This document shows positions 1-64,000 of a stretch of 64,000 nt of DNA, piece after piece. The position numbers and the translations under genes are program-made. Where the stretch lies: positions 1,917 through 65,916 of IMG/VR virus record IMGVR_UViG_3300042346_000266; one strand, written 5' to 3'. A model generated the notes under the pieces. That model was given only the letters and a program-made list of their open reading frames with translations, made no database searches and was not told the DNA's origin. Positions within the stretch are counted from its first letter, which is position 1, and every line of letters begins with the position of its first letter. Source of the stretch: a virus (lineage: Duplodnaviria > Caudoviricetes).

Positions 1-2
1 CA

Positions 3-719
3 ACTGAATATGAAATTTTAGAAGAGAATGAGGATATAGATTATATATCACAAAGAGAATCAGAATTACAATCATTATACGGATACGTACAAGATAAGGA
101 TTCATATAAAACAACAATTAAAAACAGAAATCAAATGGTATTAAATGTAACAGAACAAACAACAACTTTTCCATGCCCTCTTAATAAGTTGAAAGGTAAT
201 TTAATGGATAATAAACATTTAAAAATAGAAACAGATCTTGGTAAATATGTATTAACAGACGAATTAATAAATTGGATTGTTGGTAATGCAAACACTTCAA
301 TGTTTAATCCAGCAAGATCATATGTATATAATAAAGCTATGGATGAATTTGCTAAATCATTAGGCAAAAGAACTCCTGCTACAGAATATAAAAATCACCC
401 AGAAGAAGTTACTAAAGAAGATCCTAATGTATATGATTTAATTAGAAAGTGGGCTGATGAACGCGGAATTTACAAGAGTGGCGATTCAAAAACACAATAT
501 GTAAAGCTGATGGAAGAGTCTGGCGAATTAGCAAGAGCTATACTCAAAAATAACAAACCAGAACTTATTGATGCTATTGGAGATATGATGGTTGTATTAA
601 CTAATCTAGCCGCTTTAGAAGGCTTAAAAGTTGAAGATTGTGTTGTATCTGCTTACGATGTAATTAAATCAAGGAAAGGCTCAATGGTTAATGGTTCTTT
701 TGTAAAACAAACACTATAA
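3..719 (+). CDS. MazG-like nucleotide pyrophosphohydrolase with N-terminal extension (5' truncated by window)
   Basis: C-terminal EESGELA...DAIGD MazG motif. The frame is open from base 3 into the ORF called at 135, so the true start may lie upstream of the window. Confidence 0.8.
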   Translation, partial: TEYEILEENEDIDYISQRESELQSLYGYVQDKDSYKTTIKNRNQMVLNVTEQTTTFPCPLNKLKGNLMDNKHLKIETDLGKYVLTDELINWIVGNANTSMFNPARSYVYNKAMDEFAKSLGKRTPATEYKNHPEEVTKEDPNVYDLIRKWADERGIYKSGDSKTQYVKLMEESGELARAILKNNKPELIDAIGDMMVVLTNLAALEGLKVEDCVVSAYDVIKSRKGSMVNGSFVKQTL

Positions 720-720
720 T

Positions 721-1155
721 ATGACAAAACAAGAAATTGAATTTAGAGATCCTGTTGTACAATGCGTTGTAAATAAATTTGTAAGTAGATCTGATGTTGG
801 TTTTGCAAAGTATGGAAAAACATTACGAGAAGACAATTCTGATGTGTTTATGTGGCTTAATCACGTTCAAGAAGAGCTTATGGATGCTACATTGTATATA
901 CAAAGATTAAAAGAAGAGATTGCAAATTTAAGAGAAGAAAAAGCATTACTACGTGAAATAAATGATATTGACGTTATAGATGCTTTTGAAGTAAAAGTAA
1001 AAAAAAACCATCCAAAAGAAAAATTAAATCATATGAATGGACGTGGTGATTATTATACATTTACTATAGATGATGATTGCGATATTGTAGAAAGATATAT
1101 ATCAACCACAACGGACAGTCATTTTAATTTCAAAAATACTAATGCCAAGGATTAA
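721..1155 (+). CDS. hypothetical protein, all-alpha NTP-PPase-like (KYG...EELMDA)
   Basis: G..KYG and QEELMDATLY motifs; lies in the nucleotide metabolism operon. Confidence 0.55.
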   Translation: MTKQEIEFRDPVVQCVVNKFVSRSDVGFAKYGKTLREDNSDVFMWLNHVQEELMDATLYIQRLKEEIANLREEKALLREINDIDVIDAFEVKVKKNHPKEKLNHMNGRGDYYTFTIDDDCDIVERYISTTTDSHFNFKNTNAKD

Positions 1156-1588
1156 AAGAAAAAAAGGTCCCGTTGTATCTAAAAAAGTTATATATGACGG
1201 GATTTCCTTTTCATCAGGGCTTGAAAAGTATATGTATAAAGCATTGAAAGAAGCCGGTATATACGCAGAATATGAAAGTCAAACGTTCGAGTTATTACCT
1301 TCGTTTATATTTAAAAATAGCTGTGTAGAAAGACAAGCAAATGGCAAAGGCGACTTTATAGACAGAGGCAATAAAAAAGTTTTAAATTTAAAATATACCC
1401 CAGATTTTATTGGTGAAGATTTTATAATTGAAACTAAAGGCAGAGCTAATGACGCTTTCCCCCTGCGATGGAAAATGTTTAAATATTTAATGACTTTAAT
1501 GTGTGACAAAAGAACCTTATATAAACCACAATCACAATCAGACTGTGATAAAACTATCGAATTAATTTTAAAAACTAGAAGCAAATAA
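1142..1588 (+). CDS. PD-(D/E)xK endonuclease, T7 endonuclease I/Holliday junction resolvase-like
   Basis: F.SGLE and YTPDF...IIETKG motifs. Confidence 0.8.
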   Translation: MPRIKRKKGPVVSKKVIYDGISFSSGLEKYMYKALKEAGIYAEYESQTFELLPSFIFKNSCVERQANGKGDFIDRGNKKVLNLKYTPDFIGEDFIIETKGRANDAFPLRWKMFKYLMTLMCDKRTLYKPQSQSDCDKTIELILKTRSK

Positions 1589-1590
1589 TT

Positions 1591-1776
1591 ATGACAAAAA
1601 AGAAACAAAAAATCGACGAACCAAAAGACTTAGAACAAAGAGAAAGATATTGGAGTATATCAATTGGATTTTATCCGGGTATATTATTTGGTATTAGGAC
1701 ATACGAAGAATCTGATTATTCAATACATGTATTATACTTGCCTTTTGTAGATATTGCTTTTGAAATAGATAAATAA
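1591..1776 (+). CDS. hypothetical protein
   Basis: ORF tightly packed in the operon. Confidence 0.65.
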   Translation: MTKKKQKIDEPKDLEQRERYWSISIGFYPGILFGIRTYEESDYSIHVLYLPFVDIAFEIDK

Positions 1777-1785
1777 AAAATAAAT

Positions 1786-3654
1786 ATGAGTTTAACTTTA
1801 GATAAACAAATACTATCCGATATAACTGTTTATACAAAATATGCGAAGTATTTACCTGATAAGGAAAGGCGCGAAACATGGGATGAATTAGTTACTAGAA
1901 ACATGGAAATGCACACTTCCAAGTTTCCAAAAATGAAAGAATCAATTGAGCAAATTTACAAAGATTTTGTGTTTAATAAAAAAGTTTTACCATCAATGCG
2001 TAGTTTGCAATTTGGTGGTAAAGCTATTGATCTTAATAATGCTCGCATTTATAACTGCGCTTTTTTACCTATTGATAGTATTCATAGTTTTTCTGAGACT
2101 ATGTTCTTATTGCTTGGTGGAACCGGAGTTGGTTATTCGGTACAGCAACATCAAATTGAAAAACTTCCAGAAATACGTAAACCAAACTATGATCGCAAAA
2201 AAAGATACGTAGTACAGGATAGCATTATTGGGTGGGCAGATGCAATTAAGACATTGTTCAAGTCATATACAGGAGCTATGACTTCTCATATTGAATTTGA
2301 TCTTTCTGACATTAGACAAAAAGGAGCATTGCTAGTTACAGCTGGCGGTAAAGCGCCGGGTCCGGAACCTCTAAGATTAGCTTTGGTAAAAATTGAAGCT
2401 ATATTACGTGAAAAAGCGGATAGATCAAAGTTAACCGACATTGAATGTCATGATATTCAGTGCCATATTGCTGATGCGGTATTAGCAGGAGGTATTAGGC
2501 GAGCAGCAATGATTAGTTTATTTGATCTTGACAGCACAGCAATGCTCAATTGCAAAGCTGGAGAATGGTGGGAAAACAATCCTCAGAGAGGTAGAGCTAA
2601 TAACTCTGTAGTATTATTAAGACATAAGATTGACAAGAAAACATTTGATAAAGTATGGGAGCGTATTGAAGCATCCGGATCAGGAGAACCTGGAATCTAT
2701 CTAACCAATGATAAAGACTGGGGAACTAATCCTTGTTGTGAGATTGCATTACGTCCATATCAATTCTGTAATCTTACTGAAATCAATATGGCTGATATTG
2801 AAAGTCAAGAAGATTTTAATGCTAGAGCATCAGCTGCGGCATTTTTAGGCACATTGCAGGCGTCATACTCAGACTTTCATTACCTGCGTGATATATGGAA
2901 AAAGAATACAGAAAAAGATGCTTTATTAGGAGTATCAATGACAGGTATTGCATCTGAACCTAATTTAAAATTAAATTATGAAGAAGCTTCACAAGTTGTT
3001 AAAGACACAAACAATGTTATATCTGCCGCACTTGGTATCAACAAAGCAGCAAGAACAACTGCAGTTAAACCGGCTGGAACTACTAGTCTTGTACTTGGGA
3101 CTTCTTCTGGTATTCATGCTTGGCACAATGATTATTACATTCGTCGCATGCGCTTAGGAAAAAATGAAGCTATTTATTCTTATCTTGCAATAAACCATCC
3201 AGAACTGATCGAAGATGAATACTTTAATCCAACGTTGCAGGCTGTTGTTTCAGTTCCACAGAAGGCACCAAATGGAGCTATAACAAGACATGAGTCCACA
3301 TTAGATCTTCTTGAAAGAGTTAAACTAATATCTAAAGATTGGGTAAAAAATGGACATATTAAAGGCAACAATACTCATAATGTTTCTTGTACAGTTTCTA
3401 TTAGAGACGGGGAATGGAAAAATATTGGTGAATGGATGTGGGCAAATAAAGAATATTATAATGGGTTATCTGTATTACCTTACAACGGTGGCACATACAA
3501 GCAAACTCCATTTGAGGACTGTACTAAAGAAGTATATGAAGAAATGATGTCTACATTAAAAGATGTTGATCTATCAAAAGTAATTGAAGTTCAAGATAAT
3601 ACTAACTTTGCAGATTCAGCTGCTTGTGGCGGTGGTAATTGTGAAATAACATAA
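1786..3654 (+). CDS. nrdJ: class II (adenosylcobalamin-dependent) ribonucleotide reductase
   Basis: NPCCEI catalytic loop, TAVKPAGTTS, C-terminal CGGGNC cysteine pair; no beta subunit adjacent. Confidence 0.9.
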   Translation: MSLTLDKQILSDITVYTKYAKYLPDKERRETWDELVTRNMEMHTSKFPKMKESIEQIYKDFVFNKKVLPSMRSLQFGGKAIDLNNARIYNCAFLPIDSIHSFSETMFLLLGGTGVGYSVQQHQIEKLPEIRKPNYDRKKRYVVQDSIIGWADAIKTLFKSYTGAMTSHIEFDLSDIRQKGALLVTAGGKAPGPEPLRLALVKIEAILREKADRSKLTDIECHDIQCHIADAVLAGGIRRAAMISLFDLDSTAMLNCKAGEWWENNPQRGRANNSVVLLRHKIDKKTFDKVWERIEASGSGEPGIYLTNDKDWGTNPCCEIALRPYQFCNLTEINMADIESQEDFNARASAAAFLGTLQASYSDFHYLRDIWKKNTEKDALLGVSMTGIASEPNLKLNYEEASQVVKDTNNVISAALGINKAARTTAVKPAGTTSLVLGTSSGIHAWHNDYYIRRMRLGKNEAIYSYLAINHPELIEDEYFNPTLQAVVSVPQKAPNGAITRHESTLDLLERVKLISKDWVKNGHIKGNNTHNVSCTVSIRDGEWKNIGEWMWANKEYYNGLSVLPYNGGTYKQTPFEDCTKEVYEEMMSTLKDVDLSKVIEVQDNTNFADSAACGGGNCEIT

Positions 3655-3660
3655 TAATAA

Positions 3661-3855
3661 ATGAAAGAACAAACATTAGTTGAAATGAAAAACAAAGTAG
3701 AGTCATTAGCTAGACTTCTACAATATGTAATGAATGAACAACAACATTTAACAACTTTAGCTGCAGGTACATTAGAAACTATTAAATTAATGCCAGGTTA
3801 TGACGATGCTATTAAAGTTATGACTGAAAAAGCAAAAGAAGAATTGGGTAAGTGA
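3661..3855 (+). CDS. hypothetical protein
   Basis: ORF between RNR and terminator. Confidence 0.65.
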   Translation: MKEQTLVEMKNKVESLARLLQYVMNEQQHLTTLAAGTLETIKLMPGYDDAIKVMTEKAKEELGK

Positions 3856-3860
3856 TAAAT

Positions 3861-3897
3861 AAAAAAAAGGGGCACTAATTAAAGTGTCCCTTTTTTA
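3861..3897. terminator. bidirectional intrinsic terminator
   Basis: A8-GGGGCACT-loop-AGTGTCCC-T6 between convergent gene blocks. Confidence 0.85.
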
Positions 3898-3930
3898 TTT
3901 ATGAGATTTTAGGTATGTTGCCTAGTATAC

Positions 3931-6900
3931 TTATCCCATCTTTCTTTTCTTTTTTTCTTCTCTACGCTTTTTAGCATCTTCTCTACGTTTTAAAGCCGCT
4001 GCTCTTTTTATAGCTATTCTTTCTTTTAATGGCAATGCTCTAATAGAGTCTTTTGTTCTCTGTCTTGTTTCCTTAGCTTTTATTTTACCAGCTTCTTTTC
4101 TAAATGCTTTAGCTTCTTCTCTTATTTTAATATCACCAGCCGGTTCTTCTATACCAAGACTAATTGAATTCCATCCTAATAAAAGAGCAACTCTTTGCCA
4201 TGCGTCATGTTGTGAATTCATTGCTTGCGAAACATTCTCAATTTTATTAACTAAACGGTCAGCTGGTGCTCCTATTCCAGCTTCTATTAGTTTACCAGTA
4301 ACAGAATACATAGGACCTAAATGAACTCTACCATCTTGCATAACATCCCAACCGCGTTTTTCTATAAGATCTTTTTCAAACTTTGTTTGCTGTAATGCTG
4401 AGTAAACTTTACGCGCTTTTGATCCTATTGGAGGTGATATATTTAAACCTTCTAAAACAACTTTAGCATAGTCCGCTTTATAATCTTTAGCTTTTTCATC
4501 TAGGTATTTAACGGCCATGTTTTTAAGCGTAGCTACTATTGCACCATAATATCCAGTACCACGTAAGATAGAATCTAATACACCATTAGCAACATCAATA
4601 GCTCTGTCTTCTGTTGTTTTTGGTTTTGACTTTTTATCTTTTTCTTTGTATTTTTCTTCTTCTTCATCATCGCCAAAAATTACAGCAAATAAACCTTGTT
4701 GTAAAGCAGAGAACATTATATTCTGGATAGCTAAGTAGTAAATTATCTTTGAAACATGCGTTTTAGCATTACCCCTACCATTCTTTAAATCTAGAAACGA
4801 TTTTTTAACAATACGTGATTGTTGCATTGCTGTATTTTGGAATGTTAATAATAACCTACCAGCTGGACTTGCTTGCTGTTGTGATATATCTCTTGGATCA
4901 CCTGACTGCTGTGTTTCATCTGATACTTTTGTAAAATCAGTCCATGCTTTATCTTCCGCTTCTTCCTTAGTTAATCCTTCTTTTAAATATGAATTAATTC
5001 TATTTCTATAAAATGGCGCGCCTCCAGAAGCAATAGCAAAACTATCCGCTAATTGTGTTGGAGCATAACCTTTCTTTAATAACCAGGATATAACAGCAGA
5101 AGCTTTGTTTTTACTACCTGCAGCAGCATTAGCTATTTCAGATGCCGCAACATCTTCTTTAAGGCCACCTCTTCTTTCCTTCATTTTATCTGAATTCCAT
5201 ATAGTGGCAAAGTCTTCCCAATATTGTTTTTGATTAGCAAAAGCTTTACCTGCAGCAACAGGGTTATTGTCTCTTAAGTTTAGAAAGTTAACCGCTCCTA
5301 GTAATTGCAAGGATGCTGATCTAATATTCAAGAACATAATATTACCAGTAGAATTATTTACCCAGTTGCTCCAAGCATTAGTACCCTTATCTTTTCCATG
5401 ACTTCTATTTTTACCAGTTGTCATTCTATAAAGAACATCTTCAATAGCTTCTCTAGTATCTGTTCCATATAGAGCTTCTACTTTATTCATATTAGGACCA
5501 ACTAATCTACCCTGTTCCCATTTACCAAAGATTTCCTCGTAATTAGCAATGAACTCTTCCAAGAACTTCTTTCTACCATTACCTTCTGTAAGACCGTGTA
5601 GATCAGAAATGATTGTACTTGAATCCCAATTAGCCTCAGGCTTAATCCAGTCTTTACCTTGCTTACCAGTTATAAGCAATCCATTTTTAAATGCAGTTAA
5701 ATCAGGATCATTATTAACAAAGTTGCTTAGCATTCTTTGATCCTTCTTAGTTAACCCAGGTATCTCTACACCATTTGCATCCCATATTGCAACACGTATT
5801 GCTTGGTCATATGTAAATTCGCTATTTGGTATTAGCTTTTCTAATTCTCCTTTTACAAACGGATATTCCTTTAATAATGCTTTATAATCATTTTTAATTG
5901 ATTGTCTAGCAGCATCTAATAAATCAGTTCCATTAGAATATGGATCAAGCAAAGCTTCTCTAAAAAACTTATATTGTTCCTCACCTCTTTTTCCTTTACC
6001 CAAAAATTTATACAAAAGCAACTCAAAGTCAGCGGCAGAAGGCGGTACATACACGTCAAATATACCCTTACTAGCACCTCTTCTTTTAGCTACAATATCA
6101 GAATATGTAATCATAGGACCTATACCGGTATTCTGTGATATTATTTTATTAAACTGCCCATCTAATGAATTAAAGAATGCAAGTTTTTTCTGTTGCTTTT
6201 CTCCTTTTACATCAAAGTCTTCTAATATTGTTTTTACACCTTTTGAGTTTTTAAACTTATCGCCAGCAATATTAAAATCATTAAATCCTTCGGAGAATTT
6301 ACTAGTAACCCAATCGGCTTTAGCTTGATCCGTATTATCGTCTAATGTGTTTATATTGTTTGCAGGTATGTTAACCCCAACGTTTTGCAATAACACTTGT
6401 ATAGCATTTCCAGATTCCGTTGGCTCTATTGTAACACCAAAACTGCTTTCTGGATCAGTATTATCAAAACCGTCTAATATGTCCTTGTTTTTTGCAACTT
6501 CTGCTTTTACGTCTGTATAATCAAATATAATGCCGTCAAGTTCAAGTTGCATTTGTTGCTTAAGGAATTCTGGTATTGTTAATTTTTTAACTTTACCTTC
6601 TTTGTCTTTATATGAAACTTTCTTTTTTATTTTAGCTAGTCTTTCGTCAATATCTATTACACTTATTTTCTTAGGTTTTGCAACATAAGAAGGTCTAGCC
6701 GCATTCAATACTGCTTTAACTGCTCTTGCTGATATTCTATTTCGTTTTAATAAAGAAGCTTTTCTAATTATTGTTAAGAGTTTCTTTGGTTTATCATGTA
6801 TATCCACCGGTGATTTCTGATCCCAATTTGAAGCCATTTTCGGGAAACCAATAAAATACACATTGACATTCTTATCTTTATCCATAGAGCCTCTTTGAGT

Positions 6901-9900
6901 GGTTATTTCAAAGTTTACATCACCTTCTAAATCTGGCAATATACCTTCAAACTTTGTATCTCCATAAGAGAATGTTCCAACCCCTCCAAATGTAATAGCA
7001 TCATTAGTCCCCCCATTTAATTTTTTTACTAAATCTGCATTAGCACTTATTCTAACTTTAGCTTTTTCTTGTAAAGCCCTAGCCTTAGGGTCTTTAAATA
7101 CTTCTATAGGTACTTTTATATTACCATTAGCGACTATCTCACCTCCATTTTCTAACAGGTAATCAGTGTATGCTTTAATATTAGGATCATTTTTTAAAGT
7201 TTCAGCTATAACATCATTTATACCAGTATCTTTATTAATTGTTGGGTTTGTAGTTACATTATTTATAACTACACCTTTTAGTCTTGAATCTTTATCTAAT
7301 TTTAATTCAAAGTTATATGTATTCTTTTTATACTCTATCTTTAAATCAGTCAATTTAGATGTTGATGTCGATGCAACTTTACTAACTAACTTAAATCTAT
7401 TTATTTTACTAAGTACTTTTTCAACTGGATCTTCTAAAGCAGATATTATTTTATTTTTAAAATCAAACTCTTTATTTTCTAAGTCAATAACTTTTAAATA
7501 TTTTCTTAATTGTTTTATAGACTTTTCTTGTAGCACATTTGTTACATATTCAGAATCTTCTTTTGACAAACCAGATACGAACTTCTTATAATCTTCATTA
7601 TTTAAATCCCATTCATTTTTACTAAGAACAGTAAGAACTTCTCTAGCTACCTTTTTAGATTGCTTAACATTACCACGTTCAGCTTGTCTCGCTATTTCTG
7701 CAGATAAAGTTTCAAGTACCTCAACACCTTTTCTTTCTTGATTTGTTTTTAACGCATCAAATATAGGACCTTCATTTGCAAGGTCATCTAATACAATATC
7801 AAAAGCAGCTTCTTCAGCAATTACCTTTGCTAAAGACTCTTTCCTACCTCTAATAGGATTACCATCAGGGCCAATGATTTGATCAAGAAAATCTGCATCT
7901 GAAATGTTATTTGCTACATTCGGTAATCTTCTAACTAATTCATGCCCAGCTGTTCTTCCAGCGTTATCTGTACTAACAGATTCTCTGTCAATTTTTTTAC
8001 CAACCCATTCAGGAAAATTTGTCCATTTACCATCTATACGTTTTTGAATAGCAATAGGCATACCGCCTTGGCCATCCTTACCCATTAACCAAGTGGTAGT
8101 CATATTTTCAAGAATATACTTTTTGTTTTTCAATAACCAATTTTTTAATTGATCATCTTTTTTGCCACCCATTACCGTCTTAACATCAATGTCTGCTTGT
8201 TTACCAATCTCATCCCTAATTTCAGCTATTAATGGAGTTACAGTACGGTTTAATGTAATAGGAGCATCAATTCTAGACTTTAAAGTTCTAATTACAGTAA
8301 TTATCTTGTTATTTATTGTTTCTAAGGTCTCTGGTTCAAAAACTTTTGATTCTAATGCGTTTTTATACTTTGGTTTTTCTACTGTTCTAGCAGTCATGTT
8401 TTGATCTGCAGTTTCTGTAGCCATTATACCAACCTCTTCTGTAACATCTTTACTAAATTCTTTTCCTAAAATCCTCCTAGACGTAGCTATTGCTCTAACT
8501 GGCAAGTATTTATTAATATAAGCAGCCAATGGAACTCCTGATTCAGGTTTATATTTAGTTATTAAGTCTAAGATACCACCAACGCCAGTTTCTATTTCAT
8601 CTGTTAGTAATTCTCTATCAAAGTCTGGAGCATCTCTACGTTTATCTACAATACGGTTAGTTATAGGTCTAAATAATTTGATAATTTCATCTGCTCCATT
8701 TCTACCTTTTTCATTATATATTTTTTGCACTTTATCAGATGATATAGATGCTTTTTCTTCTCTTATTATTTTTTTAAGTGCATTTTCCTCATCATCTTCT
8801 TGCTCCTCTTTTGTTTTTTCTTTTTTAACAACCTCTTCTTTTACAGGTGCTTTTTCAATTAGCTTTTCGGCGGTTTTTATTTTGCGTTCTATGTTAGCTT
8901 TTTTAGCAGTATATTCTGCCTCTTCCATATCGCCATAGCCTTCATCATATTCATCCTCAAGATCTTGCAATTCTTTAGTTAGACTTTCGACCTGAGCTTT
9001 TGATGATTTTATATCTTGTTTTGTTGTTTCCTCTGTGATCTCACTAGCCGGTTTTTTATATATACCTTCTTTTGTTAATCTTTCAAATGCTTTATTACCT
9101 GTGCCTTTTTTAAATGTTTTATTATAGTCTTTAACAAAATTAAATACATCTTCTCCTGTTTCAAAACTAATATTTTTAAAACCATATCGTTGTAATAATC
9201 TTCTTACTATATCACCTATTTTAGTAAAAAAAGTTTCATTGTATTTTATATCTCCATTATTTAAAGATTCAGATAATAATGGCAAAACCTCTTCTAGGTA
9301 TTTTCCTTCCTCTTTTGCTAAATATTTTTCAGATACAGATATAACTTTATTATATTCATCTTCAGTTATAGCGCCATTATCTAAATTATTTTTTGCATTT
9401 TTTATAGCTGTACTAGCCTTACTCTCGGCCTTCTCAAAATCTTTTTTATAACCTATATATCTTTTTTGGAATTCAGTTTTGCCCAAAACTTCAGTTCCCA
9501 GTGTTTTTTCAATATGGTTATATAGTTCTGTACCAATCTTTTTTTGTAACTCAGTATTATTTTTTACAGCGTTAAATATTACTTTATGTAAAAATTCATG
9601 TTGCCCAGTAGTAACTACTCCGGTCATTTCCGCTACTTCTTGATTTACTATTAATGCTTCCTTTCCATTTTTTAAAGGTATAAATATACCGGCACTATCA
9701 GAGTAATCTTCAATATCTCTTTCAGTTAAACCTAATTTCTCTAAATCAGCATTTTCTTTTATATAATCATATACAGCTTTACTATCTTTTAAATCAGGAA
9801 TATCTGTTGTTTCAGTTATTCCAATTGCTTCTGCCATTTTTTTTGTAAGTTCAACGTCTGTTGAAATAGCTTCTCGCAAAGAAATATCACGTAATTCACT

Positions 9901-12396
9901 TTTTATTTCTTCTAGTCTTTTTAATTCTGGAACAATTAGATCTTTATCTTTACTTTGTACCTCTTTTTCAATATTAGTTTTTTCTAGCATTAAATTTACA
10001 GCCTTTTCTTTGCTCTCTGCTGAAAATTTAGATGGTATTTTTAATCCAGAACTTCTTATAGTAGATAATGTTTCAATTTCTTTTTCTTTGTCTTCTAAAG
10101 TAATATCCCCAACTTTAAACCTTTCTTCTATATTATTTTTAGCGGCTTTAAAAAAGTTATCTATTTGTAGTCTGTTTGAAACCGTAGTATCACCTAAAAA
10201 ACTAGGCCTTGCCATGTCGAGCATAGATGCAGCTTTTATAGCGGAAGCTCTCAATTCAATTCCTGTTTGAGTAGCAACAGTTCCTGCAAAAGGAAAAACA
10301 GCACCTACAATACCTCCGGCTTTTGCATCTATAGCCATCTCGTTAAAGTTTACATATTTTCTGGCGTCCTGATCAAGTTGTAGCCCCATACTAACTTGGT
10401 CAATACCCTTTTGTAAACCTTCTGTTAAATACTCTCCTAATGCTGACGAGGCTATATTTTTGCCAGAACCAAGTATTGATTTACCAAAGTTTTTAATTTC
10501 ACCTCTAAATAGAGAGCCTAATACTTTATTTGCATCGTTGCCAAGACCTAATGCTTTACCCGTGTTTTTTAATACATTTAATTGAGAAGCATACTCAAGC
10601 CCAACGGAAATAGCTGAAAAAGCGGCGGCCTCTGCTCTATTAGCATATTTACCATTTCCAATTGCTTCTGCAATCTCTTTTTCAGATGGAGCTTTACCTA
10701 AGTCTTCCGATAACCCTTTCACAATGGTATCATAGTATTGAGACCCATATGTTTGAGTAAACATATTAGCCGTGCCTAATCCTATTAACAATGGATTACC
10801 AGTAACTGTTCCAGTTGCCGTAATTGCTAGATTCGGTGTTTGTTCAGCGACTAGTTGTAGTACATCATCTAATTGTATACCGTTTTTTAAATCTGCTTCA
10901 TTAAATAAACCTGTATACTCTTTTGTCTTTTCTATAGATTTAACTCTATCCCTAATTAAAGAGCTTGTTTTATCTAAATATTTTTTTACTCTATTTTTAG
11001 CTTCGCCGTATGTTTTAGGTACATCTTGTTCTTTAGGATCATATACATTTAATTCTTTAAGTTTCCATTCAGCGCTAAAGGATTTATCGATAGGAGCATT
11101 GTCAGGCTTGTCCTTAATGGTAGAATAAATATTATTAAGGGTTGCAATACTATTTTGATTCGATGATGCTAATGATTCCTTTACTCCTAATATTATATTT
11201 TGTGTGCCTTTTACCGCCCCTTCTTCTATAATAGCTCCTTTTTTAGCAATTGTACCTATCATTCCAGGAACACCGCCAACTTTTTCTAATTCACCGCCTA
11301 ATTCCTTTTGAATATCTATAGTACCCAAAATTACATCTTTACTTCTGCTGTATTCTTTATCCAGAATACTTGTTGCCTCCTCTTGAATGTTTGAAAAATT
11401 TTTATTTAACTCTTTAAAGCCGGAAGAATTTATTAGAAAGTTTGTTACTGTTTTTTCAAAATAATTTTTTAATTCTATATTTGCTTTATCTACAGACTCC
11501 TGAGTATTTAATGAATATTTTTTCTTTATTTCTGCTATTTTGCTATTTATTAATGGCCTTGCTTTAGCTAATGCATAATCTTGTTCAAATTTAAAGGATG
11601 GATCCTTAGATACAATATTTTTAACATTAAGTTCAATTGCTTTATTTAAGTCACTTTTTGTTTTAAATTTTTTAGGATCTATATCTTGCGTCACCATTTC
11701 TATAGCCTCTTGTTTTGGAGCATTATAAAAAGAATTAGTAGACTTATCGTATTTTTTCTCAATATAGCTTGGCTTTGCTACCATTTTAGAAACAAATAGT
11801 GCTCTTTCCTCTAGCGGATAATCTTTAAGAAACTCAAATTTACCAGAAGCATTCATAGCGTTCTTTGAGTCTTGAGCAAAAGATATTTGCTGGTCTCTTA
11901 TAGGTGTTTGATCATAATATGTTAATTTGCCTTCTTCTGCTTTTTCTTTGCTAGGAAATAAATCTTTTACATAGTCGACTAGATCGTCAAACATTGTAGG
12001 TTCCTCATAGCTTTTTGGCACCTGATAGCCTCTGGCATCAAGTTTGTATTCTATTCTTTCTGGCTTCTTTTTTGCTTTTGGTTCTTTTACTTCTGTAACC
12101 GCTTGCAGATTACCTAGAAAAGAACTTTTAATCTTATCTTCACCAAAAATATTATCTTGAGATACCGATGAAGGTTTTACCGATTTGGATGCCGTACTTT
12201 TTGGTTTCCCTGCTGTTACAGCACCCTTTTTTACAGCAGGCCTCGGCTTTCCCGGCGGTTCAATAGTAGTTTCATCTTCTATTCTTTTAATACCAAATTT
12301 ATTAATATATGTGTCAATATCGAGCCCTTTTTCTTGAGCTTTAGACAATACTTCTTCTTCTGAAAAATCAACTCCGTTATAATTGTATATAGGCAT
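3931..12396 (-). CDS. giant virion/ejection polyvalent protein (zincin HEFLH, sigma-2-like, PD-(D/E)xK, degenerate HAD segments)
   Basis: 2821 aa; last gene of the structural operon after two ejection-type genes; motifs read from the translation. Confidence 0.7.
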   Translation of the reverse strand: MPIYNYNGVDFSEEEVLSKAQEKGLDIDTYINKFGIKRIEDETTIEPPGKPRPAVKKGAVTAGKPKSTASKSVKPSSVSQDNIFGEDKIKSSFLGNLQAVTEVKEPKAKKKPERIEYKLDARGYQVPKSYEEPTMFDDLVDYVKDLFPSKEKAEEGKLTYYDQTPIRDQQISFAQDSKNAMNASGKFEFLKDYPLEERALFVSKMVAKPSYIEKKYDKSTNSFYNAPKQEAIEMVTQDIDPKKFKTKSDLNKAIELNVKNIVSKDPSFKFEQDYALAKARPLINSKIAEIKKKYSLNTQESVDKANIELKNYFEKTVTNFLINSSGFKELNKNFSNIQEEATSILDKEYSRSKDVILGTIDIQKELGGELEKVGGVPGMIGTIAKKGAIIEEGAVKGTQNIILGVKESLASSNQNSIATLNNIYSTIKDKPDNAPIDKSFSAEWKLKELNVYDPKEQDVPKTYGEAKNRVKKYLDKTSSLIRDRVKSIEKTKEYTGLFNEADLKNGIQLDDVLQLVAEQTPNLAITATGTVTGNPLLIGLGTANMFTQTYGSQYYDTIVKGLSEDLGKAPSEKEIAEAIGNGKYANRAEAAAFSAISVGLEYASQLNVLKNTGKALGLGNDANKVLGSLFRGEIKNFGKSILGSGKNIASSALGEYLTEGLQKGIDQVSMGLQLDQDARKYVNFNEMAIDAKAGGIVGAVFPFAGTVATQTGIELRASAIKAASMLDMARPSFLGDTTVSNRLQIDNFFKAAKNNIEERFKVGDITLEDKEKEIETLSTIRSSGLKIPSKFSAESKEKAVNLMLEKTNIEKEVQSKDKDLIVPELKRLEEIKSELRDISLREAISTDVELTKKMAEAIGITETTDIPDLKDSKAVYDYIKENADLEKLGLTERDIEDYSDSAGIFIPLKNGKEALIVNQEVAEMTGVVTTGQHEFLHKVIFNAVKNNTELQKKIGTELYNHIEKTLGTEVLGKTEFQKRYIGYKKDFEKAESKASTAIKNAKNNLDNGAITEDEYNKVISVSEKYLAKEEGKYLEEVLPLLSESLNNGDIKYNETFFTKIGDIVRRLLQRYGFKNISFETGEDVFNFVKDYNKTFKKGTGNKAFERLTKEGIYKKPASEITEETTKQDIKSSKAQVESLTKELQDLEDEYDEGYGDMEEAEYTAKKANIERKIKTAEKLIEKAPVKEEVVKKEKTKEEQEDDEENALKKIIREEKASISSDKVQKIYNEKGRNGADEIIKLFRPITNRIVDKRRDAPDFDRELLTDEIETGVGGILDLITKYKPESGVPLAAYINKYLPVRAIATSRRILGKEFSKDVTEEVGIMATETADQNMTARTVEKPKYKNALESKVFEPETLETINNKIITVIRTLKSRIDAPITLNRTVTPLIAEIRDEIGKQADIDVKTVMGGKKDDQLKNWLLKNKKYILENMTTTWLMGKDGQGGMPIAIQKRIDGKWTNFPEWVGKKIDRESVSTDNAGRTAGHELVRRLPNVANNISDADFLDQIIGPDGNPIRGRKESLAKVIAEEAAFDIVLDDLANEGPIFDALKTNQERKGVEVLETLSAEIARQAERGNVKQSKKVAREVLTVLSKNEWDLNNEDYKKFVSGLSKEDSEYVTNVLQEKSIKQLRKYLKVIDLENKEFDFKNKIISALEDPVEKVLSKINRFKLVSKVASTSTSKLTDLKIEYKKNTYNFELKLDKDSRLKGVVINNVTTNPTINKDTGINDVIAETLKNDPNIKAYTDYLLENGGEIVANGNIKVPIEVFKDPKARALQEKAKVRISANADLVKKLNGGTNDAITFGGVGTFSYGDTKFEGILPDLEGDVNFEITTQRGSMDKDKNVNVYFIGFPKMASNWDQKSPVDIHDKPKKLLTIIRKASLLKRNRISARAVKAVLNAARPSYVAKPKKISVIDIDERLAKIKKKVSYKDKEGKVKKLTIPEFLKQQMQLELDGIIFDYTDVKAEVAKNKDILDGFDNTDPESSFGVTIEPTESGNAIQVLLQNVGVNIPANNINTLDDNTDQAKADWVTSKFSEGFNDFNIAGDKFKNSKGVKTILEDFDVKGEKQQKKLAFFNSLDGQFNKIISQNTGIGPMITYSDIVAKRRGASKGIFDVYVPPSAADFELLLYKFLGKGKRGEEQYKFFREALLDPYSNGTDLLDAARQSIKNDYKALLKEYPFVKGELEKLIPNSEFTYDQAIRVAIWDANGVEIPGLTKKDQRMLSNFVNNDPDLTAFKNGLLITGKQGKDWIKPEANWDSSTIISDLHGLTEGNGRKKFLEEFIANYEEIFGKWEQGRLVGPNMNKVEALYGTDTREAIEDVLYRMTTGKNRSHGKDKGTNAWSNWVNNSTGNIMFLNIRSASLQLLGAVNFLNLRDNNPVAAGKAFANQKQYWEDFATIWNSDKMKERRGGLKEDVAASEIANAAAGSKNKASAVISWLLKKGYAPTQLADSFAIASGGAPFYRNRINSYLKEGLTKEEAEDKAWTDFTKVSDETQQSGDPRDISQQQASPAGRLLLTFQNTAMQQSRIVKKSFLDLKNGRGNAKTHVSKIIYYLAIQNIMFSALQQGLFAVIFGDDEEEEKYKEKDKKSKPKTTEDRAIDVANGVLDSILRGTGYYGAIVATLKNMAVKYLDEKAKDYKADYAKVVLEGLNISPPIGSKARKVYSALQQTKFEKDLIEKRGWDVMQDGRVHLGPMYSVTGKLIEAGIGAPADRLVNKIENVSQAMNSQHDAWQRVALLLGWNSISLGIEEPAGDIKIREEAKAFRKEAGKIKAKETRQRTKDSIRALPLKERIAIKRAAALKRREDAKKRREEKKKRKMG

Positions 12397-12414
12397 AGTT
12401 AATATAGTTTTTTA

Positions 12415-13944
12415 TTAAGGCAATTCAACTTTTTTATTAGATTTCTTTTTAGGTTTTACAGGTAAAAATGGTTTGTTACGTTTTCTATCATATACACCAA
12501 TACTAGCTGCTAATCCGTCTATACCTTGTCTAACTTGATCCGCACTTAAAGGGATTTGCATGTAGTCTCCAACAGATTTATCATATTGCCATAGTGTAGG
12601 TTTTCCGTTTTTAACTCTTAATTGTCTTTCTTGGGTTCCAAATAATGTCCCTTGCCCTCTAGCCATTACCCTATTTACGGCTTCAACAGCATAGTTATAA
12701 TTCTTTTGAGCCTCAGAAACTTTACCGCTGCCGCCGCGACCTCTGCCAGCAACAGTCAATTTAGGTTCTTTTTTAGGAGTGACAATAGCATCTCTATTTT
12801 CCCAATAAACTGTTACCTCATTGCCATTTTCATCTTTTTCTTTTGTTCTAGTTAAATTAGCAGTTACAGTTTCTAAAGTATTTTCTGTTAGCATATTTCT
12901 CAATGCTCTTTGTTGCGATTCCGGTGTTAATGGAGCTATATATTTATCAAAATATCCTCTATCTTTACCAAGTGTTACATCTACAAAAGCTCTTAATTCA
13001 GGAGTCTTACTACCGTTTATCCAACCCGTAGCTTCAATATCTGATTTTTCATTAATAGCAGTGGTTATTGCGGACATGTTCAATCTACGAACACCAACCA
13101 TTTCCATTTGCCTACCCTCGCTAGGAACATTTATTGTTTCTGGTATTGATGATAAATAACCGGGTCTTATATTATCTTTGTCAAAAAATGTTTCTTTAGC
13201 TTGCTTTATATTCTCATTTCTATCTGGAACTTTAATAAGGAAAGAATTATTAGACAATTTGTCCGATGTTAAATACTCATTTGAATTAAATGTATATTCA
13301 TTATAATCCGTTTCACCTTTTTTCTTCCATTTAGCCGTTACATTAAATCCACCATCACCATCATCTGTTATATTATAGCTAGAATCCTCATAGTCTTGCG
13401 TTCTTCCGCTAAGAACATTCATCGCTCCCATTTTCTTATCAACTGTATCACCTACTCCATTTATTACATATCCGCCTGGTTGACCGTATGTTCCAGCTGA
13501 ATCTCCGTACACAGCGATCTCTCCACCTAATGTTTTTACACTTTCAGCAGTACCATCTATATATTTATTAGCTAATGATATTTTGCTAAATAGTTCATCA
13601 CGCTTTGATTTATTTGTTTCTGATAGTAAAGCTACTTGAGCATCTGCTGCATCTTTAATTCTTTCGCTAACAATATTATAGATTTCTTTATCCGGAGTAA
13701 CACCTAATTTGTCTTGTTTTGCAGACCAATCATCTTTTTTGTCATTCCAAAGCAATTCTATTTTATTTCTTTCGTCACGTTCTCTTTTTAAAGCAGCTTC
13801 TCTTTCTTTTTTTATTTTATCTACATTAGCAGCATATGTTTGTATACCCCCGGCTATAGACGCAGCGGCCCTTTCAATACCAGCAGCAATTAATTCGCCA
13901 CTTTTAGCTCTTTCAATTATAGGTGGATTTTCGTAATATCCCAT
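12415..13944 (-). CDS. putative internal virion/ejection protein
   Basis: Position between small ejection protein and giant protein; helical charged N-terminus. Confidence 0.55.
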   Translation of the reverse strand: MGYYENPPIIERAKSGELIAAGIERAAASIAGGIQTYAANVDKIKKEREAALKRERDERNKIELLWNDKKDDWSAKQDKLGVTPDKEIYNIVSERIKDAADAQVALLSETNKSKRDELFSKISLANKYIDGTAESVKTLGGEIAVYGDSAGTYGQPGGYVINGVGDTVDKKMGAMNVLSGRTQDYEDSSYNITDDGDGGFNVTAKWKKKGETDYNEYTFNSNEYLTSDKLSNNSFLIKVPDRNENIKQAKETFFDKDNIRPGYLSSIPETINVPSEGRQMEMVGVRRLNMSAITTAINEKSDIEATGWINGSKTPELRAFVDVTLGKDRGYFDKYIAPLTPESQQRALRNMLTENTLETVTANLTRTKEKDENGNEVTVYWENRDAIVTPKKEPKLTVAGRGRGGSGKVSEAQKNYNYAVEAVNRVMARGQGTLFGTQERQLRVKNGKPTLWQYDKSVGDYMQIPLSADQVRQGIDGLAASIGVYDRKRNKPFLPVKPKKKSNKKVELP

Positions 13945-13972
13945 TATATTTTTGTTTTAATATTGATTTATT

Positions 13973-14740
13973 TTATCCAGCTGCACCAGCAATACCTGTA
14001 CCGCTTCCAGAACCCATTGATCCGATCGCTGCTCCTGCTAAACTACCAACAGCCCCAATAGCCGATCCATATAAAGCACTTTGTGATTGTAATGCAGATT
14101 GTCTATTCTGTTGCGCTTGGGCCTGCAGACCAGCTAATCTATTTAACTTAGCTATATCTCTATTTTCTTGTTCCCCATACTGGAACTTAATACCTTCAGC
14201 TTCTGCAGCTTGTAATCTTTGAGCCTCACTCATCTGAATATTTTGTAATCTTTGAGCTTCAGCCATCTTCATTTGTTCCATTTGCTGAATACCTTGAGCT
14301 CTTAATTTTTCATTAGCAGCCTCTTGTTGTTCTATGCTAGCTGATACGCCTTTCTTACTTTGTAAAGCCGCTTGAGCTAAAGCAGTAGCTCCTCCAGCGC
14401 TTGCCCCTGTAGATCTCAAAGTGTCCAATGTGTTTGCTAATGCCATGTCAGCCTCCTCAGCTTGCATTTTAGCAGCCTGTACAGATACACCAAGATTAGC
14501 GAATGGATTACTTACCATTCCACTTAAATCTTTAGCCATACCGCTTATGTCCTTTAAATTTGCGTAAGGGTTTGGTATTGCCTGCCTATTTTTTTCTAAT
14601 GCTGCTATTTCAGCTGCCTTCCTATCTGCTTCATTTTTATAACCTTTAGCATTTTGTTTTTCTTGGTGAGCCCCTATTAATGATCCTCCTACGGATAATA
14701 ATGCCGCTCCCCCTGCTATCGCTGCTGTTACTGCACCCAT
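13973..14740 (-). CDS. putative DNA ejection/pilot protein
   Basis: Gly/Ala-rich hydrophobic termini and Gln/Ala-rich coiled coil typical of podovirus ejection proteins. Confidence 0.65.
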   Translation of the reverse strand: MGAVTAAIAGGAALLSVGGSLIGAHQEKQNAKGYKNEADRKAAEIAALEKNRQAIPNPYANLKDISGMAKDLSGMVSNPFANLGVSVQAAKMQAEEADMALANTLDTLRSTGASAGGATALAQAALQSKKGVSASIEQQEAANEKLRAQGIQQMEQMKMAEAQRLQNIQMSEAQRLQAAEAEGIKFQYGEQENRDIAKLNRLAGLQAQAQQNRQSALQSQSALYGSAIGAVGSLAGAAIGSMGSGSGTGIAGAAG

Positions 14741-14741
14741 A

Positions 14742-15149
14742 TTATATTATTTTTTTTGATATTTCATATGATGGATTTTTGTCTATTGTATATCCTAATC
14801 CATTATGTATATCTATTAAACTTTTATTCCTTGTTATACTTATTATTGTATTACACCCTTCGCTCTTAGCTACAGCCTCTAACCCATCTATTAACAACGC
14901 TAAAGAATCTTTTCTATCGTATTCTCTATAATTTGGGTTAGAAACAATCCAATCTAACCATGCCGCTTTAGAATTTGTTAAATATAAAAACCCAGCAGCA
15001 ATAAGAGTGTCACCTTTATAAACCATTAATCCGCCGGTACCATCCATTGGCAATACGTCTTTACTTAATTCAGGCCATCTCCACCATTTCCACCAAGATA
15101 ATAGAATATCCCAGTCAGACTCTTTTAATGCTCTTAAACTTAATTCCAT
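14742..15149 (-). CDS. GNAT-fold acetyltransferase-like protein
   Basis: IVSNPNYR...LLI...AK..G...GY pattern; usual position between tail and ejection genes. Confidence 0.6.
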   Translation of the reverse strand: MELSLRALKESDWDILLSWWKWWRWPELSKDVLPMDGTGGLMVYKGDTLIAAGFLYLTNSKAAWLDWIVSNPNYREYDRKDSLALLIDGLEAVAKSEGCNTIISITRNKSLIDIHNGLGYTIDKNPSYEISKKII

Positions 15150-15160
15150 TTAATTTAATT

Positions 15161-16753
15161 TTAATAATAAGAATGCGCGTAATTTATTGATACCGCAAAT
15201 AATTCTGCCGGATTTGTTTGTGATCTAGAATTGGCATTTGAATAAGGATCTGGGAATTCTAACGTAGCTGTAATATAGTATCCTTTTATTCCAGATATTG
15301 AATTACCAAAAACTACTTCGCCTTGCCCTGACGATGTGTCATTTATTATGGTTCCATAATATTTATTTTCTTTGTTTTTAAATGATGTAGCAAACAATTG
15401 ATTTTGCAAATCACTCAAATTGGTTGGTAATACAAAAGAACTTATACTCAATGCTTTATCAGAATTAGTATAAAGATTAGTTAAAGCCCAACCAGGACTT
15501 CCCTCATAGTTTATAGTATTAAAACTTTTAGACTCAGAAACATTTGGATTTAAAACTAAAGTTACTTTTGAACTATATTGCACGCCATAAAAATTACAAT
15601 ATCCTACTTGAGTAGTAGGGGCATAATGTTGCCATATATTACCATTTTTAAATGTAAAATATTTTTCTCTTAAACTTCCCCCGAACTCAGGTTTAAAAGA
15701 ATAAAGACTGGTCCAGCCATTTATATCTTCATCAAAAGATATTGTTTGGAATTGGTCGGAATCATTTCTACCTCCGGTATTTAAAGGTGGTTGCATTGAC
15801 ACAACATATAACTTGTTGTGCATATCCCATGACCCTATAACTTTACCGTCTTGACCAACATTTGATAATTTATCTCTAAAATAGTCAATCATACCATTTG
15901 CTGATATTTCAGTAATACCATCTTGAGATAGTCTTAATACAGCGTTCTGATTTCTATCTGTAAAGTATTTTCGATAACCAAAGACAGCAAAACTTTCAGG
16001 GTTAGTACTTATACCGTAGTTACCAGCGTAAGATTGTATCTGACCTATTACTTGCGTTCCAGACGTAGTCATTGGTTGACCTTCTGCTGAGTATATCGCG
16101 TCTTTATCTATCAATGCTCTACTAACCTTTCTTTCTTGAAATATGATAAGGTTAGTATCTTCTGCATATAGTTTTTGTATAGATCCTTGAGAAGGTTCAA
16201 CGCTTCTAACTATGTCTTCACCTATTGAAAACTGATTGGTATTATTCACGCCAGTTCTAGAATTAAATATTCCAGAGTATATCATAGAATTACTTCTATA
16301 TTGCTGGCTATTTATATCTTCGACTATGTAAGCTTTAACACCAAAGTCAACCGATGTGTTATTGTAACCCCCGCGTATTCTAGCTTCTTCAATATACCAG
16401 TCACTTTCAGGCGTAGAATTATAAGTCTCAGGTACATATGAAAAATCTTTTATTGCACCAAATTTTATTATTGTGCCTTCTGGTATTTCCTCTGTTATTT
16501 CATTCGACACTATTATATTAGGGGAACCACTGTTGCCAATAAATATAGTATTAGTAAAAATATTACTGCCTATGCTATAACTTATTTCTTGCCCAACACC
16601 TACATTCAATAAATCTTGTGCAAAAATTATAAGCGTATCCCCAGCCTCTACCAAAGTAGATGTTTTACTTTCAGACGGTAATACATCTACAACAGTGTCT
16701 AATTTTTTTAACCAGAATGTATTAAAATATTTTAATTCTATAGTTGCTGCCAT
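15161..16753 (-). CDS. tail tubular/stabilization (nozzle-like) protein
   Basis: GSIQKL, YGISTNPESF, YFTD, WTS.YSF.PE motifs of crAss-like stabilization proteins. Confidence 0.7.
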   Translation of the reverse strand: MAATIELKYFNTFWLKKLDTVVDVLPSESKTSTLVEAGDTLIIFAQDLLNVGVGQEISYSIGSNIFTNTIFIGNSGSPNIIVSNEITEEIPEGTIIKFGAIKDFSYVPETYNSTPESDWYIEEARIRGGYNNTSVDFGVKAYIVEDINSQQYRSNSMIYSGIFNSRTGVNNTNQFSIGEDIVRSVEPSQGSIQKLYAEDTNLIIFQERKVSRALIDKDAIYSAEGQPMTTSGTQVIGQIQSYAGNYGISTNPESFAVFGYRKYFTDRNQNAVLRLSQDGITEISANGMIDYFRDKLSNVGQDGKVIGSWDMHNKLYVVSMQPPLNTGGRNDSDQFQTISFDEDINGWTSLYSFKPEFGGSLREKYFTFKNGNIWQHYAPTTQVGYCNFYGVQYSSKVTLVLNPNVSESKSFNTINYEGSPGWALTNLYTNSDKALSISSFVLPTNLSDLQNQLFATSFKNKENKYYGTIINDTSSGQGEVVFGNSISGIKGYYITATLEFPDPYSNANSRSQTNPAELFAVSINYAHSYY

Positions 16754-16761
16754 ATTTAATA

Positions 16762-16786
16762 ATTACTCATTTATTTTGGTTTTTAG
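16762..16786 (-). promoter_or_regulatory. candidate late-type promoter
   Basis: CTAAAA-N9-AATGAGTAAT upstream of the 16753 gene; divergent copy of the motif. Confidence 0.4.
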
Positions 16787-19700
16787 ATAGACCTTAATTG
16801 TGTTAAATTACCTCTTAAGTATTCATTATTCTCTATTTCACCTATTTTAGGAACTAATATATAACTAGACGGTGGGGTAGTCAGAAATATAACTTTACTC
16901 AACTCAAGTGTTGTTTGATTTATTATAGCTGTAACTAAAGCAGCCTTCCCGTCACTTATATTGTATACCACGTCACCAACTTGGACACCTTCTAACACAA
17001 ATCTAGCTAATGGATCTACTATTCTTCTAGGATTAGGTAAACTTTGAGCGGTCGCTTGCCCTTCCAACCTAATTCTTTGATTATAAGCCCACGCCGTTTC
17101 TGCAGCTATAATAGGACCGATTGACAATGTACTCGAATTAAGCAAACCGCTAAAGAAAGGCCTATTGGTAATTAATGGCATTATAGTTATATAATTTAAA
17201 ACCGGTGGTAAAAATGGACTTGGTAAAGAACTTGGAGGTAAAGTGCTCCATGTTATAGGACCATCGTTTATAGTGTTATTATATGTTCTATCCGAATTTC
17301 TAAATACTACACCGCCTCCATTTTGATTAACATAAGGAACCCATGGATTAGTAAGAGATTCATTAGAATAAAACTGTGTTATATTCATTCCATTATTAGA
17401 AGAAGCCCATACGTTTCCAACTTCTCCAAGTCCAGAATCTGGCCTTGAGAATATAGTTATTTTAGTATTATTAGGAATAGCTACTAATGTATTGCTGCTT
17501 ATTGTTATAACTTTAGTAGTTGTATTAATATTTGTAATCTGTGTATTCTCAGCAAAATATGGATCGTCAACCCAATTAGCATATCCAGCCGTTCCTATAA
17601 AAACCCCTGGGACTATTGGACCTAACATAGATTCCAAAACATCATCTGTTTGACTTGGTAAAGATACAAGTTCTATTTGATTAGATGTTGAGTCCTGATC
17701 AGTAGCGGTTAACTGATAAACATAATCAAAACCAACTGTTCTGTCTGAATTTATTCTGCTATAAGGATAATCTGCACCTGGTGCAACTAAAGCTAATTCA
17801 TATTTTGGCGGATTAACTTCATAAACATTAACATCTCTTGTTTGTACTTTGCCATAAAAATCAACGGTGCCACAATAAAGGTTATTTGGAAAAGATCTAG
17901 TAAAAGTTAAAATTGTATCTTGACCTATAGCATAATTTGATAAAGAAGTTGCGTAACTGAGTCTCATTTGGTAAGCATTGAAACTTACATCCCAGGTGAG
18001 GCTTAATACAGTAGCGGTGCGAGGTTGTCCTCCGGTATCAACATAGTTAACTGTATCCCCTACCACTGGTGCTGGGAATCTACCTCTAACAAAAACATTG
18101 AATCTAGCATCGTTTGCAAATTGAGGAACAGTTAGGTTAAACTTATATTGGTTAACATCCCTTCTATATGTATATTTTAAAACCAAACAATATTGACCCG
18201 GGGTAGAAGTAGTGAAAGAAGTTTGCTTATAAACTTCATTCAAACTATTAAGGGGTATTCTAGCAACTCTATAGTAAGTATTAGCTGGTATTGCTACAAT
18301 AAAACTGGTTGATTCTAAAGAAACAATACAAGAATCATCTGTTATAACTACAGACTCAATTCTGCGCATTCCATTTACACCAAGATCAATAAAGTCATCA
18401 ACCTTTGGTCTTGGTTGATCAGATGGCAAATTAAATATAACTTGATTTCCGCCTACAGGGCTACTATTACTCGTTTTTAACCAAGTAAAATGATAAAGTG
18501 ACATTTCTAAATCAACTACGGAGGACCATTCCGGGTTATTAATATTTATTGATGACGGAAACCCATTGTCATTTTTTACAGGTACCCAAGTATCATTAAT
18601 AGTTGGTTTATAATATAATATATATTCTAAATTACCTTGTCTTTGGGTGCTTATATATCCTGATTTATCTGTATTTGATGTTAATAGATTACTTAGTGGA
18701 TACAAATTTTTACCATAATTAGTTAAAACCCACTCTAATGAACCCTGCGTTAAGCCAATAGGCCTTGCTCCTCCGCCATTTACAATACTAGGATTTACAT
18801 AATTTTGGAAAAATCTATTTGGGGCTGGAGGGGTTGTTTGCGTTATATCTGGCAGCCTACTATTGAAACCATCGACCAAAGATAAATCTTCTGCCCCAAT
18901 ATGGTAAACAGCATAACCCTGACCTATTACATCGGAACCTGAACAAGCGGCATTATTATCCCACACAAATGGCTCTGGAGTTTCATATACAAGTACGTCA
19001 TTTACTCTTGGAGCAACAACAGTAACAGTAATATTAATTTCGTCCTGCAAAGAACCAAAATACGGCGTACCGCCTCCGTTTAAAGGCAATCCACCTGAAA
19101 GCGCGTCTTTTATTCTAACTGTTAAATCATAAGAACCTAAAGGTATAGACTGATTTATAAGAAATAAATCACCTGTTGAACTGTTTAATTGGAAATATGT
19201 CTCATTACCATCAGTCAACTCCCACTCCATACCTATACTATTCTCTAGAAAAGATCCATTACTAGCGTCTATATTCACTATCAATTGTGATACAAAAGGT
19301 CCTGGCGTAACAGATATTTCAGTATTATAATTATCATTTAAGAATATAGGTTGGTTATTTCTAAGTCTACCCGTAACAGGAAATGTAATAAATTCTCCAG
19401 CTTCCCATTGAAGTTTAATTAAGAAAGTATAACTACCTGACGTAGGAGCGTTATGATCAAATGTAAATGGTTCTTTTATAAACAGTCTTATTGTATTTGG
19501 ATCTAATGGAGTTTCTAAACTAACTCCAAATTTAGAGGTTAAATCAATAGCTGGTGAAGAATTATCAAAAACAGACACTAATATTGGATCGCCAATGAAT
19601 GTTAAAGGTAATCCAGTATTGCCTAAAAGCGTAAATGTATTTGTTATCCATTTAGAATCTGGTTCTCCTTCTTCCTCGTTAGTTCCTTCTGGATCTTGAT

Positions 19701-22700
19701 TTTCATAAAACACAAAATTTATATCACTAAAACCTATTGGACCGTCGTAACCAATAAGGACATCGTAATTTAGGTCTGATATCAACCCAGTTGAAGAGGT
19801 TTCATAAAATAACTGTAAAGCAGACACGACAGGAGTTGTTTCGTATACACTTAAGAAAGGTACCATTTCTTTACCTATAACCCCAATTGGATTAACAACT
19901 GATACCCTACCTATGCTAGGTTTTGTTTGAAGTTGATAAAAATTTAATCCAGCAGTACCTTTTATATTATTAACATCATTTTCAAGAAAATTAAATTCTT
20001 CTGCAGAAGCTATAGCTGTAACTATATCTGCTTTTCTAGTTGGGAAATATTGTATATTTTCAGCTTTTGTTACAGTGTAATTTAGATATTGTATTTCTTC
20101 ACTATTAACCACCCAGTTTGGTGGACTAAAAGTTATTATACCATGCGTTGGCCTAACTACTTTTATCTTAGTACCAACCGGTATATCAACAGTTAATGTG
20201 CTGGTTAATGTTATAACATTATCAACAACAGAATCCACTATTTCTGAATATGTCACCCCATCTATCTCATAAACTATCTCATCCTCTGCTAAAACCTCTT
20301 TATGAGGCTCCTGTAATGTTATAGTTGAGCTTCCGGAATCGGCTTCTATGCTATTAGCAACTTCAAAAGAATATATTTCATTAGAAACGACTACAGTGTT
20401 AGCGTACCAAGCATTGGGATTTTTAATAGTCGCGGGCGGAGCAGCAGGATTATCTATTGGTTCATTGGCTTGGTCTGATTGAATTCCATTGCCAGGTATA
20501 ACTGATTTTAATATACCACCAAAATAACCATTATCTTCTAATTTATATATTATTGAATTAGCCAGAGGATTAGTTTCTAGGTAATCAATATCTGCGATAA
20601 CATTTAGTATAGTTGCTGAATTTTCTACTTTACCGTATAACGCAACACTACTTCTATATAATTTTTGGTCAGGCCCAACCTCGACTAAGTCTCTTGGAAC
20701 TTTGTTTATATTGTCATTTATTAAAACTATATGACTAGTCTTACCAACTTCTCCAACAGGGAAATCCGTCATATTTATTCCATTCTTGGTTGAAGCTACA
20801 CCATCAATGTCATAAGTAACTTGTGATCCATATGTTTGATCATTTGGGTAACCATCAAGCATTCCTGGTAAATAAACGTTGTAATATTCTTGTTGTTGTT
20901 GTTTTACTACTATTTTATAAGAATACCAACCTATCTCATTTATACTATAAGCAAATTTTGAATCAACTTCATTTACAGGATTTGATAAATATATATCGTT
21001 TACTCTACCGCTTGTTCTGATAAAATATGATGGAGGCGTTGGGTTTGGATCTAAAGGCTTTCGAGGTATAACTTTTACATAATCGGTATAAGCTCCGCGC
21101 ATATAATCGCCTACCGCAGGAACTTTTTGACCGTCTGATGAATCAATAGTAAATTGATAAGAATTATCTGTTATAGTAGTGCTATCCGGTGTTACTATAA
21201 AACCTATAGTTGATGTTGGTTCTGCATATAAGCCAGGCGTACCTGCTTGTATATCTCTAACAGATTCTATAGGATTGTTAACTATAGTTACTATAGCATT
21301 TCCAAGCCAATTTTTTACAGATTGTATGTTTGTTGAATCTTCATTTTCATATGGAGCATATAAAGTTGATCCACCAAATAAAGTTTCACCAACTCTTACG
21401 GTTTGAGACCCTATAGTTGACAATATAACAGGTGATTGTCTACCAAACTTATCTGCTAATATAAAACCTACTTGGTAATTTCTATTTTGTTTTACAGTAT
21501 GATTAGGGTATTCTATAAAGTTGGTAAATACTCCAGATTTAGGTAATACTGTAGTGTTATAGTTTATAGCTGGTGGAGCTGAATATGTATTATAAAAATT
21601 ACCATATATAACTCTATTACCTGCTACTTCTTGTGCTAACGCTCTAACAGGAATATTATCATATACTCTAGTTATTTGGTCATCTGGTAACGTTTTAAAT
21701 GGTTTTTGAGATTGATAGCTATAAGAATATATATTATTATTTGGAGATGACTGCCTAATATCAGTATAATCAATAGTGTCTAAAACTTTTACAGATAACG
21801 CGTCGGATTCTTTGTACAGTATATCTACTTTAGTTATCTTATAAGAATCCCTAATATTATTACCTATATCAGGCAGAGGTATTAATAATTCTATATTATT
21901 AACATTATTTTCCATCCAGTTTATAACTGTACTTTTATATGCAGATGATTCATCTCCATTTACAAAATATCCTTTTTGTTTTGGAATATATGCTATTTGT
22001 GTAAATGGCGCTATTAATGAATATTCATTATCATCAAACTTAAACCTATAACTAAATCTAACATACTTATCCTCTAAAAAAGAAGGATCGCCAGCCCAAT
22101 CTGGATCATCGGACTTATTAGTCATTGTTGATGTTAAAAATGTAACCGTATCTCCGATGCTTATAGTATTGTCAAATGTATATAATTTAAATGTATTTTC
22201 ATCAACATTTGTTACAATTGTATATCCGTTAGGAGGCATTGTATTTGCAACTAATGTCATTCCAACTTCTAGTGAACCGATAGCATTATCGAAAGAATAA
22301 ACAAAAGTTTCTGTGTCTATGTCTGATATAACAACAGTAGCTTTCTTTAACATAGAAATTGGATCAATTGGAGCATATTTAGCCACAGATATTTGAGTTT
22401 CTGTGGTATAATATAAAGGATCAGCTAAAGCATTGTTTATGTTTATTTTACGAGGCTGATTCCTATTGTCTGTCCAAAATAGTAGCCCTTCTATTAGGTT
22501 TACACCTATCACTAAGTTTGTGGTAGAAAAATTTAAAAACGTTCCTGATACTAGCGTTTTATATTGAGGGTTAGTATTGAAATCATACATTGTTATTTTC
22601 ATTACCCATCCGCCTGTAGGAGGAGTAATATTATCACACAAAGTTATATTTTCTGGGGATAAATCTGTATAGTTTGTTAAAAATTGATATATTCTATTGT

Positions 22701-22926
22701 TCTCATTATCCATGAAAATACCAATACAAGTTAAACTAGCGTCAACTGTACTTAATTGATTTAGCTTAATATTTCCTAATATATTTTGTAATACACCAAT
22801 ATTATCACTTTCGGATTTGCCAACAGATATATTTAATGCGTCTCTATATTGACCATTTGGAATAAGTCTATCATCTAAATCCTTATTCATTTTTGATTGT
22901 AAAAAACTATTCTTTACTTCAGCCAT
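16783..22926 (-). CDS. large tail/stabilization protein with beta-rich and cadherin-like domains
   Basis: N-terminal MNKDLDDRL.P.G.YRDALN, LLFWTDN.NQPRKIN, RFSYRFK motifs. Confidence 0.75.
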   Translation of the reverse strand: MAEVKNSFLQSKMNKDLDDRLIPNGQYRDALNISVGKSESDNIGVLQNILGNIKLNQLSTVDASLTCIGIFMDNENNRIYQFLTNYTDLSPENITLCDNITPPTGGWVMKITMYDFNTNPQYKTLVSGTFLNFSTTNLVIGVNLIEGLLFWTDNRNQPRKININNALADPLYYTTETQISVAKYAPIDPISMLKKATVVISDIDTETFVYSFDNAIGSLEVGMTLVANTMPPNGYTIVTNVDENTFKLYTFDNTISIGDTVTFLTSTMTNKSDDPDWAGDPSFLEDKYVRFSYRFKFDDNEYSLIAPFTQIAYIPKQKGYFVNGDESSAYKSTVINWMENNVNNIELLIPLPDIGNNIRDSYKITKVDILYKESDALSVKVLDTIDYTDIRQSSPNNNIYSYSYQSQKPFKTLPDDQITRVYDNIPVRALAQEVAGNRVIYGNFYNTYSAPPAINYNTTVLPKSGVFTNFIEYPNHTVKQNRNYQVGFILADKFGRQSPVILSTIGSQTVRVGETLFGGSTLYAPYENEDSTNIQSVKNWLGNAIVTIVNNPIESVRDIQAGTPGLYAEPTSTIGFIVTPDSTTITDNSYQFTIDSSDGQKVPAVGDYMRGAYTDYVKVIPRKPLDPNPTPPSYFIRTSGRVNDIYLSNPVNEVDSKFAYSINEIGWYSYKIVVKQQQQEYYNVYLPGMLDGYPNDQTYGSQVTYDIDGVASTKNGINMTDFPVGEVGKTSHIVLINDNINKVPRDLVEVGPDQKLYRSSVALYGKVENSATILNVIADIDYLETNPLANSIIYKLEDNGYFGGILKSVIPGNGIQSDQANEPIDNPAAPPATIKNPNAWYANTVVVSNEIYSFEVANSIEADSGSSTITLQEPHKEVLAEDEIVYEIDGVTYSEIVDSVVDNVITLTSTLTVDIPVGTKIKVVRPTHGIITFSPPNWVVNSEEIQYLNYTVTKAENIQYFPTRKADIVTAIASAEEFNFLENDVNNIKGTAGLNFYQLQTKPSIGRVSVVNPIGVIGKEMVPFLSVYETTPVVSALQLFYETSSTGLISDLNYDVLIGYDGPIGFSDINFVFYENQDPEGTNEEEGEPDSKWITNTFTLLGNTGLPLTFIGDPILVSVFDNSSPAIDLTSKFGVSLETPLDPNTIRLFIKEPFTFDHNAPTSGSYTFLIKLQWEAGEFITFPVTGRLRNNQPIFLNDNYNTEISVTPGPFVSQLIVNIDASNGSFLENSIGMEWELTDGNETYFQLNSSTGDLFLINQSIPLGSYDLTVRIKDALSGGLPLNGGGTPYFGSLQDEINITVTVVAPRVNDVLVYETPEPFVWDNNAACSGSDVIGQGYAVYHIGAEDLSLVDGFNSRLPDITQTTPPAPNRFFQNYVNPSIVNGGGARPIGLTQGSLEWVLTNYGKNLYPLSNLLTSNTDKSGYISTQRQGNLEYILYYKPTINDTWVPVKNDNGFPSSININNPEWSSVVDLEMSLYHFTWLKTSNSSPVGGNQVIFNLPSDQPRPKVDDFIDLGVNGMRRIESVVITDDSCIVSLESTSFIVAIPANTYYRVARIPLNSLNEVYKQTSFTTSTPGQYCLVLKYTYRRDVNQYKFNLTVPQFANDARFNVFVRGRFPAPVVGDTVNYVDTGGQPRTATVLSLTWDVSFNAYQMRLSYATSLSNYAIGQDTILTFTRSFPNNLYCGTVDFYGKVQTRDVNVYEVNPPKYELALVAPGADYPYSRINSDRTVGFDYVYQLTATDQDSTSNQIELVSLPSQTDDVLESMLGPIVPGVFIGTAGYANWVDDPYFAENTQITNINTTTKVITISSNTLVAIPNNTKITIFSRPDSGLGEVGNVWASSNNGMNITQFYSNESLTNPWVPYVNQNGGGVVFRNSDRTYNNTINDGPITWSTLPPSSLPSPFLPPVLNYITIMPLITNRPFFSGLLNSSTLSIGPIIAAETAWAYNQRIRLEGQATAQSLPNPRRIVDPLARFVLEGVQVGDVVYNISDGKAALVTAIINQTTLELSKVIFLTTPPSSYILVPKIGEIENNEYLRGNLTQLRSI

Positions 22927-22930
22927 TTTA

Positions 22931-24199
22931 TTAGTGTTTAATCCATTTAGACTTGCCTCTTAAAACTTGAGTTATTTCCTCTAATTTAATATTAGACAAT
23001 CTGATTTTAGTATTTCTTAGTTTTGCTCTTTTTTCTTGCTTTAATCTATTAACAAGATATTCGGGTTGATTTGCCCTTGTTGATATTATAGCATGTAGTA
23101 TATACGCATACATTGCTTCTTCAGCTAATTTAGGTACTCTAGTGTCTAAGTCATATGCCAAGCCATCTGAAATATATTCTAGCACTATTAATTTACCAAC
23201 TAAATCGCTACTAAATGAAATTTTACCTTCTCTTTCATTCATTGTAAAGTAGCCATTCATATTAGCAAATTGTGGATCTAACCCATATCTTCTACCATAG
23301 AATGCGCTTTGAAGCCACATTTGCCCATTATACCAATCACCAACAAAATTATCTATATCAAATGTTATACGATCTTGATTATTAGTTGCCCATCTTTCTT
23401 CTGTAATTGATGTGCCAGTTATATTTGATTCAAAATTATCTTGTATCGGCATACCTCTATTATCTTGAATAGGGTTTTCATAAGGACTTGTAGTTATATT
23501 ATTAGACGGATAAATAGGATGCTTTATCCCAGAATGATCTATCCATGAAATTTTAACATAATTAACATAATCTTGCGGGATTATAACACTTAGACTAGGA
23601 GGAACTGTTAATTCCTGTGATTTTATACTTTTTAATGTATCGTAACTGAACTCTTGCATGCTACGTTTAGCATGGAATATAACATCTGTTCTTTTTACTG
23701 TGTTTATTAATTTACCATGTCCAACATAAGCAACCATAAAATTATTAACAATGTCATTTAATGTTATATAGGAATAACTGCCGTAATTCTGCTCCGTAGT
23801 TTCGCCATAAGCATATGTAGATGGTTCCCCGGGTTCTCCATAGTTCCCCCCATTTAATACCTTTAATTGCACAACTAAAAAACTATCCGTCGTTGGCAAG
23901 CTTGGATTAATATAAGTTATTGTATTTCCATTAACAGAATACTGAGTAACTACCTCTTCAAAAGTGCCTGGAAATCCAGTAGGACTCCAATATAGTTTAA
24001 AATTATTTAAAGCATAATCTATATTATTAGGATCCCAACTGCCAAAAACTAAGTTAGTATTAAATGTTGTAACAAATGATGACGTCCAATAAGGCCTTTG
24101 CCCACCACCTGGGTTATAATATATTATTTTAAAGCCTTGAGCTCCTTCGTAATATTGTCTATTAGTTTCTGTTATTAAACCATTATTTGGAGTAGACAT
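22931..24199 (-). CDS. tail ring/adaptor structural protein
   Basis: P.DYVNYVKIS and LEYISDG motifs; structural operon position. Confidence 0.65.
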   Translation of the reverse strand: MSTPNNGLITETNRQYYEGAQGFKIIYYNPGGGQRPYWTSSFVTTFNTNLVFGSWDPNNIDYALNNFKLYWSPTGFPGTFEEVVTQYSVNGNTITYINPSLPTTDSFLVVQLKVLNGGNYGEPGEPSTYAYGETTEQNYGSYSYITLNDIVNNFMVAYVGHGKLINTVKRTDVIFHAKRSMQEFSYDTLKSIKSQELTVPPSLSVIIPQDYVNYVKISWIDHSGIKHPIYPSNNITTSPYENPIQDNRGMPIQDNFESNITGTSITEERWATNNQDRITFDIDNFVGDWYNGQMWLQSAFYGRRYGLDPQFANMNGYFTMNEREGKISFSSDLVGKLIVLEYISDGLAYDLDTRVPKLAEEAMYAYILHAIISTRANQPEYLVNRLKQEKRAKLRNTKIRLSNIKLEEITQVLRGKSKWIKH

Positions 24200-24205
24200 A
24201 CTATA

Positions 24206-24901
24206 TTATGATTTTGAATTAATATTTTCTGCTTGAATCTGTTGTGCGGCAATGCTAACTATCTGTTGATCGCTTATAACAATACCCGAATAAAGCAATA
24301 TCCTTGTTATTAAGTTGGTTTGTTCAATCGGATGCAATTGGAAATCTTGCGAGGTTGAAGGATTGTAAACATATTGATTATTAGGGCCTAAAGAAAAATT
24401 CCATACAGGATTTAATGGTTTTTTAATATAAGTACAAGAAATATCTGAATTTATTGTTTTCGGATATACATATATTTTAGAATTTTTATATTCATATACG
24501 GGCCAATAAATAGAAGGTTTTACAATTGGTGATAACATCATTTCCAATAGTTCATTAGGTTGAACATACTGAACTTCTTTTTCGTCTTTATATATTACCG
24601 TACCTATTTTATAAAAGTTTGCAGCATCTGGTGTTGTAAAGTGATCAACAGAAAAAGCGCAGTTGCCGTATGAATGAAAAAACGCTATTTTTTCTTCTAA
24701 ACTTTTAATTCTATCTGTATATTCGCTATCATTACCTTGTACTCTAAGTACTTGGTTTAAATCTTCAAAATATTCATTAAATATTTCTAATTGAACTTGA
24801 GCAGCGGTTCTGTTAAATTCGTCCGGAGTTAAATTGCCTCTCTGTTCTTTATTTATAATTAATAAAACAGTTCTATATACTGTATCTACACTTACTGCCA
24901 T
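24206..24901 (-). CDS. tail ring/tubular protein A-like
   Basis: NKEQRG.LTP.EFN...Q motif of crAss-like ring proteins. Confidence 0.65.
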   Translation of the reverse strand: MAVSVDTVYRTVLLIINKEQRGNLTPDEFNRTAAQVQLEIFNEYFEDLNQVLRVQGNDSEYTDRIKSLEEKIAFFHSYGNCAFSVDHFTTPDAANFYKIGTVIYKDEKEVQYVQPNELLEMMLSPIVKPSIYWPVYEYKNSKIYVYPKTINSDISCTYIKKPLNPVWNFSLGPNNQYVYNPSTSQDFQLHPIEQTNLITRILLYSGIVISDQQIVSIAAQQIQAENINSKS

Positions 24902-24924
24902 TTGCTATTTTTATTATAATATTA

Positions 24925-24958
24925 AGCGGATACTGCAGTTAAATTTACAATATCCGCC
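24925..24958 (-). other. 12-bp RNA hairpin in the intergenic leader of the ring-protein gene
   Basis: Minus strand GCGGATATTGTA / TGCAGTATCCGC pairs with G-U wobbles. Confidence 0.55.
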
Positions 24959-24969
24959 TATATATTAGT

Positions 24970-24994
24970 ATTACGTATTATTTAAGTTTTTTCT
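24970..24994 (-). promoter_or_regulatory. candidate late-type promoter
   Basis: AGAAAA-N9-AATACGTAAT. Confidence 0.5.
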
Positions 24995-25808
24995 CTATAG
25001 ACTTAAAGATTACAATGCCTTCATCTGTTTTGAAAAATGCCGCCATTGCAGAATATGGGTTTTCATCAAACGGTACAGTCATAAGTTTTCTGTCGTTTTC
25101 TCCCCACATAAATGTTCTTTGATCTTGCGATAATTTAATTATACCAGCTTCGGTAGCTCTAATTGCTAAATTTCTTAAAGGTACATTATCGTCATTAGCC
25201 AATTCTAAGAACAAAGAAGGATTCTTTCTAGCTAATAGTAACAAATCCCTTTTTACTTCCTTAGAACTCATTTTATTAACTCTAGAGCCTACTTCTACTC
25301 TTACAATAGCTTCTGCCATATCAATATCCATTGCTAGAGCTGCATTCATTGCATCAACTTCCAACTCTAAATAATCTAAATCGTCTTCGGCTTCTGCTGT
25401 AGCATCGAACTCTGTATATTTTACATTAAGACCTGGATGATATATAGATAATAATTTTTGTAAGTTTTGTTTCTCTTTAGGAACAAATAAAACTCCATTC
25501 TCAAATACAACATGGCCTAATGTAACTTGTCCTTTTTGGTCTTTAACTAATGGCGAATTCTGATTAGTTGCGTACCTTAATTCTTCTTGATTACCAGTTT
25601 CTTTATCAAACCATAGTAAGGGGTATCTTGGGGTATGCTTACACTGCAGGGTATATGTTAGCGGAGAAGCGTCATCTGCAATTATATAAGTCCTATCTTT
25701 AATTTCCCAAGTGCTTTTTATTTGTTTTGTTTCTTGAGGTTTTGTTTTTGTAGCAACTTCAACTACTACTTCTTGATCTAGTACTGTTTCTTTTGGATTT
25801 TGTTTCAT
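24978..25808 (-). CDS. conserved structural-operon protein (hypothetical)
   Basis: Long ORF immediately downstream of the major capsid gene. Confidence 0.6.
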   Translation of the reverse strand: MKQNPKETVLDQEVVVEVATKTKPQETKQIKSTWEIKDRTYIIADDASPLTYTLQCKHTPRYPLLWFDKETGNQEELRYATNQNSPLVKDQKGQVTLGHVVFENGVLFVPKEKQNLQKLLSIYHPGLNVKYTEFDATAEAEDDLDYLELEVDAMNAALAMDIDMAEAIVRVEVGSRVNKMSSKEVKRDLLLLARKNPSLFLELANDDNVPLRNLAIRATEAGIIKLSQDQRTFMWGENDRKLMTVPFDENPYSAMAAFFKTDEGIVIFKSIEKKLK

Positions 25809-25847
25809 AATATAATATAATTTAATATTTTTTTTTAAAAGGTAATA

Positions 25848-25876
25848 ATTACCCTCGTAATTTCAACGAGGGTAAT
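25848..25876 (-). terminator. hairpin terminator/stabiliser after major capsid gene
   Basis: Perfect 11-bp stem ATTACCCTCGT/ACGAGGGTAAT. Confidence 0.7.
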
Positions 25877-25888
25877 ATCACCATATTT

Positions 25889-27343
25889 TTACACTGATGC
25901 AGTAAACAACACGAAATTGTTAGCAGCTTGTGTAACTAAACATCTTTCTGACAAGAAGTGAACTTGCATTGCATCAAGATCAGAAGTATAAGCACCTCCA
26001 ACAGATCCAGTAATCCAAGACTTCATACGTCTGTCATCAGCTTGGTTAGCACGGTAACGAACATGCAAGAAAGGTCTGCGAATGTTAGTTCCTAATTGTT
26101 GATCGTAAACAGTAGATGTTCCAGCAGGGATAAGTACACCGTCAATAGAAGTGTTAGCAATACCACCACGAGTAGAAGCATCATTCAAGTATTTCCAATC
26201 AGTTTTGTAAAAGTCATAAGAACCACGACGGAATCCAGAGAAACCTAAGTTCAATGCCATTTGCTCAGAGTTTTCAAATAAACCGTAAGCAACACCACCG
26301 GCTGCGCCAGAAGATAAAGAAGCAAGCATATCATCAAAGTCAAGGGAAGTAGCTCTATTTAAGAAGAACATGTTCTCTTCAACCGCTCCTTGTGTATCTA
26401 AGTTTTTCAAAATAGAATCAAAATCACTTAGACCTCCAACTGCTGTAAAGTTGTTTACAACATTACCTCTGCTTCTAATAGCAGCAAAAAGACCTTGTGT
26501 ACCTTTGTATACCGCGCCATCACCTGTAGCAGCAATGTTAGCAACACCAGAACCAGAAGCAGCTAATTCACCTTCAATAACTGACATTTCTAAGTAATCT
26601 TCAAAACGCAATCTTGTTTCAGATTCTGCTTTAAGATACCATAAGAAACCTCCTGCTCCGTCTTCAGTAGCAATTTCAACCCACCCAATTTGAGCTGTAT
26701 CAGATCCAGAGATTTGATATTTCTCTTTAATAATGATAGGCGAATTATTGTATTGAGTAAAAGAAGGAGTTACAGAGTTTATAGAAGCATCTGTTGTTCC
26801 TTTCTTAAATTCAGAACCATACACAAAAATTTTAAGGTTTGTGTTTGCGGCGCTCCATACTACTGATCCAGAATATAAGCTAGCTTGAGTATAAGTAGCA
26901 ACAGTAAGAGTAGCCGTAGTAGAAACAGTTGTAGAAGCTGTAACTAATACTTTCAATTCTTTACCTGTTGTTGGATCCATAACTACTAAAGTTTGTCCGG
27001 GGGAAATAACGTTAGCAACAAAGTTTTGGCCAGTACCACCAACTGTAAAAGTCAATGTAGTAGCTGTAGCAGCTGTAACGTCATTATAAGCAATGTGTAG
27101 TCTATTTTGTTCAGACCAAATAACTTGATCAGAAGACATAGGCATTTCAGCACCTACCATACGTAAGAATCCAGATAAAGTTCTGTTTCCGTAACGCTCT
27201 ACTTCTGCTTCGTAGATTTCTGGTAAATATTGTTGCGCGAAATCATTACCACTTCCATTTGCAAAGTTTAAGTAATTTGTTTCTAACGCTTGTTGTTTTT
27301 GACTCGGTTTAATTGAACCGAATTGTGGGGTCACGTTTGACAT
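25889..27343 (-). CDS. major capsid protein
   Basis: Follows portal and scaffold genes; W.EQ.RLH, G..GLF and SERCL motifs; strong downstream hairpin. Confidence 0.85.
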   Translation of the reverse strand: MSNVTPQFGSIKPSQKQQALETNYLNFANGSGNDFAQQYLPEIYEAEVERYGNRTLSGFLRMVGAEMPMSSDQVIWSEQNRLHIAYNDVTAATATTLTFTVGGTGQNFVANVISPGQTLVVMDPTTGKELKVLVTASTTVSTTATLTVATYTQASLYSGSVVWSAANTNLKIFVYGSEFKKGTTDASINSVTPSFTQYNNSPIIIKEKYQISGSDTAQIGWVEIATEDGAGGFLWYLKAESETRLRFEDYLEMSVIEGELAASGSGVANIAATGDGAVYKGTQGLFAAIRSRGNVVNNFTAVGGLSDFDSILKNLDTQGAVEENMFFLNRATSLDFDDMLASLSSGAAGGVAYGLFENSEQMALNLGFSGFRRGSYDFYKTDWKYLNDASTRGGIANTSIDGVLIPAGTSTVYDQQLGTNIRRPFLHVRYRANQADDRRMKSWITGSVGGAYTSDLDAMQVHFLSERCLVTQAANNFVLFTASV

Positions 27344-27354
27344 AATCGTTAATT

Positions 27355-28539
27355 TTAATTGTTAAATTTTTTTGTTTGTATTCTTAATTTTGAAGAATCC
27401 ATACCGCTAACAGACTTGACTCTCAAACCATTAATGAACACTTCCCCAGATGTTTGTCTAGGTTGTGCTAAACTAGGGTTTTTAGAATTAGTCATTACTT
27501 CTTTAATTGCATCAGCTTTACCTTGTTCATAAAAGTGTTGTGCAATTTTATCTGAATTCATTGCGGTATAAAGAGCCTTATGGTAATTTTTATGATCATT
27601 AACATTACCTTCTTTGTCCAGGAACTTCCCTACAAAATTATTAATGTCTGATTGTTTTTCAGCGACTTGTTCGTTATTCTGTACAGTATACCTAAATCTT
27701 TTTTCACCTACATTATATTCAAAACCTTTGAAATCGTCTGTGAATAATTTTTTAGTTTCTTGTTTAAAACGTTCATGCCGTGCCTTAGACTCTTCTTCGT
27801 TCTTTTTATATCGATTGAAAAAGTCGCTAATTTCTTTTTGTTCCCGAGATTCACCAGGCCTCAACTTGATCTCCTGATAATATTTATCTTTAAGGCTTTC
27901 TAAGAAAGTTCGTGCTTTAGCAACCTCTTCTTTAAATGCTAATTTTTTCTTTTTAATATCTCTTTCATCATCTTCATCTTCGTCATAACTAAATGTATCC
28001 TCCATCATGAATTCGATTTCCTCATCGTCTAAATGGGGTCTTGACTTTTTATAGTATTCTTTTAATAATAGCTCATTATTAACCGAAGAATAATCTGTAT
28101 TTAGTCTAACATAATCCTCTATAGTCCCCCCGGTTTCTTCCATAAAAGAAACTAGCTTTTCAATATTTTCAGGTAAAGGTTTACCAGTAGTAATTTGTTC
28201 TTGAATATATTTTTCAGTTTCTTGATTAGTTTCAACAGGTGTTACTTCTTCTTCTGTAACTTCTTGTATAACATCTTCAAAGGTCCCTTTGTTTCCTTGC
28301 TCCACTTCTTGCAATCCCACTTCGGGCTGTTCTGCGCGTAACAAGCTTTCATCTGTGCTTTGCTTTTGAATGGCATCTTTATCTTGTTCTAATGTTGGTA
28401 TAACTACTTTTACTACTTCTGATTCTTTTGAGTGATCAACTAGATCAACTTTCACAACTTCATTTGGTTTACCTAAATTTTTTGGTTTTTTAGATTTACC
28501 CATTTTGAAGTCCCCTTCTTGTTTAATAATCTCTGACAT
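27355..28539 (-). CDS. putative capsid scaffolding protein
   Basis: Acidic N-terminus, helical; lies between portal and MCP. Confidence 0.65.
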   Translation of the reverse strand: MSEIIKQEGDFKMGKSKKPKNLGKPNEVVKVDLVDHSKESEVVKVVIPTLEQDKDAIQKQSTDESLLRAEQPEVGLQEVEQGNKGTFEDVIQEVTEEEVTPVETNQETEKYIQEQITTGKPLPENIEKLVSFMEETGGTIEDYVRLNTDYSSVNNELLLKEYYKKSRPHLDDEEIEFMMEDTFSYDEDEDDERDIKKKKLAFKEEVAKARTFLESLKDKYYQEIKLRPGESREQKEISDFFNRYKKNEEESKARHERFKQETKKLFTDDFKGFEYNVGEKRFRYTVQNNEQVAEKQSDINNFVGKFLDKEGNVNDHKNYHKALYTAMNSDKIAQHFYEQGKADAIKEVMTNSKNPSLAQPRQTSGEVFINGLRVKSVSGMDSSKLRIQTKKFNN

Positions 28540-28572
28540 AATATAATAATATAAAATTGGTTAATATTTTTT

Positions 28573-30969
28573 TTAACTAATACCTAAAGTGCTTAATAAG
28601 TCTTCTTCTTCTGACTCAAAATCTTTTGGCATTGCATTATTCTTTCTTTGGTCTATTAATTCGGATTGTTGAGTTGCTTGTATTTTGGTACGTTTATCTT
28701 TCCTATCCTCTGCAAATTGTAAACCTTGAGCTTTTATTTGTGATTGTATTTGTGCTAATTGCATATCATACTGGAATTTTTGTTCCATCATTTGCTGCTT
28801 AAGTTGCATTTCCATTTGCATTCTTTGCATGTCAAATTGTGATTTAGCCCTTTCAATATTAACAGTCTCTTGTGTTAAAGCTTGCTGCTTTTGCACCTCA
28901 AATAAAGCTGCTTGTTGAGCGGTTTGCTGATTTGCTTGAGCCTGCGCTTGAATATTCTGCATTTGAGCATCCTGCATAGCTTTTTGTTTCTTCTTCTTTC
29001 TTAGCTTCAATAATTGATTAGCAGATTTAAGATTACGGATTTGACGGATATCTATTGCATCGTCAAGATCAATACCACCACTTTGTAAAGCTACTTGGAT
29101 ATTTTGCTCTAGCATAACTTTTTCTTCATCATCTGGTTCTAATTCTAAATATATACCAAAATCATGTAGATTAAGTTTTTTAATTTCTTCCAATGTCTTC
29201 GTATTATAAACAGTTATACTCTGCTCTAATACTTTTGCAGTTAATGGATAACTTAAGCAATCAGCTATTCTTAGTGATATATTTTCACATATCCTTAAAG
29301 TTAAGAACATACTAGCTTGCAATATATGTCTGGTCGCGGTATTTGAAGCGTTTGCAGCCATTTTTTGTAGACCAACTAAAGAGTCTTTGTCTGGCGTGCT
29401 TCCATCTCTCGCTTCATTTAATCCTGTGACATCTCTTATTAATTGTAAATAATATTGATACGTTTGTATTAACGACGCGATTTTAGCCTGCCCAGACGAA
29501 CTTGTTAGTTCCTGAATTGGTATTTTACCAGCATTTGCTCCGCCATCTTGCGTTAATGATCTACCAACAATACTACCTGTCTGAAAGTACATATTTAATG
29601 CTTCAGCAGGATTATAATTTGTTCCATTACCTAAATCTACTTCTGCTAAGCCATCTACATCTACAAATACTCCATCTGGAACAACTCGAGACATAACTTG
29701 CTGCAACTTTAGGTGGGTTAACTGTATCATATCAGCAAACCCTGTAATTTTATTAACTATAGAATCAATTCTGCCTTTGTACATTCTAGGTGCACAAATA
29801 ACATAATTCATTTCCACCTTTGTTGTATTAGCAAATGGGCGTGTCATATTTTCGGACAACTTCCACTCGAGCATTGTTTGTGTGCCTAATATTTTAGCGC
29901 CAGTATATAATACTTCTATAGTTCTGGATACTTTTTCAAAGTTCTCATTTTCAGGGGGGTTGAATTCGTCTGTTTTTTCAATGGACTTTTCTAAACCATT
30001 TTCGCCTTTTTTTATTTTGAACACTTGGTTCATATAAGTTTTGTATTCAAAATACATAACTTGAACTGTATTCTCATCATAATTACCCCATCCTGTTATA
30101 TATTGCCTATTACCAGGCATTTGTTGTATTTTATATAACTCTTCCTCGGTAAGTTGCGGGTATTGCTTCTTTAACTCAGGTATTGTAACAGCTTTAACTT
30201 CTCCTACATAGTATATATCTTCGAAATTTGGATCTTCTGTATACGAATATACTAGATAAGCAGGATCAACATATTCCGTTTTAATACCTTCCGAAATATT
30301 AAAATTTGTTTTACAACAAGCAATACCTAATACCGTTAGGTCATAGTTTAATCTTCTTCTAACTAAATCCCACTTATTAGCATCAAGTACATTATTAATT
30401 GCTTCTTCTTCAGCTATCTCTATTGATTGCTTATAAGATAATTGCATATGAAGATCCAACTCCTCTTTTGTTTCTGGCAATTCTTCTTGAGGCAAAGGTG
30501 ATGCAGAGAAGTCTTTACCAAGCATTTGTTTTGCTTTGCTTAGTAAATCTTTTGAGTACATATCTCTAAGCACTGATTCCGCATAAGAAGTTCTATTCTT
30601 TAAAGACTCAGGATCTTGCGCATACGCTTTGATATCGTAAGTCTTTTGAGACATACCATTAACTACTATATCTACAAATTTAGAAATAACAGGCACAGGT
30701 TTCCAGTCTAAATTAAGATAAGACAAGTCCCCATTGATTGCTAATTCATCTTTATATTTTTGTACCGATTGTTCTCCTCTTGCATATAATCTTAATTGAT
30801 GAAAATTATTCCAATTAGAAACATATCTATTTTGAGTAGTTCTACTCTGATCAAACCATTCTTGTTCTATTGCTCTAGATACTTGTAGTCCATATTCCAT
30901 AGATGCCTTTTCAGCATCACTAACTACTTGACTTGGAAAAGCACTGTTCGTATTTGTATATATATTCAT
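28573..30969 (-). CDS. portal protein
   Basis: Directly after terminase; RDVTGLNEARDG motif; Gln-rich C-terminal coiled coil. Confidence 0.85.
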   Translation of the reverse strand: MNIYTNTNSAFPSQVVSDAEKASMEYGLQVSRAIEQEWFDQSRTTQNRYVSNWNNFHQLRLYARGEQSVQKYKDELAINGDLSYLNLDWKPVPVISKFVDIVVNGMSQKTYDIKAYAQDPESLKNRTSYAESVLRDMYSKDLLSKAKQMLGKDFSASPLPQEELPETKEELDLHMQLSYKQSIEIAEEEAINNVLDANKWDLVRRRLNYDLTVLGIACCKTNFNISEGIKTEYVDPAYLVYSYTEDPNFEDIYYVGEVKAVTIPELKKQYPQLTEEELYKIQQMPGNRQYITGWGNYDENTVQVMYFEYKTYMNQVFKIKKGENGLEKSIEKTDEFNPPENENFEKVSRTIEVLYTGAKILGTQTMLEWKLSENMTRPFANTTKVEMNYVICAPRMYKGRIDSIVNKITGFADMIQLTHLKLQQVMSRVVPDGVFVDVDGLAEVDLGNGTNYNPAEALNMYFQTGSIVGRSLTQDGGANAGKIPIQELTSSSGQAKIASLIQTYQYYLQLIRDVTGLNEARDGSTPDKDSLVGLQKMAANASNTATRHILQASMFLTLRICENISLRIADCLSYPLTAKVLEQSITVYNTKTLEEIKKLNLHDFGIYLELEPDDEEKVMLEQNIQVALQSGGIDLDDAIDIRQIRNLKSANQLLKLRKKKKQKAMQDAQMQNIQAQAQANQQTAQQAALFEVQKQQALTQETVNIERAKSQFDMQRMQMEMQLKQQMMEQKFQYDMQLAQIQSQIKAQGLQFAEDRKDKRTKIQATQQSELIDQRKNNAMPKDFESEEEDLLSTLGIS

Positions 30970-33191
30970 TAATTACGTATTTTTGATGAAGAACCAGTAT
31001 TATCGTATTTTTTAATTCCTAAATTATGGACCTGCCTAATTAAAGGAGCTGAAGGTGCATATCTATTTTTATTACATGCCATTATAGCTAATCCCGAACT
31101 TATAGAAGCATCATGCTTTGTTCTGTCATTAATATTAAACCTTGCCCAATCATTTAATGTCTTATTGAAATACATATCTCCATAACCATCTTCTCTAAGA
31201 CCAACAAAATCTTCTATATAAGACTCTATAGCTGACGCGTGTGCTTGTTTTATATCTTCGCTTGAATTTGGTATACCTCCAATATCTTTTTCTGTTATAG
31301 ACAATTTATTCCATTCTTTATCCGGTCTATTCATCGAATAACCTCTATATCCTCTTCTTTTAAAATGGAATAACAATCTAGGTTTGTTATTTTCTGCTAA
31401 TATTGGCATACCGTAAAATACACAAGCCATTAATACTTCCTCAAAAAAAATCTCAGCCGTTTGAGGTCTAGCTATATATTCTAAAAAGAACCTATTAGGG
31501 GGGACATCTTCCATCGAAAATTTAGTAAGTCCACTTAAAGCCCCATTAGACCCGCCTCCTCCAACCGCCCCGGATATATCATAAGGATCACATCCAAATG
31601 CACCACAATGTGCATTGCCGGGGTATTTCAAACCATTTTTTATAATTACATTATTTTGTAATTGAATAGGCGGTACCCAAGAAACTAAAAACCTACCGTC
31701 TTTATTAGGATAAAACACTACTTTTGTATCAGGTATGCCATTTTCCCATTGAAAACTACCTCTTGTTATAATATCACTATTTCGCAAATCTTCATTATAA
31801 TCTATCTGTTCGTATATCTTAGTTAAATTAAATAATGATTGCTTAGTTTCATCCCTAAAAGCGTGTTGTTCTGTTCTAGGAAATTGTCTATAGTATTCAT
31901 TAAGCCCATCTTGATCTGATTTTAAACCATCAACCTCATTTTGCCAATGCTCTATAACACCATATTCTATTTCATTGCCATCTACACCTCTGATTGGTTT
32001 TTTTGGAGTATCGAATACAGGTAACCCATAAGTATCAATGAATCCCTCGTACGACCATTCCATAGGTATGAACAAACTATATAGTCCTGAACTAGTCTGT
32101 CCATTGCGGTTTCTTTTTGTGACATCGGAATCATAGTATAATTTTTTGAAGTTATCTCCTCCTTTATCTAAAGCATTTGATGTTGAACCCATCATACACT
32201 TACCTATTATCCGGCTACCTAATCTTAAACAGGTCTTAGTAACTCTCCAGTTATTTAATATATTATCAGGCTTCAACCATTTACCACTTTCGTCATGAAC
32301 TAAAAGTTTTAATTTTTCACCGTCATAAGAGTTATCTCCTGTATTTTTCCAATCGATTGTTGTATCAAGACCTGTTAATTCGCTACCACTCTCTTTGCTA
32401 TCAAGTTTTTTTCTTGTAAATTTAGAAGCAGGAACTCTATATGCTAATTCTGTTTTAGGTCTATCCATACCATCTTGGATAGGCTTGAAAAAAAACGGAT
32501 AGTTTAATGAAATAGGTACAACCTTGTCGGTAAACATTGTTTTAGCATCAGCCCCTGTCTTTGATAGTATACCAAATCTGGAGTCACTAGATATAGTTGC
32601 TTGATTAACTAATTCAGAAGAAGACATAAAAGAAAAACCGGAACGTCTATTCTTTAAGTAACACATTCCATAACACCTTTGGTCGGCTTTGCATGCTTCC
32701 CAAAATATAAAGAATAATCTATTGGATTCCCTAAAATCAGGAGCGCCCACATCTATTTTGCTCCATTGAAGGTACATATAATGTGTGCCTGTTATGTATG
32801 TTGGAGTGCCATTATTGTAAAAAGCTAAACCTTCTTCTCTATATTTAAATTCATTATCAATATAATCATACCATCTGTCTTTAAAAGCATCGGGTTGCTT
32901 ATCCCATTCAAATGTACTCTTTATCTTGCTTAAATCTTTCGGGAATTCTATTTGCTCCCAATATTGTTCTTCCTTATTTTTAGACCTAGAATATACACTT
33001 TCAATTAATGGTAATGCTATCTTTAAATTTTGGATTTCGAGTATCTCACCAATCTTTCCAGTCTTGCTAATAATAACCATATCATGGTCTTTATTATACC
33101 CATACTTCCATTTTTTTAGTCTATTATTTTGTTTTATAACGCTAGATTTTACGTGGTTAGGCAAAACACTATACAAAGTTTGTTCGTACAT
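30969..33191 (-). CDS. terL: terminase large subunit
   Basis: Walker A-like KNRRSGFS, Walker B LLVHDESGK, RNase H-like GCDPYD. Confidence 0.9.
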   Translation of the reverse strand: MYEQTLYSVLPNHVKSSVIKQNNRLKKWKYGYNKDHDMVIISKTGKIGEILEIQNLKIALPLIESVYSRSKNKEEQYWEQIEFPKDLSKIKSTFEWDKQPDAFKDRWYDYIDNEFKYREEGLAFYNNGTPTYITGTHYMYLQWSKIDVGAPDFRESNRLFFIFWEACKADQRCYGMCYLKNRRSGFSFMSSSELVNQATISSDSRFGILSKTGADAKTMFTDKVVPISLNYPFFFKPIQDGMDRPKTELAYRVPASKFTRKKLDSKESGSELTGLDTTIDWKNTGDNSYDGEKLKLLVHDESGKWLKPDNILNNWRVTKTCLRLGSRIIGKCMMGSTSNALDKGGDNFKKLYYDSDVTKRNRNGQTSSGLYSLFIPMEWSYEGFIDTYGLPVFDTPKKPIRGVDGNEIEYGVIEHWQNEVDGLKSDQDGLNEYYRQFPRTEQHAFRDETKQSLFNLTKIYEQIDYNEDLRNSDIITRGSFQWENGIPDTKVVFYPNKDGRFLVSWVPPIQLQNNVIIKNGLKYPGNAHCGAFGCDPYDISGAVGGGGSNGALSGLTKFSMEDVPPNRFFLEYIARPQTAEIFFEEVLMACVFYGMPILAENNKPRLLFHFKRRGYRGYSMNRPDKEWNKLSITEKDIGGIPNSSEDIKQAHASAIESYIEDFVGLREDGYGDMYFNKTLNDWARFNINDRTKHDASISSGLAIMACNKNRYAPSAPLIRQVHNLGIKKYDNTGSSSKIRN

Positions 33192-33466
33192 TATTTAGAC
33201 CTCCCTTCCGCAAATCCTTTAAATACTTTAGTCTCAGGTTCTTTTTCGCTTTCTACTAAAATTTTTTCTTCATCCTGTATTCTACTAAGAATTTCAAAGG
33301 CGTCAAATATCGCTAGCTTTTTAGTAGCGGCAGCATTTTTTAATTTATCAGCTGCCAAATCATCTTCGCCATTATCTAAAATAGCTTCTTCGGCAACCTT
33401 AATCAGTTCAAGTACCGCTTTGTGCCCAGCAAGTATTATATTCTGCTTCGTCTCCTTTATATTCAT
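33191..33466 (-). CDS. putative terminase small subunit
   Basis: Small helical ORF abutting terL. Confidence 0.45.
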   Translation of the reverse strand: MNIKETKQNIILAGHKAVLELIKVAEEAILDNGEDDLAADKLKNAAATKKLAIFDAFEILSRIQDEEKILVESEKEPETKVFKGFAEGRSK

Positions 33467-34016
33467 ATTTAATTACAATATCATTAGATTTCATACAATA
33501 AAGTCGCTTACCGTCTATAATAAAATCAAATTCACCTCCTGGCGTATAACCAACTAGGTCTCCCTCGTTTATTTTAAGCGCTTTTAACGAGCTATTTCCA
33601 TATTTTAGTATACCAATAAGGCTTTGCTCTTTATTTAGTTTTAAATGGTCTGTATTCTTTATTGGGGCTATAAAACATCTATCGCCAAATGATTTCCATT
33701 CGGTATCATGTTTGTATAAATATATTTGATCAATATCACAAAAATATAAATCGTCCATAAAGTATGACCTACTATCTTTTTGCTTACCTCTTATATCATA
33801 AAATCTTCTAAAAACATTATGATGTATAACAACTAAATCGCCTTCCTTTATATCTGTTGAATATGCAAGTGGTACTGAAACCACTTCGGCTATATTATTA
33901 ACTGATTTAAAACTTTCAATTTTGGTATTTATTATTAGCTCTTTGTCTCCAACATTTATTTTGTTATTATACCTATTACCAACAGGTTTAACAATAAAAC
34001 TAAATACACTTTTCAT
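33408..34016 (-). CDS. GroES-like protein with two tandem GroES-fold repeats
   Basis: AEVVSVP...IKEGDLVV and INEGDLVGY...IDGKRLYCM...DI segments. Confidence 0.6.
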   Translation of the reverse strand: MKSVFSFIVKPVGNRYNNKINVGDKELIINTKIESFKSVNNIAEVVSVPLAYSTDIKEGDLVVIHHNVFRRFYDIRGKQKDSRSYFMDDLYFCDIDQIYLYKHDTEWKSFGDRCFIAPIKNTDHLKLNKEQSLIGILKYGNSSLKALKINEGDLVGYTPGGEFDFIIDGKRLYCMKSNDIVIKYEYKGDEAEYNTCWAQSGT

Positions 34017-34243
34017 TAATATTCTAAATCATATTCTACAGATATAGCCATATTTGAATTAAATTTTTTCCATGGCATTACTTCATCGTTCTTCTTTATG
34101 TAAATATAATATGAGCAATCAATAGGATCTAACAAAATATGAATTATTTCGTGCCCGCCATATACTTGCTGACCTAACGAATAGTGCATTGCTTCATTCT
34201 TATAGTCTGTGCCTATACTTATTTTTCTAATAACAGAATCCAT
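34016..34243 (-). CDS. hypothetical protein
   Basis: ORF coupled to neighbours. Confidence 0.65.
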   Translation of the reverse strand: MDSVIRKISIGTDYKNEAMHYSLGQQVYGGHEIIHILLDPIDCSYYIYIKKNDEVMPWKKFNSNMAISVEYDLEY

Positions 34244-34491
34244 TATCCCTCAGTTTTAGTTTCCATTTCTGAATAAGACCCATCTTCAATATTGATATTC
34301 ACATTCCCATATTCATTAAATAACTCCACTTTGAATTCTTCGATAGATTTATTTACATCTGCTAATTTATGTAATAAACTATGTTTCTGTGACTCTAAAA
34401 CGCCTATGTTATTTAACAATGTATTTAACTCTTTTTGTTGAGTTCTGATAGTTTCTAATTGATCTTGTTTAATTTTGTTTGTTAATTCCAT
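34243..34491 (-). CDS. coiled-coil hypothetical protein
   Basis: Heptad pattern; coupled ORF. Confidence 0.65.
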   Translation of the reverse strand: MELTNKIKQDQLETIRTQQKELNTLLNNIGVLESQKHSLLHKLADVNKSIEEFKVELFNEYGNVNINIEDGSYSEMETKTEG

Positions 34492-34819
34492 TTGATTTAT
34501 TTTTGTTTTGTTTTATATAAGCTTCTTTTTCCCACGGTAACGACTTGCTGCCTTCTTTCATAGTATTACGTGGATATTTCTTGTTTTTCCAAATTACATG
34601 GGTATCTGTGTAATCTAAATCCCCTCTTTTCATTTGTTCAATATGAACTTTTTCGTGTTCTATTGTTTTACTTTTTTTTATTTCTAAAGGAGAAATGTTT
34701 TTATTTATTAGTATAGTTCCATTTGATTGAGCCATACCCAAAACGTTATCTTCCATATCTGTACTATAGATAGGAGTATTGTCAACATTATAAGGAGGGC
34801 CTGTCATTTTAAATGCCAT
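34469..34819 (-). CDS. small zincin-like metallopeptidase
   Basis: HEKVH (HExxH) plus downstream PWEKEAY. Confidence 0.7.
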   Translation of the reverse strand: MAFKMTGPPYNVDNTPIYSTDMEDNVLGMAQSNGTILINKNISPLEIKKSKTIEHEKVHIEQMKRGDLDYTDTHVIWKNKKYPRNTMKEGSKSLPWEKEAYIKQNKNKSNGINKQN

Positions 34820-34844
34820 ACTATTTTTTTTTTAATATTATTAA

Positions 34845-34874
34845 ATTCCCCTGCAAACTATTTTACAGGGGAAT
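34845..34874 (-). terminator. hairpin terminator
   Basis: ATTCCCCTG.AAA / TTT.CAGGGGAAT inverted repeat downstream of 34887-35159. Confidence 0.6.
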
Positions 34875-34886
34875 AATAATAAATTA

Positions 34887-35159
34887 TTATGCAACCACAG
34901 GCAAAGCTCCGATAGTAACGCCAGTTGGCATAACAACATCAGCCAAAACCGGTGCGTTAGTTGCTAATATAGCTTTGTAAATAGCTGCAACTGTTCCAGC
35001 TGCGCCAGCTGCGCTCGTAGTGAATGTAAACGATTTTGTACCAGCATATACCGCAAAAGTTGTTGCTGTCAAATAAAGTACTGAAGCAATTTCATCTGTA
35101 TTAAACAAGATATTTGGGGAAGCTGCTAATGTAGTTGGGATTTGGATATACTTTGCCAT
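34887..35159 (-). CDS. small Ala/Thr-rich protein, possible capsid decoration protein
   Basis: Composition similar to MCP; followed by hairpin. Confidence 0.5.
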   Translation of the reverse strand: MAKYIQIPTTLAASPNILFNTDEIASVLYLTATTFAVYAGTKSFTFTTSAAGAAGTVAAIYKAILATNAPVLADVVMPTGVTIGALPVVA

Positions 35160-35197
35160 TTTGTTTTTTTGTTTTTTTTAGTTATTTGTAATTGTTA

Positions 35198-35527
35198 TTA
35201 ACACTTTTTCATTTTAGCTGGGGTCATTTTTTTACCCATCATTTCTTTTTTTTGCATAGCTGCAGAAGGAGTTTTGGCCTTAGCGGCAGCAGTTTTCATT
35301 TTACTTGTAGTTTTCATTACTTGTTGTTTTAAAGGGGTTGAGTTTGAATAATATTTTCCTTTTGTATCTTGTTTGTATCTTGGACCGCTAGATCCTTCTT
35401 TCATTATTTTTTCTTGAGTTTTTTTCCATTCATCAGGTAACCCAATCATATCACTAGTTTGGTGCGGTTTTGGTTTAGATACTAATTCTTTAGTAAATAA
35501 GTGTTTTTTCTTTTTTGGATCTGGCAT
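35198..35527 (-). CDS. basic low-complexity protein (TPLKQ motif)
   Basis: Lys/Met-rich ORF. Confidence 0.6.
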   Translation of the reverse strand: MPDPKKKKHLFTKELVSKPKPHQTSDMIGLPDEWKKTQEKIMKEGSSGPRYKQDTKGKYYSNSTPLKQQVMKTTSKMKTAAAKAKTPSAAMQKKEMMGKKMTPAKMKKC

Positions 35528-35537
35528 AGGTTTAGTT

Positions 35538-35747
35538 TTAAAATTTAGTTTTAGCTCTTTGCGTTATCGGTGATCCATTATAAATAGGCTTATCATTATT
35601 TAATATAATGCCATTTTTACCATTACTAGAACCTTTTCCTTTTGGAAATCCTGCTGTATTAAATGGGCCATTCCATAAAGCATTAGCTCCTACTCCTGAT
35701 AAAGCGGCTTCTTTATCGTAAATATTCATTGGATGTTTAATCTTCAT
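35538..35747 (-). CDS. small basic protein (SPITQ motif)
   Basis: ORF in tightly packed operon. Confidence 0.6.
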   Translation of the reverse strand: MKIKHPMNIYDKEAALSGVGANALWNGPFNTAGFPKGKGSSNGKNGIILNNDKPIYNGSPITQRAKTKF

Positions 35748-35749
35748 AA

Positions 35750-35992
35750 TTAATATGTATTTAAGCCGTAAGGCGGGGTTATATTAGATCGCACTCCAAC
35801 TGGTGGAGGTAGTGGAGCATCTGGGCTTTGATCCGCTATAGGATCAATAGTCAATCCTGTTAATGGGTTTGTTGGAACTGTAGTTAAAGGGTCCATAACT
35901 GTTCTGGTAAATGTACCAGGATTAGGTATTCCAAACATATTCTTAATAACATTTTGGTTTGTGAATGCTTTTGGATTTATTGGTGTTTGCAT
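35750..35992 (-). CDS. Pro-rich hypothetical protein
   Basis: ORF in tightly packed operon. Confidence 0.55.
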   Translation of the reverse strand: MQTPINPKAFTNQNVIKNMFGIPNPGTFTRTVMDPLTTVPTNPLTGLTIDPIADQSPDAPLPPPVGVRSNITPPYGLNTY

Positions 35993-35993
35993 A

Positions 35994-36452
35994 TTAAAAG
36001 CTATTATTGTTTCTTGTTTTATCGTTATTTACATGTTCTATCGCTACTAGTCCAACAATATCAGAATATCTTTTACTTGTTGTCATCGTATTCCTATAAC
36101 TTGTTGGTATATCCTCTTTGCCAAGCATTATACGATACATTTTGCTTATTAGTTGTTTGCACTTAAATGAAACTTTATATATATTATATTTTTGAGTCGT
36201 GCGGTTTCTATCTCTCCATACCACAATCCAACCTTCTTTTAATAACTTGTTCCAGCGTTTATTATCCCAACTATATGCGTATGTACCTATCTCATAGTCA
36301 TGTTTAGAAAAAAATTCTAAACAATCAAAATAAATAAGGAGTTCTAGATCAGAATCAGTTAAATTATTATTTCTGCAAGCCCATCTTCTAATTATTCTAT
36401 AATGCTTTAATAAACCAATATCTTTTATATCTGAAGCCTCTAACCTAATCAT
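35994..36452 (-). CDS. hypothetical protein, possible winged-helix DNA-binding
   Basis: LT..DLELL...L...GWI pattern. Confidence 0.5.
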   Translation of the reverse strand: MIRLEASDIKDIGLLKHYRIIRRWACRNNNLTDSDLELLIYFDCLEFFSKHDYEIGTYAYSWDNKRWNKLLKEGWIVVWRDRNRTTQKYNIYKVSFKCKQLISKMYRIMLGKEDIPTSYRNTMTTSKRYSDIVGLVAIEHVNNDKTRNNNSF

Positions 36453-36709
36453 AATACAACCACTACATCTCCTAATCTTATGACATGATATGTTTCTTTA
36501 TCTATATCTATTTTATGCCCGGCATGCCTATCATAAAATATTCTATCGCCTTCTTTAACTCCAACTACTTCTTCTCCTACTGATAAAACCTCAGCTTCAA
36601 TATATCTAATATCTTCTCTTTGGTTCTCAGCTAAAAGTAAACCACCTTTAGTTTTTGTAGTACCTTCTTTTTTCTTACTTATAACCAAGCATTTACCTAC
36701 TGCTTTCAT
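36449..36709 (-). CDS. groES: co-chaperonin GroES
   Basis: TKGGLLL mobile loop, VLSVG...VKEGDRI. Confidence 0.9.
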   Translation of the reverse strand: MKAVGKCLVISKKKEGTTKTKGGLLLAENQREDIRYIEAEVLSVGEEVVGVKEGDRIFYDRHAGHKIDIDKETYHVIRLGDVVVVL

Positions 36710-38253
36710 TGTATTCTTAAATTATTGATTACACAGTCAGTCGATAATATAGTTGTAGCTACAGACGCGGCATTTTTTAAAGCACTCTTAGTCACGAGTA
36801 ATGGGTCAATAATTCCTTCTCTTATCATGTCTACTGTCTCGCCTGTTATAACATTTAATCCGTACCCAATACCAGTTACTATCTTTTCAGACATAACTTC
36901 TATACCGGCGTTACTTAATATTGTATTAAATGGAGACCTAATGGAATCTAATAATATCTCTTCGCCAACAGAAAATGCATCCACATTATATGAAGCATTT
37001 AATAAAGCTATGCCTCCTCCTGGAACAATACCTTCTTTAATAGCCGCCTTTGTTGCACAGATAGCATCCTCGATTCTATCTGCTTTTTCTTTTAATTCTA
37101 TTTCTGAATTAGCACCAACTTTGACTACAGATATTTTTGCCGTTAATCTAGCTAGTCTTTTTTCTAGTTTTATAATAGTAGCGCTATTATTATTTTCTAA
37201 TAATGATTTTTTAATATCATTAATTATATCTAAAACTTCTTCGCTTGGTTCACCTACGTGAAGTATAGTTTCTTCATGATTAGTTATGCTTTTAAAACAA
37301 TTACCAAGCATAGAAGGATCTATTAAATCTAAATCGTCTCCAAGATCTTCATTTATTAGAGTAGCACCGGTTAATAAAGCAAGGTCATCAAATATTTCTT
37401 TCCTATTAATACCGTAGGTTGGTGCATTAATAACATTAACCTTTATATTCCCTTTAGATTTATTCATTGCTAATGTGGATAGAACAATTTGTTCCATATC
37501 AGCTACAATTAATAAAGACCTATTATTTTTTATAACATACTCTAATACTTTTTGTATTTGGCGTATATTCTCAATAGGTGATTCAACTAATAATACTAAA
37601 GGATTATCTAGTTCTGCGGTTTTATTTTTATGGTTTGTTATAAAATGTGAATTTGTTAAACCCATTGAACACTGAACTCCTTCCACTAGTTGTAAACTAC
37701 ACTCCGCATCAGATGAAGTTTCCATCATAACAATACCTGTATTTCCAACTGCTCTAAAAGCATCTCCTACTAATTTGCCTAATTCAGGATCATTATTTGT
37801 AGATATAGTAGCGATGTGATCTAACATATTATCGTCAACTAATACCGACAAATCTTCAAGATACTTAATAACATTATCAACCGCTTTATTGATACCTTCT
37901 TTAATTCTTCTAGTATCTGGGTTTTCTATTTTATAGGCATTTTTTAATATATTGTAAGCTAATACCGTTGCCGTTGTTGTACCATCACCTGCTTCTCTAA
38001 CAGTCTTGCGTGCAGCCTCTTTTAATAATGTAGCTCCCATGTTCTCTACCGGATCCAACAATATAATTGAATCAGCTACTGTCACCCCGTCTTTAGTAAT
38101 AACCGGTTTACCAGTAGAGTCTTCTAGTAAAACACATTTACCACTTGCCCCAAGAGTAGAACTAACAGCTTTTGATAATTTTTCTACGCCGGCGAATACT
38201 TTATCGCTCGCTTCTTTACCAAAACTTAAATTTTTGACTATAGCGTCTGACAT
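36706..38253 (-). CDS. groEL: chaperonin GroEL
   Basis: ITKDGVTVA, AGDGTTTATVLA, EGIVPGGG, IIDP..VTK.AL.NA.SVA. Confidence 0.95.
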   Translation of the reverse strand: MSDAIVKNLSFGKEASDKVFAGVEKLSKAVSSTLGASGKCVLLEDSTGKPVITKDGVTVADSIILLDPVENMGATLLKEAARKTVREAGDGTTTATVLAYNILKNAYKIENPDTRRIKEGINKAVDNVIKYLEDLSVLVDDNMLDHIATISTNNDPELGKLVGDAFRAVGNTGIVMMETSSDAECSLQLVEGVQCSMGLTNSHFITNHKNKTAELDNPLVLLVESPIENIRQIQKVLEYVIKNNRSLLIVADMEQIVLSTLAMNKSKGNIKVNVINAPTYGINRKEIFDDLALLTGATLINEDLGDDLDLIDPSMLGNCFKSITNHEETILHVGEPSEEVLDIINDIKKSLLENNNSATIIKLEKRLARLTAKISVVKVGANSEIELKEKADRIEDAICATKAAIKEGIVPGGGIALLNASYNVDAFSVGEEILLDSIRSPFNTILSNAGIEVMSEKIVTGIGYGLNVITGETVDMIREGIIDPLLVTKSALKNAASVATTILSTDCVINNLRIQ

Positions 38254-38286
38254 AATTTTATTTAATTAGATTTATATAGTTTATAT

Positions 38287-38311
38287 ATTACTTATTTTAT
38301 ACTGTTTTTAC
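38287..38311 (-). promoter_or_regulatory. candidate late-type promoter for groEL operon
   Basis: GTAAAA-N9-AATAAGTAAT. Confidence 0.55.
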
Positions 38312-38445
38312 TAACCTTGGCCATTATAAGATTTTTTATAATTCTTACTTGACTTCAAACTGGAGGTTTTAGACTTAGCATGAATACCAGGTCTACTAAT
38401 GTTTTTCTTTTGTTTTATTTCTATTTTATTTGTTTGCTTTTTCAT
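38311..38445 (-). CDS. 44-aa very basic protein ending YNGQG
   Basis: Hand translation MKKQTNKIEIKQKKNISRPGIHAKSKTSSLKSSKNYKKSYNGQG; below ORF-track cutoff. Confidence 0.65.
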   Translation of the reverse strand: MKKQTNKIEIKQKKNISRPGIHAKSKTSSLKSSKNYKKSYNGQG

Positions 38446-38446
38446 A

Positions 38447-38899
38447 TTAAAATAAACGTATTAATGTATAATGAAAACTAATGCCACCTGATGGTTGCTT
38501 ATTTATAGCGTCGTAGCCGGCATAAAATCCTATACCAAATCTTTTTTTGTTTTTAGATTCTAATTTAGCTAGTTTAACTTCTTGCTCTTCTTGTTTCTTT
38601 AAAGAACCTAATAATCCAGCTTGCAAATCTAAATTATGATTAACAAAAGCACTAGATTCTTCTCCTAAAGCAACAGCTAAATCTTGTATTTGTTTGTATT
38701 TATTTTCAAACTCTCTCATCTCTGCATTATATCTATCTTGGCAGTCTTTAACTTGCTTTGTAAGTTCTTTATGCTGGATAGCTATGCCATACAAAGCTTT
38801 AACCCTTTCTGGAGAATTTAAATCTTTAGTTTGGCTGTACAGTGTCAAGCACCCTACGCATAACATCATAACTAGTATCTCTAACTTTAATAGTTTCAT
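38447..38899 (-). CDS. putative spanin-like protein (signal peptide, coiled coil)
   Basis: Hydrophobic Cys-containing N-terminus; downstream of endolysin; overlaps the upstream membrane gene. Confidence 0.5.
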   Translation of the reverse strand: MKLLKLEILVMMLCVGCLTLYSQTKDLNSPERVKALYGIAIQHKELTKQVKDCQDRYNAEMREFENKYKQIQDLAVALGEESSAFVNHNLDLQAGLLGSLKKQEEQEVKLAKLESKNKKRFGIGFYAGYDAINKQPSGGISFHYTLIRLF

Positions 38900-39194
38900 A
38901 TTTAATTCTTTTAGGTTTAAATTTTGTTAATCTTTTTATTTCTTTAACTTTTTCTTGCGTAGAGCTATCGTGAGCTTTAACATGCTCAACTAATGCTTCT
39001 TTGTTTTGTTCAACTTCTATCTTGGTATCAACTAATTCATTTTTTGTTCTCTCTATTTTAACAGCTCTTCTAGCTTTAGAAAACCCATTAATAGACATAA
39101 CAATAACAATTATAATAATTAAAACAATTAATCCTATTAAAATATAGTCTTTTATTTTATTTGGAATTGCATTAAGTTTCTGTAATATATTCAT
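38826..39194 (-). CDS. putative inner-membrane spanin
   Basis: Single N-terminal TM helix plus coiled coil, directly after endolysin. Confidence 0.5.
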   Translation of the reverse strand: MNILQKLNAIPNKIKDYILIGLIVLIIIIVIVMSINGFSKARRAVKIERTKNELVDTKIEVEQNKEALVEHVKAHDSSTQEKVKEIKRLTKFKPKRIKYETIKVRDTSYDVMRRVLDTVQPN

Positions 39195-39196
39195 AA

Positions 39197-39667
39197 TTAT
39201 TTGAAGTATAAGTTAGCTTCTCTTTGTCTTCTCTTAGTTAATCCATTATTAATCTTACCATTAACTTTGTTCCATTTAGCAAACTCTCTAGCGATAGTTG
39301 GATCATTTGGGTTGGCATTTACTTTACGAAGTAATGTACTGTCCCCTAAACCTTCAGGGATATTATCCGCGTCAATATCTGAACCAACGTTGTATGCAAA
39401 AGATACAAGGGCATTAAATTGATTTTGATTAATAGTAGATGTAACAAGTTTATCCACATCCTTAGCAAACATGTTAACTGTTTGTTTCAACATCCAATAA
39501 GCTGTTGCTTGTGTAATTGGTTTGTCTTTCATTGTAACTTTTGCCCCACTAGGATAGAATGTATTACCATATCCTATAGTTGGTACTCCTGCAGGACATA
39601 AATAAGGGGATAATCTTAATCCTTCATCCTTGGCTATCATTTGGTATAATTCTTCATTCGGACTCAT
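39197..39667 (-). CDS. endolysin, GH24 lysozyme
   Basis: EGLRL.PY.CPAGVPTIGYG and GL.KRR..EA motifs. Confidence 0.92.
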   Translation of the reverse strand: MSPNEELYQMIAKDEGLRLSPYLCPAGVPTIGYGNTFYPSGAKVTMKDKPITQATAYWMLKQTVNMFAKDVDKLVTSTINQNQFNALVSFAYNVGSDIDADNIPEGLGDSTLLRKVNANPNDPTIAREFAKWNKVNGKINNGLTKRRQREANLYFK

Positions 39668-40170
39668 TTTGTTGCTTTTTTATGTTTATCAAAATCATCT
39701 TTTAATTTTGCGTATAACCCTTTTAATTCTTCATGATCTTTTGCTAGAGCATTATATTTATCTGTAAGTTCTCTATGTAGTTTTTCCCAATTTTGAGATT
39801 GTTCAACTTCCTTAGCATAAGCTAGTTGAATCATGTTAAATTGGTTTTGAATTTCTCCTAATTGAGATCTGAGGGTATCTATTTGATTCCTAAAATATTC
39901 TTTTTCGGCTTTGAATTCGGCAACTATAATTTCTTTGTCCAACTTTAAAGCGTCTTTATCTGAATTAGCTTGTAGTAATAAGCTCTCATATAATTCTCTA
40001 ACCTTAATAGCATAATCAACTTCTGCTGATTCTATTTCTACATCCCCTTTTTTTAATTCTTGTTCTTTTTGTTTCTTACCGCCTAAGAACCAACCTACTA
40101 TTCCTGTTATAGATGCTCCGACTGTCGATAATAGCATCCAGTTAGTATTAAGCCATTCAGATAAACCCAT
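39664..40170 (-). CDS. membrane-anchored coiled-coil protein, holin/antiholin candidate
   Basis: N-terminal TM segment; overlaps endolysin start. Confidence 0.45.
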   Translation of the reverse strand: MGLSEWLNTNWMLLSTVGASITGIVGWFLGGKKQKEQELKKGDVEIESAEVDYAIKVRELYESLLLQANSDKDALKLDKEIIVAEFKAEKEYFRNQIDTLRSQLGEIQNQFNMIQLAYAKEVEQSQNWEKLHRELTDKYNALAKDHEELKGLYAKLKDDFDKHKKATK

Positions 40171-41660
40171 TATAATTTTATTTTTTTAGTTATAAATCTA
40201 TTTGTTTTTGTTTGTACAATTATAATATACAGCCCTGGGGATAAATCAGAAATATCATAATTATTTGATATTAAATATCCATTAAAACTATATATTTTAA
40301 CTTCCTCAATATCTTCGCCTTCTACTTGAATTTTTTTTCCAACAACATTTAGCCCTCCAACGGTATAAACATGTTGCAGATCGTTAAAACCCTCTATCGT
40401 CCATGTGTTTATATTGGATGTTTGTATAGAATATAATTTATTACTTATTAACGGATCTGGCAGATTAAGATATAACTTATAACTTCCAACCGGTAATCCT
40501 AAAGTAGATAAATTAGTAGTTATATTATAGTTTGTAGAATTGCAGTTTTTAATATTATTATCAATTAAAAAAGAATAATTTATATTTGTACTTGTGTTTT
40601 TACAAACTAAGAAAGCTTTTCTATCTTTAAATAAATTTGCATAACCATAATTACCAATGTTTATAGTAAGCACATTATTCGTTATATTTGAAAAATTCAA
40701 TCTAAAATTATAACCTAAATTTCTTTGCATTATATTAAAACAACCATTAATCTGCCAATTTGATATAACTGTAGGAAAATAGTCTTTGTTTATTAAACTC
40801 CAATTAAACCTATCCATTTCAACCATAGCGTTGCTACAGTCAGTTCTTGGAGTATTAACCATATTAGTTTCCCCTATAACTGGTAAATTTACTGTCTGCA
40901 TTTGCCAATAAGATACTTGTTCTTGTGTTGGACTAGCATTAGAAGTACTAACACTAAACGTGCCTGAATCGCCCCAAGTCCCCAAAAAAGAATCATTATA
41001 AAACCCTATTCTTCCAACAAAAGTATTTCCATACATTTTTTGTTTAGCTTCTACATATCTTACCTGTATAAGTATATCGCTATTAAATCTCAGTAACATT
41101 TCATCAACAACCTGTTTCCTATTATTCCATTGCGTTGTACTTACTGGATATGTGTTTCCAAATTCAGTAGAGCCTGTATAATACCATTCACCCCATCTAC
41201 CAATAAATCCAGCTTGTACACAAACTATAACGTCTTTATTTCTATTAATAACAGGAGCTAATTGTCTTATATGAGATAGTATCTGAGTTTTTGTTGGTTG
41301 ATATACGGTAGCTGAATTAGATGTATATGAAAACCTAACTGTTACTTTAAGCCCCGCATTTCTGATCCTATTGAAATCGGTTTGCATATTATTTAAGTAA
41401 GTAGAAGTAATTGGAATACCAGTAATAAAATCTCTTAAAAAAAATTGTCTTTGTATTACTGTAATATTTTCATTATTTCTATAACTAGTTAATGTGGATT
41501 GTGATAGTAAATTATATCCTCCAGAAGAGCCAGTAGAAGTATATTTATAAAACCCTTTTTCTGGATTGGCAATAGCAACATTATTTGCTTGATATATTAT
41601 TGTTTGTGACTTAGATATTATTGTTGTAAACAATATTAAAAATAATAATATTTTTTTCAT
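40170..41660 (-). CDS. secreted DUF4874/DUF4832-like (glycoside hydrolase-like) protein with T9SS-type C-terminal sorting domain
   Basis: Signal peptide MKKILLFLILF; NPEKGFY, QAGFIG.WGEW, LGY.F.L motifs; C-terminal IYS..G...DISDL.PGLYII...KK. Confidence 0.7.
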   Translation of the reverse strand: MKKILLFLILFTTIISKSQTIIYQANNVAIANPEKGFYKYTSTGSSGGYNLLSQSTLTSYRNNENITVIQRQFFLRDFITGIPITSTYLNNMQTDFNRIRNAGLKVTVRFSYTSNSATVYQPTKTQILSHIRQLAPVINRNKDVIVCVQAGFIGRWGEWYYTGSTEFGNTYPVSTTQWNNRKQVVDEMLLRFNSDILIQVRYVEAKQKMYGNTFVGRIGFYNDSFLGTWGDSGTFSVSTSNASPTQEQVSYWQMQTVNLPVIGETNMVNTPRTDCSNAMVEMDRFNWSLINKDYFPTVISNWQINGCFNIMQRNLGYNFRLNFSNITNNVLTINIGNYGYANLFKDRKAFLVCKNTSTNINYSFLIDNNIKNCNSTNYNITTNLSTLGLPVGSYKLYLNLPDPLISNKLYSIQTSNINTWTIEGFNDLQHVYTVGGLNVVGKKIQVEGEDIEEVKIYSFNGYLISNNYDISDLSPGLYIIIVQTKTNRFITKKIKL

Positions 41661-41989
41661 AATTTTAAATTTGATTGTCTATAACTAAAGTTGGTTATTC
41701 CTAAATCTATAATTTTTTGATTACATTCATCTCTCAATCTATCTCTTTCATCAATAACATCCTGAGGAATAGGCACGCCATCAATACTTAGCTTCTCAAT
41801 ATGTTTTCTTAAAAGGTCAGAAATAAGCTCTGTATAATACAAATCAATTTGCAATGCTTGATTAGTTAGAGTAACAGTATCAACAGTTTCTTCTCTTTCA
41901 ATAGTTTCATAAGAAAATCCTTCTGGTATTTGATTTATATCAGTAGTTTCTATTATGCTACCTCCATGTCTGTAAATATATATTGTCAT
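41657..41989 (-). CDS. putative tail fibre assembly/chaperone protein
   Basis: Small ORF directly after tail fibre gene. Confidence 0.45.
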   Translation of the reverse strand: MTIYIYRHGGSIIETTDINQIPEGFSYETIEREETVDTVTLTNQALQIDLYYTELISDLLRKHIEKLSIDGVPIPQDVIDERDRLRDECNQKIIDLGITNFSYRQSNLKL

Positions 41990-44481
41990 TATCTTGGATT
42001 TGTAAAGATTTCTTCGTACATAAAATAATCTGTTTGCATTGCTCTAGCAGTACTACCTGTGTTTTTAATAATTGCATTTGCAATAAACATAGGTGTTGTT
42101 GTAAGTGGAATATTTGTAGTATGTGTGGCTCTCAATACATTGTCTATGTAAAATTCTACTGAAGAAGCAGCTGCATTTATGTTTATTCTTAATTTATACC
42201 ATTGCCCTGCTGTTACAGCAATTGAAGTAACAGTTGTTGTATTTGTTGTTCCTGCTCTTGTTATGCATTTAAAATTAGGTGAAGCATTTGCGCTTAAATA
42301 TACACCACCCTCATCATAAACAATAGCTATGTTATTTAAAATATTTGAATAATTAGAGCCAGTAGCATATCCAAAAAATGTATAGAATCTTTCAGCTAGA
42401 GTAGATAATGTAGTAATATTTACATAAGTTTCCAAAGTAATTGCTCCTGTTCCTATAAACAAAGCTGCTCCTCCATATACCCACCCAGCTTGGCCTGTAT
42501 TATTAGCAGAAGTTAATGATTCTACAACCCCTTGCTGATTAGTTCTATTTGTAATAGTACCTGTACCTCTTGTAGTTCCTTGACCATTACCAAAGGTATT
42601 AATAACATCATTTGTAGCAGCAGTAACGTTTGCCGCTAAACTACCCATAAACTCATTAAAATAATAAACTCCTTGAATAGTTTGAAAAGTTCTTAAATTA
42701 TTTTGCTTATTATTAAATGTACTCCAATCAGCAGATGATAAAGCACCTCTGTTTAAAGCACTAGCAGTTGGTAAATTAAATGTATGTGTTGATGCACTAG
42801 AGCTAATAGCAAAATCAGTTCCTGATGCACCTGTTGCAAAATTCTGCACTTGTGCTGTAAGTCCATTTAAGGCAGTAAGTCCTGTTGAAAATGTAGTTAT
42901 AACTTGGCAAAGATTATTATCCTCTGTATGTAATGTAATAGTTCTTCCGCTATTATTAACCCATATTCTAACAGCCAGTCTATCTGTTGCTAGTAATGTT
43001 GTTTGTGGAACTGCTAAAGCACTTACATATAAATCAGTAGCAGTACCATTAGTTATCCCCTCAGGATTTGCTGAACTACTTGCTATTAAGGATAGAGTTA
43101 CTCCATCCCACTTATACAATTCAATATAAAATGATGGCGAACCTCCACCTGATGAAGCACTAAAATATGTTTCAAAATTCCAGTTTCCTGCTGGTATTTC
43201 TAATAAATTTGGTACTCCAGCATCTGTAATAAACGATTGAATATAACCATTTGCATTTATTGTAAAATCTGTACCTGCACCTAGAATTGGCGTTCTGTCC
43301 ATTTCTCTAAAAGCAACACCGCCAAAAGTGCCTTGTGAAACTGAACCATTAAGATAGAAAGATAGAGAAGCACCACCACCACTTGAAGCTGGAAAGTTAG
43401 CCAAACTACCATCGCCGCGAACATATTGCGATACCGTGCCTGCCCCTGTAACCGCTATATCTCCGCTTGATGTAATTGGACTATTTGTTACTGTAAAAGC
43501 ACTTGGCATTGTTAATCCGACTGAAGTAACTGTACCACCGCCACTTGGAATATCATCTAATGTCGCTAAAGTATATGTGCCATCTAATTTATATGGAATA
43601 TAAAATATAGAAGGAGCACTTGAAGGTGGTTGAGGTATAAAATAATCAGGATGAAAAATAAAACTAATATCTTGTAAAATAGGGCTTGAATTAAGATAAA
43701 ACCCTACTCCATAATTAGTTGTGTCATTTACAACGTTTAAATTTAACGGGTTTGCAGGATCTAAGTTAAAATCTCCTAAAGTTAAAGCACCGTTGGCAAG
43801 AGCAGAAGTTGTACCGCCTTGAGCAACAAAACTTAATCCATCACTATACAATTCAGATGTACTGCCTATAGGATTAGTAACTTTAAAACTTTGACCAAGT
43901 AAATTTTCGCTATTTATAATAATACCGTTTGTAGTTTCATTACCTTGATCTGTTACCTGTTGAAGATTAGGAGTTGTCCCTACCCCTCCAGAACTTGCCC
44001 AAGGGGTCATATCATAGTATATATCTTTATATATATTACCATTCCCTCCAATATACTCTAGACTTAACTCATAAAAATTCGGGTTTGCAGTAACAACATA
44101 ATTAGTTATTTTATAATGCCCGAAAGAATTAGGTTGGTTTTGCTCAGCAAGTAATATCTCACTGTCTATTAAATAATCTAAGAATACGGTTATATTGCTA
44201 CCACTTGCATCTAATATTGACACAATGAGTTTATCTATAGACGAAAAAAGTCTACCATCTCCACCTCCGTCCTCAAAAGCAATTGTTTTTGCTACGTTTG
44301 GCAAAATAGTAAACTTAAATGTTAATTGGCCACTTATAGATATTCTAGCATTGACATTCAAATAATCAGCAATACTTTGTGCAGTATAATTTACAGTTCT
44401 ATTCGTAGCATACTTAGTACCTACGAATATATCTGAATCTGTTATTGGTGAACTATTAAAATACGAATTAGCTATTGCCAT
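41989..44481 (-). CDS. tail fibre/receptor-binding protein
   Basis: LQQVTD.GN.T, GTVTSVGL, GALSSADW.TFNNKQ shaft motifs; lectin-like C-terminus. Confidence 0.8.
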   Translation of the reverse strand: MAIANSYFNSSPITDSDIFVGTKYATNRTVNYTAQSIADYLNVNARISISGQLTFKFTILPNVAKTIAFEDGGGDGRLFSSIDKLIVSILDASGSNITVFLDYLIDSEILLAEQNQPNSFGHYKITNYVVTANPNFYELSLEYIGGNGNIYKDIYYDMTPWASSGGVGTTPNLQQVTDQGNETTNGIIINSENLLGQSFKVTNPIGSTSELYSDGLSFVAQGGTTSALANGALTLGDFNLDPANPLNLNVVNDTTNYGVGFYLNSSPILQDISFIFHPDYFIPQPPSSAPSIFYIPYKLDGTYTLATLDDIPSGGGTVTSVGLTMPSAFTVTNSPITSSGDIAVTGAGTVSQYVRGDGSLANFPASSGGGASLSFYLNGSVSQGTFGGVAFREMDRTPILGAGTDFTINANGYIQSFITDAGVPNLLEIPAGNWNFETYFSASSGGGSPSFYIELYKWDGVTLSLIASSSANPEGITNGTATDLYVSALAVPQTTLLATDRLAVRIWVNNSGRTITLHTEDNNLCQVITTFSTGLTALNGLTAQVQNFATGASGTDFAISSSASTHTFNLPTASALNRGALSSADWSTFNNKQNNLRTFQTIQGVYYFNEFMGSLAANVTAATNDVINTFGNGQGTTRGTGTITNRTNQQGVVESLTSANNTGQAGWVYGGAALFIGTGAITLETYVNITTLSTLAERFYTFFGYATGSNYSNILNNIAIVYDEGGVYLSANASPNFKCITRAGTTNTTTVTSIAVTAGQWYKLRININAAASSVEFYIDNVLRATHTTNIPLTTTPMFIANAIIKNTGSTARAMQTDYFMYEEIFTNPR

Positions 44482-44509
44482 ATATAATTTTTATCGATGC
44501 GTAAATAAC

Positions 44510-45376
44510 TTATGCCGTGAAATATTGCAAAGTCATTCTAAATACTTTAAAAGGATTTGCTTCATCTATAGTATATGGAATTAAAAAATGGAAACCAACA
44601 GGTTCTAAAGATCCATTAGCCCTCATTAAACTCATAGTCTGAGCTCCGGCTGTTTGTTCTATACTAGTGTCAGTAGTATAAGCAGAACCCACTCCTGTAT
44701 ATATAACTCTATTAGACCCGGTAAACCCGGTAGGGGCCATTGGGGTGGGCATATCAGAAGGTAAATTGAATCTAATCCATTCGCCGGTTTCAACTAACCA
44801 TGTAGCGTATTCAACCCATATGGTTACTGTGACTAAGTTACCCATGCGTTGCCAGTCATAAAACTTATTAACTGTTCCAGTGGGTGTCTGTGAGTCTGAA
44901 AATATAGGGTCGTCAGCTAATGTTTGTACTCCTGGGCTTCTATAGTTTGTTTCTGTCGGAACAGCTGTTGAGGCTGTATTATTTACTTTAACGCTGTATG
45001 CCACTTGAGGTAATTGGGGCCCTTCGGGTCCTGTGTCTCCCTTTGCAGCTAGTAAATCCCAATTAGTAGGATCATCCGGCGGAGGAAGAACAGAAACAAA
45101 TATATCTTCTAAACATATATATGATGAACCCTCATATTCTACAGCATCACCCGGAGAATATTCATTGTCTTCAGACCAGGCTTCCCTCCACACTAATCCT
45201 GGAGGACCAACTGGCCCTTGTGGTCCCTCCGGTCCAACTTCTCCATTACCAAGAGACAATATATCCCCAATAGTAAATGATTTAGTAATCATGCCATCTT
45301 CGCCACGATTTTTAGAACCTATTAATAAATCCCCTATCGCAGGGTCCGCTATTGGATAACTATTATTTATTGCCAT
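44510..45376 (-). CDS. collagen-repeat tail fibre-like protein
   Basis: GPEGPQGPVGPPG repeats; W...Y..GD.V.Y.GSSY module. Confidence 0.7.
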   Translation of the reverse strand: MAINNSYPIADPAIGDLLIGSKNRGEDGMITKSFTIGDILSLGNGEVGPEGPQGPVGPPGLVWREAWSEDNEYSPGDAVEYEGSSYICLEDIFVSVLPPPDDPTNWDLLAAKGDTGPEGPQLPQVAYSVKVNNTASTAVPTETNYRSPGVQTLADDPIFSDSQTPTGTVNKFYDWQRMGNLVTVTIWVEYATWLVETGEWIRFNLPSDMPTPMAPTGFTGSNRVIYTGVGSAYTTDTSIEQTAGAQTMSLMRANGSLEPVGFHFLIPYTIDEANPFKVFRMTLQYFTA

Positions 45377-45407
45377 TGTTTATTATCGATGTTATATATT
45401 ATGTTTA

Positions 45408-45908
45408 CTAACTTGGCATGAAAGGGCATTTAGCTCCACTACCTTTACCCCCGGATGGAGTCCCAAATGAAGTTCTTGGATTACCTGCCGGCACATTTTT
45501 TTTCTTTGATTGTTTATCTAGATACTTAGAATACTCTTCAGTTGTAAGGCCTCTATTAGAAGCATTGTTCTCGAAGCGTTTTTGCATTTTTTCTCTTGCT
45601 ACATTTTTTTTAGCATTAGCCGCATCTCTTACTTCTTTAGAAACTCTACCTGGAATATACGGAGTTGTTTTAGGATCCTCTTGCTTTAATGGAGATCTTT
45701 TATTTTTCATAGCCTCTATTCTACCGGCATTCTTTATTCTACTAGAAAACAACTTATTAGGATTATTAAACCCTTCTCTATAGTCAGCGCTATCCTTTTT
45801 CGTAGCAGTGTAAGGTCTATCTTTAAACCCACTTCTTTTACTAGTAGGCATATTGCTATAAGTAGGTTTTGGATCCTCTTGCTTTAAAGGTGATTTTTTC
45901 TTAATCAT
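45408..45908 (-). CDS. basic protein with two SPLKQEDPK repeats
   Basis: 17-bp direct repeat at 45673 and 45871. Confidence 0.65.
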   Translation of the reverse strand: MIKKKSPLKQEDPKPTYSNMPTSKRSGFKDRPYTATKKDSADYREGFNNPNKLFSSRIKNAGRIEAMKNKRSPLKQEDPKTTPYIPGRVSKEVRDAANAKKNVAREKMQKRFENNASNRGLTTEEYSKYLDKQSKKKNVPAGNPRTSFGTPSGGKGSGAKCPFMPS

Positions 45909-46051
45909 TTCTTTTTTGTTTTAGCTTTTATTTTTTTTTCTTCAGCAAGCATCTTCTTGGTAGGTTTTTTACCACTACCCTTATTCTCACGTATATTATC
46001 CCACAACCCACGCTTTGAGTACGATCCGTCTTTTCTCTTTAACAATTCCAT
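45905..46051 (-). CDS. 48-aa basic protein
   Basis: Hand translation MELLKRKDGSYSKRGLWDNIRENKGSGKKPTKKMLAEEKKIKAKTKKK; fills the gap with overlapping start/stop. Confidence 0.65.
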   Translation of the reverse strand: MELLKRKDGSYSKRGLWDNIRENKGSGKKPTKKMLAEEKKIKAKTKKK

Positions 46052-46383
46052 TTGTCTAATGCTAGTTTTTTTCTTGTTGGTTCTCCATTTGGTTTTTTCA
46101 TAGGACCTGGCATACCAGACATCCTAGCACAGAAAGACTTTCTACGCTTCGCGTCTTTACTACCAGCTTTTAATTCCGATGGTTTTTTTGTCACAGCTGT
46201 TTGAAGCTTTGATCCTGGATTCTCTCTTCTATAACTGTCAACGCCTTTCTGGTTCAGTCCACCTTTTGGGTCTTTACCTTCCTTACGTGTCCATGCCGCA
46301 GTCTTCTTTAACGGAGATAAATTGCAGTGGCACTTGCTGTTATTACTGCTATTGGATATATGTTTTGATAATACTGATCCCAT
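46039..46383 (-). CDS. basic phage protein (DUF6321-like)
   Basis: AW.RKEGK.P.GGLN.KG and RRKSFCARM.G motifs. Confidence 0.65.
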   Translation of the reverse strand: MGSVLSKHISNSSNNSKCHCNLSPLKKTAAWTRKEGKDPKGGLNQKGVDSYRRENPGSKLQTAVTKKPSELKAGSKDAKRRKSFCARMSGMPGPMKKPNGEPTRKKLALDKWNC

Positions 46384-46384
46384 A

Positions 46385-46999
46385 TTAATACTTTTTATTT
46401 ATATTGCCTTTTTCATCTTTGAAATACAAATTATCAGATAACCCGGATTTTTTACCTTTAGCTGTAGATACATATCCGTCGGCTAGCATATTACCAAACG
46501 ATAATTTGTATATAGTTTGTGTTTTTGATTTTGCACTAGTTGGTAACGCGCCAACAAGAGAACCGACGGCATTGTTAAACATGTCTTCTCCAGACTCCCT
46601 TAATTTTGTACCTAATGGTCTCTTATCTCTTTTTACCGCGCGAATCTCATGGGCTGCTCCCATTAAGTTAGATCCAACTAGACCGGCTATCGTGCCGGTA
46701 ACTCCACCTCCAAATCTGCTAGAAATAGCTTCTTGAGTATATCTTCCCGCAGAAGCATGTCTAATGTTGTCTACAGGATCTTCATCAGGACTTATATCAG
46801 CATCTTTTACCGCTTTGCCTTTAGGGTCTCCTAAAAACTTATTTACTTTACCTTCTGTAGATAACCCTTTATATCCGGAATTATTACGTTTACGTGATGG
46901 TCTAATTACCTGTGTGTTTTTTTTAGGTCGCGTTTGCCCAGACTTATCACTAATAACCCCTGACTTCTTAGCAGTAGGTTCTACTTTCTTAATACCCAT
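46385..46999 (-). CDS. helical toxin/lipid-enzyme-like protein (D..RH...HE...D..NN.G)
   Basis: DNIRHAS, GAAHE, EDMFNNAVG motifs. Confidence 0.5.
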   Translation of the reverse strand: MGIKKVEPTAKKSGVISDKSGQTRPKKNTQVIRPSRKRNNSGYKGLSTEGKVNKFLGDPKGKAVKDADISPDEDPVDNIRHASAGRYTQEAISSRFGGGVTGTIAGLVGSNLMGAAHEIRAVKRDKRPLGTKLRESGEDMFNNAVGSLVGALPTSAKSKTQTIYKLSFGNMLADGYVSTAKGKKSGLSDNLYFKDEKGNINKKY

Positions 47000-47000
47000 C

Positions 47001-47270
47001 TTATTTCTTTCTGTTTAATTTCTTAGTTCTATTTGTAACAGGATCATAACTAAAATTACCCTCAGGTTCTCCAGTGGCTTTAGAAGCCCTATCCTTAGCA
47101 CGTTCCTCAGCAGTCATATTATTCCTAGCTCTACCTTCTGCAGTAAGATTACCACTCTCCGTTAAATGACCCCTCTTTTTAAGCAACTTAATAGCAAGTT
47201 CCTTACTACCAACCTGAGCAGCTAATCTATTAATCAACTGACCCTTACCCATAAACCTTTGCGTAGCCAT
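47001..47270 (-). CDS. small basic hypothetical protein
   Basis: Coupled ORF. Confidence 0.6.
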   Translation of the reverse strand: MATQRFMGKGQLINRLAAQVGSKELAIKLLKKRGHLTESGNLTAEGRARNNMTAEERAKDRASKATGEPEGNFSYDPVTNRTKKLNRKK

Positions 47271-47986
47271 TAGTCTCTTATTCTATATTTCTTACCACTC
47301 TCTTTCTTAGTCCCCTCACCTTCATTACCCCTATTTTGCCTAACACTCTCAAATCTGCCATCCTCATGATCATAATCCATTCCCTTATTTCCAGGATTCT
47401 TACGATGCATCCTTTGCGCATGGGCCTTCTTAATCCTTCTATCATCAGTCTTAGCATATGCCAAATCTCTAGCAGCCTTTTTCTTAGCTGCCAAAGGAGA
47501 TAACTTCTGATTCAATGGAGATGATTTAACGGTTCCAACAATACCTTCTTTTACGTCACTTGCTTTGTTCACTTTTCTTAGAACTTTAGACGCTTTATAT
47601 TCTTTAAATATATCTGTACCAATTTTCATACCTTTTATCAACTTGCCAAACTTACCCACAACAGGTAAAGCACTTAATGGTTCTATTATATCTCCAGCAG
47701 TAAGTTTTTCGTCGTTCCATTCTTTTTTAACATCACCATAAGACGTTGTGCCTGTTGGGTCAGCTATCTGAACTGCAGCTTTTAACATAGGATGTTGTTT
47801 ATCTAAAGACATGTTAGATATAAAACCATCACCAGTCTTGTTTCTTGAATTTACTTCTTTTCTTTTATTAGAATAACTCAAAGAACTCTGTATACCTTTG
47901 TTGAACTTCTTATCTACAGGTTTCTTTAGTTCGTCTATACCGATGCCTTGTTTTAAAGGAGAATTATTTTTTAATCTAAACGCCAT
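47270..47986 (-). CDS. basic protein with SPLKQ motifs and HNH-like C-terminus
   Basis: Start reassigned to MAFRLK (47986), downstream of the candidate promoter; DYDH.DG...NRG. Confidence 0.6.
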   Translation of the reverse strand: MAFRLKNNSPLKQGIGIDELKKPVDKKFNKGIQSSLSYSNKRKEVNSRNKTGDGFISNMSLDKQHPMLKAAVQIADPTGTTSYGDVKKEWNDEKLTAGDIIEPLSALPVVGKFGKLIKGMKIGTDIFKEYKASKVLRKVNKASDVKEGIVGTVKSSPLNQKLSPLAAKKKAARDLAYAKTDDRRIKKAHAQRMHRKNPGNKGMDYDHEDGRFESVRQNRGNEGEGTKKESGKKYRIRD

Positions 47987-48013
47987 AATATTAACTTTTA
48001 TTATACCTATATA

Positions 48014-48038
48014 CTTACGTATTATTACCACATTTTAC
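48014..48038 (-). promoter_or_regulatory. candidate late-type promoter at head of structural block
   Basis: GTAAAA-N9-AATACGTAAG. Confidence 0.55.
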
Positions 48039-48040
48039 AG

Positions 48041-48086
48041 TGTGACATTAGCCTACTACTATTATATATAACTACCAAACGTCACA
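48041..48086. repeat. TGTGAC-N34-GTCACA element A
   Basis: TGTGACATTAGCCTACT...GTCACACTTT. Confidence 0.8.
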
Positions 48087-48456
48087 CTTTATAATCCATA
48101 TCTCATATCGAAATATCAAATATAACGCATCGTAAAAAAAATAACGCTTTTAAAAAAAAATAAATTTCAAATATATAAGCGACGTGGAATAATGTTTATT
48201 GCAAATATATAGGCAATGGGTTCCATATACATATCTACGGAAGCACCCCAAAAATAAAACGACTTTGGTTTTACCGGGTCCCCCACCATATTTTGATTTC
48301 ATGGAAAACGGTTTGCCTTTTCCATATATGCGCACGCCGTGATAACTAAACTAGCTTTTTGTGATAACTAATTTTGATCTAGCTAATTTAACAGCAACAT
48401 CCATTTGCACAAGCGGAGCGCAGCGTAGCGACGCGTATAGCATTTACTAGATCTAT

Positions 48457-48491
48457 TTACAATCTCAATACGATCAGTAATTGATAATATA
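48457..48491 (+). promoter_or_regulatory. early promoter-like repeat 1
   Basis: TTACAATCTCAATACGATCAGTAATTGATAATATA. Confidence 0.75.
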
Positions 48492-48533
48492 TCTGAAGTT
48501 AAATATTAATAATAATAATTAAATAATTAAATT

Positions 48534-48707
48534 ATGCTAAATTTATCTAAATCTGAAATTACAACGCTTTACTGTTCGCTATCGACGACAACAGCAAATT
48601 TAAAAATGCAATACGAATCGATCGATATCCAATCTGATATGCAATCGCATTTGCTTTATCTGACTGAATTACAAAATAAATTATTATTAGCTTTAATCGA
48701 GCAATAA
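48534..48707 (+). CDS. 57-aa early hypothetical protein
   Basis: Hand-called ORF MLNLSKSE... after repeat 1. Confidence 0.6.
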   Translation: MLNLSKSEITTLYCSLSTTTANLKMQYESIDIQSDMQSHLLYLTELQNKLLLALIEQ

Positions 48708-48711
48708 TAAT

Positions 48712-48746
48712 TTACAGTCTGAACACTAGATTAAAATGATAATATA
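48712..48746 (+). promoter_or_regulatory. early promoter-like repeat 2
   Basis: TTACAGTCTGAACACTAGATTAAAATGATAATATA. Confidence 0.75.
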
Positions 48747-48788
48747 GTTGAATATAAATAATAATAATAACTAAATAAATAAATTAAA

Positions 48789-48968
48789 ATGTTAAAATTA
48801 AAAATCAATCAGAATTTCAAGTCTTTAATTAATTCAATATTAATTAATTCAAACAAACTGAATCATTCGTTTTATATATTAAACGACAATTTAATAATAA
48901 ATAAAAACGATCTAGACGAAGTAGATAATATACTGAACAGAAATTTTTATAAATATTCTATCAGATAG
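48789..48968 (+). CDS. 59-aa early hypothetical protein
   Basis: Hand-called ORF MLKLKINQ... after repeat 2. Confidence 0.55.
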   Translation: MLKLKINQNFKSLINSILINSNKLNHSFYILNDNLIINKNDLDEVDNILNRNFYKYSIR

Positions 48969-49037
48969 ATAATAATAATAACCTAGTCAAGTTATAAAAC
49001 TGACTATATTAAATAATAACTAAATAAATAAATAATC

Positions 49038-49271
49038 ATGAAATTAACAGAAAAAGATTTACAGACTACAGTTGAAACATTAATAACAGAAAGTAATTAT
49101 GGCGCTAATCAAGAATTTAAAATAACAGAAGAACTAGAAGAATGGATAGCTGATCAATCTGGATTATTAAGAAATTATGACACTGTAACAGAACAATATA
49201 CAGAATCCATAACAGAATGGTTGTTTAGAATATATGACTTCTTTGAATATAATATATTTGAAGTAGAATAA
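49038..49271 (+). CDS. acidic early hypothetical protein
   Basis: ORF with A-rich leader. Confidence 0.65.
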   Translation: MKLTEKDLQTTVETLITESNYGANQEFKITEELEEWIADQSGLLRNYDTVTEQYTESITEWLFRIYDFFEYNIFEVE

Positions 49272-49278
49272 ATAAATC

Positions 49279-49302
49279 AAGGATCCTAGTAATAGGATCT
49301 TT
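49279..49302 (+). terminator. hairpin terminator candidate
   Basis: AAGGATCCTA-GTAA-TAGGATCTTT. Confidence 0.55.
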
Positions 49303-49340
49303 GTATGTATAGCATTGCGTATAGCATCCGTTAGATCTAT

Positions 49341-49375
49341 CTACAGTCTAGATACGACGAGTATTTGATAATATA
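49341..49375 (+). promoter_or_regulatory. early promoter-like repeat 3
   Basis: CTACAGTCTAGATACGACGAGTATTTGATAATATA. Confidence 0.75.
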
Positions 49376-49434
49376 GATGTAAGTAACAAAATAATAATAA
49401 TAACAAAATAATAAATTTAATAAAATTATAGTTC

Positions 49435-49469
49435 TTACAGTCTGAACACTAACAGTAATTGATAATAAT
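49435..49469 (+). promoter_or_regulatory. early promoter-like repeat 4
   Basis: TTACAGTCTGAACACTAACAGTAATTGATAATAAT. Confidence 0.75.
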
Positions 49470-49505
49470 GATGAATCTAATTAATAACAACTAAAAATTA
49501 AAACT

Positions 49506-49724
49506 ATGAATGTAAACAAAGAATTATTAAAAAGAATTGAAGATTTAAGATCTTTTTGTGAAGTACATGGATTTCCATTACATGAAGTACTTGAAGAAGA
49601 ACTCGAGTATTATAGAAAAGATATACTAACGAGATTTTCAAAAACAGTCTTTGACATGATCCCGGTAACTGATGAACATTTCAGAATGATCGAAGTAGAA
49701 TATGAAAGCTACTTACAAGACTAA
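49506..49724 (+). CDS. early hypothetical protein
   Basis: ORF after repeat 4; stop lies within repeat 5. Confidence 0.65.
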   Translation: MNVNKELLKRIEDLRSFCEVHGFPLHEVLEEELEYYRKDILTRFSKTVFDMIPVTDEHFRMIEVEYESYLQD

Positions 49725-49747
49725 TACGAATAGTAATTGATAATAAT
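49713..49747 (+). promoter_or_regulatory. early promoter-like repeat 5
   Basis: TTACAAGACTAATACGAATAGTAATTGATAATAAT. Confidence 0.7.
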
Positions 49748-49783
49748 AATGTAATTAATAATAATCTAATAAATAATAAAATC

Positions 49784-50161
49784 ATGAACAAATTTAAAAA
49801 AGAAAAAGTAGAAGTAGTTGAAGTTGTAGAAGTAGTAAAAACTTCAAAAGAATTAATCTCTGAAGCTATCTCGAAGCTCAGTCCAGAAGAGCTAGCTGTT
49901 ATCTATCCGCCGATCGAAAGAGCTAACTTTGTAGTCAGAAAGTCTTGGCTAGGACGTAATCAAGTGATAACATTCGTTAATAACAAGAATCAACGAATAA
50001 CTTACAATCACGACGAAGTACTAAGAATTATGCTACCGAAGCTATCTATAATGCCATGTTGGATCAAACGTGAGTACTGGTCACAATCGACGGATATGCC
50101 AAGTAATGTTAGACACTTAGCTAAAGTAGAAAATTTGGATGTAGTTGAGGTGGCCGAATAG
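49784..50161 (+). CDS. early hypothetical protein
   Basis: ORF after repeat 5. Confidence 0.7.
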   Translation: MNKFKKEKVEVVEVVEVVKTSKELISEAISKLSPEELAVIYPPIERANFVVRKSWLGRNQVITFVNNKNQRITYNHDEVLRIMLPKLSIMPCWIKREYWSQSTDMPSNVRHLAKVENLDVVEVAE

Positions 50162-50170
50162 GCCCCTCTT

Positions 50171-50205
50171 CTACAACCTAAGTACGAAGTAGAAACGATA
50201 ATAAT
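50171..50205 (+). promoter_or_regulatory. early promoter-like repeat 6 (divergent)
   Basis: CTACAACCTAAGTACGAAGTAGAAACGATAATAAT. Confidence 0.6.
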
Positions 50206-50227
50206 AATGAATCTAAAAACAAATATC

Positions 50228-50581
50228 ATGAATAAAGAATTTAAAAATCTATACCTAGGAACAATTCTAGGTATGTTAGCTGGATCAATTGCAACAGCGT
50301 TAGTGCTATACACAGATAATGCAAAAGAAGTCCCTAAAGAGCCTGTAATCATCTGGAATGATGATGAAGAGTCAATACCTATGGATCACTCAGCTATAAT
50401 GCTAGAGTTTACTAAGAATGATACCATATACATCGGACCTATGGAAGACCCATCAGAGTCACCAGAGTATCAATTTATAGTGACTGACGACTCTATATCA
50501 GTCAAAGACTTCAATAGACACGTTGGTACAGTAAAAATCGAAGGACAATTAAGAAACCTAATAAATAAAGATAATGAATAA
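50228..50581 (+). CDS. early membrane-anchored hypothetical protein
   Basis: N-terminal TM segment; second ATG preferred given the promoter position. Confidence 0.65.
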   Translation: MNKEFKNLYLGTILGMLAGSIATALVLYTDNAKEVPKEPVIIWNDDEESIPMDHSAIMLEFTKNDTIYIGPMEDPSESPEYQFIVTDDSISVKDFNRHVGTVKIEGQLRNLINKDNE

Positions 50582-50590
50582 ATAAAAAAG

Positions 50591-50636
50591 TGTGACGTTA
50601 GCCTACTATTAACCTAATTAAGTACCTAATGTCACA
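50591..50636. repeat. TGTGAC-N34-GTCACA element B
   Basis: TGTGACGTTAGCCTACT...GTCACACTTT. Confidence 0.8.
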
Positions 50637-50760
50637 CTTTATGATGGAATTTTAGTGCTATACACACGGCCTGACCTTGAAATAGAGTCGGAAGAGTAGA
50701 CTCCGACCTACTTTATAGTTAAAGTTGCTATACACAAACAGGTGAACGATCAAAATATAG

Positions 50761-50806
50761 TGTGACGTTAGCCCTTTACTTATTTACTTAATTAGCTTAT
50801 GTCACA
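50761..50806. repeat. TGTGAC-N34-GTCACA element C
   Basis: TGTGACGTTAGCCCTTT...GTCACATTTT. Confidence 0.8.
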
Positions 50807-50879
50807 TTTTATACTCAAACTATCCTTATTTACCGCGAGGGGGTACCCCGAGCGTGTATAGCATCCTCGCGTTACACTT

Positions 50880-50914
50880 TTACAGTCTAAATACGACCTC
50901 AATTTGATAATATA
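50880..50914 (+). promoter_or_regulatory. early promoter-like repeat 7
   Basis: TTACAGTCTAAATACGACCTCAATTTGATAATATA. Confidence 0.75.
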
Positions 50915-51039
50915 TGTGTAACAAACAATAAATAATATGATTTAAAAGTGTCCTGAGTGTTTTATAACACACTGTAAATGAAGATGTTAGGGGTTATACC
51001 CATCTAACTATATTTTCGATCAAATAAACAACCACCTGC

Positions 51040-51074
51040 TTACAGTCTGGTTACGACCTTAAAATGATAATATA
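51040..51074 (+). promoter_or_regulatory. early promoter-like repeat 8
   Basis: TTACAGTCTGGTTACGACCTTAAAATGATAATATA. Confidence 0.75.
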
Positions 51075-51105
51075 AGTGTAACAATAACAAGTAAATACAA
51101 CAATT

Positions 51106-51204
51106 ATGAGACAGTATTCCAATGCTATTAGGGTGATAGTATTAAAACTTAAAAAAGGCTTCTTAAATGGCGCTAAAAACGCTTCTATTGCGATGCGAAA
51201 CTAA
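51106..51204 (+). CDS. 32-aa basic peptide
   Basis: Hand-called ORF MRQYSNAIRV... directly after repeat 8. Confidence 0.45.
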   Translation: MRQYSNAIRVIVLKLKKGFLNGAKNASIAMRN

Positions 51205-51230
51205 TTAATTAACAACTTAAATTAAAAATT

Positions 51231-51464
51231 ATGACTAGATTAGAGTGGTTTGACTTACAACCGGAGTATGTTCAAAATAAAATTAAAGATAACTGTAGCA
51301 TATTTAATAGAACTAATGATTTCTTTGATTATTGGGTTAATTTAAAAAATAATAGTGGATTGATGGGTGCATTTGCGTTCTCTGATACTATTGAAGGTTG
51401 GGATTTCTGGTATGATATCCATGTTAAAATGATTGAATGTAGTAAATTTATTAAAGTATGTTAA
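51231..51464 (+). CDS. early hypothetical protein
   Basis: AF.FSDT.EG.DFW motif. Confidence 0.65.
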   Translation: MTRLEWFDLQPEYVQNKIKDNCSIFNRTNDFFDYWVNLKNNSGLMGAFAFSDTIEGWDFWYDIHVKMIECSKFIKVC

Positions 51465-51640
51465 GTGACTGTTGTGGTGCATATTCCGAGTATGCCGATG
51501 ATATAGATATTTGTCCTGATTGTTTAGAGCATTGTGAGTTTTATGATGAGGATGAAGAACTATGCGAGCATGACTTTATACCCGTAAACAATGACGGAAA
51601 ACATAAATGCAGATTTTGTAATGAATTAGAAAACAATTAA
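51458..51640 (+). CDS. small Cys-rich zinc-finger-like protein
   Basis: SDCCGA...CPDCLEHC...C.H...C..C. Confidence 0.65.
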   Translation: MLSDCCGAYSEYADDIDICPDCLEHCEFYDEDEELCEHDFIPVNNDGKHKCRFCNELENN

Positions 51641-51644
51641 AATT

Positions 51645-51809
51645 ATGAAAGAGTATAAAATAGAAATTGTAGAAACCATTTGTAGAATAGTTACCGTTGA
51701 AGCACAATCTGATGAAGAGGCAATGAGTAAAGTTAGGGACGATTATAACAATGCTGAAATTGTTTTAGATTACGACGATTTTCTAGATGTAGAATTTAAT
51801 TTTATATAA
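51645..51809 (+). CDS. DpnD/PcfM-like small protein
   Basis: Hand translation MKEYKIEIVETICRIVTVEAQSDEEAMSKVRDDYNNAEIVLDYDDFLDVEFNFI. Confidence 0.7.
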   Translation: MKEYKIEIVETICRIVTVEAQSDEEAMSKVRDDYNNAEIVLDYDDFLDVEFNFI

Positions 51810-51811
51810 TT

Positions 51812-52030
51812 ATGGAACATGAAATCATAGAATATTGTAACCCTTGCTTTCCTGATATTCCTTATTATAGGTGTACTATTAAAGGTGAAACATATCATCA
51901 CACCGATCTTAGTAAGATAGTTGATTGGCGTCAAGATAGAATTATTAATGCTAATAAATATGCGAAAATGAAGCAATCAAATGACGAAGCAATGGCATTG
52001 TTTATGGAGGATGTAAAGTTTAAAGATTAA
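51812..52030 (+). CDS. early hypothetical protein
   Basis: ORF in packed operon. Confidence 0.65.
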   Translation: MEHEIIEYCNPCFPDIPYYRCTIKGETYHHTDLSKIVDWRQDRIINANKYAKMKQSNDEAMALFMEDVKFKD

Positions 52031-52031
52031 C

Positions 52032-52066
52032 TTACAGTCTTAACACGTACCTACTTTGATAATATA
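52032..52066 (+). promoter_or_regulatory. early promoter-like repeat 9
   Basis: TTACAGTCTTAACACGTACCTACTTTGATAATATA. Confidence 0.75.
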
Positions 52067-52090
52067 AATGTAACCAATAAATAATAAATT

Positions 52091-52279
52091 ATGAAATTAA
52101 CGTTAAAAAGATTTGAGGCTTTAGTTATATTAGAGTCGTTAGATATTTTATATGACCAACATTCTTCGTTATATAATGATGCTTTGGAAGCTAAAGACAA
52201 ACAACAAATACGTAGAGTATTACACACTATGCTGGCTATTGAAGAGATCCAAGGGGAAATCAATTTAAAACTTAAATAA
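52091..52279 (+). CDS. early hypothetical protein
   Basis: ORF after repeat 9. Confidence 0.65.
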   Translation: MKLTLKRFEALVILESLDILYDQHSSLYNDALEAKDKQQIRRVLHTMLAIEEIQGEINLKLK

Positions 52280-52288
52280 TAATATACC

Positions 52289-52471
52289 ATGAAAAAATCA
52301 ATCAAGTTTCTTAAGAACAATTTAATCCTAGTAGGCGGCGTGCTATACACACCTTACCTCATTGGCGATCTACCACCTAGTTTTGCTTTCATCTACAGTG
52401 AAGATCAAGATACCGACGGCATCCGTGAGTGGTTCAATTTTAAAGGTTTAACCTATATAATCAAGAAGTAA
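52289..52471 (+). CDS. early hypothetical protein
   Basis: Packed ORF. Confidence 0.65.
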   Translation: MKKSIKFLKNNLILVGGVLYTPYLIGDLPPSFAFIYSEDQDTDGIREWFNFKGLTYIIKK

Positions 52472-52472
52472 T

Positions 52473-52721
52473 ATGATAACAATAGCGAACAACATGAAAG
52501 AAGCGTGTCAATATCTTGAAGAAAAGAAAGCACGTAACAGAGCTAACCGTATAAATGCAGTTAATACTGATGGCATGTGTAAAAGTTTTACTAATGAAGA
52601 CTATAAGCAAGTAAAGATCAAAATGAAATCATCATACGGTGCAAAAGCGAAAGCACATAGCCGTAGTGCATACTGGAACCATTACCACTTAACTAAACAA
52701 GAACTAATAAACAAATATTAA
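52473..52721 (+). CDS. early basic hypothetical protein
   Basis: Packed ORF. Confidence 0.65.
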   Translation: MITIANNMKEACQYLEEKKARNRANRINAVNTDGMCKSFTNEDYKQVKIKMKSSYGAKAKAHSRSAYWNHYHLTKQELINKY

Positions 52722-52740
52722 TATTAAAACAAAAGAAATT

Positions 52741-52989
52741 ATGAGTGTAAGATTAAAAATAGAAAACGCAGATGAATTAATACAAATGAGAGAATTGCAA
52801 GACGGGCAAATAGCAATCATTGTAGGGTCTGGTTATAACGGTAGAATAGTACAAAGATATAAAGATTATGGAGTGCCAATTGGTAGACATTCAGGTCAGG
52901 GATGGACAAGTATTGAAAACAATACTCTACCAGTTAGGGTATTAACCACCGGTGAATTAATAGAAGTATTCGATAATGTTCAAGAATAA
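52741..52989 (+). CDS. early hypothetical protein
   Basis: Packed ORF. Confidence 0.65.
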   Translation: MSVRLKIENADELIQMRELQDGQIAIIVGSGYNGRIVQRYKDYGVPIGRHSGQGWTSIENNTLPVRVLTTGELIEVFDNVQE

Positions 52990-53197
52990 ATATATTGCAA
53001 TGCGCAATCAAGGTATTATAGATGCTCAATTGTTATATATTTATGCTATAGATAAAGGCTTTAAATATGGAATTAATGAATTTATAATTTGCTTAAACCA
53101 CTCCGATATAACATACATAATTAATATACTTGATAGCGAATTTGAATTAACTAGACTATACGATAAAAACGATAAATTCATAAAAATAATAAAATAA
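52976..53197 (+). CDS. early hypothetical protein
   Basis: Packed ORF. Confidence 0.65.
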   Translation: MFKNKYIAMRNQGIIDAQLLYIYAIDKGFKYGINEFIICLNHSDITYIINILDSEFELTRLYDKNDKFIKIIK

Positions 53198-53198
53198 T

Positions 53199-53366
53199 AT
53201 GGAAAATAATAATTCAGCATTTCAAGATACATTAGCATTCGAAGTATGGATGCGCGACACAATAAAATCCGTACATTATGCAGACAACAATAGAATGGCG
53301 GAAGCTTACGATAGAGTATTTAATAACAGTATTGAATTAAAATTATATGAGAGTGCTAAGCGATAA
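53199..53366 (+). CDS. 55-aa early hypothetical protein
   Basis: Hand-called ORF MENNNSAFQD... filling the gap. Confidence 0.6.
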   Translation: MENNNSAFQDTLAFEVWMRDTIKSVHYADNNRMAEAYDRVFNNSIELKLYESAKR

Positions 53367-53568
53367 AGAATCAAATTTAATTAAGTTAGCAGTATATGAG
53401 GGTATTGACAAGATCTCCGATAGATTATGGACTGACTTTAAAATCTGTGAATCCAAATTAACGTCATTACAAGTTAATAGGTTCAATGAATTTGAAGATC
53501 TGCTATACACGTTTCTTTGTGAGCTCGCCGAAGATCACGGTGTCTTACAGTCTCAATACGACCAATAA
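53347..53568 (+). CDS. early hypothetical protein
   Basis: ORF ending inside repeat 10. Confidence 0.65.
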   Translation: MRVLSDKESNLIKLAVYEGIDKISDRLWTDFKICESKLTSLQVNRFNEFEDLLYTFLCELAEDHGVLQSQYDQ

Positions 53569-53579
53569 TTGATAATATA
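53545..53579 (+). promoter_or_regulatory. early promoter-like repeat 10
   Basis: TTACAGTCTCAATACGACCAATAATTGATAATATA. Confidence 0.75.
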
Positions 53580-53604
53580 AATGTAACCAATAAAATATAA
53601 TATA

Positions 53605-54003
53605 ATGGAAAAAATTAATGACCTATTTGACCAAGAAATAATCCGTGTAAACGACTCTTTCCCAAGTGTATATACTAAAGACGATGTTATACATTTATTA
53701 AGCACATTGCGCACTCAAACACTATATGAAGCCGCAGAATTAAAATCAACATCTACCATAAGCGAAAAGTTGTTCACTGAATTTCAAACTAAAGTTAGAG
53801 ATGAAATGGAAGAGTATTTAAATATGAATGACCATAACTTAGTCGTTTTCGATAGTGCTGAATTTAATTTAAATTATAATAATGTTGTAGAATTAGAGCG
53901 AGTAGATATTAATGTAGACGATATTTCAGAAAAATTAGATGATGTAATGTTAAAATATATTGAAAAAGTATTTGGTAATTTATTAATCTTAGACCAACAA
54001 TAA
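53605..54003 (+). CDS. acidic early hypothetical protein
   Basis: ORF after repeat 10. Confidence 0.7.
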   Translation: MEKINDLFDQEIIRVNDSFPSVYTKDDVIHLLSTLRTQTLYEAAELKSTSTISEKLFTEFQTKVRDEMEEYLNMNDHNLVVFDSAEFNLNYNNVVELERVDINVDDISEKLDDVMLKYIEKVFGNLLILDQQ

Positions 54004-54004
54004 T

Positions 54005-54250
54005 ATGGCAAAAGTAAAAAACAGTAGTACAGAAGTTCCTAAATGGTTTGATGGTAAAATATATCCAACAGGGCAACTTGTAACAAATCCGTTTTCAGGT
54101 GATACTGTTGCACTAAACAATATAGAAACAAGCATATATGATTTTATTATAGGGGTTGCTTATTCAGGTAAATACCATAAAAATTTTGATCGTGCTAGAT
54201 ATTGGTTTGCTGAAGTAAACTCTGAAGCTTATATGAAATTATTAGACTAA
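54005..54250 (+). CDS. conserved-looking phage hypothetical protein
   Basis: V.NPFSG...IYD.I.G...WF...N.EAYM.LLD pattern. Confidence 0.7.
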   Translation: MAKVKNSSTEVPKWFDGKIYPTGQLVTNPFSGDTVALNNIETSIYDFIIGVAYSGKYHKNFDRARYWFAEVNSEAYMKLLD

Positions 54251-54264
54251 TTAAAAAAAACAAT

Positions 54265-54702
54265 ATGAACTTAACAAACTTAGTAGATGAATTAGGATTA
54301 ACTGGCGGGTTCAGTTATAATATAACAACTGGTGAATCAACACCTTCCAATGGCTATATGGTTAGCTTACACGGCTATGAAATGGTTATACCATCTGATA
54401 TATTCCATGCTAAAGATATTAGAGACTACGTAAGCAACAATGCAGCTCAATTATACAGAGAAGATCTGTTTATGGGCGGCTGGATAAAAGATGATAAAGT
54501 ATACTTAGATGTAAGTGTTAATATACTTGACCTTGAAACCGCAGTGTATACTGGTATGGTTAATAACCAACAAAGCATATATGACGTTGTTAACAAAATA
54601 TCATTAATGTTGCCATCCCCTCAGCGATCTGGTACTATGTCTCAAAATCGTACGTATAACGCAAGAAAAGCTAAAGACTTTGCAAATAATTATATACTAT
54701 AA
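54265..54702 (+). CDS. hypothetical protein (G.W....VYLDVS...NQ.SIYD family)
   Basis: ORF with a recurring phage motif. Confidence 0.65.
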   Translation: MNLTNLVDELGLTGGFSYNITTGESTPSNGYMVSLHGYEMVIPSDIFHAKDIRDYVSNNAAQLYREDLFMGGWIKDDKVYLDVSVNILDLETAVYTGMVNNQQSIYDVVNKISLMLPSPQRSGTMSQNRTYNARKAKDFANNYIL

Positions 54703-54950
54703 TGGATTTAGATTTAGTTGAAAAATTGAATATTGAGAGTAGTTCAATATCTGAAGCATCATATTATCCTAATGTTAGAAGACTATTTGTAACATTTAGA
54801 AGCGGGAAAGAATATGAATATTTTAATGTTCCTGAACATGTTGTTAATGAATTTAGATATGCACCATCTAAAGGCAAATTTCTAAAGAAACATATTATAG
54901 CTTGTTATAAATTTAAGAAAGTACAGTTGCTATACACTCCGGATTTGTAA
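54702..54950 (+). CDS. KTSC domain protein
   Basis: SS.I....Y......L.V.F.SG..Y.Y..VP......F..A.SKG.F....I. Confidence 0.85.
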   Translation: MDLDLVEKLNIESSSISEASYYPNVRRLFVTFRSGKEYEYFNVPEHVVNEFRYAPSKGKFLKKHIIACYKFKKVQLLYTPDL

Positions 54951-54957
54951 GCAACTA

Positions 54958-55131
54958 TAATGACCTGTACCCTTGAAATACTCATTCAGATAGCAGGTTA
55001 GTTCGAAATAAAAGGGTAATAGAATAAGAACAAAATGTTGATCATCTGGGGTTACGTAAAGTTTGCCGGAACGGATCCAAGGTTGTAACCAAAATGCGTA
55101 TAAGAGAAAAACCGGTTCGCAGATCAACAAA
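54958..55131 (+). ncRNA. candidate structured ncRNA(s): pseudoknot plus multi-stem junction
   Basis: No plus-strand ORF; GC-elevated; several 6-8 bp complementary segments. Confidence 0.45.
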
Positions 55132-55132
55132 A

Positions 55133-55223
55133 GAACTAAGCGTGGGCTAAATTGATACAGTGGCTTAAGTTATCATGGCATGCAACCGACGGGTTAAGGG
55201 GTTCGATTCCCCTTTTAGTTCCA
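55133..55223 (+). ncRNA. tRNA-like RNA (canonical T-arm and acceptor stem, atypical D/anticodon region)
   Basis: GAACTAAG/TTTAGTTC stem ending ..CCA; AGGGG-TTCGATT-CCCCT T-arm; AACC-GACG-GGTT variable-arm-like hairpin. Confidence 0.6.
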
Positions 55224-55235
55224 AAATTTATTATT

Positions 55236-55394
55236 ATGAGTAGAACAGTAAAACAAGCATACAGAAAGTCTAGAGCTTTTGATAAGTCATGTAGAAATCA
55301 TGGTAGTTGTGCATATTGTACAGGCAATAGATTACATAAACATAACAAAAAGTTAGAAGCAACAACTTACAGTCTAAACACGATAGACGATTGA
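55236..55394 (+). CDS. 52-aa basic Cys/His protein
   Basis: Start reassigned to MSRTVK; D.SCRNHG.C.YC..NR motif. Confidence 0.7.
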   Translation: MSRTVKQAYRKSRAFDKSCRNHGSCAYCTGNRLHKHNKKLEATTYSLNTIDD

Positions 55395-55401
55395 TAATAT
55401 T
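55367..55401 (+). promoter_or_regulatory. early promoter-like repeat 11
   Basis: TTACAGTCTAAACACGATAGACGATTGATAATATT. Confidence 0.75.
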
Positions 55402-55423
55402 AGTGTAACCAATTAAATTATAT

Positions 55424-55897
55424 ATGAATATATTTTATCTATCCACGGATCCTAAAAAAGCTGCTAAATACATGTATAACAAACATGTAGTAAAAATGAT
55501 CCTTGAATCCGCACAATTATTATGTACCGCTCATGTAATATCTGACGGTCCAGATGCTAATGTGCCCTATAAAGTAACTCACAAAAATCATCCATCCGCT
55601 ATATGGGCACGTGAGTCAAAATCTAATTACAAATGGTTGTATGACCATATGATTGCATTAGGTGAAGAATATACTAGACGTTATGGCAAAAAACATTTAA
55701 CAATATTAAAATGTAGTGGTGTACTTAGTAAAGTGCCGACTAATATAATTAAAGTTGATCCAACACCTATGCCTCAATGTATGCCTGACCAATATAAAGT
55801 TCCCGGTAATAGCGTTGAAGCATACTGGAATTATTACGAAGCAGAAAAAGTTAGTGTAAAAAATGCAAACGAAAATATAATAACAAGGCCTAAATAA
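55424..55897 (+). CDS. pyrimidine dimer DNA glycosylase/endonuclease V-like protein
   Basis: MNIFYL...KHVVKMILESAQLL.TAH...H.NHP...W...EY..RYGK.H. Confidence 0.75.
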   Translation: MNIFYLSTDPKKAAKYMYNKHVVKMILESAQLLCTAHVISDGPDANVPYKVTHKNHPSAIWARESKSNYKWLYDHMIALGEEYTRRYGKKHLTILKCSGVLSKVPTNIIKVDPTPMPQCMPDQYKVPGNSVEAYWNYYEAEKVSVKNANENIITRPK

Positions 55898-55898
55898 T

Positions 55899-56492
55899 AT
55901 GAGACAATTAAGCAATAATAAATTAATTGAAATAAGTAATAACTTAGATAAGTACTTTAATTTAGCAACCGATAGAGATATTGATAATGGTATTGCATGG
56001 TACAAACAAGCTCACTATATATGTAAAGATATATCAAATCAATATAATACTCCAATTGATATTGTGGTTAGTATATTGAGCGCATTGTCTCCTCGCAATA
56101 AATGGAATCAAAACATTAAGGATACCACTACTTTGCTAAATGCTATACAAAACAATATTCCATCTGAAAATATTAAAGTTTGTACTTTTCATAGGAATAA
56201 ACAAAAAGCTTTTTTATTAGCGCAAGGTAAAATAAAAATAACTGATAAAAGCTTAAAAACATTTAATTTTGTTCGTAATATCGCTGATCTTGATGAAAGT
56301 AGTGTTACAATTGACGTATGGCATTTGCGTGCATGTTTTGGTAAAACAATAAAAACAACACCAACTAAATTAGCTTACAACCAAATTAAAGAATTAACAA
56401 TTAATAAAGCTAAAGAAAAAGGATTAAAAGGTTTTGAATATCAAGCAATTATATGGAATTCAGTAAAAAATAATTTTAAATATGACAGATAA
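55899..56492 (+). CDS. HhH-GPD glycosylase-fold-like hypothetical protein
   Basis: WY..A, SALSP...W..N, VTIDVWH.RA, QAIIW motifs. Confidence 0.55.
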   Translation: MRQLSNNKLIEISNNLDKYFNLATDRDIDNGIAWYKQAHYICKDISNQYNTPIDIVVSILSALSPRNKWNQNIKDTTTLLNAIQNNIPSENIKVCTFHRNKQKAFLLAQGKIKITDKSLKTFNFVRNIADLDESSVTIDVWHLRACFGKTIKTTPTKLAYNQIKELTINKAKEKGLKGFEYQAIIWNSVKNNFKYDR

Positions 56493-56682
56493 AGAGATCA
56501 AAGAATGTGCTCACGATAAAGTATATGCAATATACCTTAATTTACAAAGAGAAAATTTATGGTTAGATAAATACTGGAAAGTAGATCCAGATAGAGCTGT
56601 ATTTTTGGAAAGGGCTCATGATAAAGAAGTAAGAGTATATTCATATATATTAAGTTTAATAGAAAAAGATAATAAATTATGA
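56482..56682 (+). CDS. hypothetical protein
   Basis: Coupled ORF. Confidence 0.6.
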   Translation: MTDKEIKECAHDKVYAIYLNLQRENLWLDKYWKVDPDRAVFLERAHDKEVRVYSYILSLIEKDNKL

Positions 56683-56882
56683 AAAGAACTAAAGATTTAA
56701 TAGATCAAATGATGGAATATGAATGTGGCGAATTGAGTGATCAAGATACATTAAATATGTATTCAGAGATTATTAAAAATAATATGCAATATAGTTTACA
56801 AGGTCACTACGGTAGAACGGCTAGTGCTTTAATTCAAGATGGTTGGTTAGATAACAAGGGTAACATTTTAAAAGGACTATAA
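56679..56882 (+). CDS. conserved-looking phage hypothetical protein
   Basis: YE.GEL...LQG.YGRTA..LI..G motif. Confidence 0.7.
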   Translation: MKRTKDLIDQMMEYECGELSDQDTLNMYSEIIKNNMQYSLQGHYGRTASALIQDGWLDNKGNILKGL

Positions 56883-56884
56883 TT

Positions 56885-57211
56885 ATGCCAGATATATCAA
56901 TGTGTAGGAATTTCCTATGCCCCACTAAAGATTACTGTTACAGATTTACAGCAACTCCTAATGAGTTTAGACAGTCTTATTCTAATTTTGGGCCAGAAGA
57001 TGATGAGATAAATTGTTCATACTTTTGGCCTAATGGTAAAGACTCTAATAAATGTAAGCACAATGGCGTCAAACGTGAAGGTGAAATGTGTAATATGGCA
57101 CACTGTAACTATCCAAAGTGCATTCAAGATGATTATTGCAGTAGTTGTGGCCAAACAAATGCTATACACAAAATGGGATGCGAAACTAGAAAAATACAAA
57201 TTAATTTATGA
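56885..57211 (+). CDS. Cys-rich hypothetical protein
   Basis: MPDISMC...CP....CYR...QSY...C..FW. Confidence 0.65.
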   Translation: MPDISMCRNFLCPTKDYCYRFTATPNEFRQSYSNFGPEDDEINCSYFWPNGKDSNKCKHNGVKREGEMCNMAHCNYPKCIQDDYCSSCGQTNAIHKMGCETRKIQINL

Positions 57212-58083
57212 AAAACATTTATTTATTACCAACAGATAAACCAAGTAGGTTATATTTAAACACTAAAGAATATATTTTTGAAAATGAATATTCTCTATCT
57301 ACTGATGAATGTCAAAATAAAAACATCTACATCACTTCTGATGAAGAAATTAAAGAAGGGGTTAATCAATGGTATTTAGACAAAGTATTAAATGAACCTT
57401 ATAATTCAGGAGGCGCTCAATATTCTTCTAAACAAAATGTAATCATACTAACAACCGACCAAGACTTAATCAAAGATGGAGTACAAGCTATTGATGATGA
57501 GTTCTTAGAATGGTTTGTAAAGAATCCAAGTTGTGAGTTTGTTGAGGTTGAAAAAACTTTTGTAACAAATAGTGGATTAGGACACCAAGAATATGCCGTA
57601 TTAAATTCTGATTTTAAAGTGTTAGAATTGGTTGCAAATATACCTCAATCTTCATATGAAATTGGACGAGTTACAGAATTAGATGCATATGAATATGTCA
57701 CTAATTATCAAATCATCATTCCAAAAGAAGAACCTAATAGAACACATTATCTAGATGAATTACCTAATATAGATAAAAAAATATTATCAAAAATGTGGGA
57801 AGATGTTGTGCCTGAGTTAGAACCTAAACAAGAAAAACTTGAAGAAACTATTGGTTTAAAGGCACACGAATACTCAATGCAATATGTAGGTACAGATAAA
57901 TACACTGTCTCTATGTTAGCAATAGAATTTGGTTATCATTTAGCTTTGGAACAAGAACAAGAAAAAAGTTATAGTGAGGAAGATATGCACAATTTAATGG
58001 ATGAATACCAAAATTGGTTATTTAATACCAATACCGTAGTATTAACTTTTAGAGAATGGTTTAAGCAATTTAAAAAGAAATAA
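57208..58083 (+). CDS. modular hypothetical protein ending YSEE...F.QFKKK
   Basis: ORF; shares C-terminal module with the next gene. Confidence 0.7.
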   Translation: MKNIYLLPTDKPSRLYLNTKEYIFENEYSLSTDECQNKNIYITSDEEIKEGVNQWYLDKVLNEPYNSGGAQYSSKQNVIILTTDQDLIKDGVQAIDDEFLEWFVKNPSCEFVEVEKTFVTNSGLGHQEYAVLNSDFKVLELVANIPQSSYEIGRVTELDAYEYVTNYQIIIPKEEPNRTHYLDELPNIDKKILSKMWEDVVPELEPKQEKLEETIGLKAHEYSMQYVGTDKYTVSMLAIEFGYHLALEQEQEKSYSEEDMHNLMDEYQNWLFNTNTVVLTFREWFKQFKKK

Positions 58084-58084
58084 G

Positions 58085-58309
58085 ATGAATCAAGAAACAT
58101 TAGAAGAAGTTGCTAAAAGATATTCTAAAAATAAATTATCTAAATTAGGATTTATTGAAGGTGCTGAATGGCAAGCAGAAAGAATGTATAGTGAGGAAGA
58201 AGCTGGTGAATTAGTTTACAACATCATTGGAAAATATGCTAAACAATATGGCATAATGGTAGATGGTGCTGAATTAAATGATTTATTTGAACAATTTAAA
58301 AAGAAATAA
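58085..58309 (+). CDS. short paralogous module QETLEE...YSEE...FEQFKKK
   Basis: ORF; similarity to the preceding gene C-terminus. Confidence 0.7.
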   Translation: MNQETLEEVAKRYSKNKLSKLGFIEGAEWQAERMYSEEEAGELVYNIIGKYAKQYGIMVDGAELNDLFEQFKKK

Positions 58310-58455
58310 TGAGTTTTGAAACGTGGTTAGACGAAAATTATCCATACAGAAACAAAAACTACAAACAAGAAATCCTGTATGCTAAAAGTAAGTATGATGA
58401 AACATATTTAAAAAATGAATTATTAGAAATATATAAAAAAGAAAAAGGATTATGA
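58309..58455 (+). CDS. 48-aa hypothetical protein
   Basis: Hand-called ORF MSFETWLDEN... overlapping both neighbours. Confidence 0.55.
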   Translation: MSFETWLDENYPYRNKNYKQEILYAKSKYDETYLKNELLEIYKKEKGL

Positions 58456-58712
58456 GTACAACATTTGGAATACCACAAAGAAAAGTAGATTTTGCTTTTT
58501 TAGTTGATGAAAATGGGGAATTACTTGATTACATAGATACATCATTTTTTGAGAAAATATTCTTTAGATCAATGAATAATAGTCGGTGGATGAATGCGAT
58601 CGCTGAGTTATTACCAGAAGATACACGAGTATTTCCTTTAGACAATAGTGCACAAGGTATATATACTATAGGTGATATTAAAAAATACTTACAATCAGAG
58701 CACGATAAATAA
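58452..58712 (+). CDS. hypothetical protein
   Basis: PLDNS.QGIYTIGD motif; ends within repeat 12. Confidence 0.7.
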   Translation: MSTTFGIPQRKVDFAFLVDENGELLDYIDTSFFEKIFFRSMNNSRWMNAIAELLPEDTRVFPLDNSAQGIYTIGDIKKYLQSEHDK

Positions 58713-58723
58713 CTGATAATCTT
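58689..58723 (+). promoter_or_regulatory. early promoter-like repeat 12 (before HTH/sigma/replication genes)
   Basis: TTACAATCAGAGCACGATAAATAACTGATAATCTT. Confidence 0.6.
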
Positions 58724-58787
58724 AATGTGGAAAATAAAAAAAAATATTATATACTTAATGATGCAACGATAAGGGCTAGTAACAAAA

Positions 58788-58834
58788 TGTGACACTAGCT
58801 AATTAATATAATAAAGTAGCAGGCTAATGTCGCA
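58788..58834. repeat. TGTGAC-N35-GTCGCA element D (inverted), overlapping HTH gene start
   Basis: Reverse complement reads TGCGACATTAGCCTGCTACT...GTCACATTTT. Confidence 0.75.
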
Positions 58835-59444
58835 TAGAAATCTAGATTTTTTAAATAACAAAAGAGTGATATATAAAAGAGATCCGGTTAACGATAAACC
58901 AACAAAAGAATTTGAATGGGGTTATTTTTATGAGAATGGTACTCATGAATGTTATGAACTATTTAGAAGCAAAGCGAAAATAACAACATTTAAAGCATTG
59001 AAATGGCATTTGTATGTTATTTGGTATCTTAATCCTAATCTTGACCAGAATGAATTTGAAACAATTGTTAGGCATATATGTAATAAAGAAAATGGATTTG
59101 TTACATTTAATGTAAGCGAGCAATTACTACAGAGCATGATGTATGATGTATCTTTACAAGATCTAGAGAATCCACCACCGAATAAGATTAGGAAAATAAT
59201 ATTTAAAAGTAACACTAACCTAACATTAAATGAAAAGCTTTCTATTGTAGGTAGTATGATTGGTAAAACAAAAAAGATTAATGAATCAGATATTTACGAT
59301 GCGATGCTATACATGCACGATCTCCAAACCAAGATTACTATAAAAAAGTTAGCTAATCATTTTGGTTGCACATCTAGAACAATACATCGTAATATGAGTA
59401 ATGAATTAAAAAAAGAAAAAGAACTGTTAAACCAAAACATATGA
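58827..59444 (+). CDS. DNA-binding protein with C-terminal HTH (possible PriCT-like middle; replication initiator/regulator)
   Basis: ITIKKLANHFGCTSRTIHRNM helix-turn-helix. Confidence 0.65.
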   Translation: MSHRNLDFLNNKRVIYKRDPVNDKPTKEFEWGYFYENGTHECYELFRSKAKITTFKALKWHLYVIWYLNPNLDQNEFETIVRHICNKENGFVTFNVSEQLLQSMMYDVSLQDLENPPPNKIRKIIFKSNTNLTLNEKLSIVGSMIGKTKKINESDIYDAMLYMHDLQTKITIKKLANHFGCTSRTIHRNMSNELKKEKELLNQNI

Positions 59445-59623
59445 AAATATCAATAGAAAATTACGGTAAAAAATATACAACTGAGGTTGATCATGATGAT
59501 ATATCAATGGAAGATTACATAGATATAATAAATAGCATGTTACTAAGTATTGGTTTCCATCAAAGCACTATAGCAGAAGCATTTGAAGAATTTAACAACA
59601 AAATAAATTATGAAAAGTTATAA
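59441..59623 (+). CDS. hypothetical protein
   Basis: Coupled ORF. Confidence 0.65.
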   Translation: MKISIENYGKKYTTEVDHDDISMEDYIDIINSMLLSIGFHQSTIAEAFEEFNNKINYEKL

Positions 59624-60374
59624 CGTACAAAATTACATTAGGTATAAAGAAGATATTAAACAAACTAATAAAAATAGTTTAAATAATGATTTTCAATCAT
59701 ATCCACGAGATAAATTAATTGCAAAATTCCTACCTCTTGTAGAAAATATATCTAAAAAGTTTTCTACTACAACACAAGCTTGTGGAATACTAGATATTAC
59801 AGACTTAATACAAGCTGGATCTATTGGATTAATACAAGCAATTGATAAACTAGAATGGGACACAATTAACACTTCTAATGATAAAGAATCAACATTGAAG
59901 TCATTCCTATCAAAAAGGATTAAAGGCTCAATACGTAGAGCCATAGACATCAATAGAGGTTCAATTAAAATCCCAGAGCATAAGCTAAATGAAATACGCA
60001 AAGACGATAGTAATGACCATGTATTAGTAGCTATGTTTTTTAATTCTATATTTTTGAGTATTGATGAACAAATAAATGATGAAGATGATGATAATACATT
60101 CTATCAAATAGCCGACCAATCAGAACCATATAATGTTGTATTAATGAATTTATATCTGACTAGTTTACTTAAAAAACATTTAGATGGTAATGAGTATGAT
60201 GTATTACGTTTAAGTTATGGTTTAGACTGTGATAAACATTCAGCAAATCAAATTGCAGACTATTTAGGTATCGAAGGAGCAAGTGCTTATGTTAGAATTT
60301 CAGAGATAAAAAAGCAAGCAATTAAGAAGTTAATTGATAATGTAGATTCCTCGCAAGTCCTTGATTACCTATAA
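59610..60374 (+). CDS. phage sigma-70 family RNA polymerase sigma factor
   Basis: Region 2 LPLVENISKKF...DLIQAGSIGLIQAIDK...RIKGSIRRAI; region 4 VLRLSYGL...QIADYLGI...RISEIKKQAIKKL. Confidence 0.88.
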   Translation: MKSYNVQNYIRYKEDIKQTNKNSLNNDFQSYPRDKLIAKFLPLVENISKKFSTTTQACGILDITDLIQAGSIGLIQAIDKLEWDTINTSNDKESTLKSFLSKRIKGSIRRAIDINRGSIKIPEHKLNEIRKDDSNDHVLVAMFFNSIFLSIDEQINDEDDDNTFYQIADQSEPYNVVLMNLYLTSLLKKHLDGNEYDVLRLSYGLDCDKHSANQIADYLGIEGASAYVRISEIKKQAIKKLIDNVDSSQVLDYL

Positions 60375-60381
60375 GTTAAAA

Positions 60382-60406
60382 GTAAAATGTATTTAAAATA
60401 CGTAAT
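60382..60406 (+). promoter_or_regulatory. candidate late/middle-type promoter before recombination-replication genes
   Basis: GTAAAA-N9-AATACGTAAT. Confidence 0.55.
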
Positions 60407-60444
60407 TATATTAATAAGAAAAACAAACAAATTAAATCAAATAT

Positions 60445-61014
60445 ATGGCAAAAACAGAAGAAGAAAAACAATTAACACTTAATGAAAAACTAGCTTTTAT
60501 TCAAGTTGAAATGAAAGCTAAAAAAAGTAGGTTTAATAGTTTTGGGAAATATAATTTTAGATCTGCAGAAGATCTGTTAGAAGCAGTTAAACCTTACCTA
60601 ATAAAATATAATGTGTCAGTAACAATCAATGAAAAATTATTGGAAAGCAATTTTTTAGAATTCCCAATGTTAGAGTCAACTGCAACAATATCAGATGGTA
60701 TGTCATCTATAAGTGCTACAGCAATTGTAGGTATAGATCTTGATCAAAAAGGTATGCAAATGCCTCAAAAGTTTGGGTCAGCATCAAGTTATGGTAAGAA
60801 GTATGCTTTAGGCAATCTATTCTTGATTGATGATACTCAAGATCCTGATCATGGTAAAGCTGAACCTGAAGTGAAGGAAAAAGCAAAACTTGGTGTTAAT
60901 GATCCTGCTTTTGAAAAAGCGCAAATGTTTATAGCTAATGGCGGTTCAATGGATACAATAAAAAATAAGTATGAATTATCCAAAGAGGCTGAATTAATTT
61001 TATCAAAACTATAA
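60445..61014 (+). CDS. ERF-family ssDNA annealing protein
   Basis: FGKY.FRS.ED...GSASSYGKKYALGNLFLIDD..D.D. Confidence 0.88.
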   Translation: MAKTEEEKQLTLNEKLAFIQVEMKAKKSRFNSFGKYNFRSAEDLLEAVKPYLIKYNVSVTINEKLLESNFLEFPMLESTATISDGMSSISATAIVGIDLDQKGMQMPQKFGSASSYGKKYALGNLFLIDDTQDPDHGKAEPEVKEKAKLGVNDPAFEKAQMFIANGGSMDTIKNKYELSKEAELILSKL

Positions 61015-61015
61015 T

Positions 61016-61750
61016 ATGACTAAAGAAGAAATTTTAGAGAAATTAAAAGAAGACGAACATTATTATGGAGAATTTGGTAAAAACTTTTTAAGTAATTCAA
61101 ACATAGCGACATTACTAACTAATCCTTTATTACTTAATGAGCCACAGCCTCCAAATCCAAACTTTGTTATTGGTGGTTACTTTCATACAGCAATATTAGA
61201 ACCTGATAAGTTACATAAATATAAAATCATAGAAGCATCAACTAGAAATACTAATAAGTATAAAGAATTATCTGATGGTGAAATTTGTTTATTACAACAC
61301 GAAGCGGATAAAATAGAATTGATGAAAGATACTATGTTGTCTAATAAAATATGTAGCGAACTAATAAAAGGTTTTAATGTTCAATATGAAACACCGGGTA
61401 TAGTCGAATTATTTGGAGCAATGTGGAAAGGTAAAGCAGATATTATAAACCACGACGAAGGTCTAATTATAGATTTGAAGACTACATCTGATTTATCTGC
61501 ATTTTCTTATTCAGCAAAAAAGTATAACTATGACAGCCAAGCATATATCTATAAACAATTATTTGGATATGACATGATATTCATGGCTATAGATAAGACA
61601 ACAAATCAGATAGGTATATTTGATTGCTCAGATAACTTTTTATCAAATGGTGAAGACAAAGTTAAGCGAGCGGTAGAAGCTTATGATTTATTTTACAGAA
61701 CAGAAGGATTTGATCCACAACAATATCTAATAACAAAAACACTTAATTAA
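61016..61750 (+). CDS. PD-(D/E)xK exonuclease, RecE/exonuclease VIII-like
   Basis: G..FH.AILEP, KGKADI...IIDLKTT, Y..QA..Y. Confidence 0.85.
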   Translation: MTKEEILEKLKEDEHYYGEFGKNFLSNSNIATLLTNPLLLNEPQPPNPNFVIGGYFHTAILEPDKLHKYKIIEASTRNTNKYKELSDGEICLLQHEADKIELMKDTMLSNKICSELIKGFNVQYETPGIVELFGAMWKGKADIINHDEGLIIDLKTTSDLSAFSYSAKKYNYDSQAYIYKQLFGYDMIFMAIDKTTNQIGIFDCSDNFLSNGEDKVKRAVEAYDLFYRTEGFDPQQYLITKTLN

Positions 61751-61762
61751 AAACAGAGAAAA

Positions 61763-62074
61763 ATGGCAAGTATTATTAAATGCAGTTTAAATTTAAATGA
61801 CATTCCTAAACACAAAATTATTGATGGTAAGAAAGGAAAGTATCTACCTATTACAATAACATTAAATGATGAAGTAGATCAATTTGGAAATCAAGGGCCA
61901 GTAATGGTTGAACAATCAAAAGAAGAAAGAGATGCTAAAGCAGCTAAAGTATATCTTGGAAATGTTAAAGTGGTATGGACAAATGGTGAAAATGTTGCTG
62001 TTGCACCCAGGAATGATGGCTCACCTGCTCCAGTACAAAAAGCATCTGCTCCGATGGACGATTTACCGTTCTAA
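61763..62074 (+). CDS. putative single-stranded DNA-binding protein
   Basis: Small beta-rich protein with acidic DDLPF C-terminal tip. Confidence 0.7.
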   Translation: MASIIKCSLNLNDIPKHKIIDGKKGKYLPITITLNDEVDQFGNQGPVMVEQSKEERDAKAAKVYLGNVKVVWTNGENVAVAPRNDGSPAPVQKASAPMDDLPF

Positions 62075-62127
62075 CCGTGCTTCTGTCGCTTCCCGTTAGA
62101 TCAGCTCATTAGCCTTTTTATGATAGT

Positions 62128-62152
62128 TAAACCCCATTTATTGGGGTTTTTC
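62128..62152 (+). terminator. intrinsic terminator
   Basis: AAACCCCA-TTTAT-TGGGGTTTTT. Confidence 0.7.
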
Positions 62153-62189
62153 TATCTATTATTAGTAACAATCAAATCAAATAAAGTAA

Positions 62190-63905
62190 ATGCAAACACT
62201 AGAAATAAACGGCTTTCTAATCGACCAATTTAATCAATATAAATTAGAAGAAGGAAAAAGCCAAGGAATATGCCCATTGTGTTCACATAATAGAGAACCA
62301 AAAAACCAAAAGGCAAAGTGTGCTTCATATGATTGGGAAAAAGGATTAGGTACCTGCCATAACTGTAATAAATCATTTCAATTGCATACATATCAAAGAA
62401 AAGGATCAAGCGAAAAAATATACGCTAAACCACCACAGAAAAAAGTTGTAGAGGAAATGCAAATTAGCGAACCTGTTGTAAAATGGTTTGACACAAGAGG
62501 TATTTCAAAAAATACTTTGTATGAATTACAAATCACAGATGGACCAGAGTTTATGCCACAGACTGGCAAAACTGAAAATGCTATACATTTTAACTATTTC
62601 ATTGGCGATCAACTTATCAATGTAAAGTATAGAGATGGACATAAGCACTTTAAGTTATTTAAGGGAGCAGAAAAGATTTTCTATAATATTAACAGTATTG
62701 TTGGGTTTGAATATTGTATAATTGTAGAAGGAGAAATGGATGTTCTTGCTCTTCATGAAGCAGGAATTACTAATGCAATATCTGTCCCAAACGGTGCAAC
62801 GTTAGGTACAAACAATCTTGAATATCTAGATAATTGCATTGACTATTTTGAAGACAAATCCAAAATCATTATTGCAGTTGATTCGGATGCAGCAGGTCAA
62901 GCATTACAAACCGAGTTAGTTAGAAGGTTAGGTTCAGAGATATGTTATATTGCAACATTTGATGATTGCAAGGATGCTAATGAGTACTTGATAAAATATG
63001 GTAAAGAAGCATTGTCAAACAGAATTAGTAGAGCTAAACCTGTCCCGTTAGAAAATGTTACAACTTTTAGAGATATTGAGGATGAAGTTACAGACTTTGT
63101 TAAAAACGGTTTCAAACCTGGCTTCCAAGTTGGCTTGGATAATTTTGATAATATTTTTTCTACATACACTGGTCAATTCATTACTGTTACCGGTATTCCA
63201 TCTTCTGGTAAATCTGATTTTGTTGATCAAATGGTGGTAGGTTATAATGAAAAGTATGGTTGGAAAACAGCATATGCTTCTCCAGAGAATACACCAACAT
63301 ATTTACATGCTCATAAATTGATGCGAAAAACATGGCAAGGTATGCCTAAAGTAGAAGACATTAAAACAGATAAATGGAATCAAGTTGCCGATCACGTTAA
63401 TGATAATTATTTCTTCATTGATATGGAACGTTATACTTTAGAATCAGTACTGCGAAAAGGAGCAGAGTTAGTAAAACGTAAAGGTATTAAATGTTTAGTA
63501 ATTGATCCATTTAATAAAGTAAGATCTGCTGATCCATCTGGGGACGTCAATGTTTATACTTTAGAATACTTAAGTCAGATAGAAATATTTGCTAAGAAAT
63601 ATGATGTGCTTGTAATTATTGTTGCTCATCCAACTAAAATGTATAAAGATTCTAAAGGTAATATTGAAGAGCCTACTATGTATAATATTAAAGGTGGAGG
63701 TGAATGGTATGATGCTTCCTACCATGGGTTATTAGTTCATAGAAACTATGAAGAGAAGACTGTTAAAGTAAAAGTTCTTAAATGTAAGTTCCAAAATCTT
63801 GGCGAAAATGGCGCTGAATGTCATTTTAAATGGGAATCAGAGTCTGGCTGTTTTATTCCACATATACCAATAAATAATGATGAATCTAAACTGCCGTGGG
63901 AATAA
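62190..63905 (+). CDS. primase-helicase (T7 gp4/Twinkle-like)
   Basis: Zn finger CPLC..CHNC, TOPRIM IVEGEMD..D.D.AG, Walker A GIPSSGKS, VIDP, VAHP. Confidence 0.92.
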   Translation: MQTLEINGFLIDQFNQYKLEEGKSQGICPLCSHNREPKNQKAKCASYDWEKGLGTCHNCNKSFQLHTYQRKGSSEKIYAKPPQKKVVEEMQISEPVVKWFDTRGISKNTLYELQITDGPEFMPQTGKTENAIHFNYFIGDQLINVKYRDGHKHFKLFKGAEKIFYNINSIVGFEYCIIVEGEMDVLALHEAGITNAISVPNGATLGTNNLEYLDNCIDYFEDKSKIIIAVDSDAAGQALQTELVRRLGSEICYIATFDDCKDANEYLIKYGKEALSNRISRAKPVPLENVTTFRDIEDEVTDFVKNGFKPGFQVGLDNFDNIFSTYTGQFITVTGIPSSGKSDFVDQMVVGYNEKYGWKTAYASPENTPTYLHAHKLMRKTWQGMPKVEDIKTDKWNQVADHVNDNYFFIDMERYTLESVLRKGAELVKRKGIKCLVIDPFNKVRSADPSGDVNVYTLEYLSQIEIFAKKYDVLVIIVAHPTKMYKDSKGNIEEPTMYNIKGGGEWYDASYHGLLVHRNYEEKTVKVKVLKCKFQNLGENGAECHFKWESESGCFIPHIPINNDESKLPWE

Positions 63906-64000
63906 ATGGGGAGTGGATTAAAATCCAAAGGAGGCATAGACATGGGCAACTACCATGCTTCTATAAAAGAAGTAGAAGCTTGTAGATGGTGCATACAAAA
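63906..64000 (+). CDS. hypothetical protein (3' truncated)
   Basis: ATG right after helicase stop, open to window end. Confidence 0.5.
   Translation, partial: MGSGLKSKGGIDMGNYHASIKEVEACRWCIQ

Follow-up and report, generated by a model that had tools for sequence, protein, structure and literature searches.

How does a phage in whose DNA no RNA polymerase family is found obtain its first transcripts, and what might a domain resembling part of a sigma factor do inside the giant protein that closes its structural operon? Three routes into early transcription are known for phages (see also PMC5512222 and PMC7824862): mimicry of host promoters, injection of an RNA polymerase (N4-, crAss- and phiKZ-like phages) and injection of modifying enzymes that act on the host polymerase (T4 Alt). 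An earlier note on the window (the whole stretch of 64,000 nucleotides analysed here) had proposed a different one, in which a sigma-like module is injected with the DNA and directs the host enzyme to the early promoters, before a second, free sigma serves the later genes. Here, we follow this proposal from the gene and its surroundings to the domain, and from the domain to the promoters that it was supposed to read.

The giant gene and its probable virion context

The gene and its landmarks outside the sigma-2-like part are as follows:

3931 to 12396, minus strand: giant open reading frame P0001, 2821 aa (ORF list and translation), final gene of the late/structural operon and candidate ejected polyvalent protein
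9586 to 9600, minus strand: HEFLH, zincin-type metal-binding motif, aa 933-937 (regular-expression search)
7657 to 7680, minus strand: motif E-R-G-N-V-K-x-S (aa 1573-1580) on the C-terminal border of the conserved block (R1574, K1578 and S1580 invariant in 35 sequences)
4117 to 6111, minus strand: second conserved block, aa 2096-2760, including a hydrophobic segment (conservation profile)

The layout of the protein comprises a structural-type N-terminal third, the HExxH zincin, variable modules, a block made of a sigma-2-like domain and a domain that we call X, and the conserved C-terminal block. Its upstream neighbours match PHROG "virion structural protein", portal and terminase families. 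An HMM of the giant-protein family matches the N-terminal 1100 aa of gp18 of the Flavobacterium phage Elemovirus elemoE (NC_055854.1; E 3.9e-32), a homologue with an HExxH region at the identical operon position, whose name, "structural protein", is the depositor's label. A 3859-aa protein of MW202828.1 holds the same position and also carries HExxH motifs (family HMM E 2 for the whole protein, which is not significant, and 5.6e-6 for the best stretch). In the zincin region H933, E934, H937 and E1036 are invariant in an alignment of 35 diverse family members; as a single sequence, this region has no Pfam match and finds nothing below E 0.2 among PDB sequences. Since the N-terminal third is homologous and syntenic with gp18 and the HExxH is invariant, the giant ORF resembles an ejected polyvalent protein, and, judged from sequence comparison, it is probably a component of the podovirus particle that is ejected along with the DNA. 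The host would be Flavobacterium-like bacteria, and the family one of uncultured Bacteroidota podoviruses.

The resemblance to polyvalent proteins lies at the level of motifs. According to Iyer, Burroughs, Anand, de Souza and Aravind (2017; PMC5512222), these are likewise giant, multi-module proteins, encoded with virion genes and bearing a zincin-type HExxH that is thought to process them. In contrast to the catalogued members, no Pfam LPD domain reaches significance here: the catalogued domains (LPD1-40, MuF, ART and others) give no significant Pfam match in P0001 or in three plus five relatives, and for these eight relatives Pfam returned just weak DUF6934 matches and one weak DUF3425 match. 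For aa 2096-2760, the nearest named clusters in the ESM Atlas are LPD39 (28% of members, score 0.95) and LPD38 (0.93), a likeness that we treat as a lead only; the C-terminal block, as a single sequence, finds nothing below E 0.2 among PDB sequences. V[KR]xS occurs at the E-R-G-N-V-K-x-S column in 20 of 35 sequences, and near aa 2072 in 9 of 35; from this pattern we infer a candidate processing site at the edge of the block, where cleavage may take place.

The same surroundings admit a reading in which the block has no role in host transcription at entry, either because the protein is not ejected or because the block acts within the particle or late in infection (for instance in holding single-stranded or end DNA, in assembly, or in late regulation), early promoters being served by a host sigma at first and by the free sigma later. 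Packaging and ejection do rest on synteny and on homology with a deposited "structural protein", and gp18 and the MW202828 protein share with P0001 only the N-terminal third and the zincin; both are without the sigma-2/X block and the C-terminal block, so that the former seems to be an optional cargo. Yet the last gene of a podoviral structural operon, with a zincin, is what PMC5512222 leads one to expect of ejected polyvalent proteins, and we consider an absence of any role at entry quite unlikely.

The virion RNA polymerases of N4 (vRNAP) and of the crAss-like phage phi14:2 (gp66) are likewise giant, stand at the end of a podoviral structural module, come with a zincin and are proposed to start early transcription. 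Unlike them, the present protein has no polymerase that we could find, and would supply the host enzyme with a factor for specificity or docking instead of bringing an enzyme of its own. The zincin without a DxDGD motif that the earlier note had described is there as claimed (HEFLH at aa 933; D.DGD and D.D.D absent from P0001), and our searches found no RNA polymerase family in the protein or in the 65.9-kb record. For PF00623 all 14 controls were positive and the record gave no match; PF00940 has no match there, though its control was also silent; and a PHROG search of the giant protein gave no polymerase match. Structure was modelled for aa 1190-1602 only, and a cryptic barrel elsewhere in the giant protein is possible. 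A 2047-aa neighbour (16783-22926) was considered as a crAss-type RNA polymerase and rejected: its sole match is PHROG "virion structural protein" and it carries no D.DGD or D.D.D motif.

The sigma-2-like domain, the linker and domain X

The block itself consists of three parts:

8467 to 8754, minus strand: sigma-2-like helical domain, aa 1215-1310 (AF2 model, VIA-align, profile against PDB, ESM Atlas, hhalign)
8365 to 8466, minus strand: linker, aa 1311-1344, predicted to be disordered (pLDDT below 50 at model residues 122-150)
7666 to 8364, minus strand: domain X, aa 1345-1577, about 235 aa (AF2 pLDDT 85.2, pTM 0.80)

The 75-residue peptide that had been reported at aa 1233-1309 (8470-8700) is found letter for letter at aa 1234-1308 (8473-8697, minus strand), and its claimed likeness to sigma-70 region 2 goes beyond chance by profile, fold and language-model evidence, with the Pfam model silent. 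Profile A7, made of 29 diverse copies of the domain and searched against 177,635 PDB sequences, has as its best match the N-terminal domain of SigE (8b3z_A, "RNA polymerase sigma factor"; E 6.2e-4, 23.3 bits). At E<=10, 14 of its 25 matches are sigma factors, all aligned within region 2, and these include SigB (E 0.029), SigA (0.065-0.11) and RpoS (about 1). Such diversity was needed: neither the 10-sequence profile A1 against PDB nor the region as a single sequence against Pfam, PHROGs and PDB retrieved a sigma. Pfam Sigma70_r2 (cut-off 24 bits) has no match even at E<=10 in the giant protein or its 367-aa piece, matches none of 19 family members and none of 7 short relatives or fragments, and over the entire record finds the free sigma only.

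The AF2 model of the domain (pLDDT about 90; model residues 26-121, corresponding to aa 1215-1310) was compared by VIA-align with 48,161 chains. Ranks 1-13 are all sigma or initiation-complex chains (Z 6.4-7.9, 80-97 residues), headed by SigB (8x6g_H; Z 7.9, rmsd 2.6, 86 residues) and by 7d7d_F, a 137-aa chain of the T4 gp45-dependent activation complex (Z 7.3, rmsd 3.0, 90 residues). Sigma-32 reaches Z 7.0, the matches also take in sigma-28, RpoS, SigA and ECF sigma-2 domains, and about 27 of the best 50 are sigma factors or RNA polymerase initiation-complex chains; by the method's own caveat, Z values of 5-8 for helical bundles (under about 13) can stem from a common arrangement. Foldseek, the check that the earlier note had suggested, gave a divided answer: about 20 of the 45 matches listed are sigma chains, at E values (0.3-2.6) that are not significant, and these chains disappear when domain X alone is the query. 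By ESM-Atlas features the domain scores 0.96 to viral clusters carrying PF04542 (Sigma70_r2), and hhalign places aa 1233-1308 on region 2 of the phage's own free sigma (P 3.1e-4; controls P 0.33 and 0.5).

At the level of residues, a K-F/Y-D/N-P ... L-x-x-F/Y-I ... L-x-x-R signature is retained in all sequence types, R1301 is nearly invariant, and two aromatics, Y1282 and Y1293, are kept in all types at positions like F419 and Y430, in the register of the gapless A7-PDB alignment. We take F419, Y430, W433, W434, Q437 and T440 of E. coli to be the region 2.3-2.4 residues for melting and recognition of the -10 element. The two Trp, which belong to sigma-70 region 2.3, are not retained, the corresponding positions here being K/Y, S/R or G/R. 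Might all this be a chance or convergent helical bundle, with no evolutionary or functional link to sigma? The silence of Pfam, VIA-align Z below 8, Foldseek E above 0.1 and the middling scores that helical bundles often obtain are what such a bundle would give; four kinds of test, however, meet on the same family and register, the controls (Foldseek with X only, hhalign) are negative, and the most conserved signature of sigma region 2 is present in every sequence type, which makes coincidence very improbable. Because profile, structure, language-model and hhalign tests agree in family and register, we favour the sigma-2 link over chance: model and sequence comparisons support aa 1215-1310 as a genuine, very divergent sigma-2 domain of the sigma-70 family.

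It is through sigma-2 that a sigma factor docks on core RNA polymerase, at the beta-prime clamp helices. With the sigma-2 of sigma-70 factors (regions 1.2-2.4; PF04542) the present domain shares the fold, the region-2 profile match and a KFDP-like turn with an aromatic-I...L..R helix. It differs in residing within a 2821-aa structural-operon protein rather than in a free factor of 20-70 kDa, in falling below Pfam detection, in having no recognised sigma-3 or sigma-4, in being followed by an orphan domain, and in the absence of the Trp pair. T4 gp55, a sigma-2-only phage initiation factor, offers a precedent, in that a minimal sigma-2 module without sigma-4 can direct host core RNA polymerase, and 7d7d_F is a structural match; gp55, however, is free-standing, is synthesised late in the infected cell and works with gp33 and gp45, whereas the present module belongs to a giant and probably virion-borne protein; the likeness seen here is one of structure. 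Sigma-2 domains also bind single-stranded DNA, and 3ugo_A is among the VIA-align matches, which would equally suit a task in holding DNA within the particle.

The linker carries the short motifs A-x-E-T ... E-K-P-x-Y-K, with A136, E138, T139, E150, K151, P152, Y154 and K155 (A1 numbering) invariant in 10 sequences, the divergent L007/L008 types included. Domain X is very conserved, with many invariant Lys, Arg, Gly and Thr, and is 57-89% identical among family types whose sigma-2-like part is 19-93% identical. For its model VIA-align has a best Z of 4.2 (DpnI), none at Z >=5 and no sigma-3, sigma-4 or enzyme fold among the matches listed, several weak ones being small DNA-binding helical domains; Foldseek against PDB and BFVD returns nothing at E<=0.001, and hhalign with the free sigma gives P 0.32. 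Pfam Sigma70_r4 has no match in the giant protein, and the fold searches of X list no sigma-4, which does not exclude one. As modelled, X would be an orphan fold in the sense that no match was found, from which we do not conclude that the fold is new.

Across 27 homologues the block (aa 1201-1560) is 64-86% identical, against 13-35% for the rest of the protein. At least 1498 of the 8000 candidate proteins scored carry it (459 clusters at 50% identity), and every full-length carrier is a giant protein. The whole protein and the block had no tblastn match in 50,697 phage records (INPHARED), which thus hold no cultured carrier. A search with A7 for free-standing small relatives (46-223 aa) gave 19 matches, and those examined look like pieces of giant genes, P0386 beginning inside the zincin-side region; P0384 and P0386 lie on contigs of 42 kb and 64 kb, respectively. 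One fragment matching A7 is labelled "specialized sigma subunit" by its source.

Free sigma, early promoters and the host polymerase

Two further features, both in the window, bear on the role of the block:

59610 to 60374, plus strand: free phage sigma-70-family factor, 254 aa (Pfam Sigma70_r2 E 5e-5, 23.5 bits with a cut-off of 24; r4 E 0.018)
48458 to 58720, plus strand for all copies: early promoter-like motif TACAR-N7-AC-N11-GATAAT, 12 exact copies against 0.42 expected

Both had been anticipated, the former as a second, free sigma at 59610 and the latter as promoter-like repeats at 48457-58723, and both hold up. The sigma scores 27.2 bits for Sigma70_r2 when its neighbours in frame are included and its homologues at 80-100% identity number more than 8000, many of which carry PF04542 or PF04545; the 12 repeats are real copies of one motif. 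That motif recurs in 5 of 5 related genomes, as 8-13 copies on a single strand (reverse-pattern controls 0), and has chance-level matches only in Elemovirus and MW202828; none was seen in four plus two incomplete contigs, which at 39-50% completeness are uninformative. It is bipartite, with 17 bp between CAGTCT and GATAAT, and therefore suits a normal two-domain sigma such as the free one, whose gene lies behind the last copy. TTTG-N15-22-TAnnTTTG, which we take to be the Bacteroidota promoter consensus, was found 5 times in this DNA against 5.6 expected, none of them in the early region. Wherever tested (3 of 3 and 5 of 5 genomes), the motif and the free sigma accompany the sigma-2/X block, and the two related phages that have no block (Elemovirus and MW202828) are also without the free sigma and the early motif. 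This confinement of the sigma and its promoter class to the same lineage, together with the extreme conservation of the block, points to transcription and away from a purely structural or late task.

Does the sigma-2-like domain itself read these promoters? In two genomes of the same family (G010 and G011) it is 21-22% identical to that of this phage, with domain X at 72-73% and the free sigma at 84-87%, and the early motif is identical. The motif follows the free sigma (and domain X) more closely than it follows the sigma-2-like domain; since the sigma-2-like part diverges where motif and free sigma are kept, promoter specificity is more simply given to the free sigma (or X). Of the earlier proposal, the sigma-2-type domain, the zincin motif, the failure to find an RNA polymerase, the free sigma and the repeats all stand, and the constancy of the motif at 21-22% domain identity counts against it; an injected sigma for the early promoters is thus plausible but unproven.

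Docking on the host enzyme was addressed by complex prediction. The A7 domain with residues 215-345 of Flavobacterium johnsoniae RpoC scores 0.51 (runs 0.51, 0.51 and 0.56), graded "weak support"; the best of 3 controls is 0.01. Of 80 solved complexes 58 reach the mark, as do 2 of 110 mismatched pairs; only 7 of those 80, but both of the mismatches concerned, do so at a score of 0.60 or less. These counts are only rough here given the custom alignment. Between runs at least 66% of the contacts are shared, with partner pLDDT at least 71; since sigma-2/clamp-helix complexes have already been solved, the score may reflect likeness only. On balance we lean slightly towards binding of the block to core RNA polymerase; that it has a role in starting early transcription is possible, at distinctly lower confidence.

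Candidate roles of the block

Binding need not mean initiation. The sigma-2-like domain could dock on the clamp helices without initiating, either to block or displace the host sigma-A, with shut-off of the host and release of core for the free phage sigma, or to deliver X to RNA polymerase as an effector, much as T4 Alt is injected and modifies the enzyme; the free sigma would then read the early motif, and the first transcripts would arise from weak recognition by the host sigma. Sigma-2 homology and the weak docking support are equally compatible with such a targeting or decoy module, and so is a motif that stays constant, like the free sigma, while the domain falls to 21-22% identity; a pure competitor, though, has no obvious need for conserved -10-pocket aromatics, and no promoter of the host-type consensus is found in the early region from which the first free sigma could come. 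The effector variant draws on X being far more conserved than the sigma-2-like part, with many invariant polar and charged residues, against which neither VIA-align nor Foldseek recognises an enzyme fold in it. In PMC5512222 a conserved pattern of such residues is treated as a hint of an enzyme, and polyvalent proteins are described as bringing cargo to jump-start transcription, the known transcription-related cargo being protein-modifying enzymes and N4-like RNA polymerase. We regard docking without initiation as unlikely, short of dismissing it.

The explanation that we rank first, and hold tentatively, is a virion-delivered sigma-2/X starter for early transcription, succeeded by the free sigma. 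Among the cargo of a giant polyvalent protein that is packaged and enters the cell with the DNA, sigma-2, disordered linker and X would together make up the best-conserved block. The zincin would perhaps excise the block near the invariant ERGNVKxS edge, and the block would dock on host core RNA polymerase and act as starter for the early region before any free sigma exists; the free sigma, itself an early-region gene behind the same promoter class, would later take over. A starter seems needed because no RNA polymerase family was found, the free sigma lies behind the last motif copy and the Bacteroidota consensus is at chance level. A stronger form, in which the zincin-cut block, with X replacing sigma-4, sits on the clamp helices and fires the CAGTCT-17 bp-GATAAT promoters, that of the free sigma included, the latter then amplifying the same class, is doubtful.

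A full-text literature search found no paper in which a virion or ejection protein carries a sigma domain, and as far as that search goes a sigma-factor domain inside a probable ejection protein has not been described previously. The word "sigma" does not occur in the main text of PMC5512222, whose supplementary domain tables could bear on novelty. A sigma-2 cargo would extend the catalogue of polyvalent proteins, and even a decoy or targeting module would represent a new architecture in the sigma-70 family; the block also adds a confidently modelled orphan domain, X, which probably touches RNA polymerase or promoter DNA. If the present reading is true, the phage may bring a starter or hijacker of transcription into the cell along with its DNA. 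As a starter, the block would add to host-type promoters and injected RNA polymerases a third means of beginning transcription, employed by a very large family of uncultured Bacteroidota podoviruses. Block, private sigma and private promoter class come as a package, and they offer a testable system for how a phage obtains its first transcripts without a polymerase or host-like promoters.

A conserved block in a giant structural-operon protein

The sigma-like peptide claimed by the earlier note is a 75-residue string exactly matched at aa 1234-1308 of the giant protein P0001 (window 8473-8697). Together with a linker and an orphan-fold domain (domain X, aa 1345-1577), the sigma-2-like domain (aa 1215-1310) forms the block considered here.

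3931-12396, minus strand: giant open reading frame of P0001 (2821 aa), at the end of a long minus-strand operon
aa 933 of P0001: HEFLH zincin motif, a sequence pattern
8365-8466, minus strand: linker (aa 1311-1344), predicted to be disordered

The same operon contains genes for a terminase and a P22-like portal, genes of several PHROG "virion structural protein" families, and GroEL/GroES-like genes. Judged by tblastn with the portal, the named phages nearest to this one are Flavobacterium Elemovirus (42%), podoviruses of Cellulophaga and Tenacibaculum, and MW202828.1 (51.5%), which is metagenomic. Elemovirus and MW202828.1 carry a 3.7-3.9-kaa gene at the equivalent position, labelled "structural protein" by the depositor in Elemovirus. 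The HMM built from 35 family members aligns with residues 15-1100 of Elemovirus gp18 (E 3.9e-32) and with its HEIFH region, leaving the central and C-terminal blocks unmatched. The zincin seen by the earlier note recurs throughout the family, where H933, E934, H937 and E1036 are invariant. As judged from these alignments, P0001 combines a shared structural-type N-terminal third and the zincin motif with lineage-specific cargo. In the main text of the polyvalent-protein catalogue, such an architecture is that of proteins ejected together with phage DNA (PMC5512222); by this likeness in architecture, P0001 would probably likewise be packaged, and ejected from the particle.

Homologues of the block are numerous. 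With aa 1190-1640 as query, 1498 proteins were recovered at E<=0.001 among 8000 candidates scored; the 120 matches listed show 63-90% identity in the block and lengths of 1.9-3.3 kaa. An exhaustive phmmer search over 1.84 billion representatives gave 459 clusters at E<=0.001, of which 255 also pass E<=1e-30, and the 150 matches listed are, fragments aside, giant proteins matched near residue 1000-1500. The block was not found in any of 50,697 deposited phage records. Across 27 homologues (every fourth of those >2300 aa among the proteins found with aa 1190-1640), most of the length of P0001 is matched at 13-35% identity, aa 2101-2800 at 50-86% and aa 1201-1550 at 64-86%, going down to 43% in the 1551-1600 window; the best-conserved 50-residue window (0.86) contains the sigma-2-like peptide. 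In 261 family proteins, a sample biased by its mode of collection, the sigma-2-like part occurs in 221, domain X in 244 and both in 211. No other part of this giant structural-operon protein is as constrained as the block, and the phage family that carries it is very large and uncultured.

Several other features of the region were observed. The GroES-like (33408-34016) and GroEL-like (36706-38253) phage genes are common to Elemovirus and MW202828.1. A 496-aa protein (window 40170-41660) with DUF4874 and DUF4832 has a weak match to a type-IX-secretion sorting domain (Por_Secre_tail, E 0.0016), a Bacteroidota-type feature in the late region that is consistent with the inferred host group. Around aa 1900-2050 (window ~6250-6700) the family consensus holds an intact HAD-like pattern (DFDDT ... 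LTARP ... FYFxDD), unlike P0001, which reads VIDIDER at the first motif, so that its copy may be inactive. The window takes in bases 1917-65916 of the 65,916-bp record, for which CheckV estimates 62% completeness, compared with 98-100% for relatives of 63-68 kb; either the estimate looks too low or a few kb look to be missing.

A divergent sigma-2 homologue and its orphan partner

Pfam Sigma70_r2 gives no match to P0001, even at E<=10, and matches 0 of 19 relatives; by the Pfam cut-off, the sigma-2-like domain falls outside the family. Neither the single sequence nor a 10-sequence profile retrieved a sigma from the PDB sequences. The HMM built from a 29-sequence alignment of the domain (A7), run against 177,635 PDB sequences, has as its top match 8b3z_A, "RNA polymerase sigma factor" (E 6.2e-4); 14 of the 25 matches are sigma factors, every one aligned in region 2, and the alignment includes a K-F-N/D-P-E-K...L-A-x-Y signature. 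Profile-profile comparison by hhalign with the phage's own free sigma family places aa 1233-1308 onto free-sigma residues 31-117, which is its Pfam region-2 span (P 3.1e-4; reversed template, P 0.33; domain X, P 0.5). By ESM-Atlas features, aa 1206-1320 resemble (score 0.96) viral clusters in which 14% and 63% of members carry PF04542. The AF2 model (42-row alignment) has a helical domain at residues 6-121 (pLDDT about 90), a disordered linker (122-150) and then a second domain. When this model was compared by VIA-align with 48,161 representative chains, ranks 1-13 were all sigma-2 domains or chains of RNA polymerase initiation complexes, led by SigB (Z 7.9, rmsd 2.6, 86 aa), a T4 late-complex chain (7.3) and sigma-32 (7.0), and including pro-sigma-K (6.9), RpoS regions 1.2-2 (6.8) and sigma-28 (6.7), Z values of a size that common helical arrangements can also reach. 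About 27 of the best 50 are sigma or initiation-complex chains, all covering model residues 26-121. Foldseek returned no significant E-value, with sigma chains making up about 20 of the 45 rows shown; with domain X alone, as internal control, no sigma chain appears. The claimed likeness to sigma-70 region 2 thus holds in the profile, structural, feature and hhalign comparisons, at a level below Pfam detection, and homology to sigma-2 is very probable. In P0001, a divergent homologue of sigma-2 is joined to an orphan domain.

Folded alone, domain X is confidently modelled (pLDDT 85.2, pTM 0.80), yet no counterpart of its fold turned up among PDB representatives (best Z 4.2), in Foldseek PDB or in BFVD, and the domain is not similar to the free sigma (P 0.32); hence no sigma-3 or sigma-4 is recognised in it. 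Despite its predicted disorder, the linker has invariant residues (A-x-E-T, E-K-P-x-Y-K), also in divergent sequence types, and could be a short linear motif, either for a protease or for contact with RNA polymerase. The block terminates in an invariant R-G-x-V-K-x-S (R1574, K1578, S1580); among 35 sequences, 20 have V[KR]xS at the block boundary and 9 have it near aa 2072.

A private sigma and promoter class without a recognised polymerase

Both the second, free sigma and the early promoter-like repeats of the earlier note were recovered, the former as the one sigma-70-family gene of the record.

59610-60374, plus strand: free sigma (254 aa); Pfam region 2 E 5e-5, region 4 E 0.018; 27.2 bits in frame context
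48458-58720, plus strand: 12 exact copies of the early motif TACAR-N7-AC-N11-GATAAT (0.42 expected)

That note had seen no DxDGD polymerase motif, and we agree: neither P0001 nor its 2047-aa neighbour contains D.DGD or D.D.D. PF00623 is absent from the record (controls 14/14 positive), and PF00940 has no match there, its control being also silent. An HTH gene and the free sigma gene come after the last motif copy. Since the spacer from CAGTCT to GATAAT is 17 bp, the motif has the shape of a classical two-block promoter. TTTG-N15-22-TAnnTTTG, which we take to be the Bacteroidota housekeeping consensus, has 5 occurrences in the window (5.6 expected), none of them in the early region. The early motif recurs in 5/5 related block-carrying genomes (8-13 copies, one strand, controls 0) and the free sigma in 3/3 tested; Elemovirus and MW202828.1 have neither block nor free sigma, and the motif at chance level. 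Block, motif and free sigma, being present together or all absent, thus behave as one lineage-specific package. The phage family has a sigma and a promoter class of its own, and no recognised polymerase.

More than 8000 database proteins were scored as homologues of the free sigma. It is unusually conserved: the 120 matches listed show 80-100% identity and almost all are exactly 254 aa. NCBI assigns one homologue to a cyanobacterial MAG, probably as a result of faulty binning. Between the late and early operons, which diverge, lies a gene-free stretch of 425 bp (48032-48457) with GC-rich segments in a 32% GC genome. It adjoins the first copy of the early promoter and an inverted repeat with a long spacer (AGTGTGAC...GTCACACT, 3 copies), and might act as an origin or regulatory hub, or encode a small RNA. 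In three related contigs (G010:6651, G011:2882, G012:13102) a near-identical motif copy, TACAATC[TA]AAACACGATTGTA...TGATAAT, is located downstream of the free sigma gene at a distance of 1.8-2.8 kb, unlike in the window, which has no copy beyond 58720.

What begins early transcription

Co-folding of the sigma-2-like domain (A7) with Flavobacterium johnsoniae RpoC residues 215-345 scored 0.51, 0.51 and 0.56 (best control 0.01), with at least 66% of contacts agreeing between runs and partner pLDDT of at least 71. Of 80 solved complexes 58 reach the docking mark, as do 2 of 110 mismatches; passing scores at 0.60 or under came from only 7 of the 80 complexes and from both passing mismatches. These models, for which the input was our own alignment, weakly suggest docking on RpoC 215-345, and the pass may reflect likeness only, similar complexes being solved. 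By extension, the block would dock on host core RNA polymerase.

The proposal that the sigma-2-like module itself reads the early promoters is weakened by co-variation. Sequence types of the domain number at least 30 at under 55% identity. A second, divergent type (L007-like) is 19-22% identical to the window's over aa 1215-1310, with domain X 57-73% identical. The partial genomes G010 and G011, both of this type, hold 3 and 1 exact motif copies and free sigmas 84% and 87% identical to the window's; thus, the motif tracks the free sigma and X rather than the variable surface of the sigma-2-like domain. The result favours the main rival, somewhat less likely than the starter role taken up below, in which the block is a decoy or targeting module and the free sigma the sole reader of the motif. 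What stands of the proposal is that all types keep aromatic and Arg positions, presumably the -11A pocket and region 2.4 face (from the A7-PDB register and sigma-70 numbering), and on that ground the module may still read the early promoters. Moreover, different sigma groups, whose region 2 is about 20-30% identical, have their docking site on the clamp helices in common, so divergence leaves room for such reading.

In full-text literature searches, no virion or ejection protein turned up that had been described as carrying a sigma domain, and the word "sigma" is absent from the main text, supplementary tables apart, of the polyvalent-protein catalogue (PMC5512222). We tentatively commit, at rather less than even confidence, to a "starter" role of the block in early transcription. 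It was chosen because the free sigma gene itself follows a promoter of the private class, none of host type is visible, and the block is the only sigma-like element possibly present at time zero. As a starter, the block would be present at time zero, docked on host core RNA polymerase, and would begin early transcription.
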